DNA of 64,000 nucleotides from an uncultured Bacteroides sp. GTDB lineage: Bacteria > Bacteroidota > Bacteroidia > Bacteroidales > SM23-62. The notes under the pieces were generated by a model, which worked only from the letters and a program-made list of their open reading frames with translations, had not been told where the DNA came from and searched no databases. The stretch's first letter is position 1, and each line of letters starts with the position of its first letter. The stretch covers positions 1,226-65,225 of the forward strand of contig CAYSJH010000020.1 of assembly GCA_964431315.1 (NCBI GenBank). The letters are read 5' to 3'. A program made the translations under genes and the position numbers. Below, one piece after another: positions 1 to 64,000 of the stretch.

Positions 1-1
1 C

Positions 2-2884
2 GTGGGCTTCGGCGATGGGGTGTACAAAAGCACGGATGGAGGAAAGACCTGGAAGAACATGGGATTGAAATCCTCCGAACACATTGCGAGGATCGTCATC
101 CACCCGGGAAATCCAGATATCGTCTGGGTGGCGGCCCAGGGACCCCTGTGGACCAAAGGGGGTGACCGGGGAGTTTTTAAGTCCACCGACGGGGGAATAA
201 GCTGGAAGAAGGTCCTCGGCAATGACGAATGGACCGGGGCGACAGATATCGTTATTGATCCGGGCGACCCGGATCGCCTGTATGCCGCTACCTGGCAAAG
301 GCACCGGACGGTAGCCGCCTATTTGGGCGGGGGACCCGGTTCAGGGATCCACCGCAGCTCGGACGGAGGAGAAACCTGGGAGAAACTTACCAATGGAATA
401 CCAGACTCCAACCTTGGAAAAATAGGACTGGCGGTATCTCCGCAGGATCCGGCCATCGTTTATGCGGCCATAGAGCTTGACCGGAGAACAGGCGGTGTAT
501 TCATTTCAAGGGACCGGGGAAGCAGCTGGACGAAGCAATCGGATGTTGTCTCAGGAGCCACCGGACCGCATTATTACCAGGAGCTGTATGCATCACCGCA
601 TGCAAAAGGAAAGATTTACCTCATGGATATGCGCGTGCAGGTCTCGGAAGACCATGGAAAAACCTTCAAACCACTTACCGAGGACAAAAAGCACTCCGAT
701 AACCATGCCCTGGCCTTTCGGAAAGATGATCCGGATTATCTCCTTATGGGCACGGACGGCGGGATCTATGAAAGTTTTGACCTGGCCGGGACCTGGAGGT
801 TCATCGACAACCTGCCGGTCACCCAGTACTATAAGCTGGCCGTCGATGACAGTGAACCCTTCTATTTCATTTATGGAGGGACACAGGACAACGGTTCACA
901 CGGGGGACCTTCCCGGACCGATGACAACGTTGGCATTACCAACGAGGACTGGTTCATGATCCTGGGCTCCGACGGCTACCAGACGGCAACCGAGCCCGGC
1001 AACCCGGAGATCGTATACGCCGAGACACAGGAGGGCGGACTCTACCGCATCGACCGGATCACCGGTGAGCAGTTGCTGATCCAGCCGCAACCCGGTGAAG
1101 GAGAGGGACCCGAACGTTTCAACTGGGATTCTCCTATTCTGGTGAGTCCCCATAACCCGGAAAGGATCTACTATGCCTCCCACCGGGTCTGGCGTTCCGA
1201 TGACCGGGGTGACAGCTGGAAACCCATCTCCGGGGATCTTACCCGCAACCAGGAACGCTTTGCCCTTCCCATCATGGGGAGGCAGCAGAGCTGGGACAAT
1301 CCGTGGGACATCGTGGCCATGTCGCAATACAACACGATTACCTCGCTTGCTGAATCCCCGCTCCAGGAGGGACTGATCTATGCGGGCACCGACGATGGAT
1401 TCATCCAGGTGACGGAAGACGGGGGTACAAACTGGCGGAAGCTTGAACTCGGAAGCATAAAGGATATCCCTGCCACCGCTTTTGTGAACGATCTGCGGGC
1501 CGATCTTTTCGATGCCCGAACGGTTTACGCGGCCCTCGATAACCATAAGTACGGGGATTACCGGCCGTTCATACTGAAAAGTACCGATGCCGGCCTGACC
1601 TGGACGTCCATCCGGGGCAATCTTCCGGAAAAACTGATGGTATGGCGCCTGGTGCAGGATCATGTTAAAAAGGATCTCCTTTTTGCGGCTACAGAGTTCG
1701 GCATTTATTTCACCCCTGACGGGGGAAGCAACTGGATCCGGCTAAAAGGGGGACTTCCCACCATATCCTTCAGGGACCTGACCATCCAGAGAAGGGAAAA
1801 TGACCTGGTATGCGCTTCTTTCGGGCGCGGCTTTTTTATTCTTGATGACTATTCACCCCTGAGGGAAGTGACTGCCTCCGGACCAGCAAAAGTGCCGACC
1901 TTTTTTCCCGTTAAGGATGCCCTGTGGTACGTTCCCCGGGAAAAATGGGATGAAGGAGGATCCCGTTATGTGGCTGAGAATCCCTCCTTCGGCGCCAATT
2001 TCACCTATTACTTGCCGGAAAGCCTGTCAACCATAAAATCGGAAAGGCAGAAGATGGAAAAGAAGCTTGATAAAGAGGGAAAGGAAATTCCTTTCCCCGG
2101 GTGGGACCGCCTGGATGCCGAAAAACAACAGAATGCTCCCGAGATCCGCCTGACGATCCGGGATACCAGTGGGAATATTGTCAATACCATCAAGGGAACA
2201 AGTACCAAAGGTATTCAGAGGCAGAGCTGGAACCTTCAGTATGCTTCCAAACTGGGAATTAAACTTGGAGGAGAGACCCCCTCATGGGGTCCGATGGTCG
2301 TTCCGGGAACATACACGGCCAGCCTGTCAAAAATGGTTGATGGTGAAGTGACGGAATTGTCCGGTCCGCAAAGTTTTGAAGTGAAACCACTCCGCAGCGG
2401 AGCCCTTGAGGGCGCTTCCAGTGAAGAATGGACAGGTTTCAAGGACGAAATTGAAAAATTCCAGCAGGATTTCCTCGCCACATCCATGGAACTTGATAAG
2501 TGCATGAAGACGATAACGGCCATGCATGCGGCTGTTCTTAGGGTTGACCGGGGACCGGAAAAACTTGAGTCCAGGATCCACCAGGCGGAAGTGAAACTTC
2601 AGGACATCAGCAAACAGTTGAGAGGAAGTCCCTCTATGAACGAGGTGGAAGAAAAGATATCCCCCACACCGGGACACAGGCTGGCCATTGCCGTATCCGG
2701 ATTATTGACCACCTATGGTCCGACGGATACGCACAAACAATCACTTGAAATCGGGAAATCCGACCTGGCGAGGATAAAGGTGAGGCTTGTGGAAATCGTC
2801 GATTCCGTTCTGCCCCAGCTTGAAAAGGACCTGAAAGATGCCGGTGCACCCTGGATCGAGGGAGAGGGACTGATCAGGCAGTAG
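2..2884 (+). CDS. BNR/Asp-box repeat beta-propeller protein (sortilin/VPS10-like, glycoside-hydrolase-like); 5' end outside window
   Basis: ORF is open to the window edge. It has many S-x-D-x-G-x-(T/S)-W Asp-box motifs (KSTDGGKTWK, KSTDGGISWK, RSSDGGETWE, SRDRGSSWT, RSDDRGDSWK, VTEDGGTNWR, KSTDAGLTWT, FTPDGGSNWI). Stop TAG at 2882-2884. Confidence 0.8.
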   Translation: MGFGDGVYKSTDGGKTWKNMGLKSSEHIARIVIHPGNPDIVWVAAQGPLWTKGGDRGVFKSTDGGISWKKVLGNDEWTGATDIVIDPGDPDRLYAATWQRHRTVAAYLGGGPGSGIHRSSDGGETWEKLTNGIPDSNLGKIGLAVSPQDPAIVYAAIELDRRTGGVFISRDRGSSWTKQSDVVSGATGPHYYQELYASPHAKGKIYLMDMRVQVSEDHGKTFKPLTEDKKHSDNHALAFRKDDPDYLLMGTDGGIYESFDLAGTWRFIDNLPVTQYYKLAVDDSEPFYFIYGGTQDNGSHGGPSRTDDNVGITNEDWFMILGSDGYQTATEPGNPEIVYAETQEGGLYRIDRITGEQLLIQPQPGEGEGPERFNWDSPILVSPHNPERIYYASHRVWRSDDRGDSWKPISGDLTRNQERFALPIMGRQQSWDNPWDIVAMSQYNTITSLAESPLQEGLIYAGTDDGFIQVTEDGGTNWRKLELGSIKDIPATAFVNDLRADLFDARTVYAALDNHKYGDYRPFILKSTDAGLTWTSIRGNLPEKLMVWRLVQDHVKKDLLFAATEFGIYFTPDGGSNWIRLKGGLPTISFRDLTIQRRENDLVCASFGRGFFILDDYSPLREVTASGPAKVPTFFPVKDALWYVPREKWDEGGSRYVAENPSFGANFTYYLPESLSTIKSERQKMEKKLDKEGKEIPFPGWDRLDAEKQQNAPEIRLTIRDTSGNIVNTIKGTSTKGIQRQSWNLQYASKLGIKLGGETPSWGPMVVPGTYTASLSKMVDGEVTELSGPQSFEVKPLRSGALEGASSEEWTGFKDEIEKFQQDFLATSMELDKCMKTITAMHAAVLRVDRGPEKLESRIHQAEVKLQDISKQLRGSPSMNEVEEKISPTPGHRLAIAVSGLLTTYGPTDTHKQSLEIGKSDLARIKVRLVEIVDSVLPQLEKDLKDAGAPWIEGEGLIRQ

Positions 2885-3590
2885 CCCGCCTGAATACCCT
2901 GGCCACCAGGATCCCGTTCACGATCAGTACGGTCCAGTTTATTGTAATGACGGCCACTTCAAAGAGGTATTCACGCCCGATCCCATATAGGATCGAGATC
3001 AGGGCGAGCAACAGCAATGCAAGGATAAAACCGCTGATGAAGATCCAGCGGATTGCCCTTTCCAGGCTACTGGCCCGTGCAAAGACAAGGCCCAGGAACA
3101 GGAAAGAAAGGCTCATCATTAAAAAACCGATTTCTTCAAGAGCTATGAACAACCCATGCGGATTAAACTGGGTCATCAGGGCTATTCCCTCCGTTTCTCC
3201 GTTTAACAGGCTGGGCTGAATTACGGTTACCTGCAGGAAATAGTTTGTCACCAGGATAACAGCCGAGATCAGGGCGAAAGCGGATCCGGCCTGGCTGAAC
3301 AATTTATTCCCGCCGGGGGCAAAATGATGAATGCTGAGACTGAATACGACAAAAACCACATTCAGCAGGATTGCCGGATACATCCACAGGTAATCCCTTG
3401 GAAAGCGTAATTCAATCCCCGTATAGGGATAACTGAAACAATCCCCCGGGCAAAAGGGACCGGAAAGTGGTGGGGTAAAGAAAGCCATCCCGAGGGTCAC
3501 AATGGTTATTAAAGCCATTGCGACGGATACATAAAATCCAAAGAGGTGTACTGACTGAGTTCCAGCATCCTGATTAGTTGTCATATTCAT
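2874..3590 (-). CDS. integral membrane protein, about 6 TM helices, unknown function; last gene of the apr-qmo operon
   Basis: 238-aa ORF. Its ATG (3590-3588) overlaps the qmoC stop TGA (3589-3587) as ATGA. Six long hydrophobic segments. CxxxC pair (FCPGDCF) in the first predicted loop. I recognise no family. Confidence 0.6.
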   Translation of the reverse strand: MNMTTNQDAGTQSVHLFGFYVSVAMALITIVTLGMAFFTPPLSGPFCPGDCFSYPYTGIELRFPRDYLWMYPAILLNVVFVVFSLSIHHFAPGGNKLFSQAGSAFALISAVILVTNYFLQVTVIQPSLLNGETEGIALMTQFNPHGLFIALEEIGFLMMSLSFLFLGLVFARASSLERAIRWIFISGFILALLLLALISILYGIGREYLFEVAVITINWTVLIVNGILVARVFRRATA

Positions 3591-4663
3591 GTTGGCTTAG
3601 TGGTTCCGATTAAAAGGAGAGACAACGTACGATAAAGGAAATGGGCGAACCTGGTGTATGGATAATAAAGGATGATGATCCAGACCAGGATCAGGTGAAA
3701 CAGGTAGATATGGTAGGCATGGCTCCAGTCCAGGAAGCGCGCCGCCTCAACGAGTATACCGGTAACAGTCAGCAGCCAGAAGGAAAGCAGGAAGAACCAG
3801 TCCGCATAATTACTCCTCAGGGTATTCCGTTTCAGCAGCCTGTTCATGATCATCAGGGTTGATCCGGTGAAAAGCAGGAGTGCCCCCGCGTTGCCTGCTA
3901 TCTTGACCGGATTGAGGAAACCGAGCGGGTAATTAAAGAAGATTGTTGAAAGGATCGCAAAAAAGGTGACGAACAGGAGTAGTATAAATCCCCAGAAAAC
4001 AAACAGGTGGGAAAGGGACCGGCTTTTCTCTTCCGTGCATTGTCTGAAATCCCTGTGCCACAGGATCCTGCCAATTATCTTCAACCAGCGGCCGGATGCC
4101 GGTGCCTCCGGAATGCCTGATGCGCTCTTCCAGAAACTTTTTAGTCCCGCAACAGCCCCGATGGTCGAAAGAATGAACAGGGCTGTAAACGAACCGTTCA
4201 GCCAGCCATGGGGAAAGAATTTGGAATAATCGACGGGTCCCTCAGGGATATGCAACGTTCCGGCCATCAGGATGATCAGGAGTATGGTCAGCATCGGGAA
4301 GAGAACAACAAGCGGCAGAAAGGCCGGCCTCTGCATCCAGCGTGCAATGAAGCGGGGCCTGGAGTAATGGATGATCTGTTCCTGACGGAGGGCGGCCATG
4401 ACATCGCCGGGACTTACCCCACGGGGACAGGAAACCGTGCAGTCGCCGCACTGGTGGCAGGTCCATACGTACGGATCGGCCATGAGCCGGTCACGCATCC
4501 CCCAGGCAGCCATGATCATCTGCCTGCGGGGAAAGACATCCTGGTCAGCCGACAAAGAGCAGGATGCCGTACAGGCCCCGCACTGCATGCAGGTTGTCAG
4601 CTGCGAACCGCTGGCAGCCTGCAGTTTTTCAATGAATGCAATATCGGGACTGACTTCGATCAT
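3587..4663 (-). CDS. qmoC: quinone-interacting membrane-bound oxidoreductase subunit C (HdrC-like 2x[4Fe-4S] domain plus HdrE/NarI-like membrane domain)
   Basis: N-terminus has two CxxCxxCxxxC motifs (CMQCGACTASC, CHQCGDCTVSC), followed by multiple TM helices. Abuts the qmoB stop with zero gap. Sits in the aprBA-qmoABC order. Confidence 0.85.
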   Translation of the reverse strand: MIEVSPDIAFIEKLQAASGSQLTTCMQCGACTASCSLSADQDVFPRRQMIMAAWGMRDRLMADPYVWTCHQCGDCTVSCPRGVSPGDVMAALRQEQIIHYSRPRFIARWMQRPAFLPLVVLFPMLTILLIILMAGTLHIPEGPVDYSKFFPHGWLNGSFTALFILSTIGAVAGLKSFWKSASGIPEAPASGRWLKIIGRILWHRDFRQCTEEKSRSLSHLFVFWGFILLLFVTFFAILSTIFFNYPLGFLNPVKIAGNAGALLLFTGSTLMIMNRLLKRNTLRSNYADWFFLLSFWLLTVTGILVEAARFLDWSHAYHIYLFHLILVWIIILYYPYTRFAHFLYRTLSLLLIGTTKPT

Positions 4664-6808
4664 CTACATATCTTTAAAGGGATTGGGTCCAATGGATTCA
4701 ATCGTTTCAAGATAATCATCGATGATCTCCGGCAGCCTGTGGTACTCATCGATCTCGAGGAATACCGTTTTAATCCTTTCCGGTTCGAGCATCATGGTCT
4801 GCAGGGTTTGCTGTATGTTTTCCGACCGGGTTTCCATCAGTTCGCTCCCCGTAATGAAATGGCACTGGTAATCCTCTCCAGGTTTGCACCCGATCTGCAT
4901 AATGCCGTCGAATCCCGCCGACAGAGCATCGGAGAGCCAGATCTTATTGATCGAACCGATGCAGCGCACGGGGATGATCCTTAACCAGGGACTGATCCGG
5001 TGGCGGTGAAAGGCCGCCAGGTCGAAGGCCGGGTAAGCATCATTCTCGCACACAAATGCCAGCACTCTGGGTTTTTCCTCCAATTCATCCGGTATGGGGA
5101 TGGATTTGATCATGGAAGAGATGGCATGGATAGAATAATTGTCGAAGTTAATGATCCGTTCCGGACAGGAACCCATGCAAATGCCGCAACGCCTGCATCG
5201 TGCTGGATTGGGCAGGGGAGTTCCCTTCTCGTTCTCATCATAGGTCCCGAAGGGACATTCTTCCGTACATCTCTTACAATCCGTGCACCGCTGCAGGCTT
5301 AGGACCGGGTAGCTCCGGTCCCCCGGCCTCGGGTGAACGGCTTCCCCCCGTCTTACAGCTTCTATGCACTGGATCGCCTTTACCACCGCTCCCCCGGCAT
5401 CCTCCATGCAGTCCTGGATACCCTGCGGCGTTCTGACCGCACCTGCAGCATATATGCCTGTGCGCTGAGTCTCGTATGGAAAACAGATGAAATGGGAATC
5501 CGGGAAACCGTATTTTCTTTCCGGTAATCCTTCGCCCTTCCGGTAAAGCAGGTGCAGGTCCTCCGAACGGTTGGGCTCCATTCCCGTTGCCGCAACAACC
5601 AGGTCCGCCCGGATGGAGAGCGGTTCACCCAGCAGGTTGTCCCCGATCGTTATCCTGAGGCTGCCGTCGTCCAGTTCCTCCACCCCGGATACTTCCCCCT
5701 TTGTAAGGAAAATGCGGTTGTCGCCCTGGACCTGGCGGTAAAAATGCTCGTTCCGGCCGGGGGTCCGGATGTCCCTGTAAACAATGAATACATTTGTTTC
5801 AGGGTATTTACGGCGTATGTAAAGAGCCTGCTTAAGGCTTGTCAGGCAGCAAACATTGGAACAGTAGGGGAGATGTTTTTCATCCCTTGACCCGGCGCAC
5901 TGGATAAAGACGACGTTTTCGGGAGGTTTCCCGTCAGAGGGCCGGAGGATCCCGCCCTGCTTTGCCATGGTTTCCAGGTCGGCCTGGGTAATCATGTTTT
6001 CATGCCTGCTGAATCCCAGATGCTCCAGCCTGGAAGCATCATAGGGTTTCCAGCCGATGGCGAGGATAACGGACCCGACCCTGCATTCGGAATTTCTGCC
6101 GTTAATCCTGAGCGTAACATGAAATTTGCCGGGTTCCCCCGAGATTGCCGAAACCGTGGAATTTTTATGAACGGTGATCAGTCCCGAGGCCTCCAGTTCC
6201 TCCAGCTTTTCATCCAGGAAATAACCGAGATGGGTTTCCCGGCTTCCGGACACCGGGATGATGTCGTGCCAGTGGTTGAGCCAGCCCCCCAGCCGGTCCT
6301 CTTTCTCGACCATTACGACCGAATAACCGGCCCGGGCCCCTTCGAGGGCGGATTGTATTCCCGTAATACCGCCGCCGAGGATCAGGATATCGGATTCCGT
6401 TCCATCCGGGATATAGGGATCCGGAAGGCCGGAAGCCGCAGTCCATGCGATCCCCATCCGAAGGTAGTCCTCTGCTGCCAGCTGGGTGTCCTCGTGGCCG
6501 GGCTCCATGACCCAGGCAACGCCTTCCCTGAGATTCACCCTCTCGGTCAAAATATTGCCGAACTTCAGTGTTTCAGGATTGTGGCGGGGGGAACAGCCTG
6601 CAATCACCAGTGAATCCAGCAGGTGCTCAGGGATCTCATCATTGATTTTCAGGTGGGCTTCGGCACTGCACAGGCAGGGACGTACCTGGCATTGCTTTAC
6701 TGTTGGGTACTCACCTGCAACGGCGGACAGCTTTGCGGTGTTGAGGCTTTCACCGATCCCGCAGCCGGTACAAATGTACACGCCTATGTTTTTCGATTCT
6801 TTAGCCAC
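4664..6808 (-). CDS. qmoB: quinone-interacting membrane-bound oxidoreductase subunit B (HdrA-like flavoprotein with ferredoxin and MvhD-like C-terminal regions)
   Basis: 714 aa. N-terminal GVYICTGCGIGE, FAD fold ILILGGGITGIQSA...VEKEDRLGG, ferredoxin motifs CTDCKRCTEECP and CRRCGICMGSCP. Position between qmoA and qmoC. Confidence 0.9.
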   Translation of the reverse strand: MAKESKNIGVYICTGCGIGESLNTAKLSAVAGEYPTVKQCQVRPCLCSAEAHLKINDEIPEHLLDSLVIAGCSPRHNPETLKFGNILTERVNLREGVAWVMEPGHEDTQLAAEDYLRMGIAWTAASGLPDPYIPDGTESDILILGGGITGIQSALEGARAGYSVVMVEKEDRLGGWLNHWHDIIPVSGSRETHLGYFLDEKLEELEASGLITVHKNSTVSAISGEPGKFHVTLRINGRNSECRVGSVILAIGWKPYDASRLEHLGFSRHENMITQADLETMAKQGGILRPSDGKPPENVVFIQCAGSRDEKHLPYCSNVCCLTSLKQALYIRRKYPETNVFIVYRDIRTPGRNEHFYRQVQGDNRIFLTKGEVSGVEELDDGSLRITIGDNLLGEPLSIRADLVVAATGMEPNRSEDLHLLYRKGEGLPERKYGFPDSHFICFPYETQRTGIYAAGAVRTPQGIQDCMEDAGGAVVKAIQCIEAVRRGEAVHPRPGDRSYPVLSLQRCTDCKRCTEECPFGTYDENEKGTPLPNPARCRRCGICMGSCPERIINFDNYSIHAISSMIKSIPIPDELEEKPRVLAFVCENDAYPAFDLAAFHRHRISPWLRIIPVRCIGSINKIWLSDALSAGFDGIMQIGCKPGEDYQCHFITGSELMETRSENIQQTLQTMMLEPERIKTVFLEIDEYHRLPEIIDDYLETIESIGPNPFKDM

Positions 6809-6817
6809 CTCTGTGAT

Positions 6818-8110
6818 TCATTGCAGTACATTGATTACAAGGCCTGTGGCCTCCCTGACTGAGGCAGCGACGTCCTTTGGATCGGCGCAGCAGCCCCCTG
6901 CGGCGTAGCCTTCTTCAAGGGCTTCCCGGATGATGAATCCATCCCGGTCAAGTTCCATTCCCGCAAGGGCAGGTGCAATGGGCACGATACCCGTCGCCAG
7001 GATGACCATATCATAGGAATTGCGAATCTTCCGTCCGGACAGGATGTCTTCCGCTTCCAGGACCGGCCTGCCTGTGTCCTTGCCAGGATTCTCCCCCTCG
7101 CGGGTCGATTTATCCGCTTCCAGGTTGATCCCGGATACTTTGCCTTTGATCAGGCAAATGCGCTCATGGTTTTCCACTTTCCTCAGAAAGTCCTCGTTCC
7201 TCCCTGAAACCCTCAGGTCAATGTAGTAGATATCCGCCTGGTTCTGAGGATCCTGTTCGGTGAAGTACAGGGCCTGCTTCAAGGAAGCCGAACAACAGAC
7301 TGCGGAGCAATAGGGCAGATGGTTTTCATCACGGGAACCGGCGCACTGGATAAAGGCTATCCTGCGGGCAGGTTCCCCGTCGGATTGCCTGAGTATCAGG
7401 CCCCCGGTGGGACCGTTGGGGGCTCCCAGCCTTTCCATCATGACATTGCTGAGGATGTCGGGGGACTTCCCCCAGGAGTATTCGGCCAGTTTTTCCGGGT
7501 TATAGGGGCTCCATCCCGTGCAGAAAAGAACCGTTCCAACATTTAACTCACGGGTGCTGCTTTCCGCCCCGAGGTTTATGGCCCCGTAACGGCAGGCGGG
7601 TACGCATTTCATGCAGCTGTCTTTCAGGCAGGCAGTATCATCAAGATAATACCGGTCCGGGTAGCTCAATTCATGGGGCAGGTCGATCGCCTTATGTACG
7701 GTCAGCCCGTAGTTGAAGGGATCCGGGGATTCAACGGGACATACGACGGTGCATTCGCCACAGGCTGTACAGGCTGAAGATACGTATTCCGGTTCGCACC
7801 TAAGGCTCACCCTGAAATCTCCGGCGGTACCTGAGATCTTTTCCGCGGTGGCCGAAGTGATCACCTCGATGCGGCTGCTGTCGCGGATCCGTCTGAAATT
7901 GATCTCGAGTCCGCAGTAAGGGGGACAAAGTTTAGGGAAGTACTCATTCATTCGGGCTACCTGTCCCCCCAGGTACGGCAGCTTTTCCAAAAGGTACACC
8001 CTGCATCCCGTTTCCGCAGCTTCCACGGCAGCGGTGATGCCGCTGATTCCCCCGCCGATGATGAGCACCGATTTTTCGGTTTTCCTGGTATGGTTGTTCT
8101 GGTCCTGCAT
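6818..8110 (-). CDS. qmoA: quinone-interacting membrane-bound oxidoreductase subunit A (HdrA-like FAD protein)
   Basis: FAD fold VLIIGGGISGITAAVEAAETG...LEKLPYLGGQ, then NEYFPKLCPPYCGLEIN, typical of QmoA/HdrA. The ORF track starts at 8152, which overlaps aprA by 17 nt. The internal ATG at 8110 (MQDQNNH...) avoids the overlap and is preferred. Confidence 0.88.
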   Translation of the reverse strand: MQDQNNHTRKTEKSVLIIGGGISGITAAVEAAETGCRVYLLEKLPYLGGQVARMNEYFPKLCPPYCGLEINFRRIRDSSRIEVITSATAEKISGTAGDFRVSLRCEPEYVSSACTACGECTVVCPVESPDPFNYGLTVHKAIDLPHELSYPDRYYLDDTACLKDSCMKCVPACRYGAINLGAESSTRELNVGTVLFCTGWSPYNPEKLAEYSWGKSPDILSNVMMERLGAPNGPTGGLILRQSDGEPARRIAFIQCAGSRDENHLPYCSAVCCSASLKQALYFTEQDPQNQADIYYIDLRVSGRNEDFLRKVENHERICLIKGKVSGINLEADKSTREGENPGKDTGRPVLEAEDILSGRKIRNSYDMVILATGIVPIAPALAGMELDRDGFIIREALEEGYAAGGCCADPKDVAASVREATGLVINVLQ

Positions 8111-8135
8111 ACTTTGACATCGATGACCGGCCGGA

Positions 8136-10031
8136 TCAGTCCACCAGGTCAATTACCTCCCTTTTCATCATTTCCCACTGACCGGATCCTGGATCCCAGC
8201 GGCAGTTGGCAAAGCATTTCCACTCATCCTCCGCCAGCCCGGGGAAATCACTCCTGAAATAATACCCGGGCCAGCGCGTCTCCTCCCGGAAGAGCATGGT
8301 GCGCATATGCGATTCAGCCTGCCAGACCCGGTGAACATTTTCCCAGCAGCGCATCAGTTCATGGGTGTTCCCGGCAGCCAGGCTGGCGATGTCTTCCTTA
8401 AGCATATGCAAATGTTCCAGTCCTTTCTCAAGCAGGGGGGCGGAGGTCCTGTACCCGCTCGAGACCCCGCCGGCATACTCGTCCATTATTTTCTGGAGGC
8501 GGAACATGAACATCTGCGGACGGATGTAATTCGGGTTGATATCCGGGTCCTGGGTGTATCCTTTATGGGTCTCAAACAGATCGAGGGGTTTCAGGATGGA
8601 CTGCTTCAAGGCAAGGACGGTTTCTTCCGCAGCCGGGGGCAGATCGGGATGGTCAACGCAGAAGGCTGCGGCGGATTTACCCGCAATACGTCCCTCGGTA
8701 AAGGAGCCGGATGAGAACTTGTGACTGGATGCCCCGGATGCATCCCCGGCTGCAAACAGGCCGCGTACCGTGGTCATATTTGGGTAGCCCCATTTATAGC
8801 CTTCGGGTGCGAGATCCTCGGGACCGCTGACCCATGCACCGGAAGCCCCGGAATGGGAGCTTATGAAATAGGGTTCACAGGCAGAGATCTCCGATGGTTT
8901 TTCCTCGGGATTGATGTTCATGGATGCCCAGAGAAGGGCCTGGCTGATCGTCATGTCCAGGAAATCCTCCCAGGCCTCCTTTTCCAGTTCCTTAAGTTTG
9001 CGCCTGGCCTCCTTTTCGTCGGGAATGGACTCCACGATCTTTTTAATGGCTTCTTCCGTCCGCATATAAATGGGACCTTTCCCTTCCTCGATCTCGAGCA
9101 TCATCAGGTAATTCCTCAGGTTGGCCGGCGTCGGTTTTACATTCCCGTAAGGGGCCCATTTCTCCAGTTCGGCCGCCCGTGTCTGCATGTAATTCTCGCC
9201 GAGTGCATTGGTGGCCTCTGCCTGGAAAAGCAGGAACCAGGCCCCGACCGGACCGTAGGCATCCTTGAAACGGACCGGTACGAAGCGTACCTCCTGGCAG
9301 GTCATTTCCGCACCGGCCTTCAGCGTGAAATAAGCACTTGCCCCGCTGTTGAAGGGAGGGTACCAGGAACGTCCGAGTCCCTCTCCAACGGACTTCGGTC
9401 TGAACACATGCACCGCGCCTCCCATGGCGGCAAGCACGCTTTTTGCCCGGAAAACGTAGATCTTGTTTTCCCTCACGCTGAAACCGATGGCCCCCGTACA
9501 GCGGTCTCCTTCAACAATGGGATCGGTTATGAAGACCCTTTCGAAATACTGTCCCCTTTCACCCAGTTCAGCCAGGGCATTCTTGGCGGCTTCCGCCACG
9601 ATGGTCTTATAGGATTCCCCGTGGATCATGATCTGCCAGCGCCCCTCGTTCACGTACTTCCCTTCCTCGTCCCTCCAGATCGGTAGTCCCCATTTCTCGA
9701 ACAGGTGCACCGACGAATCCACATGCCTCCCGATGTTCGCCACGAGATCATCCCGGGCTATGCCCATCAGGTCATTCTTTACATATTTAACATAATCGGC
9801 AAGGGTATTTTTACCCTCTTTCAGTCCCAGGTACATATTGATGGCCGACAGTCCCATTGCCACGGCGCCGGACCGGTCCATCGACGCCTTGTCTACCAGT
9901 GTGACCCGGAGCTTGTACTTCTTAGCCCAGTGGGCGGCCTCCCAGGCTGCTCCACAGGCAGCCATGCCTCCCCCAAGGATCAGGATATCGGTCTGAACTT
10001 CAACGGTTTCGAAATTATTTGCAATGCTCAT
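8136..10031 (-). CDS. aprA: adenylylsulfate (APS) reductase alpha subunit, dissimilatory type
   Basis: 631 aa. N-terminal FAD fold DILILGGGMAACGAAWEAA, fumarate-reductase-family flavoprotein architecture. Lies directly downstream of aprB and upstream of qmoABC. Confidence 0.92.
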   Translation of the reverse strand: MSIANNFETVEVQTDILILGGGMAACGAAWEAAHWAKKYKLRVTLVDKASMDRSGAVAMGLSAINMYLGLKEGKNTLADYVKYVKNDLMGIARDDLVANIGRHVDSSVHLFEKWGLPIWRDEEGKYVNEGRWQIMIHGESYKTIVAEAAKNALAELGERGQYFERVFITDPIVEGDRCTGAIGFSVRENKIYVFRAKSVLAAMGGAVHVFRPKSVGEGLGRSWYPPFNSGASAYFTLKAGAEMTCQEVRFVPVRFKDAYGPVGAWFLLFQAEATNALGENYMQTRAAELEKWAPYGNVKPTPANLRNYLMMLEIEEGKGPIYMRTEEAIKKIVESIPDEKEARRKLKELEKEAWEDFLDMTISQALLWASMNINPEEKPSEISACEPYFISSHSGASGAWVSGPEDLAPEGYKWGYPNMTTVRGLFAAGDASGASSHKFSSGSFTEGRIAGKSAAAFCVDHPDLPPAAEETVLALKQSILKPLDLFETHKGYTQDPDINPNYIRPQMFMFRLQKIMDEYAGGVSSGYRTSAPLLEKGLEHLHMLKEDIASLAAGNTHELMRCWENVHRVWQAESHMRTMLFREETRWPGYYFRSDFPGLAEDEWKCFANCRWDPGSGQWEMMKREVIDLVD

Positions 10032-10076
10032 AAATCAGTTTTTTCATTATAACCGGCCGGGACCTGATCCGATCCA

Positions 10077-10514
10077 TCAGATTTTTTCCAGTTCTTCCAG
10101 TCCCGTTGAAGCAGGCTCGGTGCGGAGCAGGGGACTCTTCAGGTCATCCGTTGCGGTCCCGAAACCGGCATCCGGTTCTGCAGTCCCCTCCGGGGTTGTC
10201 CTTGTCGGGAACTTGAACCGCTTTACCTGGCCGTCCCTGAATTTTACCGACCACATGATCGCATCGGAACTTCTCAGGGGCTGAACCGCGCCGCCGAGGG
10301 GCATAAAATCGGCATAACCCCTGACCTCGATGGCCTGGGTGGGACAGATCTTTACGCAGTTGTAACATTCCCAGCACATTTGAGGTGCGCGGTTAATGGC
10401 CTTATTGCTTTGCTTGTCGAGGACCATAAGATCGTTCGGGCAGATGTACTGGCAGGCCGTCCTGTCCAGTGCCTTACATCCGTCACATTTATCGGTAATA
10501 ACAAAACTGGGCAT
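10077..10514 (-). CDS. aprB: adenylylsulfate (APS) reductase beta subunit (2x[4Fe-4S])
   Basis: MPSFVITDKCDGCKALDRTACQYICPNDLM...CWECYNCVKICPTQAI...RGYADFMPLG is the canonical AprB N-terminus. The track start at 10541 adds 9 aa and lies inside the predicted -7 box, so the ATG at 10514 is preferred. Confidence 0.92.
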   Translation of the reverse strand: MPSFVITDKCDGCKALDRTACQYICPNDLMVLDKQSNKAINRAPQMCWECYNCVKICPTQAIEVRGYADFMPLGGAVQPLRSSDAIMWSVKFRDGQVKRFKFPTRTTPEGTAEPDAGFGTATDDLKSPLLRTEPASTGLEELEKI

Positions 10515-10538
10515 GATGCTAGTCCTTGGTGATGCGTA

Positions 10539-10546
10539 CAAACATA
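10539..10546 (-). promoter_or_regulatory. candidate Bacteroidota -7 promoter box (TATGTTTG = TAnnTTTG) for the apr-qmo operon
   Basis: Minus-strand TATGTTTG about 25 nt upstream of the aprB ATG at 10514. Matches the Bacteroides-type -7 consensus TAnnTTTG. I saw no clear -33 TTTG. Confidence 0.45.
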
Positions 10547-10583
10547 ACCAAATCTGGGGATTTATCCGTATGATTTTTGGCAG

Positions 10584-10619
10584 ATGCCCCGGTCAGAATA
10601 TGGAATGCCCCGCTCAGAA
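10584..10619. repeat. two 16-bp direct repeats (ATGCCCCGGTCAGAAT / ATGCCCCGCTCAGAAT), 20-bp period, upstream of aprB
   Basis: Read directly: 10584-10599 and 10604-10619, 15 of 16 identical. About 70-105 nt upstream of the aprB start. Overlaps the last codons and stop of the upstream 151-aa ORF. Confidence 0.7.
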
Positions 10620-11069
10620 TCCGATCATCCAGAGGATCCGGTCCTCATCGATGCAGAAATCGACAAGTTCCAGGATTTCCCTGCTCACGCTGACGAGTTG
10701 TTTGTGGTACTGTGTCCAGTGATCGGTCCAGTTTTTATCCGAACTGACCAGGGCAAGCAGGAATTCCTTGCCGAGCACCTTTCCTGTAATAAAATTCTGA
10801 AAATCAGATAGTTTTTTGATCTGCTCAAGCCTGGCAAGTTGGGTCAGCAGGTTGTTCCGCAGGGGGATTATAAACCGTGTGTTATACCTGGTTGGAACGT
10901 AGTAATCATAAAGCTGGTTGGCCTTCTCGAAACACTGGGTGAAAAGGTTGAAAACCACGGCATCCATGTAGCGCGATTCAGGATCGCATTTGTTATAGGT
11001 TTCTTCCGTGCCGGTAATGTTGAGCTCGACGAAATTCAGATCCTTGTAATGGTAGAGTGCTAACTTCAT
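10614..11069 (-). CDS. hypothetical protein (151 aa), same strand and immediately upstream of aprB
   Basis: Clean ORF with ATG start. No recognisable motifs. Looks slightly more AT-rich than its neighbours. Confidence 0.5.
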   Translation of the reverse strand: MKLALYHYKDLNFVELNITGTEETYNKCDPESRYMDAVVFNLFTQCFEKANQLYDYYVPTRYNTRFIIPLRNNLLTQLARLEQIKKLSDFQNFITGKVLGKEFLLALVSSDKNWTDHWTQYHKQLVSVSREILELVDFCIDEDRILWMIGF

Positions 11070-11163
11070 GATGATAATCCTGATCGGAGCTAAGTTATAA
11101 ATTTTGTTTAAAAAGTTGCCTGATTTTTTACTTACTTTTATCCCGGAAAATCAGCAAAGCGTG

Positions 11164-12666
11164 ATGAAAAAGATCATAGGGGGGCTTTTTGAACAAACTT
11201 TCGGTTGTCCCGCCACAAGGTTTGAAACACTGCCGGGGGCGGGATCTCATCGCAGGTATTTCAGGCTGGAAGGGAAGGGCAATAGATGCATTGCTGTATA
11301 CAGTCCGGATCCGCTTGAGACCAGGGCCTTTCTTGATTTTACAAGGCATTTCGGGCAACTCGGGCTTCATGTTCCGCAACTGCTGGCGGAGGATTCCGGC
11401 AGGGGAATTTACCTTCTTCAGGATATGGGGGACCGGACCCTTAAGGATGAAGTTGACCGCAGCAGGAGGGATGGGGACTTCCCCGAACGGATACCCCCTT
11501 TATACCGGCAGGCTCTCATGCATTTGCTGAGGTTCCAGGTGGAGGGGCACGCGGGACTGAACTATTCCGTCTGCGTGCCCCGGCCGGAGTTCGACCGGCA
11601 GTCGATGATGTGGGACCTTAACCATTTCAAGTATTATTTCCTCAAACTGCTCGGAATACCCTTCGACGAACAGGCCCTGGAAGATGATTTCGGAACCTTT
11701 ACCGGTTTCCTCACCGGCGCTGAATCAAAATTCTTCCTGTACAGGGATTTTCAGTCCCGCAACATTATGATCCTTGATAATGATCTTTATTTTATTGATT
11801 ATCAAGGGGGAAGGAAAGGGGCACTGCAATATGACCTGGCTTCGATCCTGTTCGAGGCACGGGTCGACCTGCCACCCAGCATGCGGGATGAAATGCTGGA
11901 ATTTTACCTGGAACAGCTTCAGGATAAAACAGGCATCCGGCCATGGGAATTTAAAAAACATTACTGGGGTTTTGTACTGGTCCGCATCCTTCAGGCCATG
12001 GGGGCATACGGCATCCGGGGCATCGTTGAGAACAAGCCCCTTTTCCTGCAAAGCATTCCTTTCGGGATCAGGAACATCGGCTGGCTGCTGGATAACTCAC
12101 TCATCCCCGACAAACTGCCCGAGCTGACGGCCTGCCTTCACAGGATCTGCAGCCTGGAAGAATGGAAGCAGGGCGTGGGACCTGAAAAGAAGGAAGGGTA
12201 TAATAAAACTGGAAAACCGGGAAAAACGAAAAAACCGGGAAAAACGGGAGGATTTAAGGAGCAGGATAGACCTGGAGAGCTCCGGGTCCTGATAAACAGC
12301 TTCTCCTATAAAAGGGGATTGCCGAGGGACCTCAGCGGGAACGGCGGTGGATTCGTGTTTGACTGCAGGGCCCTTCCCAATCCGGGCGGGGAAGAGAAAT
12401 ACCGTTCCTTCACGGGACTCGACAGGGAAGTGATGGATTTCCTGGAAGGGAAAGATGAGGTGCGTGTTTTCCTCGACAGGGCCTTCTCACTGGTGGAACA
12501 GTCCGTTGCAGAGTACCGCTCCCGGGAATTTGACCGCCTGATGGTCAGCTTCGGGTGTACAGGCGGCCAGCACCGCTCGGTTTATTGCGCCGAGCGGTTG
12601 CAGGAGTTACTCCGGGACAGGCTGAATGTTAAAACTTTGCTGGTACACAGGGAGCTTGAAATATAA
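11164..12666 (+). CDS. fusion protein: AmgK-like anomeric sugar kinase (APH/phosphotransferase fold) plus RapZ C-terminal-like domain
   Basis: The N-terminal ~340 aa have AmgK/APH hallmarks (GSHRRYFRL, DFQSRNIMI, IDYQGG). A Lys/Gly/Pro linker follows (TGKPGKTKKPGKTGG). The C-terminal ~125 aa match the RapZ C-domain pattern (LINSFSYKRGLP...FVFDCRALPNPG...TGLD...VSFGCTGGQHRSVYCAERL). The track start is TTG 11104; ATG 11164 is preferred. Confidence 0.75.
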   Translation: MKKIIGGLFEQTFGCPATRFETLPGAGSHRRYFRLEGKGNRCIAVYSPDPLETRAFLDFTRHFGQLGLHVPQLLAEDSGRGIYLLQDMGDRTLKDEVDRSRRDGDFPERIPPLYRQALMHLLRFQVEGHAGLNYSVCVPRPEFDRQSMMWDLNHFKYYFLKLLGIPFDEQALEDDFGTFTGFLTGAESKFFLYRDFQSRNIMILDNDLYFIDYQGGRKGALQYDLASILFEARVDLPPSMRDEMLEFYLEQLQDKTGIRPWEFKKHYWGFVLVRILQAMGAYGIRGIVENKPLFLQSIPFGIRNIGWLLDNSLIPDKLPELTACLHRICSLEEWKQGVGPEKKEGYNKTGKPGKTKKPGKTGGFKEQDRPGELRVLINSFSYKRGLPRDLSGNGGGFVFDCRALPNPGGEEKYRSFTGLDREVMDFLEGKDEVRVFLDRAFSLVEQSVAEYRSREFDRLMVSFGCTGGQHRSVYCAERLQELLRDRLNVKTLLVHRELEI

Positions 12667-12795
12667 AAGCATGGGAAAGACAATGTTCGAGGCAGGGAAA
12701 CCCGCCAGCTACGAATGCAGGAAGTGCAGTACGAGGGTGAAGAAAAAGGACTGGGTCTGCAAACCGTTTAAACTCTGAGTAATCCGGAACAATCC

Positions 12796-13515
12796 ATGAA
12801 AGCAATGATACTTGCAGCGGGCCTGGGTACCCGGCTCCGGCCGCTTACCAACGACCTGCCGAAAGCGCTGGTCCCTTTCAAAGGGGTACCACTCGTCGAG
12901 AGGATCATACGGAACCTTGCATACGCCGGGATTGATCACATCATTGTCAACGTCCATCACCATGCCGAACGGGTGATCGATTTCATCCGTCATCTGGATG
13001 TCCCGGGCACCAGCCTGTACATTTCGGATGAACGTGAAATGCTTATGGATACCGGTGGTGCCCTGCTTAAAGCCAGGGAGTTTTTCACAGGGGAGGAAGA
13101 TTTCCTTGTGCATAATGTGGATGTCATAACCAACCTGGATATTTCTGCTCTTATCCTGGCCCACAGGGGAGGAGATTCCATGGCGACAATCGCCGTTAAG
13201 AAAAGGCCTACCTCCCGGTCCCTCCTTTTCGATAACGAGGGATATCTTTCCGGCTGGAGGCAGAATGAGACCGGGGAGGTCAGGATCGTCCGGAAGAAAG
13301 CGGGGGCCCTGGAAGACTACGGGAACAGCTGCGTCCAGGTAATCAGCCGTGAATTCTTCTCGCACTATCCCGATACCCGGGTCTTAAACCTGACGGAAAT
13401 GTATCTCGACCTTGCCGTAAAATACCTGATACAGCCCTTTATCCATAATGAGGATTACTGGTACGACCTTGGCCGGTATGAGAACTATCTAAAAGCAGAC
13501 AAGGAAGTCTTTTAA
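12796..13515 (+). CDS. murU: MurNAc-alpha-1-phosphate uridylyltransferase-like nucleotidyltransferase
   Basis: N-terminus MKAMILAAGLGTRLRPLTNDLPKALVPF is the sugar-1-P nucleotidyltransferase signature. Lies downstream of an AmgK-like kinase, as in the amgK-murU recycling pair. Confidence 0.7.
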   Translation: MKAMILAAGLGTRLRPLTNDLPKALVPFKGVPLVERIIRNLAYAGIDHIIVNVHHHAERVIDFIRHLDVPGTSLYISDEREMLMDTGGALLKAREFFTGEEDFLVHNVDVITNLDISALILAHRGGDSMATIAVKKRPTSRSLLFDNEGYLSGWRQNETGEVRIVRKKAGALEDYGNSCVQVISREFFSHYPDTRVLNLTEMYLDLAVKYLIQPFIHNEDYWYDLGRYENYLKADKEVF

Positions 13516-13693
13516 TTTCTGCATAATTTGAGTATTTTCGCACCCTGATGTGCAGGATCCCGGAAAGCTTCTTCAGGATGGTTCCAGGTCCTGCAGGAAT
13601 CCTCCGGATAGATAGGTCAGGATTGAAAAGGATCCTGGAGGATTCAGGCTTGAGCAGAAGCACCGTGGTTATGTATTTGATGAATTCATAATT

Positions 13694-15076
13694 GTGACAG
13701 CAAAACAGTCGGTTCTTTTTTCGAGAGTTGTAGGTCCCTTTCAGAGGTTCTCCAGGATTGAAGCAGCCAGCGGGATTCTTCTGATCATTGCCACGGCAGT
13801 CGCCATGTTTTGGGCCAACTCCGGTTTTTCGGATGCCTATCACAGGATCGTGAACTGGGAACTGACCGTTCAGGTGGGACAGGTATTCAAGCTTTCAAAA
13901 CCTCTGATCCTGTGGATTAACGATGGATTGATGGCTATTTTCTTTTTCGTGGTGGGACTTGAAATCAAGAGGGAGATCCTCATCGGTGAACTGTCGACAT
14001 TCAGGCAGGCATCACTGCCCATTTTTGCAGCCATCGGCGGAATGCTCGTACCGGCACTGATCTTCGTTACCCTCCAGGGTGACCACCCGGGTAAGGAGGG
14101 CTGGGGCATACCTATGGCGACCGATATTGCCTTCTCACTGGGGATACTGAGCCTGCTCGGGAAGCGCGTTCCCCTCTCCCTGAAAGTATTTCTTGCGGCA
14201 TTTGCCATCGTTGATGACCTTGGCGCCGTTGTGGTCATTGCAGCATTCTACAGTGAGTCGATCGGATGGAACTATTTGCTGACCGCCCTGGTGCTTTTCA
14301 TACTACTGGCCGCATCCTTGAGGGCAGGGATGAGGAGCGGTACGGTATTCGTGGTAGTCGGCGCATTTATCTGGTATTATGTTCTTAAATCCGGATTGCA
14401 CCCTACCATTGCCGGGGTCATGCTTGCCTTTATTGTACCTGTAAGGAGGACGATCAAGCTTGACGTTTTCAACCGGATCATGAAAACAAATCTCGCTCCT
14501 TTCGCCATCTCCGGACAGGAAGACTCGAAACCGGGAAAATCCGGTCCGGGAGATTCCGGATCGGGTGACAGTCTGCTGCTTAACAAGGAACAATTGCATG
14601 CACTTGATAACATTGAAACATATGTTGAAAAGGTACACAGTCCCCTTCAATACCTCGAGCATAAAATGCATGCGATCACATCCTATTTTGTAATGCCGGT
14701 TTTTGCGCTGGCAAACGCCGGAATACTGCTCAGCGCACCGGCAGGTGAACCCTTAGTAGGCCGGCTTTCGCTCAACATTGCCCTGGCCCTGCTGGCAGGG
14801 AAGGTGATCGGCATCATGCTGCTGTCCTGGATAGGGGTTAAACTTAAAATTACCGATCTTCCAGAAGGTACCGGCTGGGTTCAATTGGTCGGACTGGGAT
14901 TTCTGGGTGGAATCGGATTTACCATGTCAATGTTCATCAGCAGCCTTGCTTACGGGAATGAGGGCATGCTCAACCACGCAAAGATCGGGATCCTGATCGG
15001 TTCACTGCTGGCAGGAGTAACGGGCTACCTCATTCTGTACAGGACCCTGAAACCGGTCCCGTCGCCTGAAGAATAG
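13694..15076 (+). CDS. nhaA: Na+/H+ antiporter NhaA
   Basis: FFFVVGLEIKRE and AIVDDLGAVVVIA (the paired Asp motif), with multiple TM helices. GTG start. Contains a Gly/Ser/Pro-rich loop insert (KPGKSGPGDSGSGDS, about 14515-14572). Confidence 0.88.
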   Translation: MTAKQSVLFSRVVGPFQRFSRIEAASGILLIIATAVAMFWANSGFSDAYHRIVNWELTVQVGQVFKLSKPLILWINDGLMAIFFFVVGLEIKREILIGELSTFRQASLPIFAAIGGMLVPALIFVTLQGDHPGKEGWGIPMATDIAFSLGILSLLGKRVPLSLKVFLAAFAIVDDLGAVVVIAAFYSESIGWNYLLTALVLFILLAASLRAGMRSGTVFVVVGAFIWYYVLKSGLHPTIAGVMLAFIVPVRRTIKLDVFNRIMKTNLAPFAISGQEDSKPGKSGPGDSGSGDSLLLNKEQLHALDNIETYVEKVHSPLQYLEHKMHAITSYFVMPVFALANAGILLSAPAGEPLVGRLSLNIALALLAGKVIGIMLLSWIGVKLKITDLPEGTGWVQLVGLGFLGGIGFTMSMFISSLAYGNEGMLNHAKIGILIGSLLAGVTGYLILYRTLKPVPSPEE

Positions 15077-15241
15077 GATCATGTCCGGGGCTGCCTGGGA
15101 GGCAAGAATAGGCTGAAGGTTCAGCATGCATGAAGGAATAAAGTGAAAACCGGGCAGGAACGGATTGAACCGGACAGGAAAAAGTTGAATGCAGGATTTG
15201 AACAGGTTGGAGACCGGACACGAAGTAAAAACTTACTGAAA

Positions 15242-15949
15242 ATGAAAGAACATCTGATCGAGCAGCTAAATAAAAAATGGGAAGGGAAGCCACCGGAGGA
15301 GGTCCTTGGCTATTTCCTTAAGGAATACAAGGGAAAGATCATCCTTGCCTCAAGCATGGGTGCAGAAGACCAGGTACTTACCAGGATGGTCGCGGATGCG
15401 GACCGGGACACCCGGATCTTCACGCTGGATACGGGCAGGTTGTTCCAGGAGACCTACGACCTCATACAGCGGACCAACGAAGAGTACGGCCTTAACATCG
15501 AGGTTTATTTTCCCGATTCCGGACAGGTGCAGGACATGGTGGCCAGCAAGGGGATCAATCTGTTTTACAGAAGCATCGGGAACCGTAAATTGTGCTGCGA
15601 TGTTCGTAAGAACCAGTCCCTCAAACGCGCCCTCGCCGGCATGGCAATGTGGATATGCGGGCTCAGGAAGGACCAGACCGTAACCCGTTTCTACAATAAG
15701 CTGGTAGAATGGGATGAGAAACACAGGCTTATGAAGCTTAATCCCCTGATAAACTGGACGGAAAAACAGGTCTGGCAGTACATCAGGGAACATGATATCC
15801 CTTACAATGTGCTGCATGACAGGGGATATCCGAGCATTGGCTGCAAACCCTGCACCCGAGCCGTCCAGCCGGGGGAGGATTCAAGGGCCGGCAGGTGGTG
15901 GTGGGAGAATGCGGAAAACAAGGAATGCGGCCTTCACAACAGCGAGTAA
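15242..15949 (+). CDS. cysH: assimilatory adenylylsulfate/phosphoadenylylsulfate reductase, thioredoxin-dependent, Fe-S-cluster type
   Basis: CysH family with CC...CxxC cluster ligands (RKLCCDVRK, SIGCKPCT) and a C-terminal ECGLH motif. The track start at 15143 adds 33 aa with no family resemblance, so ATG 15242 (MKEHLIEQL) is preferred. Confidence 0.85.
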   Translation: MKEHLIEQLNKKWEGKPPEEVLGYFLKEYKGKIILASSMGAEDQVLTRMVADADRDTRIFTLDTGRLFQETYDLIQRTNEEYGLNIEVYFPDSGQVQDMVASKGINLFYRSIGNRKLCCDVRKNQSLKRALAGMAMWICGLRKDQTVTRFYNKLVEWDEKHRLMKLNPLINWTEKQVWQYIREHDIPYNVLHDRGYPSIGCKPCTRAVQPGEDSRAGRWWWENAENKECGLHNSE

Positions 15950-16031
15950 CCCTCGCGGGAACACGACTCCACGGAAATAAGCAAGCCTGGAAAGGGGATC
16001 CCTGACCCCGGACTTCGGTCAGAAACCTCTG

Positions 16032-17207
16032 CTATTCTATCACGCCGGATCCGATCACTTCATCGCCCTGGTACCAGGCTGCAAACTGGCCGGGGGTAAT
16101 ACCGCGCTGCTGCCTGTCAAATATTACATACATCCGGTCTTTTCCCATGTGCAGGGTCCCCTTTTGAAGGGGCTGACGGTATCGGATGCGAAGCGAGTAT
16201 TCCCTCGCTTCACCGGGCATCATCCTCAGGTCCTCCCTGACCCAGTGTACGTCCATGGTCCTGATGGAGAGGCCTTTCCGGAAGAGACCCGGATGGTTTT
16301 TCCCTTCCCCCGTATAAATGATGTTTTTTTCCGTATCTGTCCCGATGATGAAAAGCGGTTCCTTCTTCCCCCCGATACTCAGACCTTTTCGCTGTCCGAT
16401 GGTATAAAAATGGGCGCCATTGTGCGTTCCAATCACAATTCCGTCACCCGGCTGGTAATGCCATGGCCGGGACAGGTATTCCGGGTCAGACCGGTCCGGG
16501 TCGAACTCCAGGTATCCTGCAAACCTTCTCGGGATCTCGATGACCTCTCCCTTAACAGGTTTCAGCTGCTGCTGGAGGAAGGTCGGCAGGTCCACCTTGC
16601 CGATGAAGCAAATGCCCTGTGAATCCTTCTTGCCTGCTGTAGGGAGTCCCTGCTCCGCAGCGATCCGGCGCACCTTTTCCTTGGGCAGGTCACCGATGGG
16701 GAACAGGATCCTGGAAAGCTGTTCCTGGTTCAGCTGGCACAGGAAATAGCTCTGTTCCTTGTTGGGATCGAGTCCCGCCAGCAAACGATAGGTGGTCTGC
16801 CCGTCATTTTGCAGACTGTCCTTCCGGCAATAGTGCCCCGTTGCCACATAATCGGCCCGGTATTTTTCGGCGACCCTGAAGAATTCGTCGAATTTGATCT
16901 CCCTGTTGCACAGCACATCAGGGTTCGGCGTACGGCCATGCTCGTACTCATGGAACATGTAGTCGATCACCCTTTTTTTATACTCCTTGCTCAGGTCGGC
17001 ACTGTGAAATTCGATTCCGAGCTTCTTTGCCACCAGCTGGGCGAAGACCAGGTCGTCTTTCCACGGACAGTCGCCTTCCAGTGTGCCGGTCTTGTCATGC
17101 CAGTTGATCATGAAAATACCGATCACTTCATATCCCTGTTCCTTCAGGAGATATGCAGCAACGCTTGAATCCACACCGCCGGAAAGTCCGACTACTACTC
17201 TTTTCAT
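16032..17207 (-). CDS. mnmA: tRNA 2-thiouridine(34) synthase
   Basis: PP-loop VVGLSGGVDSSVAAYLL and full-length MnmA-like sequence. ATG 17207 (MKRVVVG) is preferred over 17237. Confidence 0.9.
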   Translation of the reverse strand: MKRVVVGLSGGVDSSVAAYLLKEQGYEVIGIFMINWHDKTGTLEGDCPWKDDLVFAQLVAKKLGIEFHSADLSKEYKKRVIDYMFHEYEHGRTPNPDVLCNREIKFDEFFRVAEKYRADYVATGHYCRKDSLQNDGQTTYRLLAGLDPNKEQSYFLCQLNQEQLSRILFPIGDLPKEKVRRIAAEQGLPTAGKKDSQGICFIGKVDLPTFLQQQLKPVKGEVIEIPRRFAGYLEFDPDRSDPEYLSRPWHYQPGDGIVIGTHNGAHFYTIGQRKGLSIGGKKEPLFIIGTDTEKNIIYTGEGKNHPGLFRKGLSIRTMDVHWVREDLRMMPGEAREYSLRIRYRQPLQKGTLHMGKDRMYVIFDRQQRGITPGQFAAWYQGDEVIGSGVIE

Positions 17208-17362
17208 TTGCTCATCAAAGTCTGGTCCCCGGTGCACGCCCCGTCACAAAGAGTCCGGGGAATGCCGGTAAAAGGGATCAAAGGCATGCCCGGGTTCAAT
17301 TCCATCATACCGGATGTTTTCATCCAGGCTGCAAAATTAATGAAATGAACCGGATAAACCGA

Positions 17363-17469
17363 AGGATGACAGGGATCGGAATCAATCGTGTTCGGATTCG
17401 GTGTCAGGATGTAATGCCATGATGCGGTTTTCCCCAGGATGACAGGGATTGGGATCAATCGTGTTCGAT
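17363..17469. repeat. ~34-bp direct repeat pair duplicating the 3' end, stop codon and start of the 3' UTR of the LRR gene
   Basis: 17363-17396 (aggatgacagggatcggaatcaatcgtgttcgga) versus 17436-17469 (aggatgacagggattgggatcaatcgtgttcgat). Offset between copies is 73 bp. The second copy contains the real stop of the 670-aa ORF. Confidence 0.75.
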
Positions 17470-19467
17470 CTCCAGGTCCGGGTGGAGTTCCATGACCCGT
17501 TGAATTTCTTCCCCGGGGATTGGATTCCCCCTCAGGTTCAGGAGCCTGAGATTTTTAAGTTTGAGCAGGCATTCCGGGATTCCGGCCAGTTTATTGTTGC
17601 TGAGATCGAGTTGTTGCAGGGATTTCAGACCACGGAGTTCATCCGGGAGGGTTTCCAGCATATTCCCGCCGAGTGAGAGAGTTTCCAGGTTTTTCAGGCG
17701 TCCCAGCGCTGAAGGCAGTGAGGTGATCCGGTTCCCGGAAAGGTCCAGCGTCTCCAGTCCACGCAGCCTTTCAATGGAAGGAGGCACTGTGCTGATCTGG
17801 TTTCCGGACAGGTTAAGTTCCTCCAGCTCCGGGAAGCCCGAGGGATCAATGTCTGCGTGTATGATGTAATTGGAGGCAAGATCGAGGAAGACGGCTTTGG
17901 GGAATTGATAGATCATGTCCGGCACCGAGGTAAATCCCGCTCCGCTTAGGTTCACCCAGGGTTCCCCGATCGCTTCGCCGCCATACTGTTCCTGCATCCC
18001 GACCAGATATTTTTCGGGATAGGTAAGGGTTTCCCTGTTTTTCAGATCGTCGGTGGATGCGGGTCCCCCGCTTGCGATCTCGGAGGAGATTATTCTGCCC
18101 TGCCGGTTGAACAGCACCATGGATTCGCCGAGGTATGCCGCGCCGATTCCTTTTTCCCAGGCCTGGTCGGTCCAGTCAAATACGAAGGGGATCACCTTGT
18201 TGCCATGGATGTCGATAAAACCTGTTTTCCCGTCAACTTCAGCTGCTGCGATCCCTTCCGATACTTCCCTCAGTCCGTCGTACACCAGATGGGTAAGGTA
18301 ATTACCGGAAGTATCTGCAAGTCCCCAGGATCCCCCGAGTTCCACCGAGAGGGTCCCCTCGAACACACACTGCGGGTAGCTGTTTCCAGTGGAATAGTCC
18401 GTCTGCTTTTCATAGATGTTATCGTAGATGCAGGGCAGGATGGTTTTCCCCGACTTTGATTCCACCCCGTATTTCCCGTCCCTGCTTACCCTCAGGAAAG
18501 GATGGCGGAAACTGTTTCCCACGTCTTCCGGTGAAGCATTCAGCCTCAGCGATCCGTCAGGGCTGACCCACTCGGCATACCTGTATCCCTCGGGACTGGT
18601 TTCGATCTTCAGTCCCCCTGCGATCCCGTACAATCCCGCTGTAAGGTGGGCCGGGTCATCCGTTACCCAGCGGTCTGATGCAGGATAATAGACCTTCTGT
18701 TCCCTGCCGGAGATGACCCATACGCTTTCATCGCTCAGGGACGGATAGATGAGATAATCACCCTGCGGGATAATCTCCCGGCCCGTATTATCCACGAGGC
18801 TGCTCCGGTTTCCCTTCATCAGGATGAAATGGGGTTCTTTCCACCAGTCCAGTGCATGGATCTCGGAATATTCAGGCGGGGCGAGGATATGGCCCGAGTA
18901 GTCTGCAAGTCCCAGGGTTCCCCCCCAGGCATAGGAATAAATCCCTCCCGAATCCACAGCGGACCGGTCCAGGATTAGCATATACCCGTCATACAGCACG
19001 GGCGGGTCCTTGAATACCGGTTCCTGCAGCCAGTCCAGGTTACAGTACGCCACACCCCAGCCTTCCCCGGTTCGTACAGACATGGCGCCATTATGCACAT
19101 ATGCGATCTCCCTGTAGGGAAGGACCATCTTGCTGCCGTCGGTTGACAGAAGGGCAAATTCTGCGGGGATCCCGTCATAGTAAGAAAGCTGACCGGAGGA
19201 TGTATCGTGCAGCATTTTAACGGCAAGGAATTTTCCGCAGTCCCCCAGGGGCCAGATCCGGTTCCAGTCCTCATCGAACAGGAGATTGCCATCGGTGTCG
19301 ATTACATTATCGAACCATCCCCTGTAAAAGTTTATTACCCTGAATTGGCCGATGGGACAGGATGGACCGGATGGAACGGCAGCCGGTTGAGCGTTCGAAA
19401 AAACTGAGACGGCAGACAACATAAGCATCCATGCGGTCCGCCGGTATCCGGGAAATGAAAATTTCAT
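17455..19467 (-). CDS. secreted WG-repeat (KWG-like) plus C-terminal leucine-rich-repeat protein
   Basis: N-terminal signal-like segment (WMLMLSAVSVFSNAQ). Repeated G(K/S)WG(L/V)xD...G motifs. The C-terminal ~150 aa are LxxLxLxxNxL LRRs (LEELNLSGNQISTVP, LETLDLSGNRITSLP, LETLSLGGNMLETLP, LQQLDLSNNKLAGIP). Confidence 0.75.
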   Translation of the reverse strand: MKFSFPGYRRTAWMLMLSAVSVFSNAQPAAVPSGPSCPIGQFRVINFYRGWFDNVIDTDGNLLFDEDWNRIWPLGDCGKFLAVKMLHDTSSGQLSYYDGIPAEFALLSTDGSKMVLPYREIAYVHNGAMSVRTGEGWGVAYCNLDWLQEPVFKDPPVLYDGYMLILDRSAVDSGGIYSYAWGGTLGLADYSGHILAPPEYSEIHALDWWKEPHFILMKGNRSSLVDNTGREIIPQGDYLIYPSLSDESVWVISGREQKVYYPASDRWVTDDPAHLTAGLYGIAGGLKIETSPEGYRYAEWVSPDGSLRLNASPEDVGNSFRHPFLRVSRDGKYGVESKSGKTILPCIYDNIYEKQTDYSTGNSYPQCVFEGTLSVELGGSWGLADTSGNYLTHLVYDGLREVSEGIAAAEVDGKTGFIDIHGNKVIPFVFDWTDQAWEKGIGAAYLGESMVLFNRQGRIISSEIASGGPASTDDLKNRETLTYPEKYLVGMQEQYGGEAIGEPWVNLSGAGFTSVPDMIYQFPKAVFLDLASNYIIHADIDPSGFPELEELNLSGNQISTVPPSIERLRGLETLDLSGNRITSLPSALGRLKNLETLSLGGNMLETLPDELRGLKSLQQLDLSNNKLAGIPECLLKLKNLRLLNLRGNPIPGEEIQRVMELHPDLEIEHD

Positions 19468-19479
19468 AAGGTTGAGAAA

Positions 19480-20001
19480 TTAATTCTGATCCCTGAGCTT
19501 CTCGGCGACCTTTTCATCGGACAGGATATTTGCCACGATGGCCCAGGCCTTATCCGGGCCGTACACCTTCAGCTTGGTCAGAAGTACCTTTTTCCGGTCC
19601 CCGATGGCCCCTTTCTCGGCCACAGCCTTCCGGATCTCCCGGAACTGCGATCCGGTCAGTTCGTTTTCCATGGCATCCAGGATGGAGCGGAATGGGATTG
19701 TATCGGGACTCTCTTCCGGTAACCCGAATGTCTGGAGTTCTGCAATGGCCTCTTCAAGGATCTCCCTGCCCAGCTTTTTACAGGCTTTAATGGAATTGGT
19801 ATATCCGGTCTCATCACGCAGTACCCAGCTGCCCTTGTCGTAAGTGATCTTCTGAATGGCTTCCATCTTTTTGGTCTGCCTGCCAAAGATCCGTTCCAGC
19901 AGCAGGATGGTGAAATTTTTCCAGGCGTTCAGGTCAAAATCCTTTGCTTCAAGCTTTTTGATCTGTTCCTCCAGGACCTCGATGGTTTTATTTGGATTCA
20001 T
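19480..20001 (-). CDS. hypothetical protein (173 aa)
   Basis: Clean ATG ORF 12 nt upstream of the LRR gene on the same strand. No recognisable motif. Confidence 0.5.
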   Translation of the reverse strand: MNPNKTIEVLEEQIKKLEAKDFDLNAWKNFTILLLERIFGRQTKKMEAIQKITYDKGSWVLRDETGYTNSIKACKKLGREILEEAIAELQTFGLPEESPDTIPFRSILDAMENELTGSQFREIRKAVAEKGAIGDRKKVLLTKLKVYGPDKAWAIVANILSDEKVAEKLRDQN

Positions 20002-20042
20002 TGCCTTAATGAGGAGTTTGTTGGTCCTGTAAAAGTAAGAAT

Positions 20043-21758
20043 TTATTCGGTACCGGAAGGGGTCCGGTATCGGTTTCGCCTTTCCCTGACTTCTTCCCGG
20101 TAAAATCGGTTAACGTCGATCTTCTGCCCGGTGCAGAAATAGACCGGTGTGCCATACTGCCTGGCATGGGGTGTGCTGATCCTTCCAACGATCTCAACGT
20201 TTTCGAAAAGATTCTGAAGATTATCGTCCTGCCCGATCTTAATGAAAAATTCGGCATTGATGCTGTCTGGTGCCCAGAAAAGGTAACTGTCGTTGTAGCT
20301 GATCACCGGAGGCAGACCGTAATAGGTGCCATAAAAGTCAACGGAACCGGCCTCACCGTAGTTATTGGCAAAAATGACACATCTGGATTGTTCCTCCGGG
20401 CTCAGTGCATTATAGGTTTTGCCCACGATGCCGGCGAGTTCCTTCCATCCTATCATATCCGCATAGTCCTGCGGCAGATCGTAATACTGCCCGTCTTCCC
20501 AGCGCTGGGCATGATCCATGGGAGTCCCCCTGTAAAACCTGATGAATGCATCCGGTTTCAGAACGGGCAGGCTGATGGGGAGGGAAAGCACGGAAACGAC
20601 CAGCGCAAACACGAGGAATACATACCGGATCCAGGCCAGCTTCCCCTTCAGGCGTGCTTCGATGAAAATTCCCCCGAAAACGAACAGCGCAGTATAAGCA
20701 CCTATGGTGTAATAAGGTTTTCCCCGAAGCAGGATAAGCAGCAGGATAACGGTCAGGTATATCCACGCGAATGCACGGTATTGCCTGCCATCCTTCAGGA
20801 ATGCCACATGGATGAGTCCCAGGATCCAGACAAAAAACACCGGCATGAACATCAGGATCTGTTCGAGCAGGAAGACGTCGACCCGTACATTCACCAGCTG
20901 GGTCCGGGCCAGTTCCTGCATGTGATTGACAACAGGCCAGCTGTTCCGGTACTGCCAGATGAGGTTTGGAAAGGTGATCATCAGGGCAATCCCGGCCGCG
21001 ATCCAGGGCAGGGGAGTTCGCAGCCATTTTCTCAGGGGGGTGGCCAGCACCGCCACGATGATCCCGGCAAGATAGAAGACCACAGCATACTTGTTCAGGA
21101 AGGCAAAACCGGCTGCAATTCCGATAAGGTACCAGTAATATTTCCGGTCGGTACGGATCAGCCGGAACAGCAGGAAGGCAAGCAGCAGCCAGTAGAACTC
21201 ATCGAAGGAAACGGGCTGGAACAGGCTGTTGCTGCGCAGGAATGCGGGGGACAGGAGGAATGCGAGCAGGGCAAAGAACTGGGCCCGTTTCCCGCCCCCG
21301 GCCTCCCTGACCATGATCCCGATGAGCAGCAGGGAAAGCACCCCGATAATGGCGGGGAAGAACCTTATGGCAAAGGTGTTATCACCCATGAGGAACCTGG
21401 AAATATTGGCAAAGACGGCTATGGAAGGGGGTACGGAATGGTATCCCCAGGCCAGGTGATTCCCGAGGTCAATGTACATGAATGCATCCCGTTGGAGTTC
21501 GTAAATGGTATTGGTGGAAAAATGCACGGCCAGTTTCACGGCCATGAACAAAATCACGATCCACCATGTCCGGAGCCACGCAGGGAACTTTGTCCGGAGC
21601 CACGCAGGGAACTTTGTCCGGAGCCACGCAGGGAGCTTTGTCCGGAGCCATGTACCGGACCCTGTACTGAGCCATGAACCGTGCCATGTCCTCAGCAATT
21701 TACCGGGTCCTGTCCGGAGCCATGTCCGGAACCGGGACCGGGGATGTTGCTGATGCAT
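20043..21758 (-). CDS. family-39 (ArnT/PMT-like) membrane glycosyltransferase; 5' end / true start uncertain
   Basis: Many TM helices. The N-terminal loop YELQRDAFMYIDLGNHLAWGY resembles the GT39/ArnT DE-type motif region. The first ~65 codons of the ORF are a WLRT-type 8-aa repeat encoded by a 24-bp tandem array. The only internal ATG (21545) would cut into the first TM helix. Confidence 0.7.
   Translation of the reverse strand: MHQQHPRSRFRTWLRTGPGKLLRTWHGSWLSTGSGTWLRTKLPAWLRTKFPAWLRTKFPAWLRTWWIVILFMAVKLAVHFSTNTIYELQRDAFMYIDLGNHLAWGYHSVPPSIAVFANISRFLMGDNTFAIRFFPAIIGVLSLLLIGIMVREAGGGKRAQFFALLAFLLSPAFLRSNSLFQPVSFDEFYWLLLAFLLFRLIRTDRKYYWYLIGIAAGFAFLNKYAVVFYLAGIIVAVLATPLRKWLRTPLPWIAAGIALMITFPNLIWQYRNSWPVVNHMQELARTQLVNVRVDVFLLEQILMFMPVFFVWILGLIHVAFLKDGRQYRAFAWIYLTVILLLILLRGKPYYTIGAYTALFVFGGIFIEARLKGKLAWIRYVFLVFALVVSVLSLPISLPVLKPDAFIRFYRGTPMDHAQRWEDGQYYDLPQDYADMIGWKELAGIVGKTYNALSPEEQSRCVIFANNYGEAGSVDFYGTYYGLPPVISYNDSYLFWAPDSINAEFFIKIGQDDNLQNLFENVEIVGRISTPHARQYGTPVYFCTGQKIDVNRFYREEVRERRNRYRTPSGTE
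21568..21735. repeat. 7 x 24-bp tandem repeat (3 near-perfect plus 4 degenerate copies) inside the 5' end of the GT39 ORF
   Basis: gtccggagccacgcagggaacttt at 21568, 21592 and 21616 (1 mismatch), then degenerate units at 21640, 21664, 21688 and 21712. In frame, giving (K/G)xxxWLRT repeats. Confidence 0.85.
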
Positions 21759-21813
21759 AGTTCTCTTATTACATACGCCAAGTTAGAAATTATTTGCTTA
21801 TTGAGTCCGGCAC

Positions 21814-23142
21814 TCAGCGTTTGAGCATCAGCTGATCGCATTTGATGAGCATGCGGTTGGCCCAGGTGGAATCCCTTCCCGGCGGCAGTTCCGTAATACC
21901 GGAGACGGCGGACCGGTATTCTTCGAAAACCGCCCTGGCCTGGTCCACCTCCCCGAGCCGGATCAGGATAAGTCCCTTTTCAGCCAGGGCTTCCACGAAA
22001 TCAAAATCATTCATGGAAAGCGCAGTATTGATAAGCCGGAGCGCTTCAAGGTTGCTTTCGACCGTATTGGAAAGGGTCCTGGTAAGCTTGGCCCTCAGCA
22101 GGTAATCTTCCTCATTGGCTATGCCCAGATCGAAAACCCTGTCAAGGTAGAAAAGGGACTGGTCGTAATTGTTGTTGTAGTATTCCTGCCATGCGGTAAG
22201 CGAAAGCACCGAGGAAATATTGATCATGTACTCTTTATCCGGCAGGAATTGAAAACCCGGATCGTTTTCGAGTTTGGAGATAAAACCCCTGCTCAGGTCC
22301 TGCGCGGTCCGGATTTGTTCGCTGTTGAAATCCGCCCCGGCGGAAAGCCTGATCGCATCCGAAATGGCAGCAGATGTCAATCCTGCCAGCACCAGGTCGC
22401 TGACGTTGAAGTTTGTGCCGTACCTGACATTGCTGAATTCCATAGCGACCGCGGAGGCAATGCTGGCAAAGGTGGACCAGAATTCTGCCGAGCGCTGGCT
22501 GTGGATCTCGTAATTAAGGTTCATCAGGTTATGGTCCAGCACGATATGGGCAGTCTGCTCGGCAAGGATGGACAGGAATTCCTTCTCACTGCGGGTCTTT
22601 GCGATCATCCCGGTAGTGATTACGATCGTACCGTTATTGAAAACCCAGGTTTCGGGTTTCTGGGCCCTGATCATCATGATGTTCAGACGGGCCGGCTCTT
22701 CTTTCATAAGCGCTTCGGGATGAAGAATATAAATGAGTTGTTTCAGGTAATCCTCCAGGTACTCGTCACGGAATACCAGTGCGTTGATCTCCATCTGCGA
22801 AGCATACTCGTAATAATCTTCCCTGAGGGCCGCCCGAAGATCGCTCTGCCATCCGTTCGTACGGATGTGTGCAGCCTGGTTCATCAGCCAGACTTTCTGC
22901 CAGTATCCGAGATTGTCATCCAGGAGCCGGACCTTGTCCGCCGCTACGTATTTGTCACCGTACCCGCCTCTGACAAGAAAGGATTCCGTCCCGGATTTTT
23001 CCCTGTACCCGTAAATGCTGATGGTATCCCCGGGCCTGTACTGGTCGATCTTTTTAAGCGCCACGCCCTGAATGGGATTCTGGGAATGGATATTCCCGTG
23101 AATGAGCAGGATCATTAATCCCGCTGCCAGGATTCTGTTCAT
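21814..23142 (-). CDS. BepA-like (M48 peptidase-like domain plus C-terminal TPR) secreted protein with degenerate active site
   Basis: Signal peptide from ATG 23142 (MNRILAAGLMILLIHGNIHSQ). The segment SILAEQTAHIVLDH aligns by eye to the M48/BepA SVMAHEISHVTQRH, with HExxH replaced by EQxxH. C-terminal helical repeat region. Confidence 0.55.
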   Translation of the reverse strand: MNRILAAGLMILLIHGNIHSQNPIQGVALKKIDQYRPGDTISIYGYREKSGTESFLVRGGYGDKYVAADKVRLLDDNLGYWQKVWLMNQAAHIRTNGWQSDLRAALREDYYEYASQMEINALVFRDEYLEDYLKQLIYILHPEALMKEEPARLNIMMIRAQKPETWVFNNGTIVITTGMIAKTRSEKEFLSILAEQTAHIVLDHNLMNLNYEIHSQRSAEFWSTFASIASAVAMEFSNVRYGTNFNVSDLVLAGLTSAAISDAIRLSAGADFNSEQIRTAQDLSRGFISKLENDPGFQFLPDKEYMINISSVLSLTAWQEYYNNNYDQSLFYLDRVFDLGIANEEDYLLRAKLTRTLSNTVESNLEALRLINTALSMNDFDFVEALAEKGLILIRLGEVDQARAVFEEYRSAVSGITELPPGRDSTWANRMLIKCDQLMLKR

Positions 23143-23285
23143 GGGTGGTTTCGGTGGTTTGGTTTTGTATCCTAAAAGGCACAAATATCACGCCAAACTA
23201 ACCATCCTTCCCGTATCCGTATGCATGGAAACTTCCCGCCACGTATTTTACTTATATTTATAGTTACATTTAATGCAAAACGAAA

Positions 23286-26200
23286 CTGGCCGGCCTCACA
23301 ATATACAGGGCTTCAGCAGGTTCGGGGAAAACCTATACACTGGCGCGTGATTTCATCAGCCTGATGGTCACGGATCCTGAACTGTACAGGCACATCCTTG
23401 CCGTGACCTTTACAAATAAGGCCACGGAGGAAATGAAAACCAGGATCCTTGAGGAATTGCATAATCTGTCCACCGGAAAGGCTTCCTCCATGATGGATTT
23501 CATCACCTCCGAGCATTCGCTGACTCCCGGCGAAGTCGCCGGGAGGGCGAAGCTTATCCTGGAAGCCGTTCTCCACAACTATTCCCGGTTCCATATCGAG
23601 ACCATCGACCGGTTCTTCCAGCGTTCCATACGTGCATTCACAAGAGAAATAGGTCTTGCCGGAGGATACCGCATAGAGCTCGATTCTGCGAGGGTGCTTT
23701 CGGAATCGATAGACCAGATGATGCTGGAACTCGACCAGGATCCGGAGTTGCTGGACTGGTTTGTGGAATTTGCGCGTGACAGGGTGCAGGAAGGCGGGCA
23801 CTGGAACCTGAAACGCGACCTCATGTTCATGGGAAAGGAACTCAACCGGGAACGCTTCCAGGCAAGGAGCGAGGAACTTATCCGCGAGCTGGGGGACAGG
23901 GAAAGGTTCACCTCCTTCCGGAAGGAATTGCCGGAAATCAAATACCGGTTTGAGAATTCCCTCAGGGAATATGCCCGCAAGGCGATCGGGATCATGGAAG
24001 CAGAAGGTCTCCGGCCGGGCGATTTCAAGGGACAGTATGGAGTGGGACATTTCTTTACCAGGCTTCTCAGGGGTGATTTCAAATACCCCTCCGCCACCAT
24101 CCTCAAATCGGTTGATAATCCGGATGAATGGTATGCCCGGTCCAGCCCGGAAATCGAAAAAATCACCTCAGCCTACCGGGAAGGCATGAATGGGCTGCTT
24201 AATAAGTGCATACAACTCTTTGAGGATCAGTACGTCCTCTATAAGTCCACCGAATCGGTCCGAACCTTTCTCTATACCCTGGGAATCCTGACGGACATCT
24301 CCAGGCGCATGCATGCTTTTACCGAATCGCAGGGCATCTTCCTGCTGTCGGATGCGGCACGCTTCCTTTACGGGATCATCGGGGAGAATGATGCTCCCTT
24401 CGTCTATGAAAAGATCGGGAATTATTTCGAGCATTTTATGATCGACGAGTTCCAGGATACCTCGGGACTTCAATGGAAAAATTTTAAGCCTCTGATTGAA
24501 AACAGCCTGGCATACAACAAGAAATGCCTGGTCGTCGGCGACGTAAAACAATCCATCTACCGCTGGCGGAACAGCGACTGGGAGATCCTGTCGGATCAGG
24601 TGCTGAAGGATTTTAACCCGGAACAGATTGAATTGCATGGACTTAAGCATAACTGGAGAAGCCGGGCGAACATCATCCATTTCAACAACACCTTTTTCCG
24701 TGAGGCATGTGAACTGGTTCAGTCGCATTTCAGCCAGGGGGAAGGGAATCCAGGCGATTTTTCGGAAAAGGCATCAAGGGCATATTCGGATGTGGAGCAG
24801 GAAATACCGGATGAGGCGGGAAAGGAGGGTGGCTACATCCGGGTGTCCCTGATTCCCGGCCAGGAAAATGGAAATTGGAAAGATGTCGCTGATATCCAAA
24901 TAATTAAATCGATCGAACAGTTGCAGGAACATGGGATCAGGCCCTCCGATGCGGCCATCCTGGTGAGAAGCAAACGGGACGGCAAACGCATTGCAGATGC
25001 CATTCTGGCCTACAAAAGTCTTCATCCGGATTCGAAATATGTTTACGATGTCATCTCGAATGAATCCCTTTACCTTTCCAATGCCATTTCTGTCAGGATC
25101 ATGGTCTGCGCCCTGAGGTACCTGATCTCGCCGGGGGATCGTGTGAACCTTGCCCGGCTGGTGTACGACTACAATCTTTTTACCGGCCGCATTTCGGCGG
25201 CCGACGGCGATCCGGACGAATTTCTCGAAAGCATAACAGGAGGCGAAAACCCGGCACTGCCCGGACAGTTCATGGATGAATCGCTCAGGTACCTGACCCT
25301 GACGGAGCTTACCGAGCGGATTATTGCCCTGTTTTCACTGGACACTCAGCCGGCCCAGACACCCTATATCCTCGGGTTCCAGGATCTTGTGCTGGATTAT
25401 TGCCGGACCGGGCCCGCAGACGTGAATTCCTTCCTGGACTGGTGGGATGAGAACGGTGAGGAGCAGGCCCTGACGGTATCGGAGGACCAAAATGCTATCC
25501 GGGTGATGACAATCCATAAGGCAAAGGGACTTGAATTTAAAGCAGTTATCATCCCTTATTGCAACTGGCCCTTTGACCACAGGGGACCCGAAGGTGAAAT
25601 CCTCTGGTGCAGCCCGGACATTGAACCGTTCTGCCGGCTCAGCCTGCTCCCTGTAAAATATTCCTCTGCACTGACAGACACAATATTTAAGCAGGATTAC
25701 CTCGAGGAAAAGTTCAGGGTTTACATGGACCATCTGAACCTGCTTTATGTAGCGTTCACCCGCGCAAAGGAATGCCTGATCGTTTTTGGTCCCCAGCGAA
25801 AAGAAGACAAGTTCACGGATGTGTCTGCGCTCCTCCGGATGATCCTGTGCGGGAAAGGATCTGTGCCCGAGGGTTCCTGGGATGCTTCGGGGTTGGTTTG
25901 GACCATGGGGGAACTGGCTTTCAGTCCCCCGGAAACTGAATCCGGCAAACCGATCATCCTGCGCCACCTTTCAAGCCATGAATTCAGCGGAAAGCTCAGG
26001 CTGATGTACAGGGGCATGGAATTCTTCGATCCGCGTGCTGAACGACGTGTCCATTACGGAAACCTGATGCATGAGATCTTCGCCAGGATCCGGTCAGCCG
26101 GCGATATCGGAAGGGCGGTTGACAGCGTCAGGCGGGAAGGCATGATCGATGGCACGCAGGCGGAAAGCATGAAGACTGAAATTTCAAGAATGCTTGAAAC

Positions 26201-26468
26201 GGAGATGGTGCGGGACTGGTTCGACGGAAGCTGGAAGGTCATTGCAGAGCAGGATATCCTGACCCGGGAGGGCTCCCTGCGAAGACCCGACAGGGTCATG
26301 ATGAAACCGGGCCAGGTCATCGTGGTCGATTATAAATTCGGGAGCATGAAATCGCCGGGCCACCTTTCGCAGGTAAGAAAATACGCCGATATGCTGAGGC
26401 AGATGCGGCACGGGGAAGTCCACGGATTCATATGGTACGTTAACCTGAATGAAATCCTAAAAGTATGA
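23286..26468 (+). CDS. AddA-like UvrD/Rep-family helicase with C-terminal PD-(D/E)XK nuclease; start codon unresolved
   Basis: The Walker A motif ASAGSGKTYTLA (23310-23345) is in frame but upstream of the first ATG (23364). Helicase motifs include VTFTNKATEEMK, DEFQDTS, QSIYRWR, TIHKAKGLEF. C-terminal nuclease motif RPDRV...VVDYKFG. 23286 is an in-frame CTG; see the corresponding finding. Confidence 0.8.
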   Translation: MAGLTIYRASAGSGKTYTLARDFISLMVTDPELYRHILAVTFTNKATEEMKTRILEELHNLSTGKASSMMDFITSEHSLTPGEVAGRAKLILEAVLHNYSRFHIETIDRFFQRSIRAFTREIGLAGGYRIELDSARVLSESIDQMMLELDQDPELLDWFVEFARDRVQEGGHWNLKRDLMFMGKELNRERFQARSEELIRELGDRERFTSFRKELPEIKYRFENSLREYARKAIGIMEAEGLRPGDFKGQYGVGHFFTRLLRGDFKYPSATILKSVDNPDEWYARSSPEIEKITSAYREGMNGLLNKCIQLFEDQYVLYKSTESVRTFLYTLGILTDISRRMHAFTESQGIFLLSDAARFLYGIIGENDAPFVYEKIGNYFEHFMIDEFQDTSGLQWKNFKPLIENSLAYNKKCLVVGDVKQSIYRWRNSDWEILSDQVLKDFNPEQIELHGLKHNWRSRANIIHFNNTFFREACELVQSHFSQGEGNPGDFSEKASRAYSDVEQEIPDEAGKEGGYIRVSLIPGQENGNWKDVADIQIIKSIEQLQEHGIRPSDAAILVRSKRDGKRIADAILAYKSLHPDSKYVYDVISNESLYLSNAISVRIMVCALRYLISPGDRVNLARLVYDYNLFTGRISAADGDPDEFLESITGGENPALPGQFMDESLRYLTLTELTERIIALFSLDTQPAQTPYILGFQDLVLDYCRTGPADVNSFLDWWDENGEEQALTVSEDQNAIRVMTIHKAKGLEFKAVIIPYCNWPFDHRGPEGEILWCSPDIEPFCRLSLLPVKYSSALTDTIFKQDYLEEKFRVYMDHLNLLYVAFTRAKECLIVFGPQRKEDKFTDVSALLRMILCGKGSVPEGSWDASGLVWTMGELAFSPPETESGKPIILRHLSSHEFSGKLRLMYRGMEFFDPRAERRVHYGNLMHEIFARIRSAGDIGRAVDSVRREGMIDGTQAESMKTEISRMLETEMVRDWFDGSWKVIAEQDILTREGSLRRPDRVMMKPGQVIVVDYKFGSMKSPGHLSQVRKYADMLRQMRHGEVHGFIWYVNLNEILKV

Positions 26469-27433
26469 CACAGGCTGATCAGATATATCACTGGGGACAC
26501 GGCCGGCGGTTCAACGCCTACCCGGAATACTTCAGAAAGCACTTTGGAGGCCGGATCCAGAAACTCAGCCTGGATGCAGGCTTTACCTGTCCGAACCGGG
26601 ACGGGAGCAAAGGAAGGGGAGGTTGCAGCTTTTGTAATAATAATGCATTTAACCCCTCTTATTGTCAGCCTGTCAAGAGCATAACTAAGCAGATCAGCGA
26701 AGGCATAACGTTCCACCGGAAAAGGTATTCGCGGACCCGGGGGTACCTGGCCTATTTCCAGGCCTATTCCAACACTTATGATTCGGTGGAGGTGCTCAGG
26801 TCAAGATACAGCGAGGCCCTCAGCCATCCGGAAGTGATCGGCCTGGTGATCGGGACCCGGCCGGATGCGGTCAGCGAGGAGGTGCTCGATTACATTGCCT
26901 CCCTGGCTGCTGAACATTACGTGATCATTGAGTACGGAATGGAATCCTGCTACAACGCGACCCTGGAAAGGGTAAACCGGGGACATACCTTCGAGGATTC
27001 CCTGCGGGCCATTGAAATGACTGCGGCGCGCGGGATAAGGCAGGGAGCCCATTTCATCATCGGGCTGCCGGGGGAATCCGATTCCGAGATCCTTGCCCAG
27101 GCCGGGATCATATCGCGGCTGCCGATCCAGAACCTCAAGTTCCACCAGTTACAGATCGTGAAAAATACCGGTATGGCAAGGGAATTTGAAGCGGACCCGG
27201 GAGCTTTCAGGATTTACAGCCTCCCGGAATATCTTGATCTCATGGTTCATCTCATCGAACGGCTGAATCCAGGGATGGTCATTGAGCGGATCGCAGGTGA
27301 GGTCAACCCGGGTTACCTGCTCAGTCAACCCTGGGGCATGCGCTATGACCGGATCCTGGAAAAGTTCGAAGATTCACTGGCCGAAAGGGATACATGGCAG
27401 GGAAAGGAATACAGGGAAGACAAAGGAAAATGA
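26465..27433 (+). CDS. radical SAM protein, TIGR01212 (YhcC-like) family
   Basis: FTCPNRDGSKGRGGCSFCNN cluster motif and overall family resemblance. Its start ATG overlaps the AddA-like stop as ATGA (26465-26468). Confidence 0.8.
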   Translation: MTQADQIYHWGHGRRFNAYPEYFRKHFGGRIQKLSLDAGFTCPNRDGSKGRGGCSFCNNNAFNPSYCQPVKSITKQISEGITFHRKRYSRTRGYLAYFQAYSNTYDSVEVLRSRYSEALSHPEVIGLVIGTRPDAVSEEVLDYIASLAAEHYVIIEYGMESCYNATLERVNRGHTFEDSLRAIEMTAARGIRQGAHFIIGLPGESDSEILAQAGIISRLPIQNLKFHQLQIVKNTGMAREFEADPGAFRIYSLPEYLDLMVHLIERLNPGMVIERIAGEVNPGYLLSQPWGMRYDRILEKFEDSLAERDTWQGKEYREDKGK

Positions 27434-27473
27434 CACGGGCTGTTAATGACAACAGCAGAAACAGGACAGGAAG

Positions 27474-30335
27474 ATGAAACCTTTTCTGAAGGAAGTTGCG
27501 GAGGATTTGTACCGGTCACACGGTGACAGGCTGGAAGAGTTGTGCCTGGTATTCCCCAACCGGAGAGCCGGTCTTTTCTTTAACAAATACCTCGGCGAGA
27601 TACTGGAACATCCGGTCTGGTCCCCCTCCATCTATACCATCCAGGATCTTATGGCAAGGATCTCGGATCTGGAATACGCCGACGAACTGGAGCTGATCAG
27701 CCTTCTTTACAGGATTTACTCCGAAGTCAGGGGAATGGAGGATAGCTTTGATGAATTCCTCTTCTGGGGAGAGATCATGCTTTCTGATTTTGACGAGGTG
27801 GACAAATACCTGGTGAATGCCGGGGACATCTTCAGGAACCTTGCTGACCTGAAAGACCTTGAGCATACATTTCAGTACCTGAGCCAGCAACAGGTAGACC
27901 TGATACAACGGTTCTGGAGTACATTCAGTTACGAGAAGCTGAGCGGGCAGAAACAGATATTCCTTGAGATCTGGAATATTTTGCATACGGTATACACGAA
28001 ATTCAACCAGAGCCTGCTGGAAATGGGACTGGGGTATGAGGGCATGATCTACCGGAATGTTACAGATAACCTCAGGCAGGGGAAGTCAGCCGATCTCCCG
28101 TTCGCCAGGCTTGCATTCATCGGTTTCAATGCCCTGAGTCCCAGCGAGCAGTCCCTGTTCAAATTCTTCCAGGATTCCGGCAAGGCCCTGTTCTACTGGG
28201 ATTATGACGAATACTACCTGGACATGGAAATGCATGAGGCAGGGCGCTTTATCAGGGAGAACCTTTCAGGGTTCAGGGATTCGGGTGCCGCATTCAACCG
28301 GCGGAACCTGGCTGGTTTCAAAGGGGAAATCCAGGTCTACTCGGTTCCTTCTGACGCGGGACAGGCGCAGCTGCTGCATTCCATCCTTGAAGGGGCCGGG
28401 CCGGATGCCGGAGCCGGAGAGGAAACCGCGATCGTGCTTGCCGATGAGGAACTGCTGATCCCGGTACTGAATGCACTGCCCCCGTCACTTGATGAAATCA
28501 ATGTGACCATGGGATACCCCGTCAGCGCCACCCCCGTTTTCAGCCTGATCGAACACCTGATCAGCCTCCAGCGTAACCTGAAGGAAGGCAGCGGATCGGG
28601 GGTGAGGTTCTACTACATGGATGTACTTCCCCTTCTGCAGCACCAGTATATCATGCTTCGCCAGGGAACGGATGCACGGGAAGCGGTACTCGGGATCCAT
28701 GAGCAGAATCTCATATACCTAAGTCCCGCACGCCTGTCGGGGAATGACCTTTTCAGAATGATCTTCCGAAAGATCCGGAAACCCGAAGAAATAGCGGATT
28801 ACCTGATCTCGATCCTGGAAATGATCACCGCCGGAAGCGATGATGATGAGCAAGCCATTCCCGCGCTGGAACTTGAATTCATATACAGGATCTACACCAG
28901 GATCAGGCGCCTCAAGGACGTGCTCGACCGGCTTGGCATGAATTTCAGCCTTTCCACCTTCCTGAGGCTTTTCCATAAATTCCTTCAGCGTACCCGGATC
29001 CCGTTCAGCGGGGAGCCTCTTGCAGGGATACAGGTCATGGGTGTGCTCGAGACCCGGGTGCTGGATTTTGACCGGGTGATCATCCTTTCCATGAACGAGG
29101 GAGCATTCCCGGGAAAGGGTTCCACCCAGAGTTTTATTCCCCACAACCTCAGGCTGGGTTTTAAGCTGCCGACACTGGAATACCAGGACGCGATCTTTGC
29201 CTATTATTTTTATCGCCTTATCCAGCGCTCAGGGGATATCCACCTGATTTACAATAACCGGACGGAAGGACTCACTTCCGGTGAAAAATCCAGGTACATT
29301 TACCAGTTGTTGTACGATCCCAATTTCCGGATCAGGGAACGATCCGCGGGGTTTGATCTTCAGGCTGCCCCTGCAATTCCCATACGGGTGAATAAAACTC
29401 CCGGAGTGATAAAGAAACTGGATAAGTTCTGTCCCCCGAAAGGAGGAACGGCCTACCTTTCCCCCAGCGCCCTGAACAGTTTTATCGACTGTCCCCTGCA
29501 ATTTTATTTTAACTATGTGGCCGGTATTAAGGAACCCCTGGAACTGAAGGAAGAAATTGATCCGGCCCTGTTCGGTACCCTGCTGCACGAAGCGGTCAGG
29601 ACCCTGTACACCTCGCTGGACAATCCGGTGAAGGAAGAGGACATCCGGGCGGTTCTCCGCGCACCGGAGAAAATCCGCAGCGCCATCGAGGCTTCCTTTC
29701 GCAGGATCTATTTCAGGAATGAGGATGCCCTTTTGCAGGGCAGGAACAGGGTGATCAGCGAGATCCTTTATACCTATGCCGTGCGGATCCTTGAAAAGGA
29801 TATCGGGTACTGCCCGTTCCGGATCCATAGCCTGGAAGAGAGTTTCTTCATGGAAATGCCGGTCCCCCGCCAAAGCGGGGAATTACGGGTGAAAATCGGC
29901 GGAAAGATCGACCGGGTTGACCGGTTGGCCGACTCATATCGGGTACTGGATTACAAGACCGGGAAGGGGAAAATGACGTTCTCCTCCGTGGAGGAACTCT
30001 TTGATCCTGAAATAAATAACCGGAACCGCGCGGCCTTCCAGACCATGCTTTATGCAAAGCTTTTCCGGATGGCGGAGCCGGAGGCAGGAGTCCCGGTAAC
30101 CCCTGGCGTATATCTCATAAGGGAAATCTTCAGCGAGGATTTCAGGTTTTATTTCAGCATCGGGGAAGGGAAAAATTCACTTCCGGTATCGGATTATTCA
30201 GGCCTGGATGCTGAATTTACACGGTACCTGTCTGCTCTGATCGGCCGCATATTCGATCCGGGATCGGCATTCTACCAGACGGCGCAGGAGGAGACCTGCA
30301 GGAACTGCCTCTACAGGGGGATATGTCAGAGATAA
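27474..30335 (+). CDS. AddB-like PD-(D/E)XK nuclease family protein with C-terminal Cys cluster
   Basis: 953 aa. C-terminal nuclease motif GKIDRVD...YRVLDYKTGK. Cys residues CPLQFYF ... CRNCLYRGIC, as in iron-staple AddB nucleases. No Walker A seen. Confidence 0.7.
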   Translation: MKPFLKEVAEDLYRSHGDRLEELCLVFPNRRAGLFFNKYLGEILEHPVWSPSIYTIQDLMARISDLEYADELELISLLYRIYSEVRGMEDSFDEFLFWGEIMLSDFDEVDKYLVNAGDIFRNLADLKDLEHTFQYLSQQQVDLIQRFWSTFSYEKLSGQKQIFLEIWNILHTVYTKFNQSLLEMGLGYEGMIYRNVTDNLRQGKSADLPFARLAFIGFNALSPSEQSLFKFFQDSGKALFYWDYDEYYLDMEMHEAGRFIRENLSGFRDSGAAFNRRNLAGFKGEIQVYSVPSDAGQAQLLHSILEGAGPDAGAGEETAIVLADEELLIPVLNALPPSLDEINVTMGYPVSATPVFSLIEHLISLQRNLKEGSGSGVRFYYMDVLPLLQHQYIMLRQGTDAREAVLGIHEQNLIYLSPARLSGNDLFRMIFRKIRKPEEIADYLISILEMITAGSDDDEQAIPALELEFIYRIYTRIRRLKDVLDRLGMNFSLSTFLRLFHKFLQRTRIPFSGEPLAGIQVMGVLETRVLDFDRVIILSMNEGAFPGKGSTQSFIPHNLRLGFKLPTLEYQDAIFAYYFYRLIQRSGDIHLIYNNRTEGLTSGEKSRYIYQLLYDPNFRIRERSAGFDLQAAPAIPIRVNKTPGVIKKLDKFCPPKGGTAYLSPSALNSFIDCPLQFYFNYVAGIKEPLELKEEIDPALFGTLLHEAVRTLYTSLDNPVKEEDIRAVLRAPEKIRSAIEASFRRIYFRNEDALLQGRNRVISEILYTYAVRILEKDIGYCPFRIHSLEESFFMEMPVPRQSGELRVKIGGKIDRVDRLADSYRVLDYKTGKGKMTFSSVEELFDPEINNRNRAAFQTMLYAKLFRMAEPEAGVPVTPGVYLIREIFSEDFRFYFSIGEGKNSLPVSDYSGLDAEFTRYLSALIGRIFDPGSAFYQTAQEETCRNCLYRGICQR

Positions 30336-30338
30336 GAT

Positions 30339-30346
30339 TATATTTG
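30339..30346 (+). promoter_or_regulatory. candidate -7 promoter box TATATTTG (TAnnTTTG)
   Basis: About 25 nt upstream of the ATG at 30372. Confidence 0.4.
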
Positions 30347-30371
30347 TATAATGTAATGAACCTTTAGCAAG

Positions 30372-32123
30372 ATGTTCCCGGAATTTGCCGCTTTCAATGT
30401 AGACATAAAGGAGCTAAAGTTTACCGGTGAAAATGGACAGACATTTTCAAGGACTGCCACCATTACCTTTGTCTCACCCGAAGACGGCCACCATGAGTCG
30501 GTCAGGGAACTGGGATACCTTGAGGAAAGCGAAATATTCGGGATCATAGAACGCGGGGAATCCCTGGTCCTGGACCATTGTTACATCGACCGTTTTTCAC
30601 TGGCCGACTACCGTGAGAAAGCCGGCCTCGGCATAAAGGAACCGGTTACCATACATGGATTTTCTGCGAAATATGCCTTCTTCAACAGTAAAAGCGCCAT
30701 AGATCTTTCCTATGCCGAGTTTAAGGGCAACGGGATTTCTTTTGAAGGCTCCCGCTTTGCCAGGGGGACCTTCAGCCTGCACGGGGCAAGGATCGGAGCC
30801 GGGGGACTTGATTTCAGCGATGCCCATCTGCCGGGGGGACACTTCAACCTGGGGAATCTCAGTATGGGGAAAGGCGATCTGAATTTCAAGAATGCGGTTT
30901 TCAGCGCGGGATTCAAGGATTTCCAGGATGCAGAATTCGGGGAAGGCAACAAACTGTTCACCAACGTTGATTTTGGGAAGGGAGACGTGTCCTTTGTCAA
31001 TACCCGGTTCGGGGACGGCGAAGTGTCCTTCAAGGTGGCCAGGTTCGGTACCGGCAGGGTGGATTTTCATTATGCCAAGTTCGGAGAAGGGAACATATCC
31101 TTTGAGAGGACTGATTTCGGGGATGGAAGGGTTGATTTTCGAACCGTGGAATTTATGAAGGGACGGATTAATTTCAATCGTGCGGTATTCGGCGACGGTC
31201 CGGTTTCATTTGAAGCCAGTGGCCTCAGGGAAGGCAAAATGAGCTTTAAAAGGACCGTATTCGGTGAGGGCATACTGGATTTTGAGCTGGCTGAATACGA
31301 AAATACCGACGTCAGTTTTGAACGGGCTATTTTTGATGTGGGAACGATTTCCTTTCACAATGCAAGGTTCAGGTCCCTTTCCCTGAACTCCTGTCACATC
31401 GATCATTACCTGGACCTCCGAGTGGCAGCCTGCCGGCATATCGACCTGTGCGATACCATTGTCAGGGACATCATCGATCTGATGCCCTACGACTTCGACC
31501 TGGAAATCAGAACGATCGATTTTTCCGGGATGAGAATGATCGGAAGAATTTACATTGACTGGAAACTCAACCGGGTTAAGAAGCTGATCCATGGGCAGCG
31601 GGACAGCACCAACCGTTCAAAGGCGGAACAATTCCGTACCCTGAAAGAGAACTTCAGGGTAACCGGGCAATACAACGACGAAGATAAGGCCTACCTGGAG
31701 TTTAAGCGGCTCGAATCCATCACCATCCTTGAAGAGAGTATCCATAAGCGACCGGTCTCGGCACTCTGGATGTATCCAGCCTACTGGTTCAAACTCATTG
31801 TATTTGACTGGGTCGGACACTATGCCACCAACCCGGTCCGCGTGATCATTTCCATGCTGGCCATGTACACGCTGTTCAGCGGCATATTCATGCTGCTGAT
31901 ACTGTTTACTTCGGCGGATATCGTCTCATCTGTCGGGGATCCGGATAAGCTCAACGTGGTAGTAAGGTCCTTCTATCATTGCGCCATTACATTCCTCACA
32001 ATAGGCTACGGTGATTATTACCCTTCCGGTGCCATTCGCTGGTTCTCAAGTTTTGTGGGATTTGCCGGCCTGGTCATGGTGGCCTACTTCACCGTGGCAT
32101 TTGTAAGAAAGATTCTTCGATAG
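30372..32123 (+). CDS. pentapeptide-repeat (beta-helix) domain fused to a 2-TM potassium channel pore
   Basis: About 300 aa of 20-residue periodic repeats (F.xA.FG.G.v.F...). C-terminus has TM1, pore helix, the selectivity filter TIGYGDYYP, then TM2. Confidence 0.8.
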   Translation: MFPEFAAFNVDIKELKFTGENGQTFSRTATITFVSPEDGHHESVRELGYLEESEIFGIIERGESLVLDHCYIDRFSLADYREKAGLGIKEPVTIHGFSAKYAFFNSKSAIDLSYAEFKGNGISFEGSRFARGTFSLHGARIGAGGLDFSDAHLPGGHFNLGNLSMGKGDLNFKNAVFSAGFKDFQDAEFGEGNKLFTNVDFGKGDVSFVNTRFGDGEVSFKVARFGTGRVDFHYAKFGEGNISFERTDFGDGRVDFRTVEFMKGRINFNRAVFGDGPVSFEASGLREGKMSFKRTVFGEGILDFELAEYENTDVSFERAIFDVGTISFHNARFRSLSLNSCHIDHYLDLRVAACRHIDLCDTIVRDIIDLMPYDFDLEIRTIDFSGMRMIGRIYIDWKLNRVKKLIHGQRDSTNRSKAEQFRTLKENFRVTGQYNDEDKAYLEFKRLESITILEESIHKRPVSALWMYPAYWFKLIVFDWVGHYATNPVRVIISMLAMYTLFSGIFMLLILFTSADIVSSVGDPDKLNVVVRSFYHCAITFLTIGYGDYYPSGAIRWFSSFVGFAGLVMVAYFTVAFVRKILR

Positions 32124-32255
32124 TAATGGCGGTCTGATCCTGCTATCCAGGCATCCTGATCCTGTTCTCCAAGCCACCTGGTCCAGCTTTCAATTCCCCC
32201 GATTCTGTTTATCAGGTGCGGGCTCCTCTCATCGGAAATACCGGATACCCTTCCC

Positions 32256-32936
32256 TCAATGGGATTCCAGAAGATCGGGCCGCAGTCGCCGGGTTCTTTC
32301 CATGGATTGTTCAAATTTCCATTTTTCGATCTCGGAAGTGTTTCCCGATATAAGTATCTCAGGGACCTTCCATCCCCTGTATTCGGCCGGGCGCGTGTAA
32401 ACCGGGGGGGAAAGCAGCCCATCCTGGAAGGAATCGGTAAGGGCCGATGTTTCGTCCGACAGTACGCCGGGGATCAGCCGGATAATGGAGTCGATCATCA
32501 CCGCTGCTGCCAGTTCTCCACCGGTCATCACGTAATCCCCGATTGAGAGTTCCCTGGTTACCAGGTGATCCCTGACACGCTGGTCCACACCCTTATAGTG
32601 GCCGCAGAGGAAAATCAGGTTTTCACAGGTGGACAGGCGGTTTGCGATCTGCTGGTTAAAGACCTCACCGTCAGGGGTGGTATATATGACCTCCTGATAG
32701 GTTCGTTCTTTCCTCAGGGAGGAAAGGGCGGCATCGATGGGCTGTATGGTCAGAACCATGCCTGCCTCCCCGCTGAAAGCATAATCATCGATCTTTTTAT
32801 GCCTGTCAGTGGAAAAGTCCCGCAGGTTGTGGATATACACCTCTGCAAGTCCCTTTTCCCTTGCACGCCGAAGGATTGAGTGGTTAACGGGACCCTGCAA
32901 TATTTCCGGAACACCGGTGATTATGTCAATTCTCAT
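32256..32936 (-). CDS. trmD: tRNA (guanine37-N1)-methyltransferase
   Basis: [13 protein letters not shown]...[10 protein letters not shown]...[14 protein letters not shown] is TrmD-typical. ATG 32936 is preferred over 32975. Confidence 0.9.
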
Positions 32937-33051
32937 GAATTCCTGATTTCCTACAAAAATAGTCAAGATGCCCAAAAAAACTTTGACTATAGGGCTTTAT
33001 TAACTACTTTCGCAGGATGTCTGTTTCCGTAATGAAAGATTTCGAGCAAAG

Positions 33052-35169
33052 ATGGAATTCAATGACCAGGTTCATGATGAACCTTTCAGCGGTGAATCTG
33101 CTGAAATAGAAAAGGACTCTTCCAAGGAGGAATACTCCACCCATGATCCTTCAGATAAGAAGGAAGAAAAGCTCCCCGAAAACACTGATTCAGCCAGCGC
33201 TTCCCCGGGAGAACAGGATGTTACTGACCTTACTGACGCGGAACCCGCTACTGAACCCGTTGCCGAACCACCTGCTGAAAAAGTCACCAGAAAACGGAAA
33301 ACCACATCCAGGAAAAAGGCGGCCGAAGAGCCCGTTTCAGGTGATTCAACGGATGAACCCGGCGAATTGAAGGATGCTGCAGATAAGATCCCTGCTCCTC
33401 CAAAACCCGAATCACCAGCTGCCCCTTCCATCCCGGAATTTGATTACAGTACCCTGACCCGGGAGGACCTGGTCAACCGGCTGGAGGTCCTGATTGAAAA
33501 CCAGAATGTTCAGGATTTACGGTCGGATGTGGACCATATCAAGGTGAATTTCTATAAAAAGAACAAAGCTGAGATCGAACTCAAGCGTAAGAAATTTATC
33601 GAGCAGGGAGGCAATCTCGAGGATTTCCAGGTACAGCCCGATATGCTTGAGGAAAAAATAAAGGAGCTCCTGAAAAAATTCCGTGAACAGAAAACGGAAT
33701 TCAACCGAAACCTTGAAGTCGAAAAGCAGGACAACCTGAACCGCAAGTACGAGGTCATTGAAAGGATCAAGGAACTGATCAACCGGAAGGAGTCCATTAA
33801 CAAGACCTTCAATGAATTCAGGGACCTGCAGAGGGAATGGCGCATGATCGGGCTGGTACCCCAGCAAAATCTCAAAGATCTGTGGGAAACCTATAACCAT
33901 CATGTTGAAAAGTTCTATGATTACATAAAGATCAACAAGGAGCTGAGGGACCTGGATCTTAAAAAGAACATGGAACTGAAAATGCAGCTTTGCGAGCGGG
34001 CCGAGGAGCTCCTGCTTGAATCCAACGTGGTGAATGCTTTTAAGAGCCTCCAGAAATACCACGACCGCTGGAGGGAAATCGGTCCCGTACCCCTCGAGGT
34101 AAGATCGGAGATATGGGAACGTTTCAGGGAAGCAACTTCCAAGATAAACCGGAAACACCAGGAACATTTCGAGGATCTGAAAAAGGCACAGAAAAAGAAC
34201 CTGGAGCAAAAAGCCCTGCTGTGTGAACGGGCGGAGGATTTAAGCAACCTGGTCCTCGAAACCCACAGGCAATGGGATGAAAAGTCAAAAGAGCTGATGG
34301 AGTTGCAGAAAATCTGGAAAACGATCGGCTTTGCCCCCAGGAAGGATAACAATAAGATCTATGAACGGTTCCGGAAGGCCTGCGATGCTTTTTTCAGCAG
34401 GAAGCGGGAATTCTATGCCCATAGTAAGGAGATACAGATGAATAACCTGCAAATGAAGACGGACCTCTGTGTACAGGCGGAAGCATTGCAGGACAGCACC
34501 GAATGGAAAAAGACCAGCGATGACCTGATCAATCTTCAGAAGAAATGGAAGGAGATCGGCCCGGTCCCCAAAAAGCACTCCGAGGCGGTATGGGGGAGGT
34601 TCAGGGCGGCCTGCGACAATTTTTTCCAGAAGAAATCGGAATATTTCCAGAATATTGACCAGGCCTATACCCAGAACCTGAAGGAAAAGAAGAAACTTCT
34701 CAAGGAGGTTGAAAACCTGGAATTGTCCGAAAATTTGGAAGAAAACTTCAAGATGCTGAATGAATACCAGCGGAAATGGTCGGAGATCGGTTTTGTCCCG
34801 TTCAAGGAAAAGGAGGCATTGCAGGAAGCATTTCGCAAAGCGATCAACAGGCATTTTGACAATCTGGACATCACCGACAGGCGGAAAAACCTTCTGAAAT
34901 TCCGGAACAAGCTGAACAACATGATGCAGAAACCGAAATCCGATATCAAGATTTCACAGGAGAGGGAGCGGTATATAAACCACCTGCAGCAGCTCAGTAA
35001 TGACATCGTGTTGTGGGAAAACAACATCGGGTTCTTTGCAAAATCCAAGAACGCCGAATCCATGATCGGTGAGGTGCAATCGAAGATAGACAAAGCAAAG
35101 GAAACGATCAAGCTGCTGGAGCAGAAGATCGATATGATCGATAGCCTGGATGCAGACCAGAGAAGTTAA
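33052..35169 (+). CDS. DUF349 repeat protein with acidic/Pro-rich N-terminus
   Basis: Repeated W(K/R)xIGxVPxxxxxxLWxRFRxACDxFF modules, at least 5 copies. Confidence 0.8.
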   Translation: MEFNDQVHDEPFSGESAEIEKDSSKEEYSTHDPSDKKEEKLPENTDSASASPGEQDVTDLTDAEPATEPVAEPPAEKVTRKRKTTSRKKAAEEPVSGDSTDEPGELKDAADKIPAPPKPESPAAPSIPEFDYSTLTREDLVNRLEVLIENQNVQDLRSDVDHIKVNFYKKNKAEIELKRKKFIEQGGNLEDFQVQPDMLEEKIKELLKKFREQKTEFNRNLEVEKQDNLNRKYEVIERIKELINRKESINKTFNEFRDLQREWRMIGLVPQQNLKDLWETYNHHVEKFYDYIKINKELRDLDLKKNMELKMQLCERAEELLLESNVVNAFKSLQKYHDRWREIGPVPLEVRSEIWERFREATSKINRKHQEHFEDLKKAQKKNLEQKALLCERAEDLSNLVLETHRQWDEKSKELMELQKIWKTIGFAPRKDNNKIYERFRKACDAFFSRKREFYAHSKEIQMNNLQMKTDLCVQAEALQDSTEWKKTSDDLINLQKKWKEIGPVPKKHSEAVWGRFRAACDNFFQKKSEYFQNIDQAYTQNLKEKKKLLKEVENLELSENLEENFKMLNEYQRKWSEIGFVPFKEKEALQEAFRKAINRHFDNLDITDRRKNLLKFRNKLNNMMQKPKSDIKISQERERYINHLQQLSNDIVLWENNIGFFAKSKNAESMIGEVQSKIDKAKETIKLLEQKIDMIDSLDADQRS

Positions 35170-36840
<1,671 letters not shown>

Positions 36841-36851
36841 CTGGATATAAA

Positions 36852-38741
36852 ATGGACAGAAATACCATCATAGGCTTATTGCTGATTGCGGCCATTCTGA
36901 TTGGCTACTCCCATTTTACAAAGCCTTCAAGGGAAAGACAGGCAGAAATGAAGAGGGTCAGGGATTCGATCGCACTTGCCGAGCAGCAAAAAGTGCAGGA
37001 ACAGCAGGTCAAACGGGTAGAAGAAGCAGCCTCTTTTCCTTCCGCGGATGTGGCCGTTGAAAAGCAAACGCAGGAGGCAAGTCCCGAGGCGTATAAGGAT
37101 GTTTACGGTGCTTTTTCCGAGGCTGCTGCAGGAACCCAGGAATTCATAACCCTGGAAAATGACCTGATCAGGCTCCGGATCTCCACTCGGGGTGGCCGGC
37201 CGTATTCGGTGCAGCTCAAGGATTACCAGACCTATGATTCACTGCCTCTTATTTTATTTGATGGCGATTCCACCGTTTTCGGAATGACCTTTTTTGCACA
37301 GAACCGGAGCATTAATACCAATGAGCTCTTTTTTACACCGGGAACGGATGAAACTTACCTGGATGCCAGCAGGGACACTGTCAGCCTTTCGATGAAACTG
37401 CCGGCCGGGGCGGACCGGTACATTGAGTATGTTTACTCCCTTAAGCCGGGAAGGTACAGGGTTGGATTTGAGATGCGGTTTGTTAACATGGAAAAGCTGA
37501 TTTCCCTGAACAATAACTTCATTGACATGAACTGGAGCCTGTATGTGCCCCAGCAGGAGAAAGGACGCATGAATGAACAGAATTATACGACCATTTTCCT
37601 GAAGCATTACCAGGACGATGTGGAAAAACTTAACATGCGATCCAAAAAAGACATACAGGAACAGGACGTGCCGACAAAAGTGCGCTGGATTGCATTCAAA
37701 CAGCAGTTCTTTTCCTCCGTTTTTATCGCGGACGAAAGTTTTACAAACGCTAACATCCGCTCAACCAAGCTTAAGGAAGATCCAACCTATCTCTACCTTT
37801 TCGAATCAAAGATCGGGATACCTTATGAAGCCAAGGCGCAACTAGATGAAAACTTCACTTTCTACTTCGGGCCGAACCATTACAATACCTTGAAATCATA
37901 TAATCTGGAGCTGGAGGACCTGGTGGGACTGGGGGGGTTGATGAGCAGAGTGATTAATAAATACATGATCATCCCGGTATTTAATTTCCTTGACAATTAT
38001 ATAAACAGTTACGGGCTGATCATTCTTCTGCTGACCATCATGATCAAACTGATCCTCTTCCCCCTTACCTGGCGCTCTTACATATCCATGGCCAAAATGA
38101 GGGTACTGAAGCCGGAAATCGATGAGATCAACGCGAGGATTCCCAAGGATAAAGCCATGGAAAGACAGCAGGCCACCATGGCGCTCTACAAAAAGGCTGG
38201 TGTGAGTCCCCTGGGAGGATGCCTTCCGACCGTACTGCAGATGCCCATCCTGATCGCCATGTTCCGGTTCTTCCCGACCTCCATCGAGTTGAGGCAGCAG
38301 GGCTTCCTGTGGGCGCATGACCTTTCGACCTATGATTCCATCCTTAACCTGCCCTTTACCATACCCATGTATGGCGACCACGTCAGCCTGTTCACCCTCC
38401 TGATGACCGCATCGACCATTCTTACCATGCGGATCAGCAACCAGGCCAACGCTTCACAGAGCTCCATGCCCGGCATGAAGGGAATGATGTACATCATGCC
38501 CGTCATGTTCATGTTCATGCTGAACAATTGGTCCTCGGCCCTGACGTATTACTATTTTCTTGCCAACGTGATTACATTCGGACAGAACCAGCTTGTAAAA
38601 CGGTTCGTCGATGAAGATGCACTCCGCAATAAACTCAAGAGCAACCAGAAAAAACCTGCCGCGAAAAAACAGAGCGGCTTCCAGAAACGGCTTGAGGAAA
38701 TGGCAAAACAGCGCGGTTACCGTCCGCCAAAGAAGAAATAA
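36852..38741 (+). CDS. yidC: membrane protein insertase YidC
   Basis: Long periplasmic domain plus the conserved C-terminal 5-TM core (PLGGCLPTVLQMPILIAMFRFF) and a basic tail. Confidence 0.92.
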   Translation: MDRNTIIGLLLIAAILIGYSHFTKPSRERQAEMKRVRDSIALAEQQKVQEQQVKRVEEAASFPSADVAVEKQTQEASPEAYKDVYGAFSEAAAGTQEFITLENDLIRLRISTRGGRPYSVQLKDYQTYDSLPLILFDGDSTVFGMTFFAQNRSINTNELFFTPGTDETYLDASRDTVSLSMKLPAGADRYIEYVYSLKPGRYRVGFEMRFVNMEKLISLNNNFIDMNWSLYVPQQEKGRMNEQNYTTIFLKHYQDDVEKLNMRSKKDIQEQDVPTKVRWIAFKQQFFSSVFIADESFTNANIRSTKLKEDPTYLYLFESKIGIPYEAKAQLDENFTFYFGPNHYNTLKSYNLELEDLVGLGGLMSRVINKYMIIPVFNFLDNYINSYGLIILLLTIMIKLILFPLTWRSYISMAKMRVLKPEIDEINARIPKDKAMERQQATMALYKKAGVSPLGGCLPTVLQMPILIAMFRFFPTSIELRQQGFLWAHDLSTYDSILNLPFTIPMYGDHVSLFTLLMTASTILTMRISNQANASQSSMPGMKGMMYIMPVMFMFMLNNWSSALTYYYFLANVITFGQNQLVKRFVDEDALRNKLKSNQKKPAAKKQSGFQKRLEEMAKQRGYRPPKKK

Positions 38742-38760
38742 AGTCCCGGGCCAGGGTTTA

Positions 38761-39249
38761 TTAAAGGTTCCTTTTCAGATGGACCATCTTAAGGGCTGTG
38801 ATGGCAGCCTCATCTCCCTTGTTGCCGTGTTTACCTCCCGCGCGATCCCTGGCCTGCTGGATGTTATCCGTGGTGAGCACACCAAATACGAAAGGCTGCC
38901 CGTATTTCAGGTTCAGCCGGGCAATTCCCTGTGTGACCCCCTGGCAGATGTAGTCGAAATGCCGGGTTTCTCCCTGGATAACACAGCCCAGGCAAATGAC
39001 GGCATCCGGTTTACGCGATTCAGCCATCAGTTGTGCGCCGAGCGGGAGTTCAAAGCTGCCGGGAACATGTTCGACCCGGATGTCCTCTTCCGAGACGCCG
39101 TGCCTCAGAAGGGTCCTGATGGCCCCTTCCTTCAGGGCATCGGTTATTTCATGGTTCCATTCGGAGACCACGATGCCGATCTTCATTCCTTTGCCGGAGG
39201 GCACGGCATCCGGATCGTAGTCGGAAAGATTCTTTAAGCTTGTAGCCAT
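38761..39249 (-). CDS. ribH: 6,7-dimethyl-8-ribityllumazine synthase
   Basis: Lumazine synthase pattern ([26 protein letters not shown]). Confidence 0.9.
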
Positions 39250-39252
39250 AGG

Positions 39253-39936
39253 CTAGGACTGCATCCTGCTGCGGGTGATGTATTTCTCGATGTTGTTGCT
39301 CCTGGAATACTCGGGATATTCCCTGCGGACCTTTTCATAAGTCTCCAGGGCGTCCTTGTACCTGCCAAGGTTCTCATAGACCAGGCCCGCCTTCATGAGA
39401 TACATTGGTGCGGTGAATTTGTTATCTGACAAGCCGGCAGCCCTGAGGTAATAATCGAGTCCCGTTTCGGTTTCACCCAGTTCCACATAGGCATCCCCGA
39501 TGGCACCGGTGGCGATGGGCGCGACCATCTTATCCTTTGATTTGAATTTCTTTAGGTGTTCAATGGCATCCTCGTACTGCCCGGTCTTGAGGAAGGATAT
39601 GCCCGCGTAGTAGTGTGCGAGGTTACTGGCCTTGGTAAGGCCGTAATCATCAATGATCTGAAGGAACCCCGAATAGTTGCCGTCTCCGTACAGGGCCAGG
39701 TTAAAGGAATCCCTCTCGAAATACTGCTCCGCAACGAACATCTGGCCGTGGGCCTCTTCTTCAAGCGGATTCAGATAGAATCTTTTGACCCCGATAAAGA
39801 TCGCAACGACTGCCAGCACAATGGTGATCGCACGGACGATCCATTTCTGGTTGTCCTCGATGAATTGTTCGGTCCTTGTCAATGCACCTTCAACGCCTTC
39901 CAATCCAGTGTCCGAACCTTGCTTCTTCTTTGCCAT
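39253..39936 (-). CDS. single-pass membrane TPR-repeat protein
   Basis: From ATG 39936 (MAKKKQGSD...), one TM (WIVRAITIVLAVVAIFIGV) followed by TPR-like helices. The track start at 40086 overlaps the recF start and is unlikely. Confidence 0.7.
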   Translation of the reverse strand: MAKKKQGSDTGLEGVEGALTRTEQFIEDNQKWIVRAITIVLAVVAIFIGVKRFYLNPLEEEAHGQMFVAEQYFERDSFNLALYGDGNYSGFLQIIDDYGLTKASNLAHYYAGISFLKTGQYEDAIEHLKKFKSKDKMVAPIATGAIGDAYVELGETETGLDYYLRAAGLSDNKFTAPMYLMKAGLVYENLGRYKDALETYEKVRREYPEYSRSNNIEKYITRSRMQS

Positions 39937-40051
39937 AGTGATAAAAATAAGGAGTTCCTTAAAAAACAACGCAAATGTAATTGTTTTGACTGAATAAAAA
40001 AACGATGGAATCCCTTCAGTTTTCCTATTTTTGTCCAGAAACTGAATCCAG

Positions 40052-41158
40052 ATGTATCTGTCCCGCATTTCCCTTATAAATTTCAAGAATTACGACCAGC
40101 TTGAACTCTCTTTCAGCCGCAAAATCAACTGTTTTGTCGGAGATAACGGGACGGGCAAGACCAACCTCCTGGATGCGATCTATTACCTTTCCATGACCAA
40201 GAGTTATTTCAATTCGGTTGATACCCAGAACATCCGGCATGGTGAAGAGCATTTCCTGATCCAGGGCGAATACCTGAGAGAGGATTTGCCGGAAAAGATC
40301 CATTGCGGCGTCCAGAAAGGCAGGGCAAAACAGTTCAGGCGCAACAGGAAGGATTATTCCAGGCTTTCAGAACACATCGGCCTGATCCCGGTCGTCATGA
40401 TCTCCCCGGCCGACAGCAGCCTTATCTCCGAAGGCAGCGATGAGCGAAGGAAATTCATGAATGCCGTGATCTCCCAGTTCGATCCCGAATACCTGGAAAG
40501 CCTGATGCGTTATAACCGGGCACTTTCCCAAAGGAATGTGCTGCTGAAGGATTTCCACCGCCGTGGAAGCTTTCAGCCGGAGTTGCTAGAAATCTGGGAT
40601 GAGCAGATGATCGGCAACGGAAACTACATACACCGCAAACGCCTGGAGTTTGTGAGGGACCTTGTCCCCATATTCCAGGATTATTACAATTCGGTTTCCG
40701 AGGGAAGGGAACGGATCGGGCTGGAATATTATTCACAGCTGACCGGGAAGGATTTCGGTACCCTCCTGAAAGAACACGGTCAGAAAGACAGGATCCTGCA
40801 GTATTCCACCGCCGGCATCCACAAGGATGACCTGGAAATGAGCCTGTCGGGATATCCCATAAAGCGGATAGGCAGCCAGGGCCAGCAGAAGACCTTTCTC
40901 GTCGCACTCAAACTGGCCAAATTCGATTTTATAAAGAAGGTGAATGGCTTCCAGCCGATATTATTGCTTGATGATGTTTTCGACAAGTTCGATGCCCGCA
41001 GGGTGCGCCAGATCATCCGGCTGGTGGCAGAGCACCAGTTCGGACAGATATTCATTACGGATACTAACCAGGCACGTATCAAGGAGGTTCTGAAAGACCT
41101 GGCAATCGATTACAAACTATTCCTTGTAGAACCGGATGGCGTGAAGGAGCAAACCTGA
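40052..41158 (+). CDS. recF: DNA replication/repair protein RecF
   Basis: MYLSRISLINFKNY..., Walker A GDNGTGKTNLLDAI, signature SQGQQKT, Walker B LLLDDV. Confidence 0.93.
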   Translation: MYLSRISLINFKNYDQLELSFSRKINCFVGDNGTGKTNLLDAIYYLSMTKSYFNSVDTQNIRHGEEHFLIQGEYLREDLPEKIHCGVQKGRAKQFRRNRKDYSRLSEHIGLIPVVMISPADSSLISEGSDERRKFMNAVISQFDPEYLESLMRYNRALSQRNVLLKDFHRRGSFQPELLEIWDEQMIGNGNYIHRKRLEFVRDLVPIFQDYYNSVSEGRERIGLEYYSQLTGKDFGTLLKEHGQKDRILQYSTAGIHKDDLEMSLSGYPIKRIGSQGQQKTFLVALKLAKFDFIKKVNGFQPILLLDDVFDKFDARRVRQIIRLVAEHQFGQIFITDTNQARIKEVLKDLAIDYKLFLVEPDGVKEQT

Positions 41159-41164
41159 TCCAGC

Positions 41165-41455
41165 ATGGAAAGAAGCAAAACGCAGAGCATCGCGGAGGCG
41201 ATCCGCGCATACCTTAAGGAGTCAAAGCTCGAGAAGCCATTGAAGGAAAGGCAGCTGGTCTCGTCCTGGGAATCCCTGCTTGGCCGGTCAGTGGCCCGTG
41301 CGACCAGTAAGATCTACCTGAAGGATGGAAAACTGTTCGTCCACCTGAGCTCATCAGTGGTTAAGAATGAACTTTATATGCTTCAGGATGAGATCATCAG
41401 GAAGCTGAACGAAGCTGCAGGCGAGCAGCTGGTCACCGCTATCGTGTTCCGCTGA
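41165..41455 (+). CDS. DUF721 domain protein (RecF-associated)
   Basis: 96 aa immediately downstream of recF, the typical Bacteroidota arrangement. Confidence 0.7.
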   Translation: MERSKTQSIAEAIRAYLKESKLEKPLKERQLVSSWESLLGRSVARATSKIYLKDGKLFVHLSSSVVKNELYMLQDEIIRKLNEAAGEQLVTAIVFR

Positions 41456-41473
41456 TCCGGGGTAAAAAGGGAC

Positions 41474-41902
41474 TTACATGCAGTCGGTGCGTTCACTCTT
41501 GGCAAAAAAGAAATCCGTTTCAATGATCGCATTTTCATCGCTGTCTGAACCGTGGACGGCGTTCATCTCGACCGATTCAGCATATTTTTTGCGTATGGTG
41601 CCTTCCTCTGCATTTTCAGGATTCGTGGCGCCGATAAGTTTACGGTAATCTTCAACGGCATTGTCCTTCTGGAGGATGGCTGCTATGACGGGACCGGAGG
41701 ACATGAATTCCACCAGGCTCTCGTAAAATGGTTTGCTGCGGTGAATGGTATAAAATGTTTCTGCCTGCCGGGTACTCATCTTGGTGAGTTTAATGGCGAG
41801 GATCCTGAACCCGGCTTCGTTGATCATATTTAAAATGGGACCCGTATAACCCTTGCGAAATGCCCCGGGCTTGATTATGGTCAATGTGATATTACCTGCC
41901 AT
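41474..41902 (-). CDS. ndk: nucleoside-diphosphate kinase
   Basis: NAVHGSDS active-site motif and Ndk-length protein. Confidence 0.9.
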
Positions 41903-41996
41903 GTTTGTTCGTTTTATTAATTACGGCCCGCGAATATAGCATTTTCCTGTGTAAAAAATATAAATTTGTTCCCTGATGTAAGATACCCATACCGGG

Positions 41997-43028
41997 ATGA
42001 TTCAAAAACCAGCGTCAGCTATATATTCCAAACTCAGGAAGGTCCTTGAGGCACCCCTCCGGGTGGTCCTGCTCACCCATATAAACCCGGACGGTGACGC
42101 CATCGGGTCTATGCTCGGATTATACTGGTTTCTCAGGCAGAGAGGCTGTACGGTTAACATGGCCGTACCCAATGAAATCCCCCAGTTCCTTGCATGGATG
42201 AACGGCGCCGAACAGATACTTGACTTCAGGGGACAGAAACAGCAGGTCAGGGAGGAACTGGAAAGGGCCGACCTTGTTTTTTGCCTGGATTTCAATGAAC
42301 CCGACAGGCTCGGGGGAATCCGTGAGATCCTTGAAAATACGGACGTTCTGAAGATTATGATCGATCATCATCCTCACCCCACCGAATTTACAGACCACTT
42401 GATCTCAGAAACCTCCGTTAGCTCCACTGCAGAGCTGGTGTACCGGATGATGAAGGAACTCGACGACAGGGATTCGGTTGATAGGACCATTGCAGAATGC
42501 CTTTTTGTTGGCATCATGACCGATACCGGCTGTTTCAGTTTCAACAGCTCGGAACCGGAAACCTTCATACTGGTTTCCGAATTACTGGAAAGAGGGATAG
42601 ACAAAGACCGGATCCACAGCCTGGTCTACGATAATTATTCCGAGGAAAGGATGCGTTTGCTCGGATACAGCCTGCAAAAGAAAATGGTTGTGCTCCCCGA
42701 GCACCGGACCGCCTATATTTATCTTGACCGCAACGAGATGGAAAAGCATAATCACCTCTCGGGTGATACGGAGGGATTTGTGAATTACCCCTTTTCCATA
42801 AAAGGCATCCGGGTGACGGCCCTTTTCCTTGAGAAAAAGGACCATGTGAAGATCTCGTTCCGCTCCAAGGGCGATTTTCCCATTAACCGCTTCGCGGGGA
42901 AATACTTTAACGGTGGGGGACACGACAATGCCGCAGGTGGTGAATCGACACAGAGCCTGGAAGCGACCATCAGGAGATTTGAAACCCTTATTGCAGACCA
43001 CAGCGATGAAATCAACCGCCTGCCTTAG
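41997..43028 (+). CDS. nrnA: DHH-family phosphoesterase (NrnA-like oligoribonuclease/pAp phosphatase)
   Basis: HINPDGDAIGS, IDHHPH (DHH), and GGGHDNAAGG (the DHHA1 GGGH motif). Confidence 0.8.
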   Translation: MIQKPASAIYSKLRKVLEAPLRVVLLTHINPDGDAIGSMLGLYWFLRQRGCTVNMAVPNEIPQFLAWMNGAEQILDFRGQKQQVREELERADLVFCLDFNEPDRLGGIREILENTDVLKIMIDHHPHPTEFTDHLISETSVSSTAELVYRMMKELDDRDSVDRTIAECLFVGIMTDTGCFSFNSSEPETFILVSELLERGIDKDRIHSLVYDNYSEERMRLLGYSLQKKMVVLPEHRTAYIYLDRNEMEKHNHLSGDTEGFVNYPFSIKGIRVTALFLEKKDHVKISFRSKGDFPINRFAGKYFNGGGHDNAAGGESTQSLEATIRRFETLIADHSDEINRLP

Positions 43029-43029
43029 G

Positions 43030-43560
43030 ATGACCAGGATGATTGCAATATTGTCCGTTGCTGTCCCCCTGCTCTCCTCCTGCATGAGTGCACCGGAAAA
43101 GAACAATCCTCCTCCCAGAACGGCTGGAGAGGAGAAGGAAATGCTTCTGCGTGTGAACAAGTTCCTTGTAAAAAAAGATGTTGAATTGATAAAAAGCTAT
43201 GCCACACGACGTGGCTGGGATATGCAGGTGACCGAAACCGGACTGTTCTACGAGATTTACGATCATACCGAAGGCGAACAGGCACAAAAGGGCATGAGGA
43301 TCCGGATCGGTTACCGGGTCAGCCTCCTTGACGGGACCCTCTGTTATTCATCCGAGAAGGACGGGGAGAAGGAATTCATGCTCGGGAAGAGCCATGAGAT
43401 TTCCGGACTCGAGCAGGGAGTGGAAATGATGAGGGAAGGGGAAAAAGCAAGGTTCATCATCCCGCCTCATCTTGCTTATGGATTACTGGGCGACGAGAAA
43501 CGGATCCCTGCACGTTCGATTATTGTCTACGAAGTTGAATTACTGAAAACGATGGATTAA
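43030..43560 (+). CDS. FKBP-type peptidyl-prolyl cis-trans isomerase, lipoprotein
   Basis: ATG 43030 lies just after the nrnA-like stop. Lipobox-like LLSSC. FKBP C-terminus (PPHLAYG...IVYEVELL). Confidence 0.8.
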   Translation: MTRMIAILSVAVPLLSSCMSAPEKNNPPPRTAGEEKEMLLRVNKFLVKKDVELIKSYATRRGWDMQVTETGLFYEIYDHTEGEQAQKGMRIRIGYRVSLLDGTLCYSSEKDGEKEFMLGKSHEISGLEQGVEMMREGEKARFIIPPHLAYGLLGDEKRIPARSIIVYEVELLKTMD

Positions 43561-43620
43561 ACGCAACCATTGACCCGCGCTCAACGTCTACATTAAATGG
43601 TATTTATATTGGATTGAAAA

Positions 43621-44547
43621 ATGGAAAGGCTGAATTTATTAAAATCTGCTGCCGTCCTGATTACGGCTGCCATCCTGTTCCCGGGCTGTAACAAGGACAA
43701 TGACCAGGAGCTCAGGGACCAGGAAATGCAACTTCTGCAAAAATATATCGAGGAAAACAACATAACCCAGGAACCCACGGCTTCCGGATTGTATTACATC
43801 CCGATTGAGGAAGGAACCGGGGGCCAGGTAGGGCCGGATTTCTACGTGGATTTTGACTTTAAAGTTGAATTGCTCGATGGCACACTCCTTTTCACAAGCG
43901 ATAAGGATCTGGCAACGGAACACAACCTCTACAACGCCAGTGTCTTCTACGGTCCCGTTCGTGTTCTTGTTGGTTATACAATTGTACCGGGACTGAACGA
44001 GGGATTGTTGTTCATGAAGGAAGGAGGATGGGCAAGAATGATCATGCCCTCAAGCATCAACGGTTACGGAGGATTAGAGTACGGACTTTCACCCGCATAT
44101 TCCACCCACATCTGGACCATTCACCTGATCCATGCCTTTAACGACCCGGAGAGCTTTGAGAACGAACAGATCAGCCAGTACCTCACCGAACATGGCATTA
44201 CGGACCCGTTCATCACAGCGTCCGGGTTATATTACATCGAGAGCCTGGCCGGTGAAGGAGACCTCATCAAAGACGGCGATGTCGCGAAAGTCTGGTATAC
44301 CGGATCCTTCCTTGATGGAAGGGTTTTCGCTTCAAATGCAGGTGAACAGTCCATGTCGGTAACCCTTCCTGCCATCGGCTATATTCCGGGCTGGGGAGAG
44401 GCGATCAAGCTGATGCGCAAAGGCGCCAAGGCGAAGGTCATCATGCCCTATGACCTGGCCTACGGGGAATCAGGGAAAGAAATAATCCCCCCTTACATGA
44501 CCCTTGTCTACGACATGGAGATTGAAAATGTTGACACCGGCAACTGA
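43621..44547 (+). CDS. FKBP-type peptidyl-prolyl isomerase with two FKBP-like domains, lipoprotein
   Basis: Lipobox LFPGC. C-terminal FKBP domain (VWYTGSFLDGRVF...IPGWGEAI...PYDLAYG). Confidence 0.8.
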   Translation: MERLNLLKSAAVLITAAILFPGCNKDNDQELRDQEMQLLQKYIEENNITQEPTASGLYYIPIEEGTGGQVGPDFYVDFDFKVELLDGTLLFTSDKDLATEHNLYNASVFYGPVRVLVGYTIVPGLNEGLLFMKEGGWARMIMPSSINGYGGLEYGLSPAYSTHIWTIHLIHAFNDPESFENEQISQYLTEHGITDPFITASGLYYIESLAGEGDLIKDGDVAKVWYTGSFLDGRVFASNAGEQSMSVTLPAIGYIPGWGEAIKLMRKGAKAKVIMPYDLAYGESGKEIIPPYMTLVYDMEIENVDTGN

Positions 44548-44555
44548 ACCGGCCC

Positions 44556-45284
44556 CTACTGGGAATTAAGCTGCTGGATGTTGCCGTTTAACAGGAATAC
44601 TGCAGGCCGTTTGTGAAGCAGCGGGACTTCCCTCCTCCATTCACGAATGGCTTTTGTTTTTATAAATTCCGTATCCAGGCTGATGTCCGCTGCCACACAC
44701 AGCATGGTCTCCTCCCTGCATTGGCTCAGTAAATCCTCCAGCAGTTTCATGTTCCGGTACGGGGTCTCCATGAATATCTGGGTTTCCCCGGTTTCAAGGG
44801 CGGCATTCTCGATCTGCCGGATCCGGCCGAGCCTCTGGAGCGGTTTTACAGGCAGGTAACCGTGAAACCGGAAGGATTGACCGTTCATCCCCGAAGCCAT
44901 TAGCGCCATAAGGATGGAAGATGGTCCCGACAGAGGAATCACCTGTACCCCGTTTGAATGGGCCAGCGCCACCAGGTTTGCACCCGGATCAGCGACCGCA
45001 GGCATCCCCGCCTCGGAGAGGATGCCCATGGACTTCCCTTTCCTGAGAACTTCGAGTATTTCCTCGAGATCCCCGTCCCTGCTGTGTTCATTGAGCAGGT
45101 AAAAATGAAGGCTGTCGAAGTCGGCCGTAACTCCGGCCTTTCTGAGATACCTTCTGGCTGAACGCAGGTCCTCCACGATGAAGTGCTCAAGTCCCCTGAG
45201 TATCCCGAGTGCACGGGAGGGGATGACATCCTGAACCGGTGAGTCCCCCAGTGTCACCGGAATAAGGTATAGTTTAGCCGGCAT
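44556..45284 (-). CDS. SAM-dependent methyltransferase, tetrapyrrole-methylase fold (RsmI-like)
   Basis: LYLIPVTLGD N-terminus and the SEAGMPAVADPG motif typical of the TP-methylase/RsmI fold. Confidence 0.7.
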   Translation of the reverse strand: MPAKLYLIPVTLGDSPVQDVIPSRALGILRGLEHFIVEDLRSARRYLRKAGVTADFDSLHFYLLNEHSRDGDLEEILEVLRKGKSMGILSEAGMPAVADPGANLVALAHSNGVQVIPLSGPSSILMALMASGMNGQSFRFHGYLPVKPLQRLGRIRQIENAALETGETQIFMETPYRNMKLLEDLLSQCREETMLCVAADISLDTEFIKTKAIREWRREVPLLHKRPAVFLLNGNIQQLNSQ

Positions 45285-45372
45285 CAGACTTAAGCAAGTT
45301 TTATTGTAAATTTACCTTTTTGATCGCAACAATTCTGACTTTACGATTAATTTCATCCTTCTTTATCACAGC

Positions 45373-46134
45373 ATGAAGATAACCTTTTTGGGAACGGGAA
45401 CATCACAGGGGGTACCGGTTATCGCCTGCAAGTGCAGCATATGCCGGTCGGAGGACCCGAGAGACAACAGGCTGCGGTCGTCCGTCCTGGTCGAAGACGA
45501 CGGGAATACCATTCTCATTGATACGGGACCGGATTTCAGGCAGCAGATGCTGCGGGCATCCGTTGAAAGCCTGGATGCGATTTTGTATACCCATGAGCAC
45601 AGGGATCATATAGCGGGACTTGACGATGTCCGTGCCTATAATTTCATCCAGAACAAACCCATGGAAATCTTCGGTGAGGAGCGTGTCCTTCGGGCACTGC
45701 AGCACACATTCCCCTACATCTTCGCCGAGCGGAAGTATCCCGGCATCCCGCAGGTCAATTTTCATACCATTGATAATCAGCCATTCACGGTGGGGAAAAC
45801 CAGGATCATTCCTCTTCGTGTGCTCCATTACAGGCTGCCTGTCCTCGGATTCCGGATCGGCGATTTTGCCTATGTCACGGACGCCAATTACATCGCTCCC
45901 GAAGAGATTGACAAGATCCGCGGGATCAGGCATTTTGTCATCTGTGCCCTGCGCAGGAGGAAACACATCTCGCACTTTAACCTGGAACAGGCGCTCGAGG
46001 TCATCCGGGAGGTGCAGCCGGAGAAGGCCTGGCTCACCCATATTTCACACATGATGGGGAGCAGCAGGGAAATGGAAGCAGAGCTTCCGGAGAACGTCAG
46101 CATGGCATGGGATATGCTCAGGCTGGAGATCTGA
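45373..46134 (+). CDS. MBL-fold metallo-hydrolase
   Basis: HxHxDH motif (YTHEHRDHIAGL) and N-terminal FLGTGTSQGVP. Confidence 0.8.
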   Translation: MKITFLGTGTSQGVPVIACKCSICRSEDPRDNRLRSSVLVEDDGNTILIDTGPDFRQQMLRASVESLDAILYTHEHRDHIAGLDDVRAYNFIQNKPMEIFGEERVLRALQHTFPYIFAERKYPGIPQVNFHTIDNQPFTVGKTRIIPLRVLHYRLPVLGFRIGDFAYVTDANYIAPEEIDKIRGIRHFVICALRRRKHISHFNLEQALEVIREVQPEKAWLTHISHMMGSSREMEAELPENVSMAWDMLRLEI

Positions 46135-46151
46135 CCGGTTCTGGGATATGT

Positions 46152-47342
46152 TCAGCCCTGGAGGTTTGAAGGGGGAGGGTTTTTCCTGAACAGCAAGGCA
46201 AACGGAAGGGCAAATGCCAGGAAGAAAATACCCCCGAACAGAAGGGCTGCCGGCAGGCCTTTATGGTCGGTGATCATTCCCATGGCCGGACCAACCAGCA
46301 CAAAGCAAAGGCGGATCACAAAGTTCCGGACCGACAGTACAGTGGCCCTTACCGAGGAATCGGTCAGGCGGTTGATGTAATCTTTCAGGACCGGTGTGGC
46401 AATCCCGCGGACGATATAAAACAGGAATAATACTGCAAGGCCCGGCAGGGAACCAATGCCGCCAAGGGCAAGGAACCCGGCGGGGATCAGGAGCGAAAGT
46501 GCCAGGACCGTCCGTCTCGGTCCCAGCCGGTTTTCCACCCGGTACGCTGTCATTGCCGCCAGTCCAACTGTTAGGTTGAGCAGGGTCCAGAGCAATCCGT
46601 AAAGGGACAGGGGAAGTCCGACGTGGCTGAAATAGGGCTGTGCAAACCAGGCCATGGTGAGCGTGGCTGTTCCGATCACGGCGGAAAGGAAGATGTTGGT
46701 CCGGAGTTCGGGATTGATGAACAGGGAATTCCTGACCACATCCAGGATGGTCCGGAAGGTATATGATTTTAACCTGCGGTGGTGTTCCGGTTCCACCAGG
46801 AGGATGGCAGCAGGAATCGCCAGGAATGCGATCCCGGTCTGGACGTAAAAATTTGCCCTGAGGCCAACCAGTGCTATGAAACCGCCGACAATCCCGGCAC
46901 TTGCCTCGGCGATGTTCCCCAGGGAAACCATCCGGCCCTCGTATTTTATGTATTCTTTTTCTTTCCTGATGTCGAGTAGCGAATCGTACAGAAGGGCGGA
47001 ATCGGCCCCGGAGATGAAACTCTCTCCGAACCCGAGTACGAGCTCTGCCATCAGAAATCCCAGGAACCCGTAAGAAAAGCTGTAGATGCAGAAACCCACC
47101 GTCCCGAGTACGGCACCCAGCATCAGGGTCCGCCGCCGCCCGATCACGTCTGCAAGATAGCCGGAGGGGATCTCAAGGGCTACAATGGAGACCGAATACA
47201 CCGCCTGCAGGATCATGACCTGGTGCATATCCAGGTTATTGGAGTTGTAAAAAGGCACGATGTAGGGCATAAAGAGCATGAACCACTTGGAAGCCTTGAT
47301 TAGGTAGAGTTTCCAAATGTTGGATCGGATGGTGTGTCTCAT
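46152..47342 (-). CDS. MFS transporter
   Basis: About 12 hydrophobic helices and the MFS loop motif GYLADVIGRRRTL. ATG 47342 is preferred over 47381. Confidence 0.8.
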   Translation of the reverse strand: MRHTIRSNIWKLYLIKASKWFMLFMPYIVPFYNSNNLDMHQVMILQAVYSVSIVALEIPSGYLADVIGRRRTLMLGAVLGTVGFCIYSFSYGFLGFLMAELVLGFGESFISGADSALLYDSLLDIRKEKEYIKYEGRMVSLGNIAEASAGIVGGFIALVGLRANFYVQTGIAFLAIPAAILLVEPEHHRRLKSYTFRTILDVVRNSLFINPELRTNIFLSAVIGTATLTMAWFAQPYFSHVGLPLSLYGLLWTLLNLTVGLAAMTAYRVENRLGPRRTVLALSLLIPAGFLALGGIGSLPGLAVLFLFYIVRGIATPVLKDYINRLTDSSVRATVLSVRNFVIRLCFVLVGPAMGMITDHKGLPAALLFGGIFFLAFALPFALLFRKNPPPSNLQG

Positions 47343-47418
47343 GGCCGTTGCAAGGAAGTTTAAAAATAGCAAATAATACATTTTATAACCGACCGGCTGC
47401 GATTTGACCGAATCCTCT

Positions 47419-47426
47419 TATTTTTG
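47419..47426 (+). promoter_or_regulatory. candidate -7 promoter box TATTTTTG (TAnnTTTG)
   Basis: About 30 nt upstream of the ATG at 47456. Confidence 0.4.
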
Positions 47427-47455
47427 TATCAGGCGAATGCTAAAAAGAATTCATT

Positions 47456-49369
47456 ATGGGGATGACCATCATTGAAAAAATCCTGTCTAACCACAGCAAT
47501 GTGAAAACGATCAAGCCCGGCGACATCCTGGATGTTGAGATTGACGTCCGTGTCGCCAGGGATTTCGGGGGGGCCAACGTCGTAAGGAACATACAGGAAC
47601 ACCGGCTCGGGATCGATGACCCGGAACGGACCTTCTTCACCTTCGACTGCAATCCCGGGGGTTCGGACCAGAAATATGCGGGCAACCAGCAAATCTGCCG
47701 CATCTTTGCCAGGGAACACGGCATTAAGGTCTATGATATTAACCGTGGCATAGGAACGCATCTCCTGATTGAAGAGGGACTCGTTTACCCGGGGGCAACG
47801 GCGGTTTCTACCGACTCCCATGCCAACATCCTGGGAGCCATCTGTGCCTTCGGCCAGGGTATGGGCGATAAGGACATCGCCGCCGCCTGGAGCTCGGGGA
47901 AGACCTGGTTCAAGGTGCCGGAGACGGTCAGGCTTACAATCCGGGGCCGGATCCCGAAAAAAGTCAGCGCCAAGGATATGGTGCTGAACCTGCTCGCACG
48001 TTTTGGTGCAAACACCTTCCTGGGGAAAGCCATCGAATTGTACGGCGACGATGTTGACGCCCTTTCCCTTGACAACCGCATCACCATAGCCTCGATGGCC
48101 ACCGAGCTGGGAGCGGTCACCATCCTGATTTCCCCGAACAATGAGGTAATCCGGTACTGCGAATCCAGGATCTGCAGGAAGATCGATCCGGTATCCCCTG
48201 ACCCCGATGCTGTTTATTCTGAGGAGATTGAGCTCGAAGCAGGTGAATTTGTAACAATGGTCTCAAGGCCAGGTAAACCCCATGATGCAGTCCCCCTCGA
48301 CGCGATCAAGGGCACCCGCATCGATTCCGCATTAATTGGCAGTTGCACCAACGGGAGGATGGAGGATATGAGGGCCGCCGCGGACATCCTGAAGGACCAT
48401 AAGGTTGCCGATGGAGTGGTTCTCAAGATTGTCCCCTGTACCGACAGGATATGGAACCAGTGCCTTGAAGAGGGACTCCTTGAGATATTCAAGGATGCCG
48501 GGGCCCTGGTGTCAAATGCAGGCTGTGCGGGATGTGCCGAGGGACAGGTGGGACAGAACGGTCCCGGGGAAGTCACCATAAGCACCGGGAACCGTAATTT
48601 CCCGGGCAAGCAGGGCCGGGGTGATGTCTACCTTTCCTCGCCGGAAATTGTTGCAGCTTCTGCCGTTGCAGGATTTATAACCTCTCCTGACCTGATTCCG
48701 GCAGGCATGATCGAGGATCATCTCACGGAGGTTGAAAACTGGTTTGAAGATGGACAGGATGCCGGGCCGGGCAGTGGTAGCAGCAACGGAAGTGGCGGAA
48801 GCAAAAGCAGTGGCAAGGGTAAGAGCGGCAGCAGGAGATCCCCGGCTGCAGGACCGGCAACGGAAAAGAAGGTCCCCGGTTCACGACCCACGGAATTTTC
48901 GGGCAGGGTCTGGTACATCCGGCAGGACGATATTGATACGGACATGATTTATCATAACAGTCACCTTACCATTACGGATATCGGGGAAATGGGCAAATAT
49001 GCACTGGGGAACCTGAAAAGTTATGAATCCTTTGCCGAAAAGGCCGGAAAGGGAGACATCCTGGTAGCGGGCAGGAATTTCGGTGCCGGCAGTTCCAGGC
49101 AGCAGGCGGTGGACTGTTTCATATCCCTGGGCATTTCATGCATTGTAGCTGAATCCTTCGGATCGATCTATGAGCGTAATGCCATTAATGCCGCCTTTCC
49201 GATCCTGGTCACGGGCGGGATAGCGAAACTGGGACTGCAGGACGGTGACCGGGTATATGTCAACGTCAAAACCGGTGAGATCCGGAATGAAAGGAACGGA
49301 AATGCAGTAAAAGCTACTCCGTTTTCAGGGGTGCAGATGGAAATCTACCAGAAAGGCGGATTATTATAG
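47456..49369 (+). CDS. aconitase-family dehydratase, fused large (LeuC/HacA-like) and small (LeuD/HacB-like) subunits, paralog 1
   Basis: Large-subunit motifs (STDSHANILG, GSCTNGRMED, GCAGCAEG). A Gly/Ser/Lys linker of about 50 aa. Small-subunit motif (AGRNFGAGSSRQQA). Confidence 0.8.
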   Translation: MGMTIIEKILSNHSNVKTIKPGDILDVEIDVRVARDFGGANVVRNIQEHRLGIDDPERTFFTFDCNPGGSDQKYAGNQQICRIFAREHGIKVYDINRGIGTHLLIEEGLVYPGATAVSTDSHANILGAICAFGQGMGDKDIAAAWSSGKTWFKVPETVRLTIRGRIPKKVSAKDMVLNLLARFGANTFLGKAIELYGDDVDALSLDNRITIASMATELGAVTILISPNNEVIRYCESRICRKIDPVSPDPDAVYSEEIELEAGEFVTMVSRPGKPHDAVPLDAIKGTRIDSALIGSCTNGRMEDMRAAADILKDHKVADGVVLKIVPCTDRIWNQCLEEGLLEIFKDAGALVSNAGCAGCAEGQVGQNGPGEVTISTGNRNFPGKQGRGDVYLSSPEIVAASAVAGFITSPDLIPAGMIEDHLTEVENWFEDGQDAGPGSGSSNGSGGSKSSGKGKSGSRRSPAAGPATEKKVPGSRPTEFSGRVWYIRQDDIDTDMIYHNSHLTITDIGEMGKYALGNLKSYESFAEKAGKGDILVAGRNFGAGSSRQQAVDCFISLGISCIVAESFGSIYERNAINAAFPILVTGGIAKLGLQDGDRVYVNVKTGEIRNERNGNAVKATPFSGVQMEIYQKGGLL

Positions 49370-49395
49370 GCACGAATCCGAATGGGAGAAACATT

Positions 49396-51168
49396 ATGGG
49401 AAAAACATTTGTTGAAAAGATACTGGATGCCCCGCAGGGAGCAATTGTTTTCAGGAAACCGGACCTGGTATTATCGCATGATAATTCGGCCAGTATCCGC
49501 AAAACATTCGGGCAGATGAAGGGGGAAAAGCTGGCCGATCCCGACCAGCTGCTCATCGTCCTTGACCACAATGCTCCGCCCACCAATGCCAAACTTGCCA
49601 CGGATTATCAGGCCATCCGTGACTTTGTGAAGGAGCAGGGGGTGGAAAAATTCTACGATGCCGGGAAGGGCATCTGCCATCAGATCATGTCGTACCACGC
49701 CAGGCCGGGCATGGTGATCGTCGGATCCGACAGCCATACCTGTACAGCCGGTGCCTTCAACACCCTGGCGGCAGGTATTGACAGAACCGAAACCGCAGGG
49801 ATATGGCGAAGGGGCGAAACCTGGTTCCGGGTACCGGAGAGCATGAAGATCACACTGAGCGGGAAGCTGAGGGAAGGCGTTTACGCCAAGGACCTTTCCC
49901 TCTGGATCATCGGCCTGATCGGCTCGGATGGCGCTAACTACCGATCCATTGAGTTTCACGGGAGAGGCATTGGCTCCTTGAATATTTCCGACCGCATGAC
50001 CCTGGCCAACCTCGCTTCCGAGATGGGTGCCAAGAATGCCGTATTCCCGGCAGATGACGTACTTCGGGATTTCTACGGGAACGAGGTAACGGGCGTATGG
50101 GCAGATGATGACGCTGATTACGTGGAAGAGATCCGCATAGACATGGGGGAGGTGGTCCCCCTGGTGGCCGCACCGCATCACGTGGACAATGTCAAAACGG
50201 TCCTGGAGGTGGAGGGGACGGCGGTCCAGCAGGGACTGATCGGAACCTGCACGAACGGGCGGATTGAGGACCTCAGGGCGGCTGCTGAAATCCTTAAAGG
50301 GAAGACGGTGGCGCCCGGTTTCCAGTTGCTGGTCATACCGGCATCCCAGAAGATCTACCTGGAGGCCATGGAAGAGGGACTCATCAAGGTCTTCCTGGAA
50401 GCGGGCGCAAACGTCCTCTCTTCTTCCTGCGGTCCATGCCTGGGCACCGGCCAGGGCATCCCTGCCGATGGATTTACGGTGATTTCCACGGCGAACCGGA
50501 ACTTCAAGGGCCGCATGGGCAACATGGAGGCACAGATATACCTGGCCTCGCCTGCCACCGTGGCCGCCTCGGCCCTTGAAGGCAGGATCAGGGCCGTAAA
50601 ATCTTACCCTGAGGAAAAAGACATTGTTCATCGCAGCACGGGCGGATCCCTGACAGGGATACCGGAGGGGGAGAACCGCAGGATGAATGCCGTCTGGAAT
50701 TATGCAGATGCCGATAATCTGAATACCGACCAGATGTTCGCAGGCAACCTTACCTATAACATCCTCAGCACGGATCCCGGAGCCATCCTCCCGCACCTTT
50801 TTGAAGGTTTTGACCCGTCCTTTGCGCAAAATGTCCGCGAAGGGGATGTGATCGTTGCGGGGGAGAATTTCGGCTGCGGGAGTTCGCGCGAGCATCCTGC
50901 AGTGGGACTGGCATATGCCGGCGTCAGGGCAGTGATAGTGAAGTCCGTTAACCGGATTTTTTTCCGTTCCTGCATCAACCAGGGACTTCCCCTGATCCTT
51001 CAGAGAGAAGTTGTATCAGCATACCATCCGGGTGACCGGGTCTCGGTAGATCTCATTTCAGGGTGCATCAACCTGAATGACAAAGGATATGCTTTTGTCC
51101 CGCTTCCCGATAAACTTATGCGGATCATCGTAAACAGGGGATTGGTGAACTGGATCAGGGAATCCTGA
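49396..51168 (+). CDS. aconitase-family dehydratase, fused large and small subunits, paralog 2
   Basis: GSDSHTCTAGAF, GTCTNGRIED and SCGPCLG, then the small-subunit motif AGENFGCGSSREHPA. Confidence 0.8.
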   Translation: MGKTFVEKILDAPQGAIVFRKPDLVLSHDNSASIRKTFGQMKGEKLADPDQLLIVLDHNAPPTNAKLATDYQAIRDFVKEQGVEKFYDAGKGICHQIMSYHARPGMVIVGSDSHTCTAGAFNTLAAGIDRTETAGIWRRGETWFRVPESMKITLSGKLREGVYAKDLSLWIIGLIGSDGANYRSIEFHGRGIGSLNISDRMTLANLASEMGAKNAVFPADDVLRDFYGNEVTGVWADDDADYVEEIRIDMGEVVPLVAAPHHVDNVKTVLEVEGTAVQQGLIGTCTNGRIEDLRAAAEILKGKTVAPGFQLLVIPASQKIYLEAMEEGLIKVFLEAGANVLSSSCGPCLGTGQGIPADGFTVISTANRNFKGRMGNMEAQIYLASPATVAASALEGRIRAVKSYPEEKDIVHRSTGGSLTGIPEGENRRMNAVWNYADADNLNTDQMFAGNLTYNILSTDPGAILPHLFEGFDPSFAQNVREGDVIVAGENFGCGSSREHPAVGLAYAGVRAVIVKSVNRIFFRSCINQGLPLILQREVVSAYHPGDRVSVDLISGCINLNDKGYAFVPLPDKLMRIIVNRGLVNWIRES

Positions 51169-51191
51169 AAACGGTAATAAAAAGATATTCT

Positions 51192-52214
51192 ATGGATCAG
51201 CAAAAAAGGATCTGCGTTGTCGGGGCCGGCGCCATCGGGGGTGTGGTGGCTGGAGTGCTGGCCCGGGAGAAGTACGATATCCGGCTTGTCACCAAGTACC
51301 CGGAACTTGCCGAAAGGATCAGTAATGACGGAATCCATGTCAGCGGCTATTGCGGGGATTTTTCCATACGGATCCCCAGTGTTGCCCTGCCGGAGGAACT
51401 TGAAGGGACCTTCGATTACGTACTGATCGCAACAAAGGCCGGTTCCCTGGTTCAGGCGGCGCAGGCTATGCTCCCATTTATGCACGAAGGTTCCAGGACG
51501 GTATCCATGCAGAACGGGATATGCGAGGAATTGCTTGCCGGCGTGGCAGGACCGGATCGAACTATTGGCTGTGTTGTTGGCTGGGGCGGGACAATGCATG
51601 AGTCCGGCAGGGTGGAAATGACTTCCGGCGGGGAATTCGTCCTCGGGAACTGGAGAAGGGGAACCGACCTTCCCCTGGGTGAACTTGCAGGCATTCTAAG
51701 CCACATCGTTCCGGCACGTACCAGTGAGAATATCCTTTCAGATCTCTATTCCAAGCTGATCATCAATTCCTGCATCACAACCCTCGGGGCGATCTGTGGA
51801 CTTTACCTGGGGGAAATGCTGGCAAAAAGAAAGGTGCGTGATCTCTTCATTGAAATCATCCGCGAGGCCATGGAGGTGGCCGGGGCCATGGACCTGGAAG
51901 TAGCACCCGCTGCCGGGGGCAAACTGGATTACTACCGCTTTCTCTCCGCGGGGATCCTGTCGGGATTCAGGCGGCAGCTAACCATCCGTTTTATCGGCCT
52001 GAAATACCGCAAACTGAAATCTTCAAGCCTCCAGAGCCTGGAAAGGGGAAAGAAAACGGAAGTCGATAATTATAACGGGTACATATCGGACAAGGGAAAG
52101 GAGTACGGTGTTGCGACCCCGGTGAATGATCAGCTGACACGAATGGTAATGGAGATTGAAAACGGAAAGCGGCCCATCAGTCCGGTTAATTTCAGGGAGA
52201 TCAGGATCGGCTGA
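51192..52214 (+). CDS. 2-dehydropantoate 2-reductase family (PanE/ApbA-like) oxidoreductase
   Basis: N-terminal Rossmann fold ICVVGAGAIGGVVAGVLA and ApbA-family length and layout. Confidence 0.7.
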   Translation: MDQQKRICVVGAGAIGGVVAGVLAREKYDIRLVTKYPELAERISNDGIHVSGYCGDFSIRIPSVALPEELEGTFDYVLIATKAGSLVQAAQAMLPFMHEGSRTVSMQNGICEELLAGVAGPDRTIGCVVGWGGTMHESGRVEMTSGGEFVLGNWRRGTDLPLGELAGILSHIVPARTSENILSDLYSKLIINSCITTLGAICGLYLGEMLAKRKVRDLFIEIIREAMEVAGAMDLEVAPAAGGKLDYYRFLSAGILSGFRRQLTIRFIGLKYRKLKSSSLQSLERGKKTEVDNYNGYISDKGKEYGVATPVNDQLTRMVMEIENGKRPISPVNFREIRIG

Positions 52215-52297
52215 ATCCACGGTCAGATGAAACCAGGCGGGTGAAGTTGGAACTGCCATGTAAAGGTCACGCCTGTTGCTCCTTCCCTGGATTTTTG

Positions 52298-52305
52298 TAT
52301 TTTTG
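52298..52305 (+). promoter_or_regulatory. candidate -7 promoter box TATTTTTG for tRNA-Arg
   Basis: Ends 12 nt upstream of the tRNA 5' end. Confidence 0.45.
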
Positions 52306-52317
52306 CAGGCGATTTAC

Positions 52318-52391
52318 GCCCTCGTAGCTCAGTTGGATAGAGCAACGGCCTTCTAAGCCGTAGGTCATGGGTTCGAATCCCGTCGAGGGTG
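52318..52391 (+). tRNA. tRNA-Arg (anticodon UCU)
   Basis: Hand-folded cloverleaf. Acceptor GCCCTCG/CGAGGGT (G1-U72 wobble). D arm GCTC-AGTTGGATA-GAGC. Anticodon stem ACGGC/GCCGT with loop CTTCTAA. T arm ATGGG-TTCGAAT-CCCGT. No encoded CCA. Confidence 0.9.
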
Positions 52392-52943
52392 CGCATCTGC
52401 CGCTCCGGGCTGCAACACTTTCTGCAACCGGCTGAGATCGTATCCCCGCCTTTCTGCTATTCTCAGCAGTTCACGGTAGAGTTCATCGTCCATGACCGGT
52501 TCCCTGCAAAGTATCCAGAAGTAATCCGGCGAGGAACTGCCGATCATGACCCATTGATAATTCTCCTGGTCAAGCTCCAGGATCAGGTAATCGGCATAGA
52601 AGAACAGGAAAAAGGAGACTTTCAGCCTGCCGGGTTCTGCCGGGTCCGGTATTTTGGCCTTTCCCTTTGCCTTCTTGTGCTTACCGTCAAGGGTGTAAAG
52701 GTATCCCTGGTTCATGACATCTATCATTCCATTGTCACGCAGGGTATAGGTGGCCGTAACACCAGCCAGGTTCTTTTCAAATGAATGGGGGAAGCGGGCA
52801 ATTTCGTACCAGGTTCCCATGTAACGGTTGAGGTCAACGTTCCGGACGGTTGTTTTATCGATCATGGCTTGGGGTATATTGGACTGACAATTGACGAAAA
52901 GGAAAAGTGCAACGAGCATCAGGGTAACGGCTGTCTTTTTCAT
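52365..52943 (-). CDS. blc: bacterial lipocalin (Blc-like) lipoprotein
   Basis: Lipobox LFVNC and the lipocalin signature YMGTWYEIARFP. The 3' end runs 27 nt into the tRNA-Arg gene on the opposite strand. ATG 52943 is preferred over 52967. Confidence 0.8.
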   Translation of the reverse strand: MKKTAVTLMLVALFLFVNCQSNIPQAMIDKTTVRNVDLNRYMGTWYEIARFPHSFEKNLAGVTATYTLRDNGMIDVMNQGYLYTLDGKHKKAKGKAKIPDPAEPGRLKVSFFLFFYADYLILELDQENYQWVMIGSSSPDYFWILCREPVMDDELYRELLRIAERRGYDLSRLQKVLQPGAADAHPRRDSNP

Positions 52944-53147
52944 GCGCTTGGTATTTATTTGATACACTTATCGTTTGTTTCATTCGATTACGATTTATGT
53001 TCCAGGTCGTTTTTTTCGCCTGCCAATCCAGGCAATGAACTGCCATATCAGGATGCCGGCCAGCCCTGTTTCGTCAGTTATATTTTTACAAAATTTACGA
53101 ATAATCCGATTTAAACCCTAAATTTAAAAGGCAATATTGCATGTGCC

Positions 53148-54566
53148 ATGATCGATTCCGGGGAATTCAGAAAATATGCCCATGAGTTTGCCGACTGGAT
53201 GGCGGACTATCTCGAAACGGTGGAAAACCTGCCGGTCAAGTCCCAGGTCAGTCCCGGTGAAATATTTGCCCGCATCCCCGACCAGCCCCCTGAAGAGGCG
53301 GAATCCATGAGCCTCATTTTTGAAGATTTCAGGAAGATCATACTGCCGGGGATGACCCACTGGCAGAGTCCCAATTACTTTGCCTATTTCACGGCCAATT
53401 CCAGCTATCCCTCCGTACTGGCCGAGATGCTGACCTCAACCCTGGCCGCCCAGTGCATGGTATGGGAGACCTCACCGGCCGCAGCAGAGCTGGAAGAGAA
53501 GGTCATGAACTGGCTCAGGGACATGATCGGCCTGCCGGGAACCTTTGAAGGTGTGATACAGGACACGGCATCCACCGCCACCCTGGTTGCACTTCTTACG
53601 GCCCGGGAGAAAGCCTCGGGATTCAAGATCAATGAAGAGGGATTCACGGGCGAACAGCGTTACCGGGTTTATTGCAGCACCGAGGCGCATTCCTCGATCG
53701 AGAAAGCGGTCCGGATGGCAGGATTCGGAAGGAAGAACCTGGTCAAGGTGGAAGTGGATGAAACGTTGGCCGTTCGTCCTGACAGCCTGCTCGAGGCTGT
53801 GGAGAAGGATCTCGGGGCGGGTTACATTCCTCTTTGCGTGGTAGCTGCCCTGGGCACTACCGGAACGGCAGCCATCGATCCGCTTGAACCCCTCGCAGGG
53901 ATCTGCAGCAAATACGGGATCTGGCTGCACGTGGATGCCGCCTATGCCGGGACCGCCCTGGTCCTGCCCGAACAGAGACGGATGATCCGGGGAATTGAGG
54001 GAGTGGACAGTTTCGTGTTCAATCCCCATAAATGGATGTTCACCAATTTTGATTGCTCGGCCTATTATGTCAAAGATCCTGCCCCCCTGATACGGACCTT
54101 CGAGATCCTTCCCGAATACCTGAAGACCGGGACCAGGGGCAGGGTGAATGAGTACCGGGACTGGGGGATACAGCTGGGCAGGAGGTTCAGGGCCCTGAAG
54201 CTCTGGTTTGTGATCAGGGATTACGGAGTGGAAGGGATCCGCCGGAAGATCCGGGATCACCTGGCATGGGCTGCCGAGCTGGCCGAAGAGATAAGAAGCA
54301 CCGGAGATTTCGAACTGTTTGAACCGCAGAACCTGGGACTGGTGTGTTTCCGCTACAGTCCACCCGGGGAAGCCAACCGGGATAAACTGAACGAAGTGAA
54401 TGATAAATTGATGCGCCGCCTGAATGCGACCGGGAAAATATACCTTACCCATACCAGGGTGAATGGACTGATCACCCTGAGGATGGTTGTGGGCCAGACC
54501 AATGTGACAAGAGCTCATGTTCAGAATGCCTGGAAGCTTATAAGGGAAACCGCAAAGAATTTATAA
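53148..54566 (+). CDS. PLP-dependent group II decarboxylase (aromatic-L-amino-acid / tyrosine decarboxylase-like)
   Basis: Full-length DDC-like sequence (HWQSPNYFAYF, and the PLP-lysine motif FNPHKWMF). Confidence 0.85.
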   Translation: MIDSGEFRKYAHEFADWMADYLETVENLPVKSQVSPGEIFARIPDQPPEEAESMSLIFEDFRKIILPGMTHWQSPNYFAYFTANSSYPSVLAEMLTSTLAAQCMVWETSPAAAELEEKVMNWLRDMIGLPGTFEGVIQDTASTATLVALLTAREKASGFKINEEGFTGEQRYRVYCSTEAHSSIEKAVRMAGFGRKNLVKVEVDETLAVRPDSLLEAVEKDLGAGYIPLCVVAALGTTGTAAIDPLEPLAGICSKYGIWLHVDAAYAGTALVLPEQRRMIRGIEGVDSFVFNPHKWMFTNFDCSAYYVKDPAPLIRTFEILPEYLKTGTRGRVNEYRDWGIQLGRRFRALKLWFVIRDYGVEGIRRKIRDHLAWAAELAEEIRSTGDFELFEPQNLGLVCFRYSPPGEANRDKLNEVNDKLMRRLNATGKIYLTHTRVNGLITLRMVVGQTNVTRAHVQNAWKLIRETAKNL

Positions 54567-54596
54567 CAGGAAACCTGCCGAAAAAGTGCCGGCTCT

Positions 54597-55364
54597 ATGA
54601 ATGAACGATGGACACTCGAAGGTAAAACGGCCCTTGTGACCGGGGGTACAAAGGGAATGGGGCGTGCTATTACCGAATCCCTGGCTTCATGGGGAGCAGA
54701 GGTGGTTTTTGCTGCCCGCAGTGAAGATGAGGTCAGGCAGACGCAAAACGAACTGGAATCCCGTGGCTGGAATGTGCGGGGATACAGGGCAGATGTGAGC
54801 ATTCAAAAGGACAGGAACATGCTCGTCCGTATCCTGCAGGACCTCTTCCCACGGCTTGATATACTGATAAATAACGTCGGCACGAACATACGCAACAAGA
54901 TCCAGGATTATTCGGATGATCAGGTCCATCACCTGATTGATACAAATTTCATTTCTGCCTTCGACCTTTCCCGGCGCTGCCTTCCCCTTTTAAAGTCCTC
55001 AGGTGCAGGGAGCGTGGTATTCAATTCTTCGGTAGCGGGACTGAACCATATCCGTACCGGGTCCCTGTACGGGTCCACCAAGGCTGCCCTTATCCAGCTC
55101 ACCAAAAACCTGGCAGTGGAATGGGCTGAATACGGCATCCGGGTGAACGCCGTCGCTCCCTGGTACATAAGAACCCCACTGGTTAATCACCTGCTCGAGG
55201 ATAAGAAATTCCTGCAGGATGTTCTGGATCATACGCCCATGAAAAGGGTAGGGGAAGCCCATGAGGTCGCAGACCTCGTGACTTTCCTCTGCATGCCCGC
55301 TGCCTCTTACATCACAGGGCAGTGGGTGGCGGTCGACGGAGGAATGACGGTTAATATGTTTTAA
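54597..55364 (+). CDS. SDR-family oxidoreductase (tropinone-reductase-like)
   Basis: [15 protein letters not shown] cofactor motif, NNVG, and the YxxxK catalytic motif (YGSTKAA). Confidence 0.85.
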
Positions 55365-55366
55365 TT

Positions 55367-56062
55367 ATGGACTATTCAAAGATTAAGCTCTTAAGCTTCG
55401 ATTGTTACGGAACGCTCATCGACTGGCGCAAAAGCTTGCTGGATATCCTTGAACCTTTCTTCAGGGATCTTCATGTCTCGTTTAGCAGGGATGAACTTTT
55501 CACTGCGTTCCTGGAAGCCGATCGCAGGCTGACCGGCGCGGCCTTCATGCCGTACAGGGAGATACTCGCGGAAATCATTCAACATATGGCCAATGCTGCG
55601 AAAGTTACCATCCCGCTTAAAAGCAGGTACATCCTTTCCGAAAAATTTGACCAATGGCTTCCCTTTCCGGATACGGTTGAAAGCCTGCGAATCCTGAAGA
55701 ACCATTACAAGCTGGCTATTATCTCAAATGTTGACGATGACCTCTTTGCCATAAGCAATAAATTGCTCGGGGTTGATTTTGATTTCATCGTGACGGCAAA
55801 GCAGGTGGGATCCTATAAGCCTTCGCATGAAAACTTCATCATGGCGCAGGAAAAGTTCGGGCTGGATCTGGAAGAAATATTGCACGTTGCCCAGAGCATT
55901 TTTCATGACATCAGGCCAGGCAATAAACTGGGCTGGAACAATGTCTGGGTAAATCGTTACCACGAGGCGGAACTGACCGACCCGGCGGAGTTCCCCGACC
56001 TGGAGGTGCCGGACCTGGCCAGCCTGGTGAAAATCCTTAAGATCGAAGCCGAAAAATCCTGA
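55367..56062 (+). CDS. HAD-superfamily hydrolase, haloacid dehalogenase type II-like
   Basis: Motif I FDCYGTLID, and motifs SNVD, KQVGSYKP. Starts 2 nt after the SDR stop. Confidence 0.75.
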   Translation: MDYSKIKLLSFDCYGTLIDWRKSLLDILEPFFRDLHVSFSRDELFTAFLEADRRLTGAAFMPYREILAEIIQHMANAAKVTIPLKSRYILSEKFDQWLPFPDTVESLRILKNHYKLAIISNVDDDLFAISNKLLGVDFDFIVTAKQVGSYKPSHENFIMAQEKFGLDLEEILHVAQSIFHDIRPGNKLGWNNVWVNRYHEAELTDPAEFPDLEVPDLASLVKILKIEAEKS

Positions 56063-56393
56063 GTGCACCTTTCCGGGACGGTACCCTGAAAGAAACTAGC
56101 CCTCCAGGCTTTCCAGGTCGGGAACTCTCGCAGAGATTTTCTCAGCGAATTGTTCTGACGGATCCATCCGACGGTTATTATTAAAGCCTATCTCAAATAT
56201 TATCCGGGACCATCTCTGGTACTTAATGTCATCTAATACTAAATATCGAAGAATGTTCAAAGAATTTTCCATATCCTTATATCCATTCCCTGAAGGAAAT
56301 GGTTTTACGGATATGATTGATGAAATAATGAAAATAAATCATATGTTTATCGGGGAATACGATCTTTATTAACGAAAGATCTTTATCCCGGAT

Positions 56394-58253
56394 ATGAAGC
56401 GCATAGAGTTACTTGCCGCAATGGTACTCTCGTTTGTGAACATCCCTGCCCAGGATGGTAGCGGTAATTCCTCCATCCTGACGGATACCTCCGGCAGCAA
56501 ACACCCCTGGAACCACCTGAGGACCAACAGCTCACCCGGGAATTTCCAGTTTGCCATAGTGGCTGACCGCACCGGAGGCCACCGTCCCGGGATATTCGAG
56601 GATGCCGTTCGCAAACTGAACCTGCTCCAGCCAGAATTCGTGGTAAGTATGGGAGATCTGATCGAAGGCTATACCCGTGAAAGTGAAATGATCAACCGGG
56701 AATGGGACGAGTTCAACGGGATCATCGGGCAGCTTGAAATGCCATTCTTTTACCTTCCGGGGAACCATGATTATACAAATGATGTAATGGCGGGTATCTG
56801 GAAGGAAAGATATGGACCATCATACTATCATTTTCTGTACAGGGATGTCCTGTTCCTGTTCCTGAATTCAGAAGAGGCCATGAAAGGTTCCGGCCTGGGA
56901 GGCATTGAGCAGGCCCAGTACCTGTACGTGAAAAACGTCCTGGAAGAGTACAGGGATGCACGATGGACCCTGGTTTTCATGCATCAACCGCTCTGGCTGC
57001 TCGATTCTGCAGGCTACTGGAAGGATATCGAGTCTTTGCTGGGGGACCGGAAACACACGGTATTTGCAGGGCATAATCACCGTTACGTAAAATATGAGCG
57101 GGACAGCAGTAATTACTTCATGCTGGCAACAACCGGGGGGATCAGCAAGCTCAGGGGACCCAATTTCGGGGAATTTGACCAGTTGGTATGGATTACTATG
57201 ACCGGGGAGGGACCGGTAATCGCCAATCTCATCCTGGCAGGGATATGGGATGAGAATGTGGTGACCGAGGAGTTGTCCCGGATGATCGGTTCAGAAAGGA
57301 TACAGATTGAACCCCTTTTCGTTGATGATGGATTCCGGGAAGGGAAATTCAGGATAAAGATCAGCAACGATGCAAATTACTCCATGTGGACCGTACTCAG
57401 GTTCGGTGAAAGCCAGTACCTGAGCCCGGAAATCCTTGAATATCAGAAAACCGTTCCTCCGAATTCCGAGGCGATGCTGGATATTCCCGTACATGAACGC
57501 CCGGTGACCAGCCTTCGGTACATCGAGCCCATTCCCCTGTACGTCTGGTATATATATAAGTATGAAGGTGGAAGGGAAATAAAACTGGATCAGCAGTTCG
57601 GCCTTGCTCCTGTACGGAAGAATTATCTGAATAAGTCGGAAGTTCCCATCACAGTGGATGGCGACCCGGGGGAATGGACCGGGTTGCCCCACCGGGCGGG
57701 ACTGGAATCGGTCATTACCGAAGGACGGGACAATTACCTGGGAGACTACGATGCCCATTTCGATTTCAATCTCACCTTCGATGATGATAACCTGTATCTT
57801 GCGATGGCCGTGTGGGACGACGAACTGGAACTTGACCGGCAGGCGTCCCTCTGGTCACAGGATGCGGTCCTGATCAACCTGGATCCCAGGCCCGTCCTGA
57901 TCAGCTCCAATGATCATTCGGATAACCGGTACCGTAACAATTATTTCTACCTCAATTGTGCCCCTTCCCTTGCCAGGAACCAGTCCCCCCTGATCGAACA
58001 GGAGGAACTGCTGCCTGAAGGCACACGGATTGCAACTCGGAAATCAGTCGAGGGATTTACCCTGGAGCTCTCCATTCCCCTGGATTACATTCGCCAGCTG
58101 GGGGGAGGGGACTGGAGCACTGTCCGGCTGAACATTGCCTATTTCGACCGCGATGGCAAGGACCCCAGGTCCGCCATCTGGTGGAAACCCAACTGGTCCT
58201 CAGACGAAAACTACATCGGTTCCGGCATGTTCTTCAGGACGCGGGGGGAGTAA
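56394..58253 (+). CDS. secreted calcineurin-like metallophosphoesterase with C-terminal carbohydrate-binding-like domain
   Basis: Metallophosphoesterase motifs (ADRTGG, MGDLIEG, GNHDY, GHNHRY). The C-terminal ~200 aa resemble a CBM9-like module. Confidence 0.7.
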   Translation: MKRIELLAAMVLSFVNIPAQDGSGNSSILTDTSGSKHPWNHLRTNSSPGNFQFAIVADRTGGHRPGIFEDAVRKLNLLQPEFVVSMGDLIEGYTRESEMINREWDEFNGIIGQLEMPFFYLPGNHDYTNDVMAGIWKERYGPSYYHFLYRDVLFLFLNSEEAMKGSGLGGIEQAQYLYVKNVLEEYRDARWTLVFMHQPLWLLDSAGYWKDIESLLGDRKHTVFAGHNHRYVKYERDSSNYFMLATTGGISKLRGPNFGEFDQLVWITMTGEGPVIANLILAGIWDENVVTEELSRMIGSERIQIEPLFVDDGFREGKFRIKISNDANYSMWTVLRFGESQYLSPEILEYQKTVPPNSEAMLDIPVHERPVTSLRYIEPIPLYVWYIYKYEGGREIKLDQQFGLAPVRKNYLNKSEVPITVDGDPGEWTGLPHRAGLESVITEGRDNYLGDYDAHFDFNLTFDDDNLYLAMAVWDDELELDRQASLWSQDAVLINLDPRPVLISSNDHSDNRYRNNYFYLNCAPSLARNQSPLIEQEELLPEGTRIATRKSVEGFTLELSIPLDYIRQLGGGDWSTVRLNIAYFDRDGKDPRSAIWWKPNWSSDENYIGSGMFFRTRGE

Positions 58254-58359
58254 CAGAAGGGAACTTAATCGATTCCGTAATGTTCTTCAGGCCCCGGAAG
58301 GATTGACAGACGGGCATTGCATCGGTTCCGGAATGACATTCAAAATCTGCAGGGAGTAA
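58211..58359. repeat. degenerate ~54-bp triplication of the metallophosphoesterase gene 3' end, each copy ending in a stop codon
   Basis: The atcggttccggcatgttcttcagg... core occurs at 58214 (in-gene), 58268 and 58321. The copies end in TAA 58251-58253, TGA and TAA 58357-58359. Confidence 0.7.
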
Positions 58360-58424
58360 TATTCCGGGAATTATTTTTAATTTTGATTGATTTTAATTTA
58401 ATCTGAATAAACAGATCCGAGATC

Positions 58425-59372
58425 ATGGAGATCGTATTTCTGGATAAAAAAACCATCGGGGAAGTAAGCAATTTTACCATGTTACATAAACTGGGTAATG
58501 TCGAGGTTTTCGATCAAACGGATCCGTCGGAGGTTGTTCCCCGGGCCAGCGGGAAGGAGGTGGTTATTACCAATAAGGTACCCCTTACCAGGGAAACCCT
58601 GGATGCCCTTCCCGGATTAAAACTCATTTGCGTGGCCGCCACCGGAACAAATAATATTGATCTTAAATATGCCCAGGAAAAAGGAATCCAGGTCAGAAAC
58701 GTAAAATCCTATTCCACGGAAAGTGTGGCCCAGTCCACGTTTGCCATGCTGCTTCACCTGCTTAACCGGATGTCCTATTACGAGGCTTATGTAAAATCCG
58801 GTGCCTATTCAAAAGGCAAGATATTCACCCATCATGGACCAGCCTTCTGGGAACTGAGCGGAAAACGGATGGGGATAGTGGGACTCGGAAACATTGGCAG
58901 GAAGGTGGCCAGGATCGCCGAAAGCTTCGGAATGGAGGTTGTTTTTTACTCCACCACCGGGAGAAATAATAACATCAATTACAAGCGGTTTGACCTCGAT
59001 ACGCTCCTTGCCACCTCGGATGTGGTTTCCATACATGCCCCGCTGTCAGAATCCACGCAGAACCTGATTACCTATGAGAAAATCAGACTCATGCGTCCCT
59101 GCGCCATTCTCCTGAACACAGGCAGGGGAGGCATCGTTAACGAAGCCGGCCTTGCCAGGGCCCTGAATGAGAACCTCATCGGAGCCGCCGGCATCGATGT
59201 TCTCCTGGAAGAGCCGATAAGACCCGACAATCCCCTTATGCGGGTGGTAGACAAGCAAAAAATACTGATCACGCCCCATATGGCATGGGCAAGCATGGAA
59301 TCCAGGGCACGTCTCATCGAGGGCATTGCACGAAACATCGAACAGTACAAACAGGATCAGGCGGCCGACTGA
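58425..59372 (+). CDS. D-isomer-specific 2-hydroxyacid dehydrogenase (glycerate/hydroxypyruvate reductase-like)
   Basis: NAD fold GIVGLGNIGRKVARIA and catalytic region LNTGRGGIV...TPHMAWAS. Confidence 0.85.
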   Translation: MEIVFLDKKTIGEVSNFTMLHKLGNVEVFDQTDPSEVVPRASGKEVVITNKVPLTRETLDALPGLKLICVAATGTNNIDLKYAQEKGIQVRNVKSYSTESVAQSTFAMLLHLLNRMSYYEAYVKSGAYSKGKIFTHHGPAFWELSGKRMGIVGLGNIGRKVARIAESFGMEVVFYSTTGRNNNINYKRFDLDTLLATSDVVSIHAPLSESTQNLITYEKIRLMRPCAILLNTGRGGIVNEAGLARALNENLIGAAGIDVLLEEPIRPDNPLMRVVDKQKILITPHMAWASMESRARLIEGIARNIEQYKQDQAAD

Positions 59373-59430
59373 TACCACCCTGACACACTCTTTCCGGACG
59401 GACGGAACATACTGCCTGCATATGGGTGTT

Positions 59431-59502
59431 AACCTTCAGGCTAGTGCTACCCTGCAGGCGAGTGCTAACCTTCAGGCGAGTGCTGCCCTGCAGGCCAGTG
59501 CT
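59431..59502. repeat. 4 x 18-bp (2 x 36-bp) tandem repeat in a convergent intergenic region
   Basis: Units in order: aaccttcaggctagtgct, accctgcaggcgagtgct, aaccttcaggcgagtgct, gccctgcaggccagtgct. Alternate units carry the palindrome CCTGCAGG. Confidence 0.85.
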
Positions 59503-59519
59503 AAGGTTGATTATTTTGG

Positions 59520-60473
59520 TTAGGTCCCGGTAACAGTTGCACCTGCTTTTTCAAGCAGGGCCTTGGTGGCCTTTATCCCGTCCGCTTCGCTCAGCCTGCC
59601 ACCTTCATACTCGATGCCTATATGCCCGGTGTAACCGGCATCCTTAACGATTTTCAGCATCCTGAAGTAATCGATGGTGGTCTCGTTCCCTTCGTCATCG
59701 AAATCGTAGGATTTGGCGCTGACCCCCTTCGCCCAGGGCATCATTTCCTCCGTTCCCAGGTAACGGTCGTATTCTTCATCGGGACTGATCCTGAAGTTCC
59801 CGAAATCCGGCAGGGTTCCGCAGAGCGGGTGATCGGTCATCTTCATTACCCCGGTGAGCCACTTTCCGTTGGATGAGAGGCCCCCGTGGTTCTCAACGAT
59901 CACATTCAACCCGTAATCCTCCGCGAATTCACACAGGCTTCTGAGACCCTCCGAGGCAAGCTTCATTTGTTCTTCCCAGCTGCCCTTACTGCGCGCATTG
60001 ACTCGAATGGAATGGCAGCCCAGGAACTTTGCAGCTTCCACCCATTTGTAATGGTTCTGGACGGCCCGGGTACGCTGTTCCTCATCAGGATCTCCCAGGT
60101 CGCCTTCCGAATCCACCATGATCAGCATGCTTTTCACGCCTTCTCCGTCACACCTGTTCTTCAGCTCGGTCATAAAATTTTTATCTCCGGTCTTGTGAAA
60201 AAAGAAAGTATTCACGTATTCCACCGCATCGATCCCGTAAAGATTGCGGGCCATGATGGGGAAGTCCAGCGGATCGCCCGTGGCATCCGTGTAATGGTCA
60301 TTATCCCAGCGTTTCAGGGTTCTGTTCAGGGACCACTCGGCGAGGGAGATTGAAAAGAACAATGGTGCGGGACCGTTACAGGCTGCCAGGAGCCCGGGCA
60401 TCAAGCCTGATGCAGCAACTCCGGCACCGATCCCAGCCATGTTCCGGATGAATTTTCTTCTGCTTTTTTCCAT
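59520..60473 (-). CDS. TAT-exported sugar phosphate isomerase/epimerase (xylose-isomerase-like TIM barrel)
   Basis: Twin-arginine signal SRRKFIRNMAGIGAGVAA. TIM-barrel AP-endonuclease-2 family resemblance. Confidence 0.75.
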   Translation of the reverse strand: MEKSRRKFIRNMAGIGAGVAASGLMPGLLAACNGPAPLFFSISLAEWSLNRTLKRWDNDHYTDATGDPLDFPIMARNLYGIDAVEYVNTFFFHKTGDKNFMTELKNRCDGEGVKSMLIMVDSEGDLGDPDEEQRTRAVQNHYKWVEAAKFLGCHSIRVNARSKGSWEEQMKLASEGLRSLCEFAEDYGLNVIVENHGGLSSNGKWLTGVMKMTDHPLCGTLPDFGNFRISPDEEYDRYLGTEEMMPWAKGVSAKSYDFDDEGNETTIDYFRMLKIVKDAGYTGHIGIEYEGGRLSEADGIKATKALLEKAGATVTGT

Positions 60474-60489
60474 CGGTTTATTGTTTTAT

Positions 60490-60528
60490 AAATTAAAGAA
60501 GAGGCTGAATGTCCCCGGACATTCAGCC
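60490..60528 (-). terminator. rho-independent terminator downstream of the DUF1080 gene
   Basis: Perfect inverted repeat ggctgaatgtcc/ggacattcagcc (60503-60528). On the minus strand it is followed by TCTTCTTTAATTT. Confidence 0.6.
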
Positions 60529-60560
60529 CCTGTCGACAGTTCATCCTTTTCTCCGGATGA

Positions 60561-61352
60561 CTAGAGTTCTCTTAGTTTGATATTCCGGAACCATACGGCA
60601 TGTCCATGGTCTTGCAGGCAGATGTAACCCTCGTGTGCAACGTTAGCAAAATCCGGATTGAATTCGGGGAATTTGCTGCCTGAAATCAGTGCCTTCCATT
60701 CGGGCGTCCACAGGTGGTATTCGAGTACGGTCTCCCCGTTCATCTTGTGGAAAACGGATCCGTCGTAAACGATGATTTCCGCAGAGTTCCATTCCATGGC
60801 ACCTTTGGCATTCTGGGGGACGGGGGCGATAAGATCGTAAAGGGACCCTGCACGCCTGTTGCCGTCCTTGCCTGCGAAGTTGTCCGGGTGGTTTGAGTTA
60901 TTATCCAGGAGCTGGTATTCGGGAGCGGTATACCAGATGGCTTCCCCGGGAATTTCCTGTCCCAGGTAGAATATCCCCGAATTCCCTCCCTCTTCGATCA
61001 TCCATTCCAGTTTCAGGTGAAAATTCCTGAATTTCTTGTCATATAGTATATCTCCACCGAACCCGGCCTCTCCCGTACCCGAGTGTAGGCATTTCAGGGT
61101 TCCATCTTCCACGACCCATCCGGAATCCGGGAAGGCTTTCTTATTATAACCCCTCCAGCCGTTGGTTGTCTTGCCATCAAAAAGCAGTATCCAGCCTTCA
61201 TCAGTCTCGGACTGTGTCAGCTGGTTGGGCCCTGCCGACTCGATTGCGGCCTTTTCACCGGATCCGCCTGATTTGGATTTACAATTGATCAGAATCATGC
61301 TGCTCGCCACAACCAGTGCCAGGAACACGAAGAGAAAACGAAAAATTTTCAT
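60561..61352 (-). CDS. DUF1080 (3-keto-disaccharide hydrolase-like) secreted protein
   Basis: Lipoprotein-like signal (LINC). DGWxxLFDGK...WRGY N-terminal motif. C-terminus ICLQDHGHAVWFRNIKLREL, typical of DUF1080. ATG 61352 is preferred. Confidence 0.75.
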   Translation of the reverse strand: MKIFRFLFVFLALVVASSMILINCKSKSGGSGEKAAIESAGPNQLTQSETDEGWILLFDGKTTNGWRGYNKKAFPDSGWVVEDGTLKCLHSGTGEAGFGGDILYDKKFRNFHLKLEWMIEEGGNSGIFYLGQEIPGEAIWYTAPEYQLLDNNSNHPDNFAGKDGNRRAGSLYDLIAPVPQNAKGAMEWNSAEIIVYDGSVFHKMNGETVLEYHLWTPEWKALISGSKFPEFNPDFANVAHEGYICLQDHGHAVWFRNIKLREL

Positions 61353-61441
61353 TTGGATTGATATTTTTGAATTTGGTGATGTGTAAAAATACATATCCTG
61401 TTCTCATTTTACAATAGGGAAAACTTATATATTTTTATTCC

Positions 61442-62149
61442 ATGGTATTTGATCGTCTGCTATCTTCCATCGACGGCGGGGATGTTCTTGACGTAGGCTG
61501 TGGAGCGGGACAGTTTACGGAGATTCTCGTAAAATCACTGAAATCATTCACTTCGGTAACCGGGGTCGATGTGGATGCGAACAGCATGGAGGAGGCACGA
61601 AAGAAACATCCCGGTCCCGCGTTCCGTTTCCTGCAGGTTTCAGCGGGAACGCTTCCCCTTGATGAGGAAAGTTTTAGCCTTGTGGCCATATCGAAGGCTT
61701 TGCACCATGTCCAGGACCCTGAGCTGATGCTAATGGAAATGAAACGGGTCCTGCGGAAGGGTGGATATTTCCTGATCAATGAGATGCACCGGGACCAGTT
61801 GACAGATGCCCAGCAGTCCCATGTGCTTTACCACCACCTTCGCTCCGAGGTGGACAAACTACTGGGGATCAGCCATAATCATACCTTTCGCAGGTCGGAC
61901 CTGATCAGGCTGGCTGACGGGCTTGGACTGAGAGACAGGGTGATGGTGGAATTCAGTCCGGACCCGGGAAGTGCAAAGGATCCTTCCCGCATCGAGGAAT
62001 TCAACCGTAAAATGGATGGGTGGCTGACTATGCTTGAAGGGCATCCCGCAAAGATGAAAATCGCAGCCCGGGTGGACACCCTTAAGGAACGGTTCCGCCG
62101 TGCCGGCATTAGCCGTGCTCCCCAGATGGTAATCCTCGGCAGAAAATAA
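61442..62149 (+). CDS. class I SAM-dependent methyltransferase
   Basis: Motif I VLDVGCGAGQFT. Confidence 0.75.
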   Translation: MVFDRLLSSIDGGDVLDVGCGAGQFTEILVKSLKSFTSVTGVDVDANSMEEARKKHPGPAFRFLQVSAGTLPLDEESFSLVAISKALHHVQDPELMLMEMKRVLRKGGYFLINEMHRDQLTDAQQSHVLYHHLRSEVDKLLGISHNHTFRRSDLIRLADGLGLRDRVMVEFSPDPGSAKDPSRIEEFNRKMDGWLTMLEGHPAKMKIAARVDTLKERFRRAGISRAPQMVILGRK

Positions 62150-62199
62150 CCTTCCCTCCATATATGCAAATTTTGTAACTTGACGCAAAACATCCTGCC

Positions 62200-62712
62200 A
62201 TGAAAGCTGTAAGTATTATTTCCATCGTTTACGGAACCCTGGGACTGATCTGGGCCACCCTGATAACCTTAATGACCCGTCTTTATACAGCCCTGTTTGA
62301 AAATTTCCCATGGCCCACTGAAGTCTATGAATTTATCGATGTACCCTTTTTGCTTGACAAGGTTTATTCGGTGATAGGCACCGTTTTCCCGTTTATATTC
62401 CTGATAGCCGTGCTGTACATCATATCCGGCATCCTCCAGCTTTCAGGGAAATCCTCTTATAAGAATTTGGCCTATGCGGCCGCCGTACTGAATATCATAT
62501 GGTATATCGCATACGTGGTGCTTATGCAAATGGAAATCGTGCCTGTCCTGAATTCTCTCGAGATGTTCCCTAAAAACCTGATGAATGTCCTGGTAATGGT
62601 CGGTATGCTCATAAATGGAGTGTTCTATTGCGGTTACCCGGTATTCCTGATCATTTATATCAGCCGAGGGGGAAAGGCATGGGATACCCTCGATACCGGA
62701 TATAACTCCTGA
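62200..62712 (+). CDS. hypothetical membrane protein (about 4 TM)
   Basis: 170-aa ORF with four hydrophobic segments. No family recognised. Confidence 0.5.
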   Translation: MKAVSIISIVYGTLGLIWATLITLMTRLYTALFENFPWPTEVYEFIDVPFLLDKVYSVIGTVFPFIFLIAVLYIISGILQLSGKSSYKNLAYAAAVLNIIWYIAYVVLMQMEIVPVLNSLEMFPKNLMNVLVMVGMLINGVFYCGYPVFLIIYISRGGKAWDTLDTGYNS

Positions 62713-62744
62713 GCCCTGGCCATCAATAATTTTTCCCCAATTTA

Positions 62745-62771
62745 ATACATTGTATTTCACTACAATAGTGA
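62745..62771. promoter_or_regulatory. candidate BlaI-family operator: TACA-T-TGTA dyad followed by a perfect 7-3-7 palindrome TTCACTAcaaTAGTGAA
   Basis: Read directly at 62745-62753 and 62755-62771, about 100 nt upstream of the blaI-like ATG in an AT-rich intergenic region. TACA/TGTA half-sites are the classical BlaI/MecI operator core. Confidence 0.45.
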
Positions 62772-62834
62772 ATTAATTTATTTTTTTAGTTGATTAAACT
62801 TAAAAATAAGTTTGTAGAACTAAAAAATAAATTA

Positions 62835-62842
62835 TAATTTTG
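62835..62842 (+). promoter_or_regulatory. candidate -7 promoter box TAATTTTG (TAnnTTTG) for blaI-blaR1
   Basis: About 28 nt upstream of the ATG at 62871. Confidence 0.4.
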
Positions 62843-62870
62843 ATCCGTTGTAACTTAAAAAGCTTATCAG

Positions 62871-63248
62871 ATGGTAACCCTGACAAAAGCGGAAGAAAGG
62901 ATCATGCAGATCCTGTGGGACATCGAAAAAGGATTCATCAAGGATATCCAGGAACATTTCCCGAAACCAAGGCCCCCTTACAACACCATCTCGACGATTG
63001 TGAGGGTCCTGGTGAAGAAGGAAATCGTATCCTATAAATCCTATGGCGGGTCCTACCAGTATTACCCGCTGATTTCGAGGGAACAATACCGGAGTGAGCA
63101 GATGGGCCGACTGATGAAAAATTATTTCGGTAATTCCCTGAAAGAAGTGGTGCATTTTTTCTCGGAGAAGCGGGACCTCGGTGTGGATGAGCTTGATGAA
63201 ACGCTGAGAATGCTCGAGGAATTGAAGAAAAAGAAGAGGAACGGATAA
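62871..63248 (+). CDS. BlaI/MecI/CopY-family winged-helix transcriptional repressor
   Basis: LTKAEERIMQILWD...YNTISTIVRVLVKKEIVSY matches the penicillinase-repressor family. Followed by a BlaR1-like gene. Confidence 0.85.
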   Translation: MVTLTKAEERIMQILWDIEKGFIKDIQEHFPKPRPPYNTISTIVRVLVKKEIVSYKSYGGSYQYYPLISREQYRSEQMGRLMKNYFGNSLKEVVHFFSEKRDLGVDELDETLRMLEELKKKKRNG

Positions 63249-63292
63249 TCCAAAGAGGAACGGATAATCCAAAGAGGAACGGATAATCCCCA
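63236..63292. repeat. 3 x 19-bp tandem repeat (gaggaacggataatccaaa) spanning the blaI-like stop codon
   Basis: Copies at 63236-63254, 63255-63273 and 63274-63292 (the last is slightly divergent). The first copy contains the TAA stop (63246-63248). Confidence 0.85.
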
Positions 63293-63370
63293 AAGCAAAG
63301 GATAATTCATGAATGAGGGGAAAGTCCGCAATGGTGGAGGGAAATTCATTTTAAAGCCGAAAAAGAAAGA

Positions 63371-64000
63371 ATGATGGTCTGGTTTATGGTATATCTTCTT
63401 GAAACGGGACTCTGCCTGTCCCTGCTGTACCTGGCATACTGGTTGTTCCTGAGGAAGGAGACCTATTTCAATTTCAACCGTGCCTTTCTTACGGGAAGCA
63501 TTCTCCTGGCCCTTACAGTCCCCCTTCTCCATCTGAATTTCATCATCCCCCAGGGCAGTTCATTCGAGAACCCGGCACTGAGGATCGTGAAATTCCGGAA
63601 TTACTATCAGGAGCTGATCCGGATGAGCGATGCGGATTTCGGTGCCGAGCCCGGGAGGAGACATGGCCTTGCAGGCAGAACCGCCGATCTGTCTGCCGGA
63701 TCGCCTGAAGAAATACCCGCCGGAGAAGCAGAACTTGGCAGAATGCCTCGTCCGGGGGATTCAGGGCAGCCTGCAAAGCCCGGAACTGTTCCCGGAGCCC
63801 GGAGGATCTCGGCAGCACAGCTGATCCTTATATTATATATAACGGGAGTAATTTACTTTTTTGCCCGGTTCCTTTACCTGTTGATCCGTCTCGGCCTCCT
63901 GGCAACAAGGAACGGTGTTACCCGACAGGGGGACTTCCGGGTCGTCGAGATAAAAGAGGATATTTCCCCGTTCTCCTTCTTCCGCTTTTTGTTCATCAAC
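63371..64000 (+). CDS. BlaR1-like M56-family signal transducer/peptidase, 3' end outside window
   Basis: Not in the ORF track because it runs off the window. I translated it by hand from ATG 63371: MMVWFMVYLLETGLCLSLLYLAYWLFLRKETYFNFNRAFL...ISPFSFFRFLFIN. This is the typical Bacteroidota BlaR1 N-terminus, open to position 64000. Confidence 0.75.
   Translation, partial: MMVWFMVYLLETGLCLSLLYLAYWLFLRKETYFNFNRAFLTGSILLALTVPLLHLNFIIPQGSSFENPALRIVKFRNYYQELIRMSDADFGAEPGRRHGLAGRTADLSAGSPEEIPAGEAELGRMPRPGDSGQPAKPGTVPGARRISAAQLILILYITGVIYFFARFLYLLIRLGLLATRNGVTRQGDFRVVEIKEDISPFSFFRFLFIN

Follow-up and report, generated by a model that had tools for sequence, protein, structure and literature searches.

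The 64,000-nucleotide stretch of uncultured Bacteroides sp. DNA analysed here (the window) carries, at positions 3587-10546, what on the evidence of its sequence is near certain to be a functional aprBA-qmoABC operon, natively integrated in the chromosome of this sediment bacterium and preceded by a Bacteroidota-type promoter box of its own. Its APS reductase belongs to a sizeable, Bacteroidales-only branch of the enzyme family, in which the usual downstream sulfite reductase appears to be missing. Taken alone, the identity and nativeness of the five-gene aprB-aprA-qmoA-qmoB-qmoC operon leave us very little doubt. The fuller statement, that this native Bacteroidales system would work without Dsr and run oxidatively, in sulfite oxidation, is one that we regard as evenly poised.

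The six minus-strand open reading frames listed in the preliminary description were all found, as were the zero-gap junction of qmoB and qmoC, where TAG is followed directly by ATG, and the 4-nt ATGA overlap of qmoC with a sixth gene. The first two genes encode APS reductase, with aprB (10077-10514; 145 aa, in an ORF that opens at 10541) specifying the beta, electron-transfer subunit and aprA (8136-10031; 631 aa) the alpha subunit, which binds FAD and is catalytic. AprB, AprA and QmoC are assigned by passing NCBIfam equivalog cut-offs. AprB scores 195.4 bits against TIGR02060 (cut-off 135.65), matches PF12139 (E 1.8e-33) and Archaeoglobus fulgidus AprB (1JNR_B; E 1.9e-58), conserves 8 of 8 cluster cysteines as well as Trp-B48, and is 72-93% identical across Bacteroidales loci. 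AprA scores 876 bits against TIGR02061 (cut-off 641.75; E 1.4e-263) and matches A. fulgidus 1JNR_A (E 1.6e-229), and every residue checked from the list in PMC2211403 is present (L70, N74, Y95, E141, W234, R265, V273, G274, L278, R317, D361, H398 and H446). The identification of AprA as a fumarate reductase or L-aspartate oxidase, a concern of the preliminary description, was rejected, as those models give 19-193 bits against cut-offs of 450-1200.

The three qmo genes complete the set. QmoA (6818-8110; 430 aa, with an alternative ORF start at 8152) is an HdrA-like FAD/Fe-S flavoprotein with FAD and Fer4 Pfam domains; it reaches 313.5 bits against the HdrA2 model, far under the 1100 cut-off and with only the FAD core covered, and related loci invariably have its gene between aprA and qmoB. 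QmoB (4664-6808; 714 aa), which is 52-81% identical across Bacteroidales loci, is likewise HdrA-like but far under that cut-off (406 bits), and ends in an MvhD/FlpD domain (PF02662; 123.7 bits, residues 582-707). QmoC (3587-4663; 358 aa), the membrane subunit, joins an HdrC-like 2x[4Fe-4S] domain to a cytochrome-b-type membrane domain with five hydrophobic segments over threshold, and scores 323.7 bits against the NF038018 qmoC equivalog (cut-off 300). The cysteines of its two CxxCxxCxxxC motifs (C25/28/31/35 and C69/72/75/79) are 94-100% conserved, and C209, H219, H323 and H341 are invariant in 52 homologues. The claim of a complete, bona fide aprBA-qmoABC module, including its AprB cysteine motifs and the paired QmoC motifs, is thus borne out, and conserved synteny ties these Qmo proteins to Apr.

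These data also bear on whether the operon is a decaying relic, an inherited remnant that is non-functional in the present lineage. The operon has been lost at the same site in one related genome (L098), and in another locus (L087) qmoC is called at just 240 aa. However, all five reading frames are intact in the window, the catalytic and cofactor residues are all conserved, and the proteins are identical across many samples. Across the operon, dN is 0.06-0.25 with synonymous sites saturated and omega is 0.03-0.09, with AprA at 0.03-0.04 against close relatives. We therefore consider a relic very unlikely.

Several observations indicate that the operon is native to its host. Both operon junctions are reproduced in six independent metagenome assemblies from different samples, which are collinear at 99.9% identity. 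The operon has a GC3 of 0.64-0.67, a codon-usage distance of 0.08-0.15 and a tetranucleotide correlation of 0.935, all inside the range of its flanks, so that the composition check proposed in the preliminary description shows it to be indistinguishable from its housekeeping neighbours. A putative -7 promoter box of the Bacteroidota type, TATGTTTG (10539-10546, minus strand), precedes the aprB ATG by 25 nt. The window contains 22 TAnnTTTG matches, of which eight fall 19-95 nt ahead of a gene start on their own strand, whereas zones of this kind cover 4.35% of strand positions (binomial P about 2e-6), which supports the earlier use of these boxes as a sign of Bacteroidota. The host assignment agrees with this, since the closest loci are from Bacteroidales MAGs, some with T9SS-signal proteins. 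A mis-assembled or mis-binned fragment from Deltaproteobacteria or Chlorobi, or an unadapted and very recent transfer, might be suspected from the operon GC of 55-56%, slightly over the window mean, and from a distant relative (L088) in which ParE toxin pairs and transposases stand on either side of the operon. Against this stand the agreement of the assemblies, the matching composition, the host-type promoter, an AprA whose identity to sequences outside its Bacteroidales-only clade nowhere exceeds 74%, and a flanking backbone kept in divergent relatives. Artefact or very recent import, to which we assign next to no probability, is refuted by this evidence, and the preliminary suggestion of horizontal acquisition is not supported for a recent event.

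The history of the operon is most readily followed through AprA. The AprA phylogeny called for in the preliminary description was run as a neighbour-joining tree of the 80 most similar genomes, a set without Chlorobi or SOB-lineage references, and recovered a clade of 27 sequences in 100 of 100 bootstraps. All but one of these (26/27) come from MAGs labelled Bacteroidales, Bacteroidota, Bacteroides, Bacteroidaceae or Rikenellaceae. AprA identity is 78% inside the clade and 68% to others, and 67-74% to AprA outside. The genomic setting is shared as well: a mnmA-cysH-murU-amgK backbone flanks the operon in the window, in L001 and L003, and in the more distant L024 (AprA 74%). In the window, the backbone genes that mark this conserved chromosomal site are an amgK-like kinase fused to a RapZ C-terminal domain (11104-12666, plus strand) and a murU-like nucleotidyltransferase (12796-13515, plus strand), and this pair also adjoins the operon in all three of those loci. 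Because the same cysH-murU-amgK backbone lies beside several clade members, the operon appears to be ancient in Bacteroidales and to have been inherited vertically, with losses. It is near certain that this is a Bacteroidales-specific AprBA-QmoABC lineage, acquired long ago, held under purifying selection beside cysH-murU-amgK and lost in some relatives.

The module is classically known from Chlorobia, which GTDB assigns to Bacteroidota, and this limits the preliminary statement that the phylum is not classically credited with it. That statement holds insofar as Bacteroidetes are absent from the classical apr surveys (PMC5099947). It falls short for Bacteroidales as well, since a 2022 survey lists their aprAB and qmoABC (PMC9040765), and the presence of the module in this order has been on record since then; NCBI already names such Apr and Qmo proteins in Bacteroidales MAGs.

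The genes that accompany the module, in the window and in relatives, suggest its direction. A Sat motif scan and tblastn found no sat in the window, and Pfam scans of 50 of its larger ORFs found no sulfur gene besides cysH, in keeping with the earlier remark that sat and dsr are missing from the window. Within 10 kb of aprA, sat occurs in 37 of 55 loci outside the clade, but in 0 of 26 clade loci and not in the window. Among four Zodletone Bacteroidales MAGs with aprAB and qmoABC, three carry sat, none carries dsrAB, dsrC or dsrMKJOP, and one carries asr (Table S2 of PMC9040765); one of these four, Zod_Metabat.810, is our locus L022. A dsrAB census of 950 genomes names Chlorobia and Kapabacteria as its Bacteroidota members (PMC10591310). 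For the window organism, the reading of sat, dsr and asr, of the sulfite source and of the quinol sink rests on relatives with 76% AprA identity. A further relevant gene, missed in the preliminary description, is cysH (15143-15949, plus strand; probable start near 15242), 4.7 kb away, which encodes an assimilatory, thioredoxin-dependent APS reductase of the Fe-S type (260.6 bits against TIGR02055, cut-off 235.3; motifs CC...CxxC and ECGLH). With this APS-reductase-type CysH adjacent, Apr is unneeded for assimilation. The lack of a linked sat, the relatives with sat elsewhere but no Dsr, and the presence of CysH together make the oxidative direction the most likely one.

In such a pathway, the FAD subunit AprA, which catalyses APS + 2e- <-> sulfite + AMP, would adenylylate sulfite inside the cell, derived for instance from organosulfonates or thiosulfate, and so form APS. 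The two electrons would pass through the two [4Fe-4S] clusters of AprB and the linking HdrA-like flavoproteins QmoA and QmoB to QmoC, whose Fe-S and haem-b membrane domains would exchange them with the menaquinone pool; fumarate reductase or some other quinol oxidase would receive them next. ATP and sulfate would finally be formed from APS and PPi by an unlinked Sat. AprAB and QmoABC in one spring-water Bacteroidales genome have also been read as reverse sulfite oxidation (PMC9040765, supplementary text). Counting against this direction, the habitats are sulfidic and anoxic, and a sulfite oxidiser would require an electron acceptor there. The sat, apr and qmo transcripts of Zodletone sediment, too, come mainly from phyla other than that of Bacteroidales (PMC9040765).

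The opposite use is possible, though we hold it to be doubtful: an unlinked Sat would activate sulfate, and fermentation or respiration would dispose of electrons through the reduction of APS to sulfite by AprBA-QmoABC. AsrABC or a sulfite reductase of assimilatory type would then reduce the sulfite, or it would leave the cell and react with sulfide. The sequence and structure of AprBA give no direction, the enzymes of SRP and SOB being indistinguishable (PMC2211403). Beyond the clade, most of the nearest AprA sequences belong to groups with sulfate-reducing members (Desulfofundulus, Desulfobacterota, Acidobacteriota, Zixibacteria and Gemmatimonadota), a QmoABC with QmoC is typical of sulfate reducers (PMC10504309), and Bacteroidota are among the lineages listed with sulfate-reduction capacity (PMC9040765). 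In the one asr-bearing Zodletone MAG, asrAB occurs together with sat, apr and qmo (PMC9040765), and in two loci (L005 and L006) cysH immediately precedes aprB on the same strand, which suggests co-regulation with APS reduction. On the other hand, Dsr and Asr are both missing from three of the four related MAGs, and CysH already covers assimilation. Moreover, menaquinol (-75 mV) alone cannot drive APS reduction (-60 mV) against the membrane potential (PMC3333476), and sulfate activation costs ATP, so that a reductive role would probably lose energy unless sulfite reduction conserved it.

The cysH linkage raises a third reading, in which CysH and AprBA-Qmo would form an APS/sulfite redox shuttle between the thiol/thioredoxin and quinone pools, or Apr might just act as a valve that removes toxic sulfite; either way, the contribution to energy conservation would be small. 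The reaction of AprBA is reversible (PMC2211403), and at least eight Bacteroidales loci (among them L001, L003, L024, L016 and L018) have a cysH of the APS-reductase type near apr, which takes an operon-like position in L005 and L006. Backbone synteny explains this linkage equally well, however, since L098 has cysH-murU-amgK without apr. A five-gene membrane complex under strong purifying selection suggests a quantitatively important flux, and we know of no precedent for a shuttle of this kind. We consider this reading improbable.

Sulfite oxidation, the favoured reading, takes as its functional model the oxidative sulfite-to-sulfate route of the green sulfur bacterium Chlorobaculum tepidum. 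Its sat-aprBA-qmoABC cluster encodes the same five Apr/Qmo subunits as the window, including the membrane protein QmoC; both hosts belong to the GTDB phylum Bacteroidota, and electrons are exchanged with menaquinone in both. Rodriguez et al. in 2011 reportedly dealt with the role of Apr/Qmo in sulfite oxidation by C. tepidum. In Chlorobi, sat lies inside the apr-qmo cluster and sulfite is fed by an oxidative Dsr system, whereas relatives of the window lack any Dsr and sat is unlinked in the window. The Chlorobi Apr/Qmo gene set has been described (PMC10504309). The window shares its gene order, active-site and cluster residues and the MvhD-like tail of QmoB with sulfate reducers (Desulfovibrio vulgaris and A. 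fulgidus; 1JNR, 3GYX), and its Qmo is the canonical 'type I' found in them, in the sense of PMC10504309. Unlike sulfate reducers, its clade has no known DsrAB, DsrC or DsrMKJOP partner and no adjacent sat, and its AprA, at 67-74% identity to AprA outside, forms a branch of its own. Bacteroidales are known for fermentation and polymer hydrolysis (PMC4411801). The immediate family of the window consists of Bacteroidales MAG loci (Bacteroides sp. SM23_62; the GTDB families UBA5072, UBA10428 and PUMT01 from Zodletone spring; Lake Tobar; Microflora Danica), with 74-89% AprA identity, the same gene order and, in the closest members, the same backbone. Meyer and Kuever in 2007 are said to have found apr and sat without Dsr in aerobic marine heterotrophs such as SAR11, and to have proposed oxidation of organosulfur-derived sulfite. 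These systems resemble our reading of the window in having an APS reductase without Dsr in a heterotroph, with sulfite presumed to come from organic sulfur. Their AprBA is of lineage I, with AprM instead of QmoABC and oxygen as final acceptor, whereas the window system is Qmo-coupled and from anoxic habitats.

Two flanking genes stand apart from the module. The sixth gene (2874-3590, minus strand; 238 aa) encodes a membrane protein with six hydrophobic segments, for which AlphaFold models long helices (pLDDT 84.8); it has no Pfam or NCBIfam match, and its model has no PDB fold match (E >= 0.2). Its ATGA overlap makes co-transcription with qmoC probable. Nevertheless, the preliminary description's inclusion of this gene in the module does not hold: among the Bacteroidales loci only the window species has it after qmoC, and no homologue occurs at 80 other apr loci. 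The family is spread over many phyla, with more than 1000 homologues at 55-65% identity in Chlorobi, Chloroflexota, Marinimicrobia, Methylomirabilis, an uncultured bacterium (ACD_81C) and others. Their surroundings are accessory islands of toxin-antitoxin, transposase and restriction-modification genes, and none of them adjoins apr. The gene is a passenger neighbour outside the conserved module. Directly upstream of aprB lies a conserved hypothetical gene overlooked in the preliminary description, orf151 (10614-11069, minus strand; 151 aa). Its product has an AlphaFold pLDDT of 87.2, a best PDB match to YfbM (E 0.12) and a family of only 107 clusters. A 62-66% identical protein is encoded at the same position in L001, L002, L003 and L087, placing orf151 between amgK and aprB in the window and its nearest relatives, whereas more distant Bacteroidales members have other flanks. 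A role as an Apr component was rejected, as orf151 diverges from amgK and accompanies amgK-murU in L096, L097 and L098, genomes without apr at that site; it belongs to the amgK backbone.

The operon encodes AprBA together with a canonical type I QmoABC complex, and matches to curated models place the identity of these proteins beyond doubt. The six minus-strand open reading frames listed in the preliminary description are present, namely aprB (10077-10514), aprA (8136-10031), qmoA (6818-8110), qmoB (4664-6808), qmoC (3587-4663) and a sixth gene for a six-helix membrane protein (2874-3590). Its reading of the junctions also holds, with no gap between qmoB and qmoC (TAG/ATG) and an ATGA overlap of qmoC with the sixth gene. 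AprA scores 876 bits against the curated equivalog model TIGR02061 (cut-off 641.75), and the SdhA, FrdA and NadB models, whose cut-offs are 450-1200, give it only 19-193 bits. The protein is thus not the fumarate reductase or L-aspartate oxidase that had been raised as an alternative identity. In a HMMER alignment to the Archaeoglobus chain 1JNR_A, AprA is identical at all 13 of the active-site and substrate-channel residues assigned to isoalloxazine, sulfate, phosphate/ribose and adenine binding (PMC2211403), which in A. fulgidus numbering are L70, N74, Y95, E141, W234, R265, V273, G274, L278, R317, D361, H398 and H446. AprB scores 195.4 bits against the curated model TIGR02060 (cut-off 135.65) and 115 bits for the C-terminal APS-reductase domain PF12139. 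The eight cluster cysteines of its two [4Fe-4S] motifs and the tryptophan of MCWECYNC align with the A. fulgidus crystal-structure chain 1JNR_B, and the electron-relay residue Trp-B48 (PMC2211403) is kept.

The model library used holds no dedicated model for QmoA or QmoB; against the HdrA2 model (cut-off 1100) the two reach 313 and 406 bits, respectively, which marks them as HdrA-like flavoproteins, neither being a full-length methanogen HdrA. QmoB ends in an MvhD/FlpD domain (PF02662, residues 582-707). QmoC, at 323.7 bits against NF038018 (cut-off 300), joins an HdrC-like 2x[4Fe-4S] domain to a multi-helix cytochrome-b-type membrane domain, and five of its hydrophobic segments lie above threshold. 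Among 52 homologues, the two CxxCxxCxxxC motifs of QmoC are 94-100% conserved; conservation is complete at H219, H323 and H341 and reaches 75% at H203. The membrane domain is predicted to bind haem. The Bacteroidales loci of sufficient length keep the order aprB-aprA-qmoA-qmoB-qmoC, as do many loci from other phyla. The enzyme system is canonical, with no novel enzyme type involved.

An identical AprA protein is encoded on 18 contigs, and six contigs from six different JGI samples match the window at 99.9% identity over 9-17 kb, collinear across both operon ends, which excludes an assembly chimera. The comparison of codon usage and tetranucleotide composition with the flanks, proposed in the preliminary description, places the operon inside the flank range, as expected of native DNA. 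Its GC3 (0.64-0.67) and codon-usage distance (0.08-0.15) fall within the spread of the flanking housekeeping genes, and its tetranucleotide correlation is 0.935, compared to 0.907-0.968 for other 7.7-kb windows. Together, composition and six-sample collinearity rule out both a chimera and a recent transfer. The operon genes are under strong purifying selection, as indicated by dN values of 0.06-0.25 to close relatives at which synonymous sites are saturated, with omega at 0.03-0.09 where computable. Matches to TAnnTTTG are not over-represented in the window (22 against 24.75 expected). Zones 19-95 nt upstream of start codons on the same strand cover 4.35% of positions but hold eight of the 22 copies (P ~2e-6), and one of these eight is the box TATGTTTG at 10546-10539, 25 nt upstream of aprB. 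No intrinsic terminators or sigma-70 promoters above shuffled expectation were found around the operon.

The MAGs that encode the most similar AprA proteins bear the labels Bacteroides, Bacteroidales or Bacteroidota, with 87-89% identity to the window in Bacteroides sp. SM23_62 and its relatives and 74-79% in about 20 others, several of them on contigs of megabase size. In a neighbour-joining tree of 83 AprA sequences, from which Chlorobi and sulfur-oxidiser references are absent, 27 sequences, one of them labelled Chlorobiota, form a single clade in 100 of 100 bootstraps. Mean AprA identity is 78% inside this clade and 68% to the remaining sequences, with a maximum of 74% to the latter. The flanks of the Bacteroidales apr loci encode type IX secretion signal domains. 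The operon also has a recurrent chromosomal address. The window and two compared loci (L001 and L003) share the order PMT-o173-mnmA-cysH-nhaA-murU-amgK-orf151-aprBA, and a more distant locus (L024; AprA 74%, MnmA 69%) has mnmA-cysH-murU-amgK-aprBA. In other lineages, the operon adjoins cysH, murU, GHL10, namZ or murQ-like genes. The locus L098 carries the same backbone and orf151 without apr, indicating that related genomes differ at this one site in whether they have the operon. From these gene orders and sequences, the simplest history would be one old acquisition in Bacteroidales followed by vertical upkeep, local rearrangement and occasional loss.

Several individual loci deserve mention. 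A MAG labelled Chlorobiota (L015, DAOVJU010000110.1) has an AprA inside the Bacteroidales clade, and a MAG labelled Bacteroidetes (L077, JAKASW010000183.1, YP1.bin85) has a sat-linked AprA that groups with Ignavibacteria; these cases reflect either loose taxon labels or separate acquisitions. On a 6.2-Mb Bacteroidales contig (L088, the same as L004), apr-qmo has ParE-toxin/antitoxin pairs on both sides (8686-9215 and 17461-17993), Y1 and DDE transposases nearby (4285-5447 and 20306-21586) and a 23S-rRNA-IVP family gene between aprA and qmoA, a context that hints that the operon can move within Bacteroidales too. In the closest long-contig relative (L087, AprA 87%), qmoC is called at 240 aa (15649-16371) with the Fe-S domain alone, a call that may stem from a frameshift or from an error in long-read assembly.

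The 64-kb window contains no sat, dsr (DsrAB, DsrC or DsrMK(JOP)), asr or sulfonate-degradation genes, and the corresponding statement of the preliminary description on sat and dsr is borne out. Of 55 loci outside the clade, 37 have a Sat-like open reading frame no more than 10 kb from aprA; none of 26 clade loci does, and unlinked sat is thus a trait of the clade. With respect to linkage only, this separates the window from canonical sulfate reduction (Sat-AprBA-QmoABC-DsrABC-DsrMKJOP), in which sat is linked to aprBA or at least accompanies it. Four Bacteroidales MAGs with aprAB and qmoABC are tabulated in Table S2 of PMC9040765, and in three of them sat is present on other contigs than apr. 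These three are Zod_Metabat.810 (UBA5072), the source of the compared locus L022 (AprA 76% to the window), which has asrAB, and Zod_Metabat.768 and Zod_Metabat.1236 (both UBA10428), which have no asr; the fourth, Zod_Metabat.777 (PUMT01, 72% complete), has neither sat nor asr, and dsrAB, dsrC and dsrMKJOP are recorded in none of the four (PMC9040765). In a separate dsrAB census of 950 genomes, the Bacteroidota carriers named are Chlorobia and Kapabacteria only (PMC10591310). Chlorobi-type clusters combine contiguous sat-aprBA-qmoABC with an oxidative Dsr that supplies sulfite, whereas sat is not contiguous in the window and its relatives lack Dsr. The window module is not a member of the Chlorobi cluster type, but it may work like the Chlorobi module.

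The cysH gene (15143-15949, plus strand), 4.7 kb from the operon, encodes a thioredoxin-dependent Fe-S-type APS reductase (TIGR02055, 260.6 bits, cut-off 235.3) with the CC...CxxC and ECGLH motifs, so sulfur assimilation does not need AprBA. At least eight Bacteroidales loci have a cysH gene near aprBA-qmoABC (for example at 8600-9331 in L005 and ~21305 in L016); in L005 and L006 the gene immediately precedes aprB in the same orientation. This recurrence reflects either function or mere shared backbone synteny.

Based on the roles assigned to the subunits (PMC3333476), AprA would use its FAD to interconvert APS with sulfite and AMP, AprB would relay electrons, and QmoA and QmoB would provide the connection on to QmoC, which would exchange electrons with menaquinone. 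Reading the direction of catalysis from sequence was abandoned because the enzymes of SRP and SOB are indistinguishable (PMC2211403). We give sulfite oxidation about an even chance of being the direction in which the module runs. It is favored because, without Dsr, the cost of sulfate activation would not be recovered, because CysH already covers assimilation, and because the same subunit set runs oxidatively in green sulfur bacteria. In addition, working against the membrane potential, menaquinol at -75 mV is by itself insufficient for APS reduction at -60 mV (PMC3333476), and the authors of PMC9040765 read AprAB and QmoABC in one Bacteroidales genome from spring water as sulfite oxidation. 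During sulfite oxidation, organosulfonates or thiosulfate could be the source of sulfite, fumarate reductase could be the electron destination, and Sat would yield ATP from APS. The main rival is a Dsr-independent reductive use completed by Asr or another sulfite reductase, which is suggested by the reducer-like relatives of AprA, one related MAG that carries asr and the cysH-aprB adjacency in L005 and L006; we consider it possible, if on the unlikely side. The most far-reaching proposal is that Sat-AprBA-QmoABC provides a broad clade of supposedly fermentative sediment Bacteroidales with an energy-conserving dissimilatory sulfur metabolism that dispenses with any Dsr, in its furthest form a Dsr-independent sulfate respiration completed by AsrABC or another sulfite reductase, and this we regard as quite improbable.

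The preliminary description took Bacteroidota to be a phylum not classically credited with the module. This stands for the classical apr surveys, which do not list Bacteroidetes (PMC5099947), but not for NCBI annotation, where Apr/Qmo proteins are already named in Bacteroidales MAGs, nor for PMC9040765, where those of Bacteroidales are already tabulated. The SM23_62 release paper does not mention apr in Bacteroidetes (PMC4411801), and our full-text literature search returned survey tables only and no dedicated paper on Bacteroidales Apr-Qmo. The observation as such has precedents; new here are the clade specific to Bacteroidales, its fixed address in the genome, the lack of linkage to sat, and the demotion of two hypothetical genes from components to neighbors. 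The question is now framed as the role of Apr-Qmo without Dsr in an abundant order of fermenters. Bacteroidales are among the most abundant polymer degraders of anoxic sediments and are usually treated as fermenters in models. Among them, a quinone-coupled APS/sulfite module that is conserved and under selection, and apparently not accompanied by Dsr, occurs in at least 25 species-level genomes, providing a clean, testable lineage with a fixed address in which to study such a role. If sulfite is oxidized, the clade would tie the turnover of organosulfur compounds or thiosulfate to the regeneration of sulfate, with additional ATP as a gain; if APS is reduced, its members would be sulfate or APS reducers invisible to dsrAB marker surveys. 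In either direction, classical sulfate reducers or sulfur oxidisers would be wrongly credited with part of the aprA amplicon and metagenome counts from sediments.

The sixth gene, which the preliminary description had listed alongside the module, has no homologue at 80 other apr loci, and its relatives sit in unrelated islands. This lack of co-occurrence with apr/qmo rules it out as a Qmo accessory subunit, and it has no Pfam or NCBIfam match. Its product has a confident AlphaFold model (pLDDT 84.8) for which a PDB fold search gave no counterpart. Judging from the ATGA overlap, the gene is probably co-transcribed with qmoC. Members of the family number more than 1000, at 55-65% identity, and are found in Chlorobi, Chloroflexota, Marinimicrobia, Methylomirabilis, an uncultured bacterium (ACD_81C) and Bacteroidetes, and in three sampled contexts it lies amid toxin-antitoxin, transposase or restriction-modification genes. 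It is unusually conserved across distant phyla, with 39 invariant columns in 30 sequences. Besides the window gene at 2874-3590, the compared loci L089-L095 represent the family; some members carry the UniRef label DUF998, and no Pfam model matches.

A 151-aa open reading frame upstream of aprB (orf151, 10614-11069, minus strand), not listed in the preliminary description, is conserved in the closest relatives. It was considered as an Apr-specific regulator or chaperone and ruled out, because three loci without apr at this site (L096-L098) have it beside amgK-murU, with which it belongs; a PDB search with its predicted fold gave no assignment. When all flank open reading frames of 22 Bacteroidales loci were clustered and the recurrent ones annotated, these comprised only cysH and housekeeping or peptidoglycan-recycling genes (amgK, murU, namZ, a murQ-like SIS protein, GHL10, mpl, purA, fur and relA), with no sulfite exporter, sulfite reductase, desulfonation enzyme or sulfurtransferase among them. 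About 4 kb from the orf151 site, L096 (13336-15831) and L097 (13420-15915) encode another sulfur-trafficking protein, an 831-aa fusion of pyridine-nucleotide-disulfide oxidoreductase, rhodanese, TusA and DsrE-like domains.

The amgK gene of the window (11104-12666, plus strand) encodes a 520-aa AmgK-like APH-family kinase fused to a RapZ C-terminal domain (PF22740, 116.9 bits); the fusion also lies beside a murU-like gene in L081 and L096-L098 and is conserved in this Bacteroidales group. Further along the plus strand, an AddAB-like pair (23364-30335) consists of a 1034-aa UvrD-like helicase and a 953-aa PD-(D/E)XK nuclease protein, with a radical-SAM gene in between whose start overlaps the helicase stop. 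At 30372-32123 (plus strand), a gene with a TAnnTTTG box 26 nt upstream encodes a 583-aa protein in which pentapeptide repeats are joined to a two-TM ion-channel domain at the C-terminus (PF13576 and PF07885). Finally, tandem aconitase-family genes (47456-49369 and 49396-51168, plus strand; 637 and 590 aa) lie between an MFS transporter gene on the opposite strand, which precedes them, and a ketopantoate-reductase-like gene, which follows, and this region may be a small organic-acid utilization cluster.
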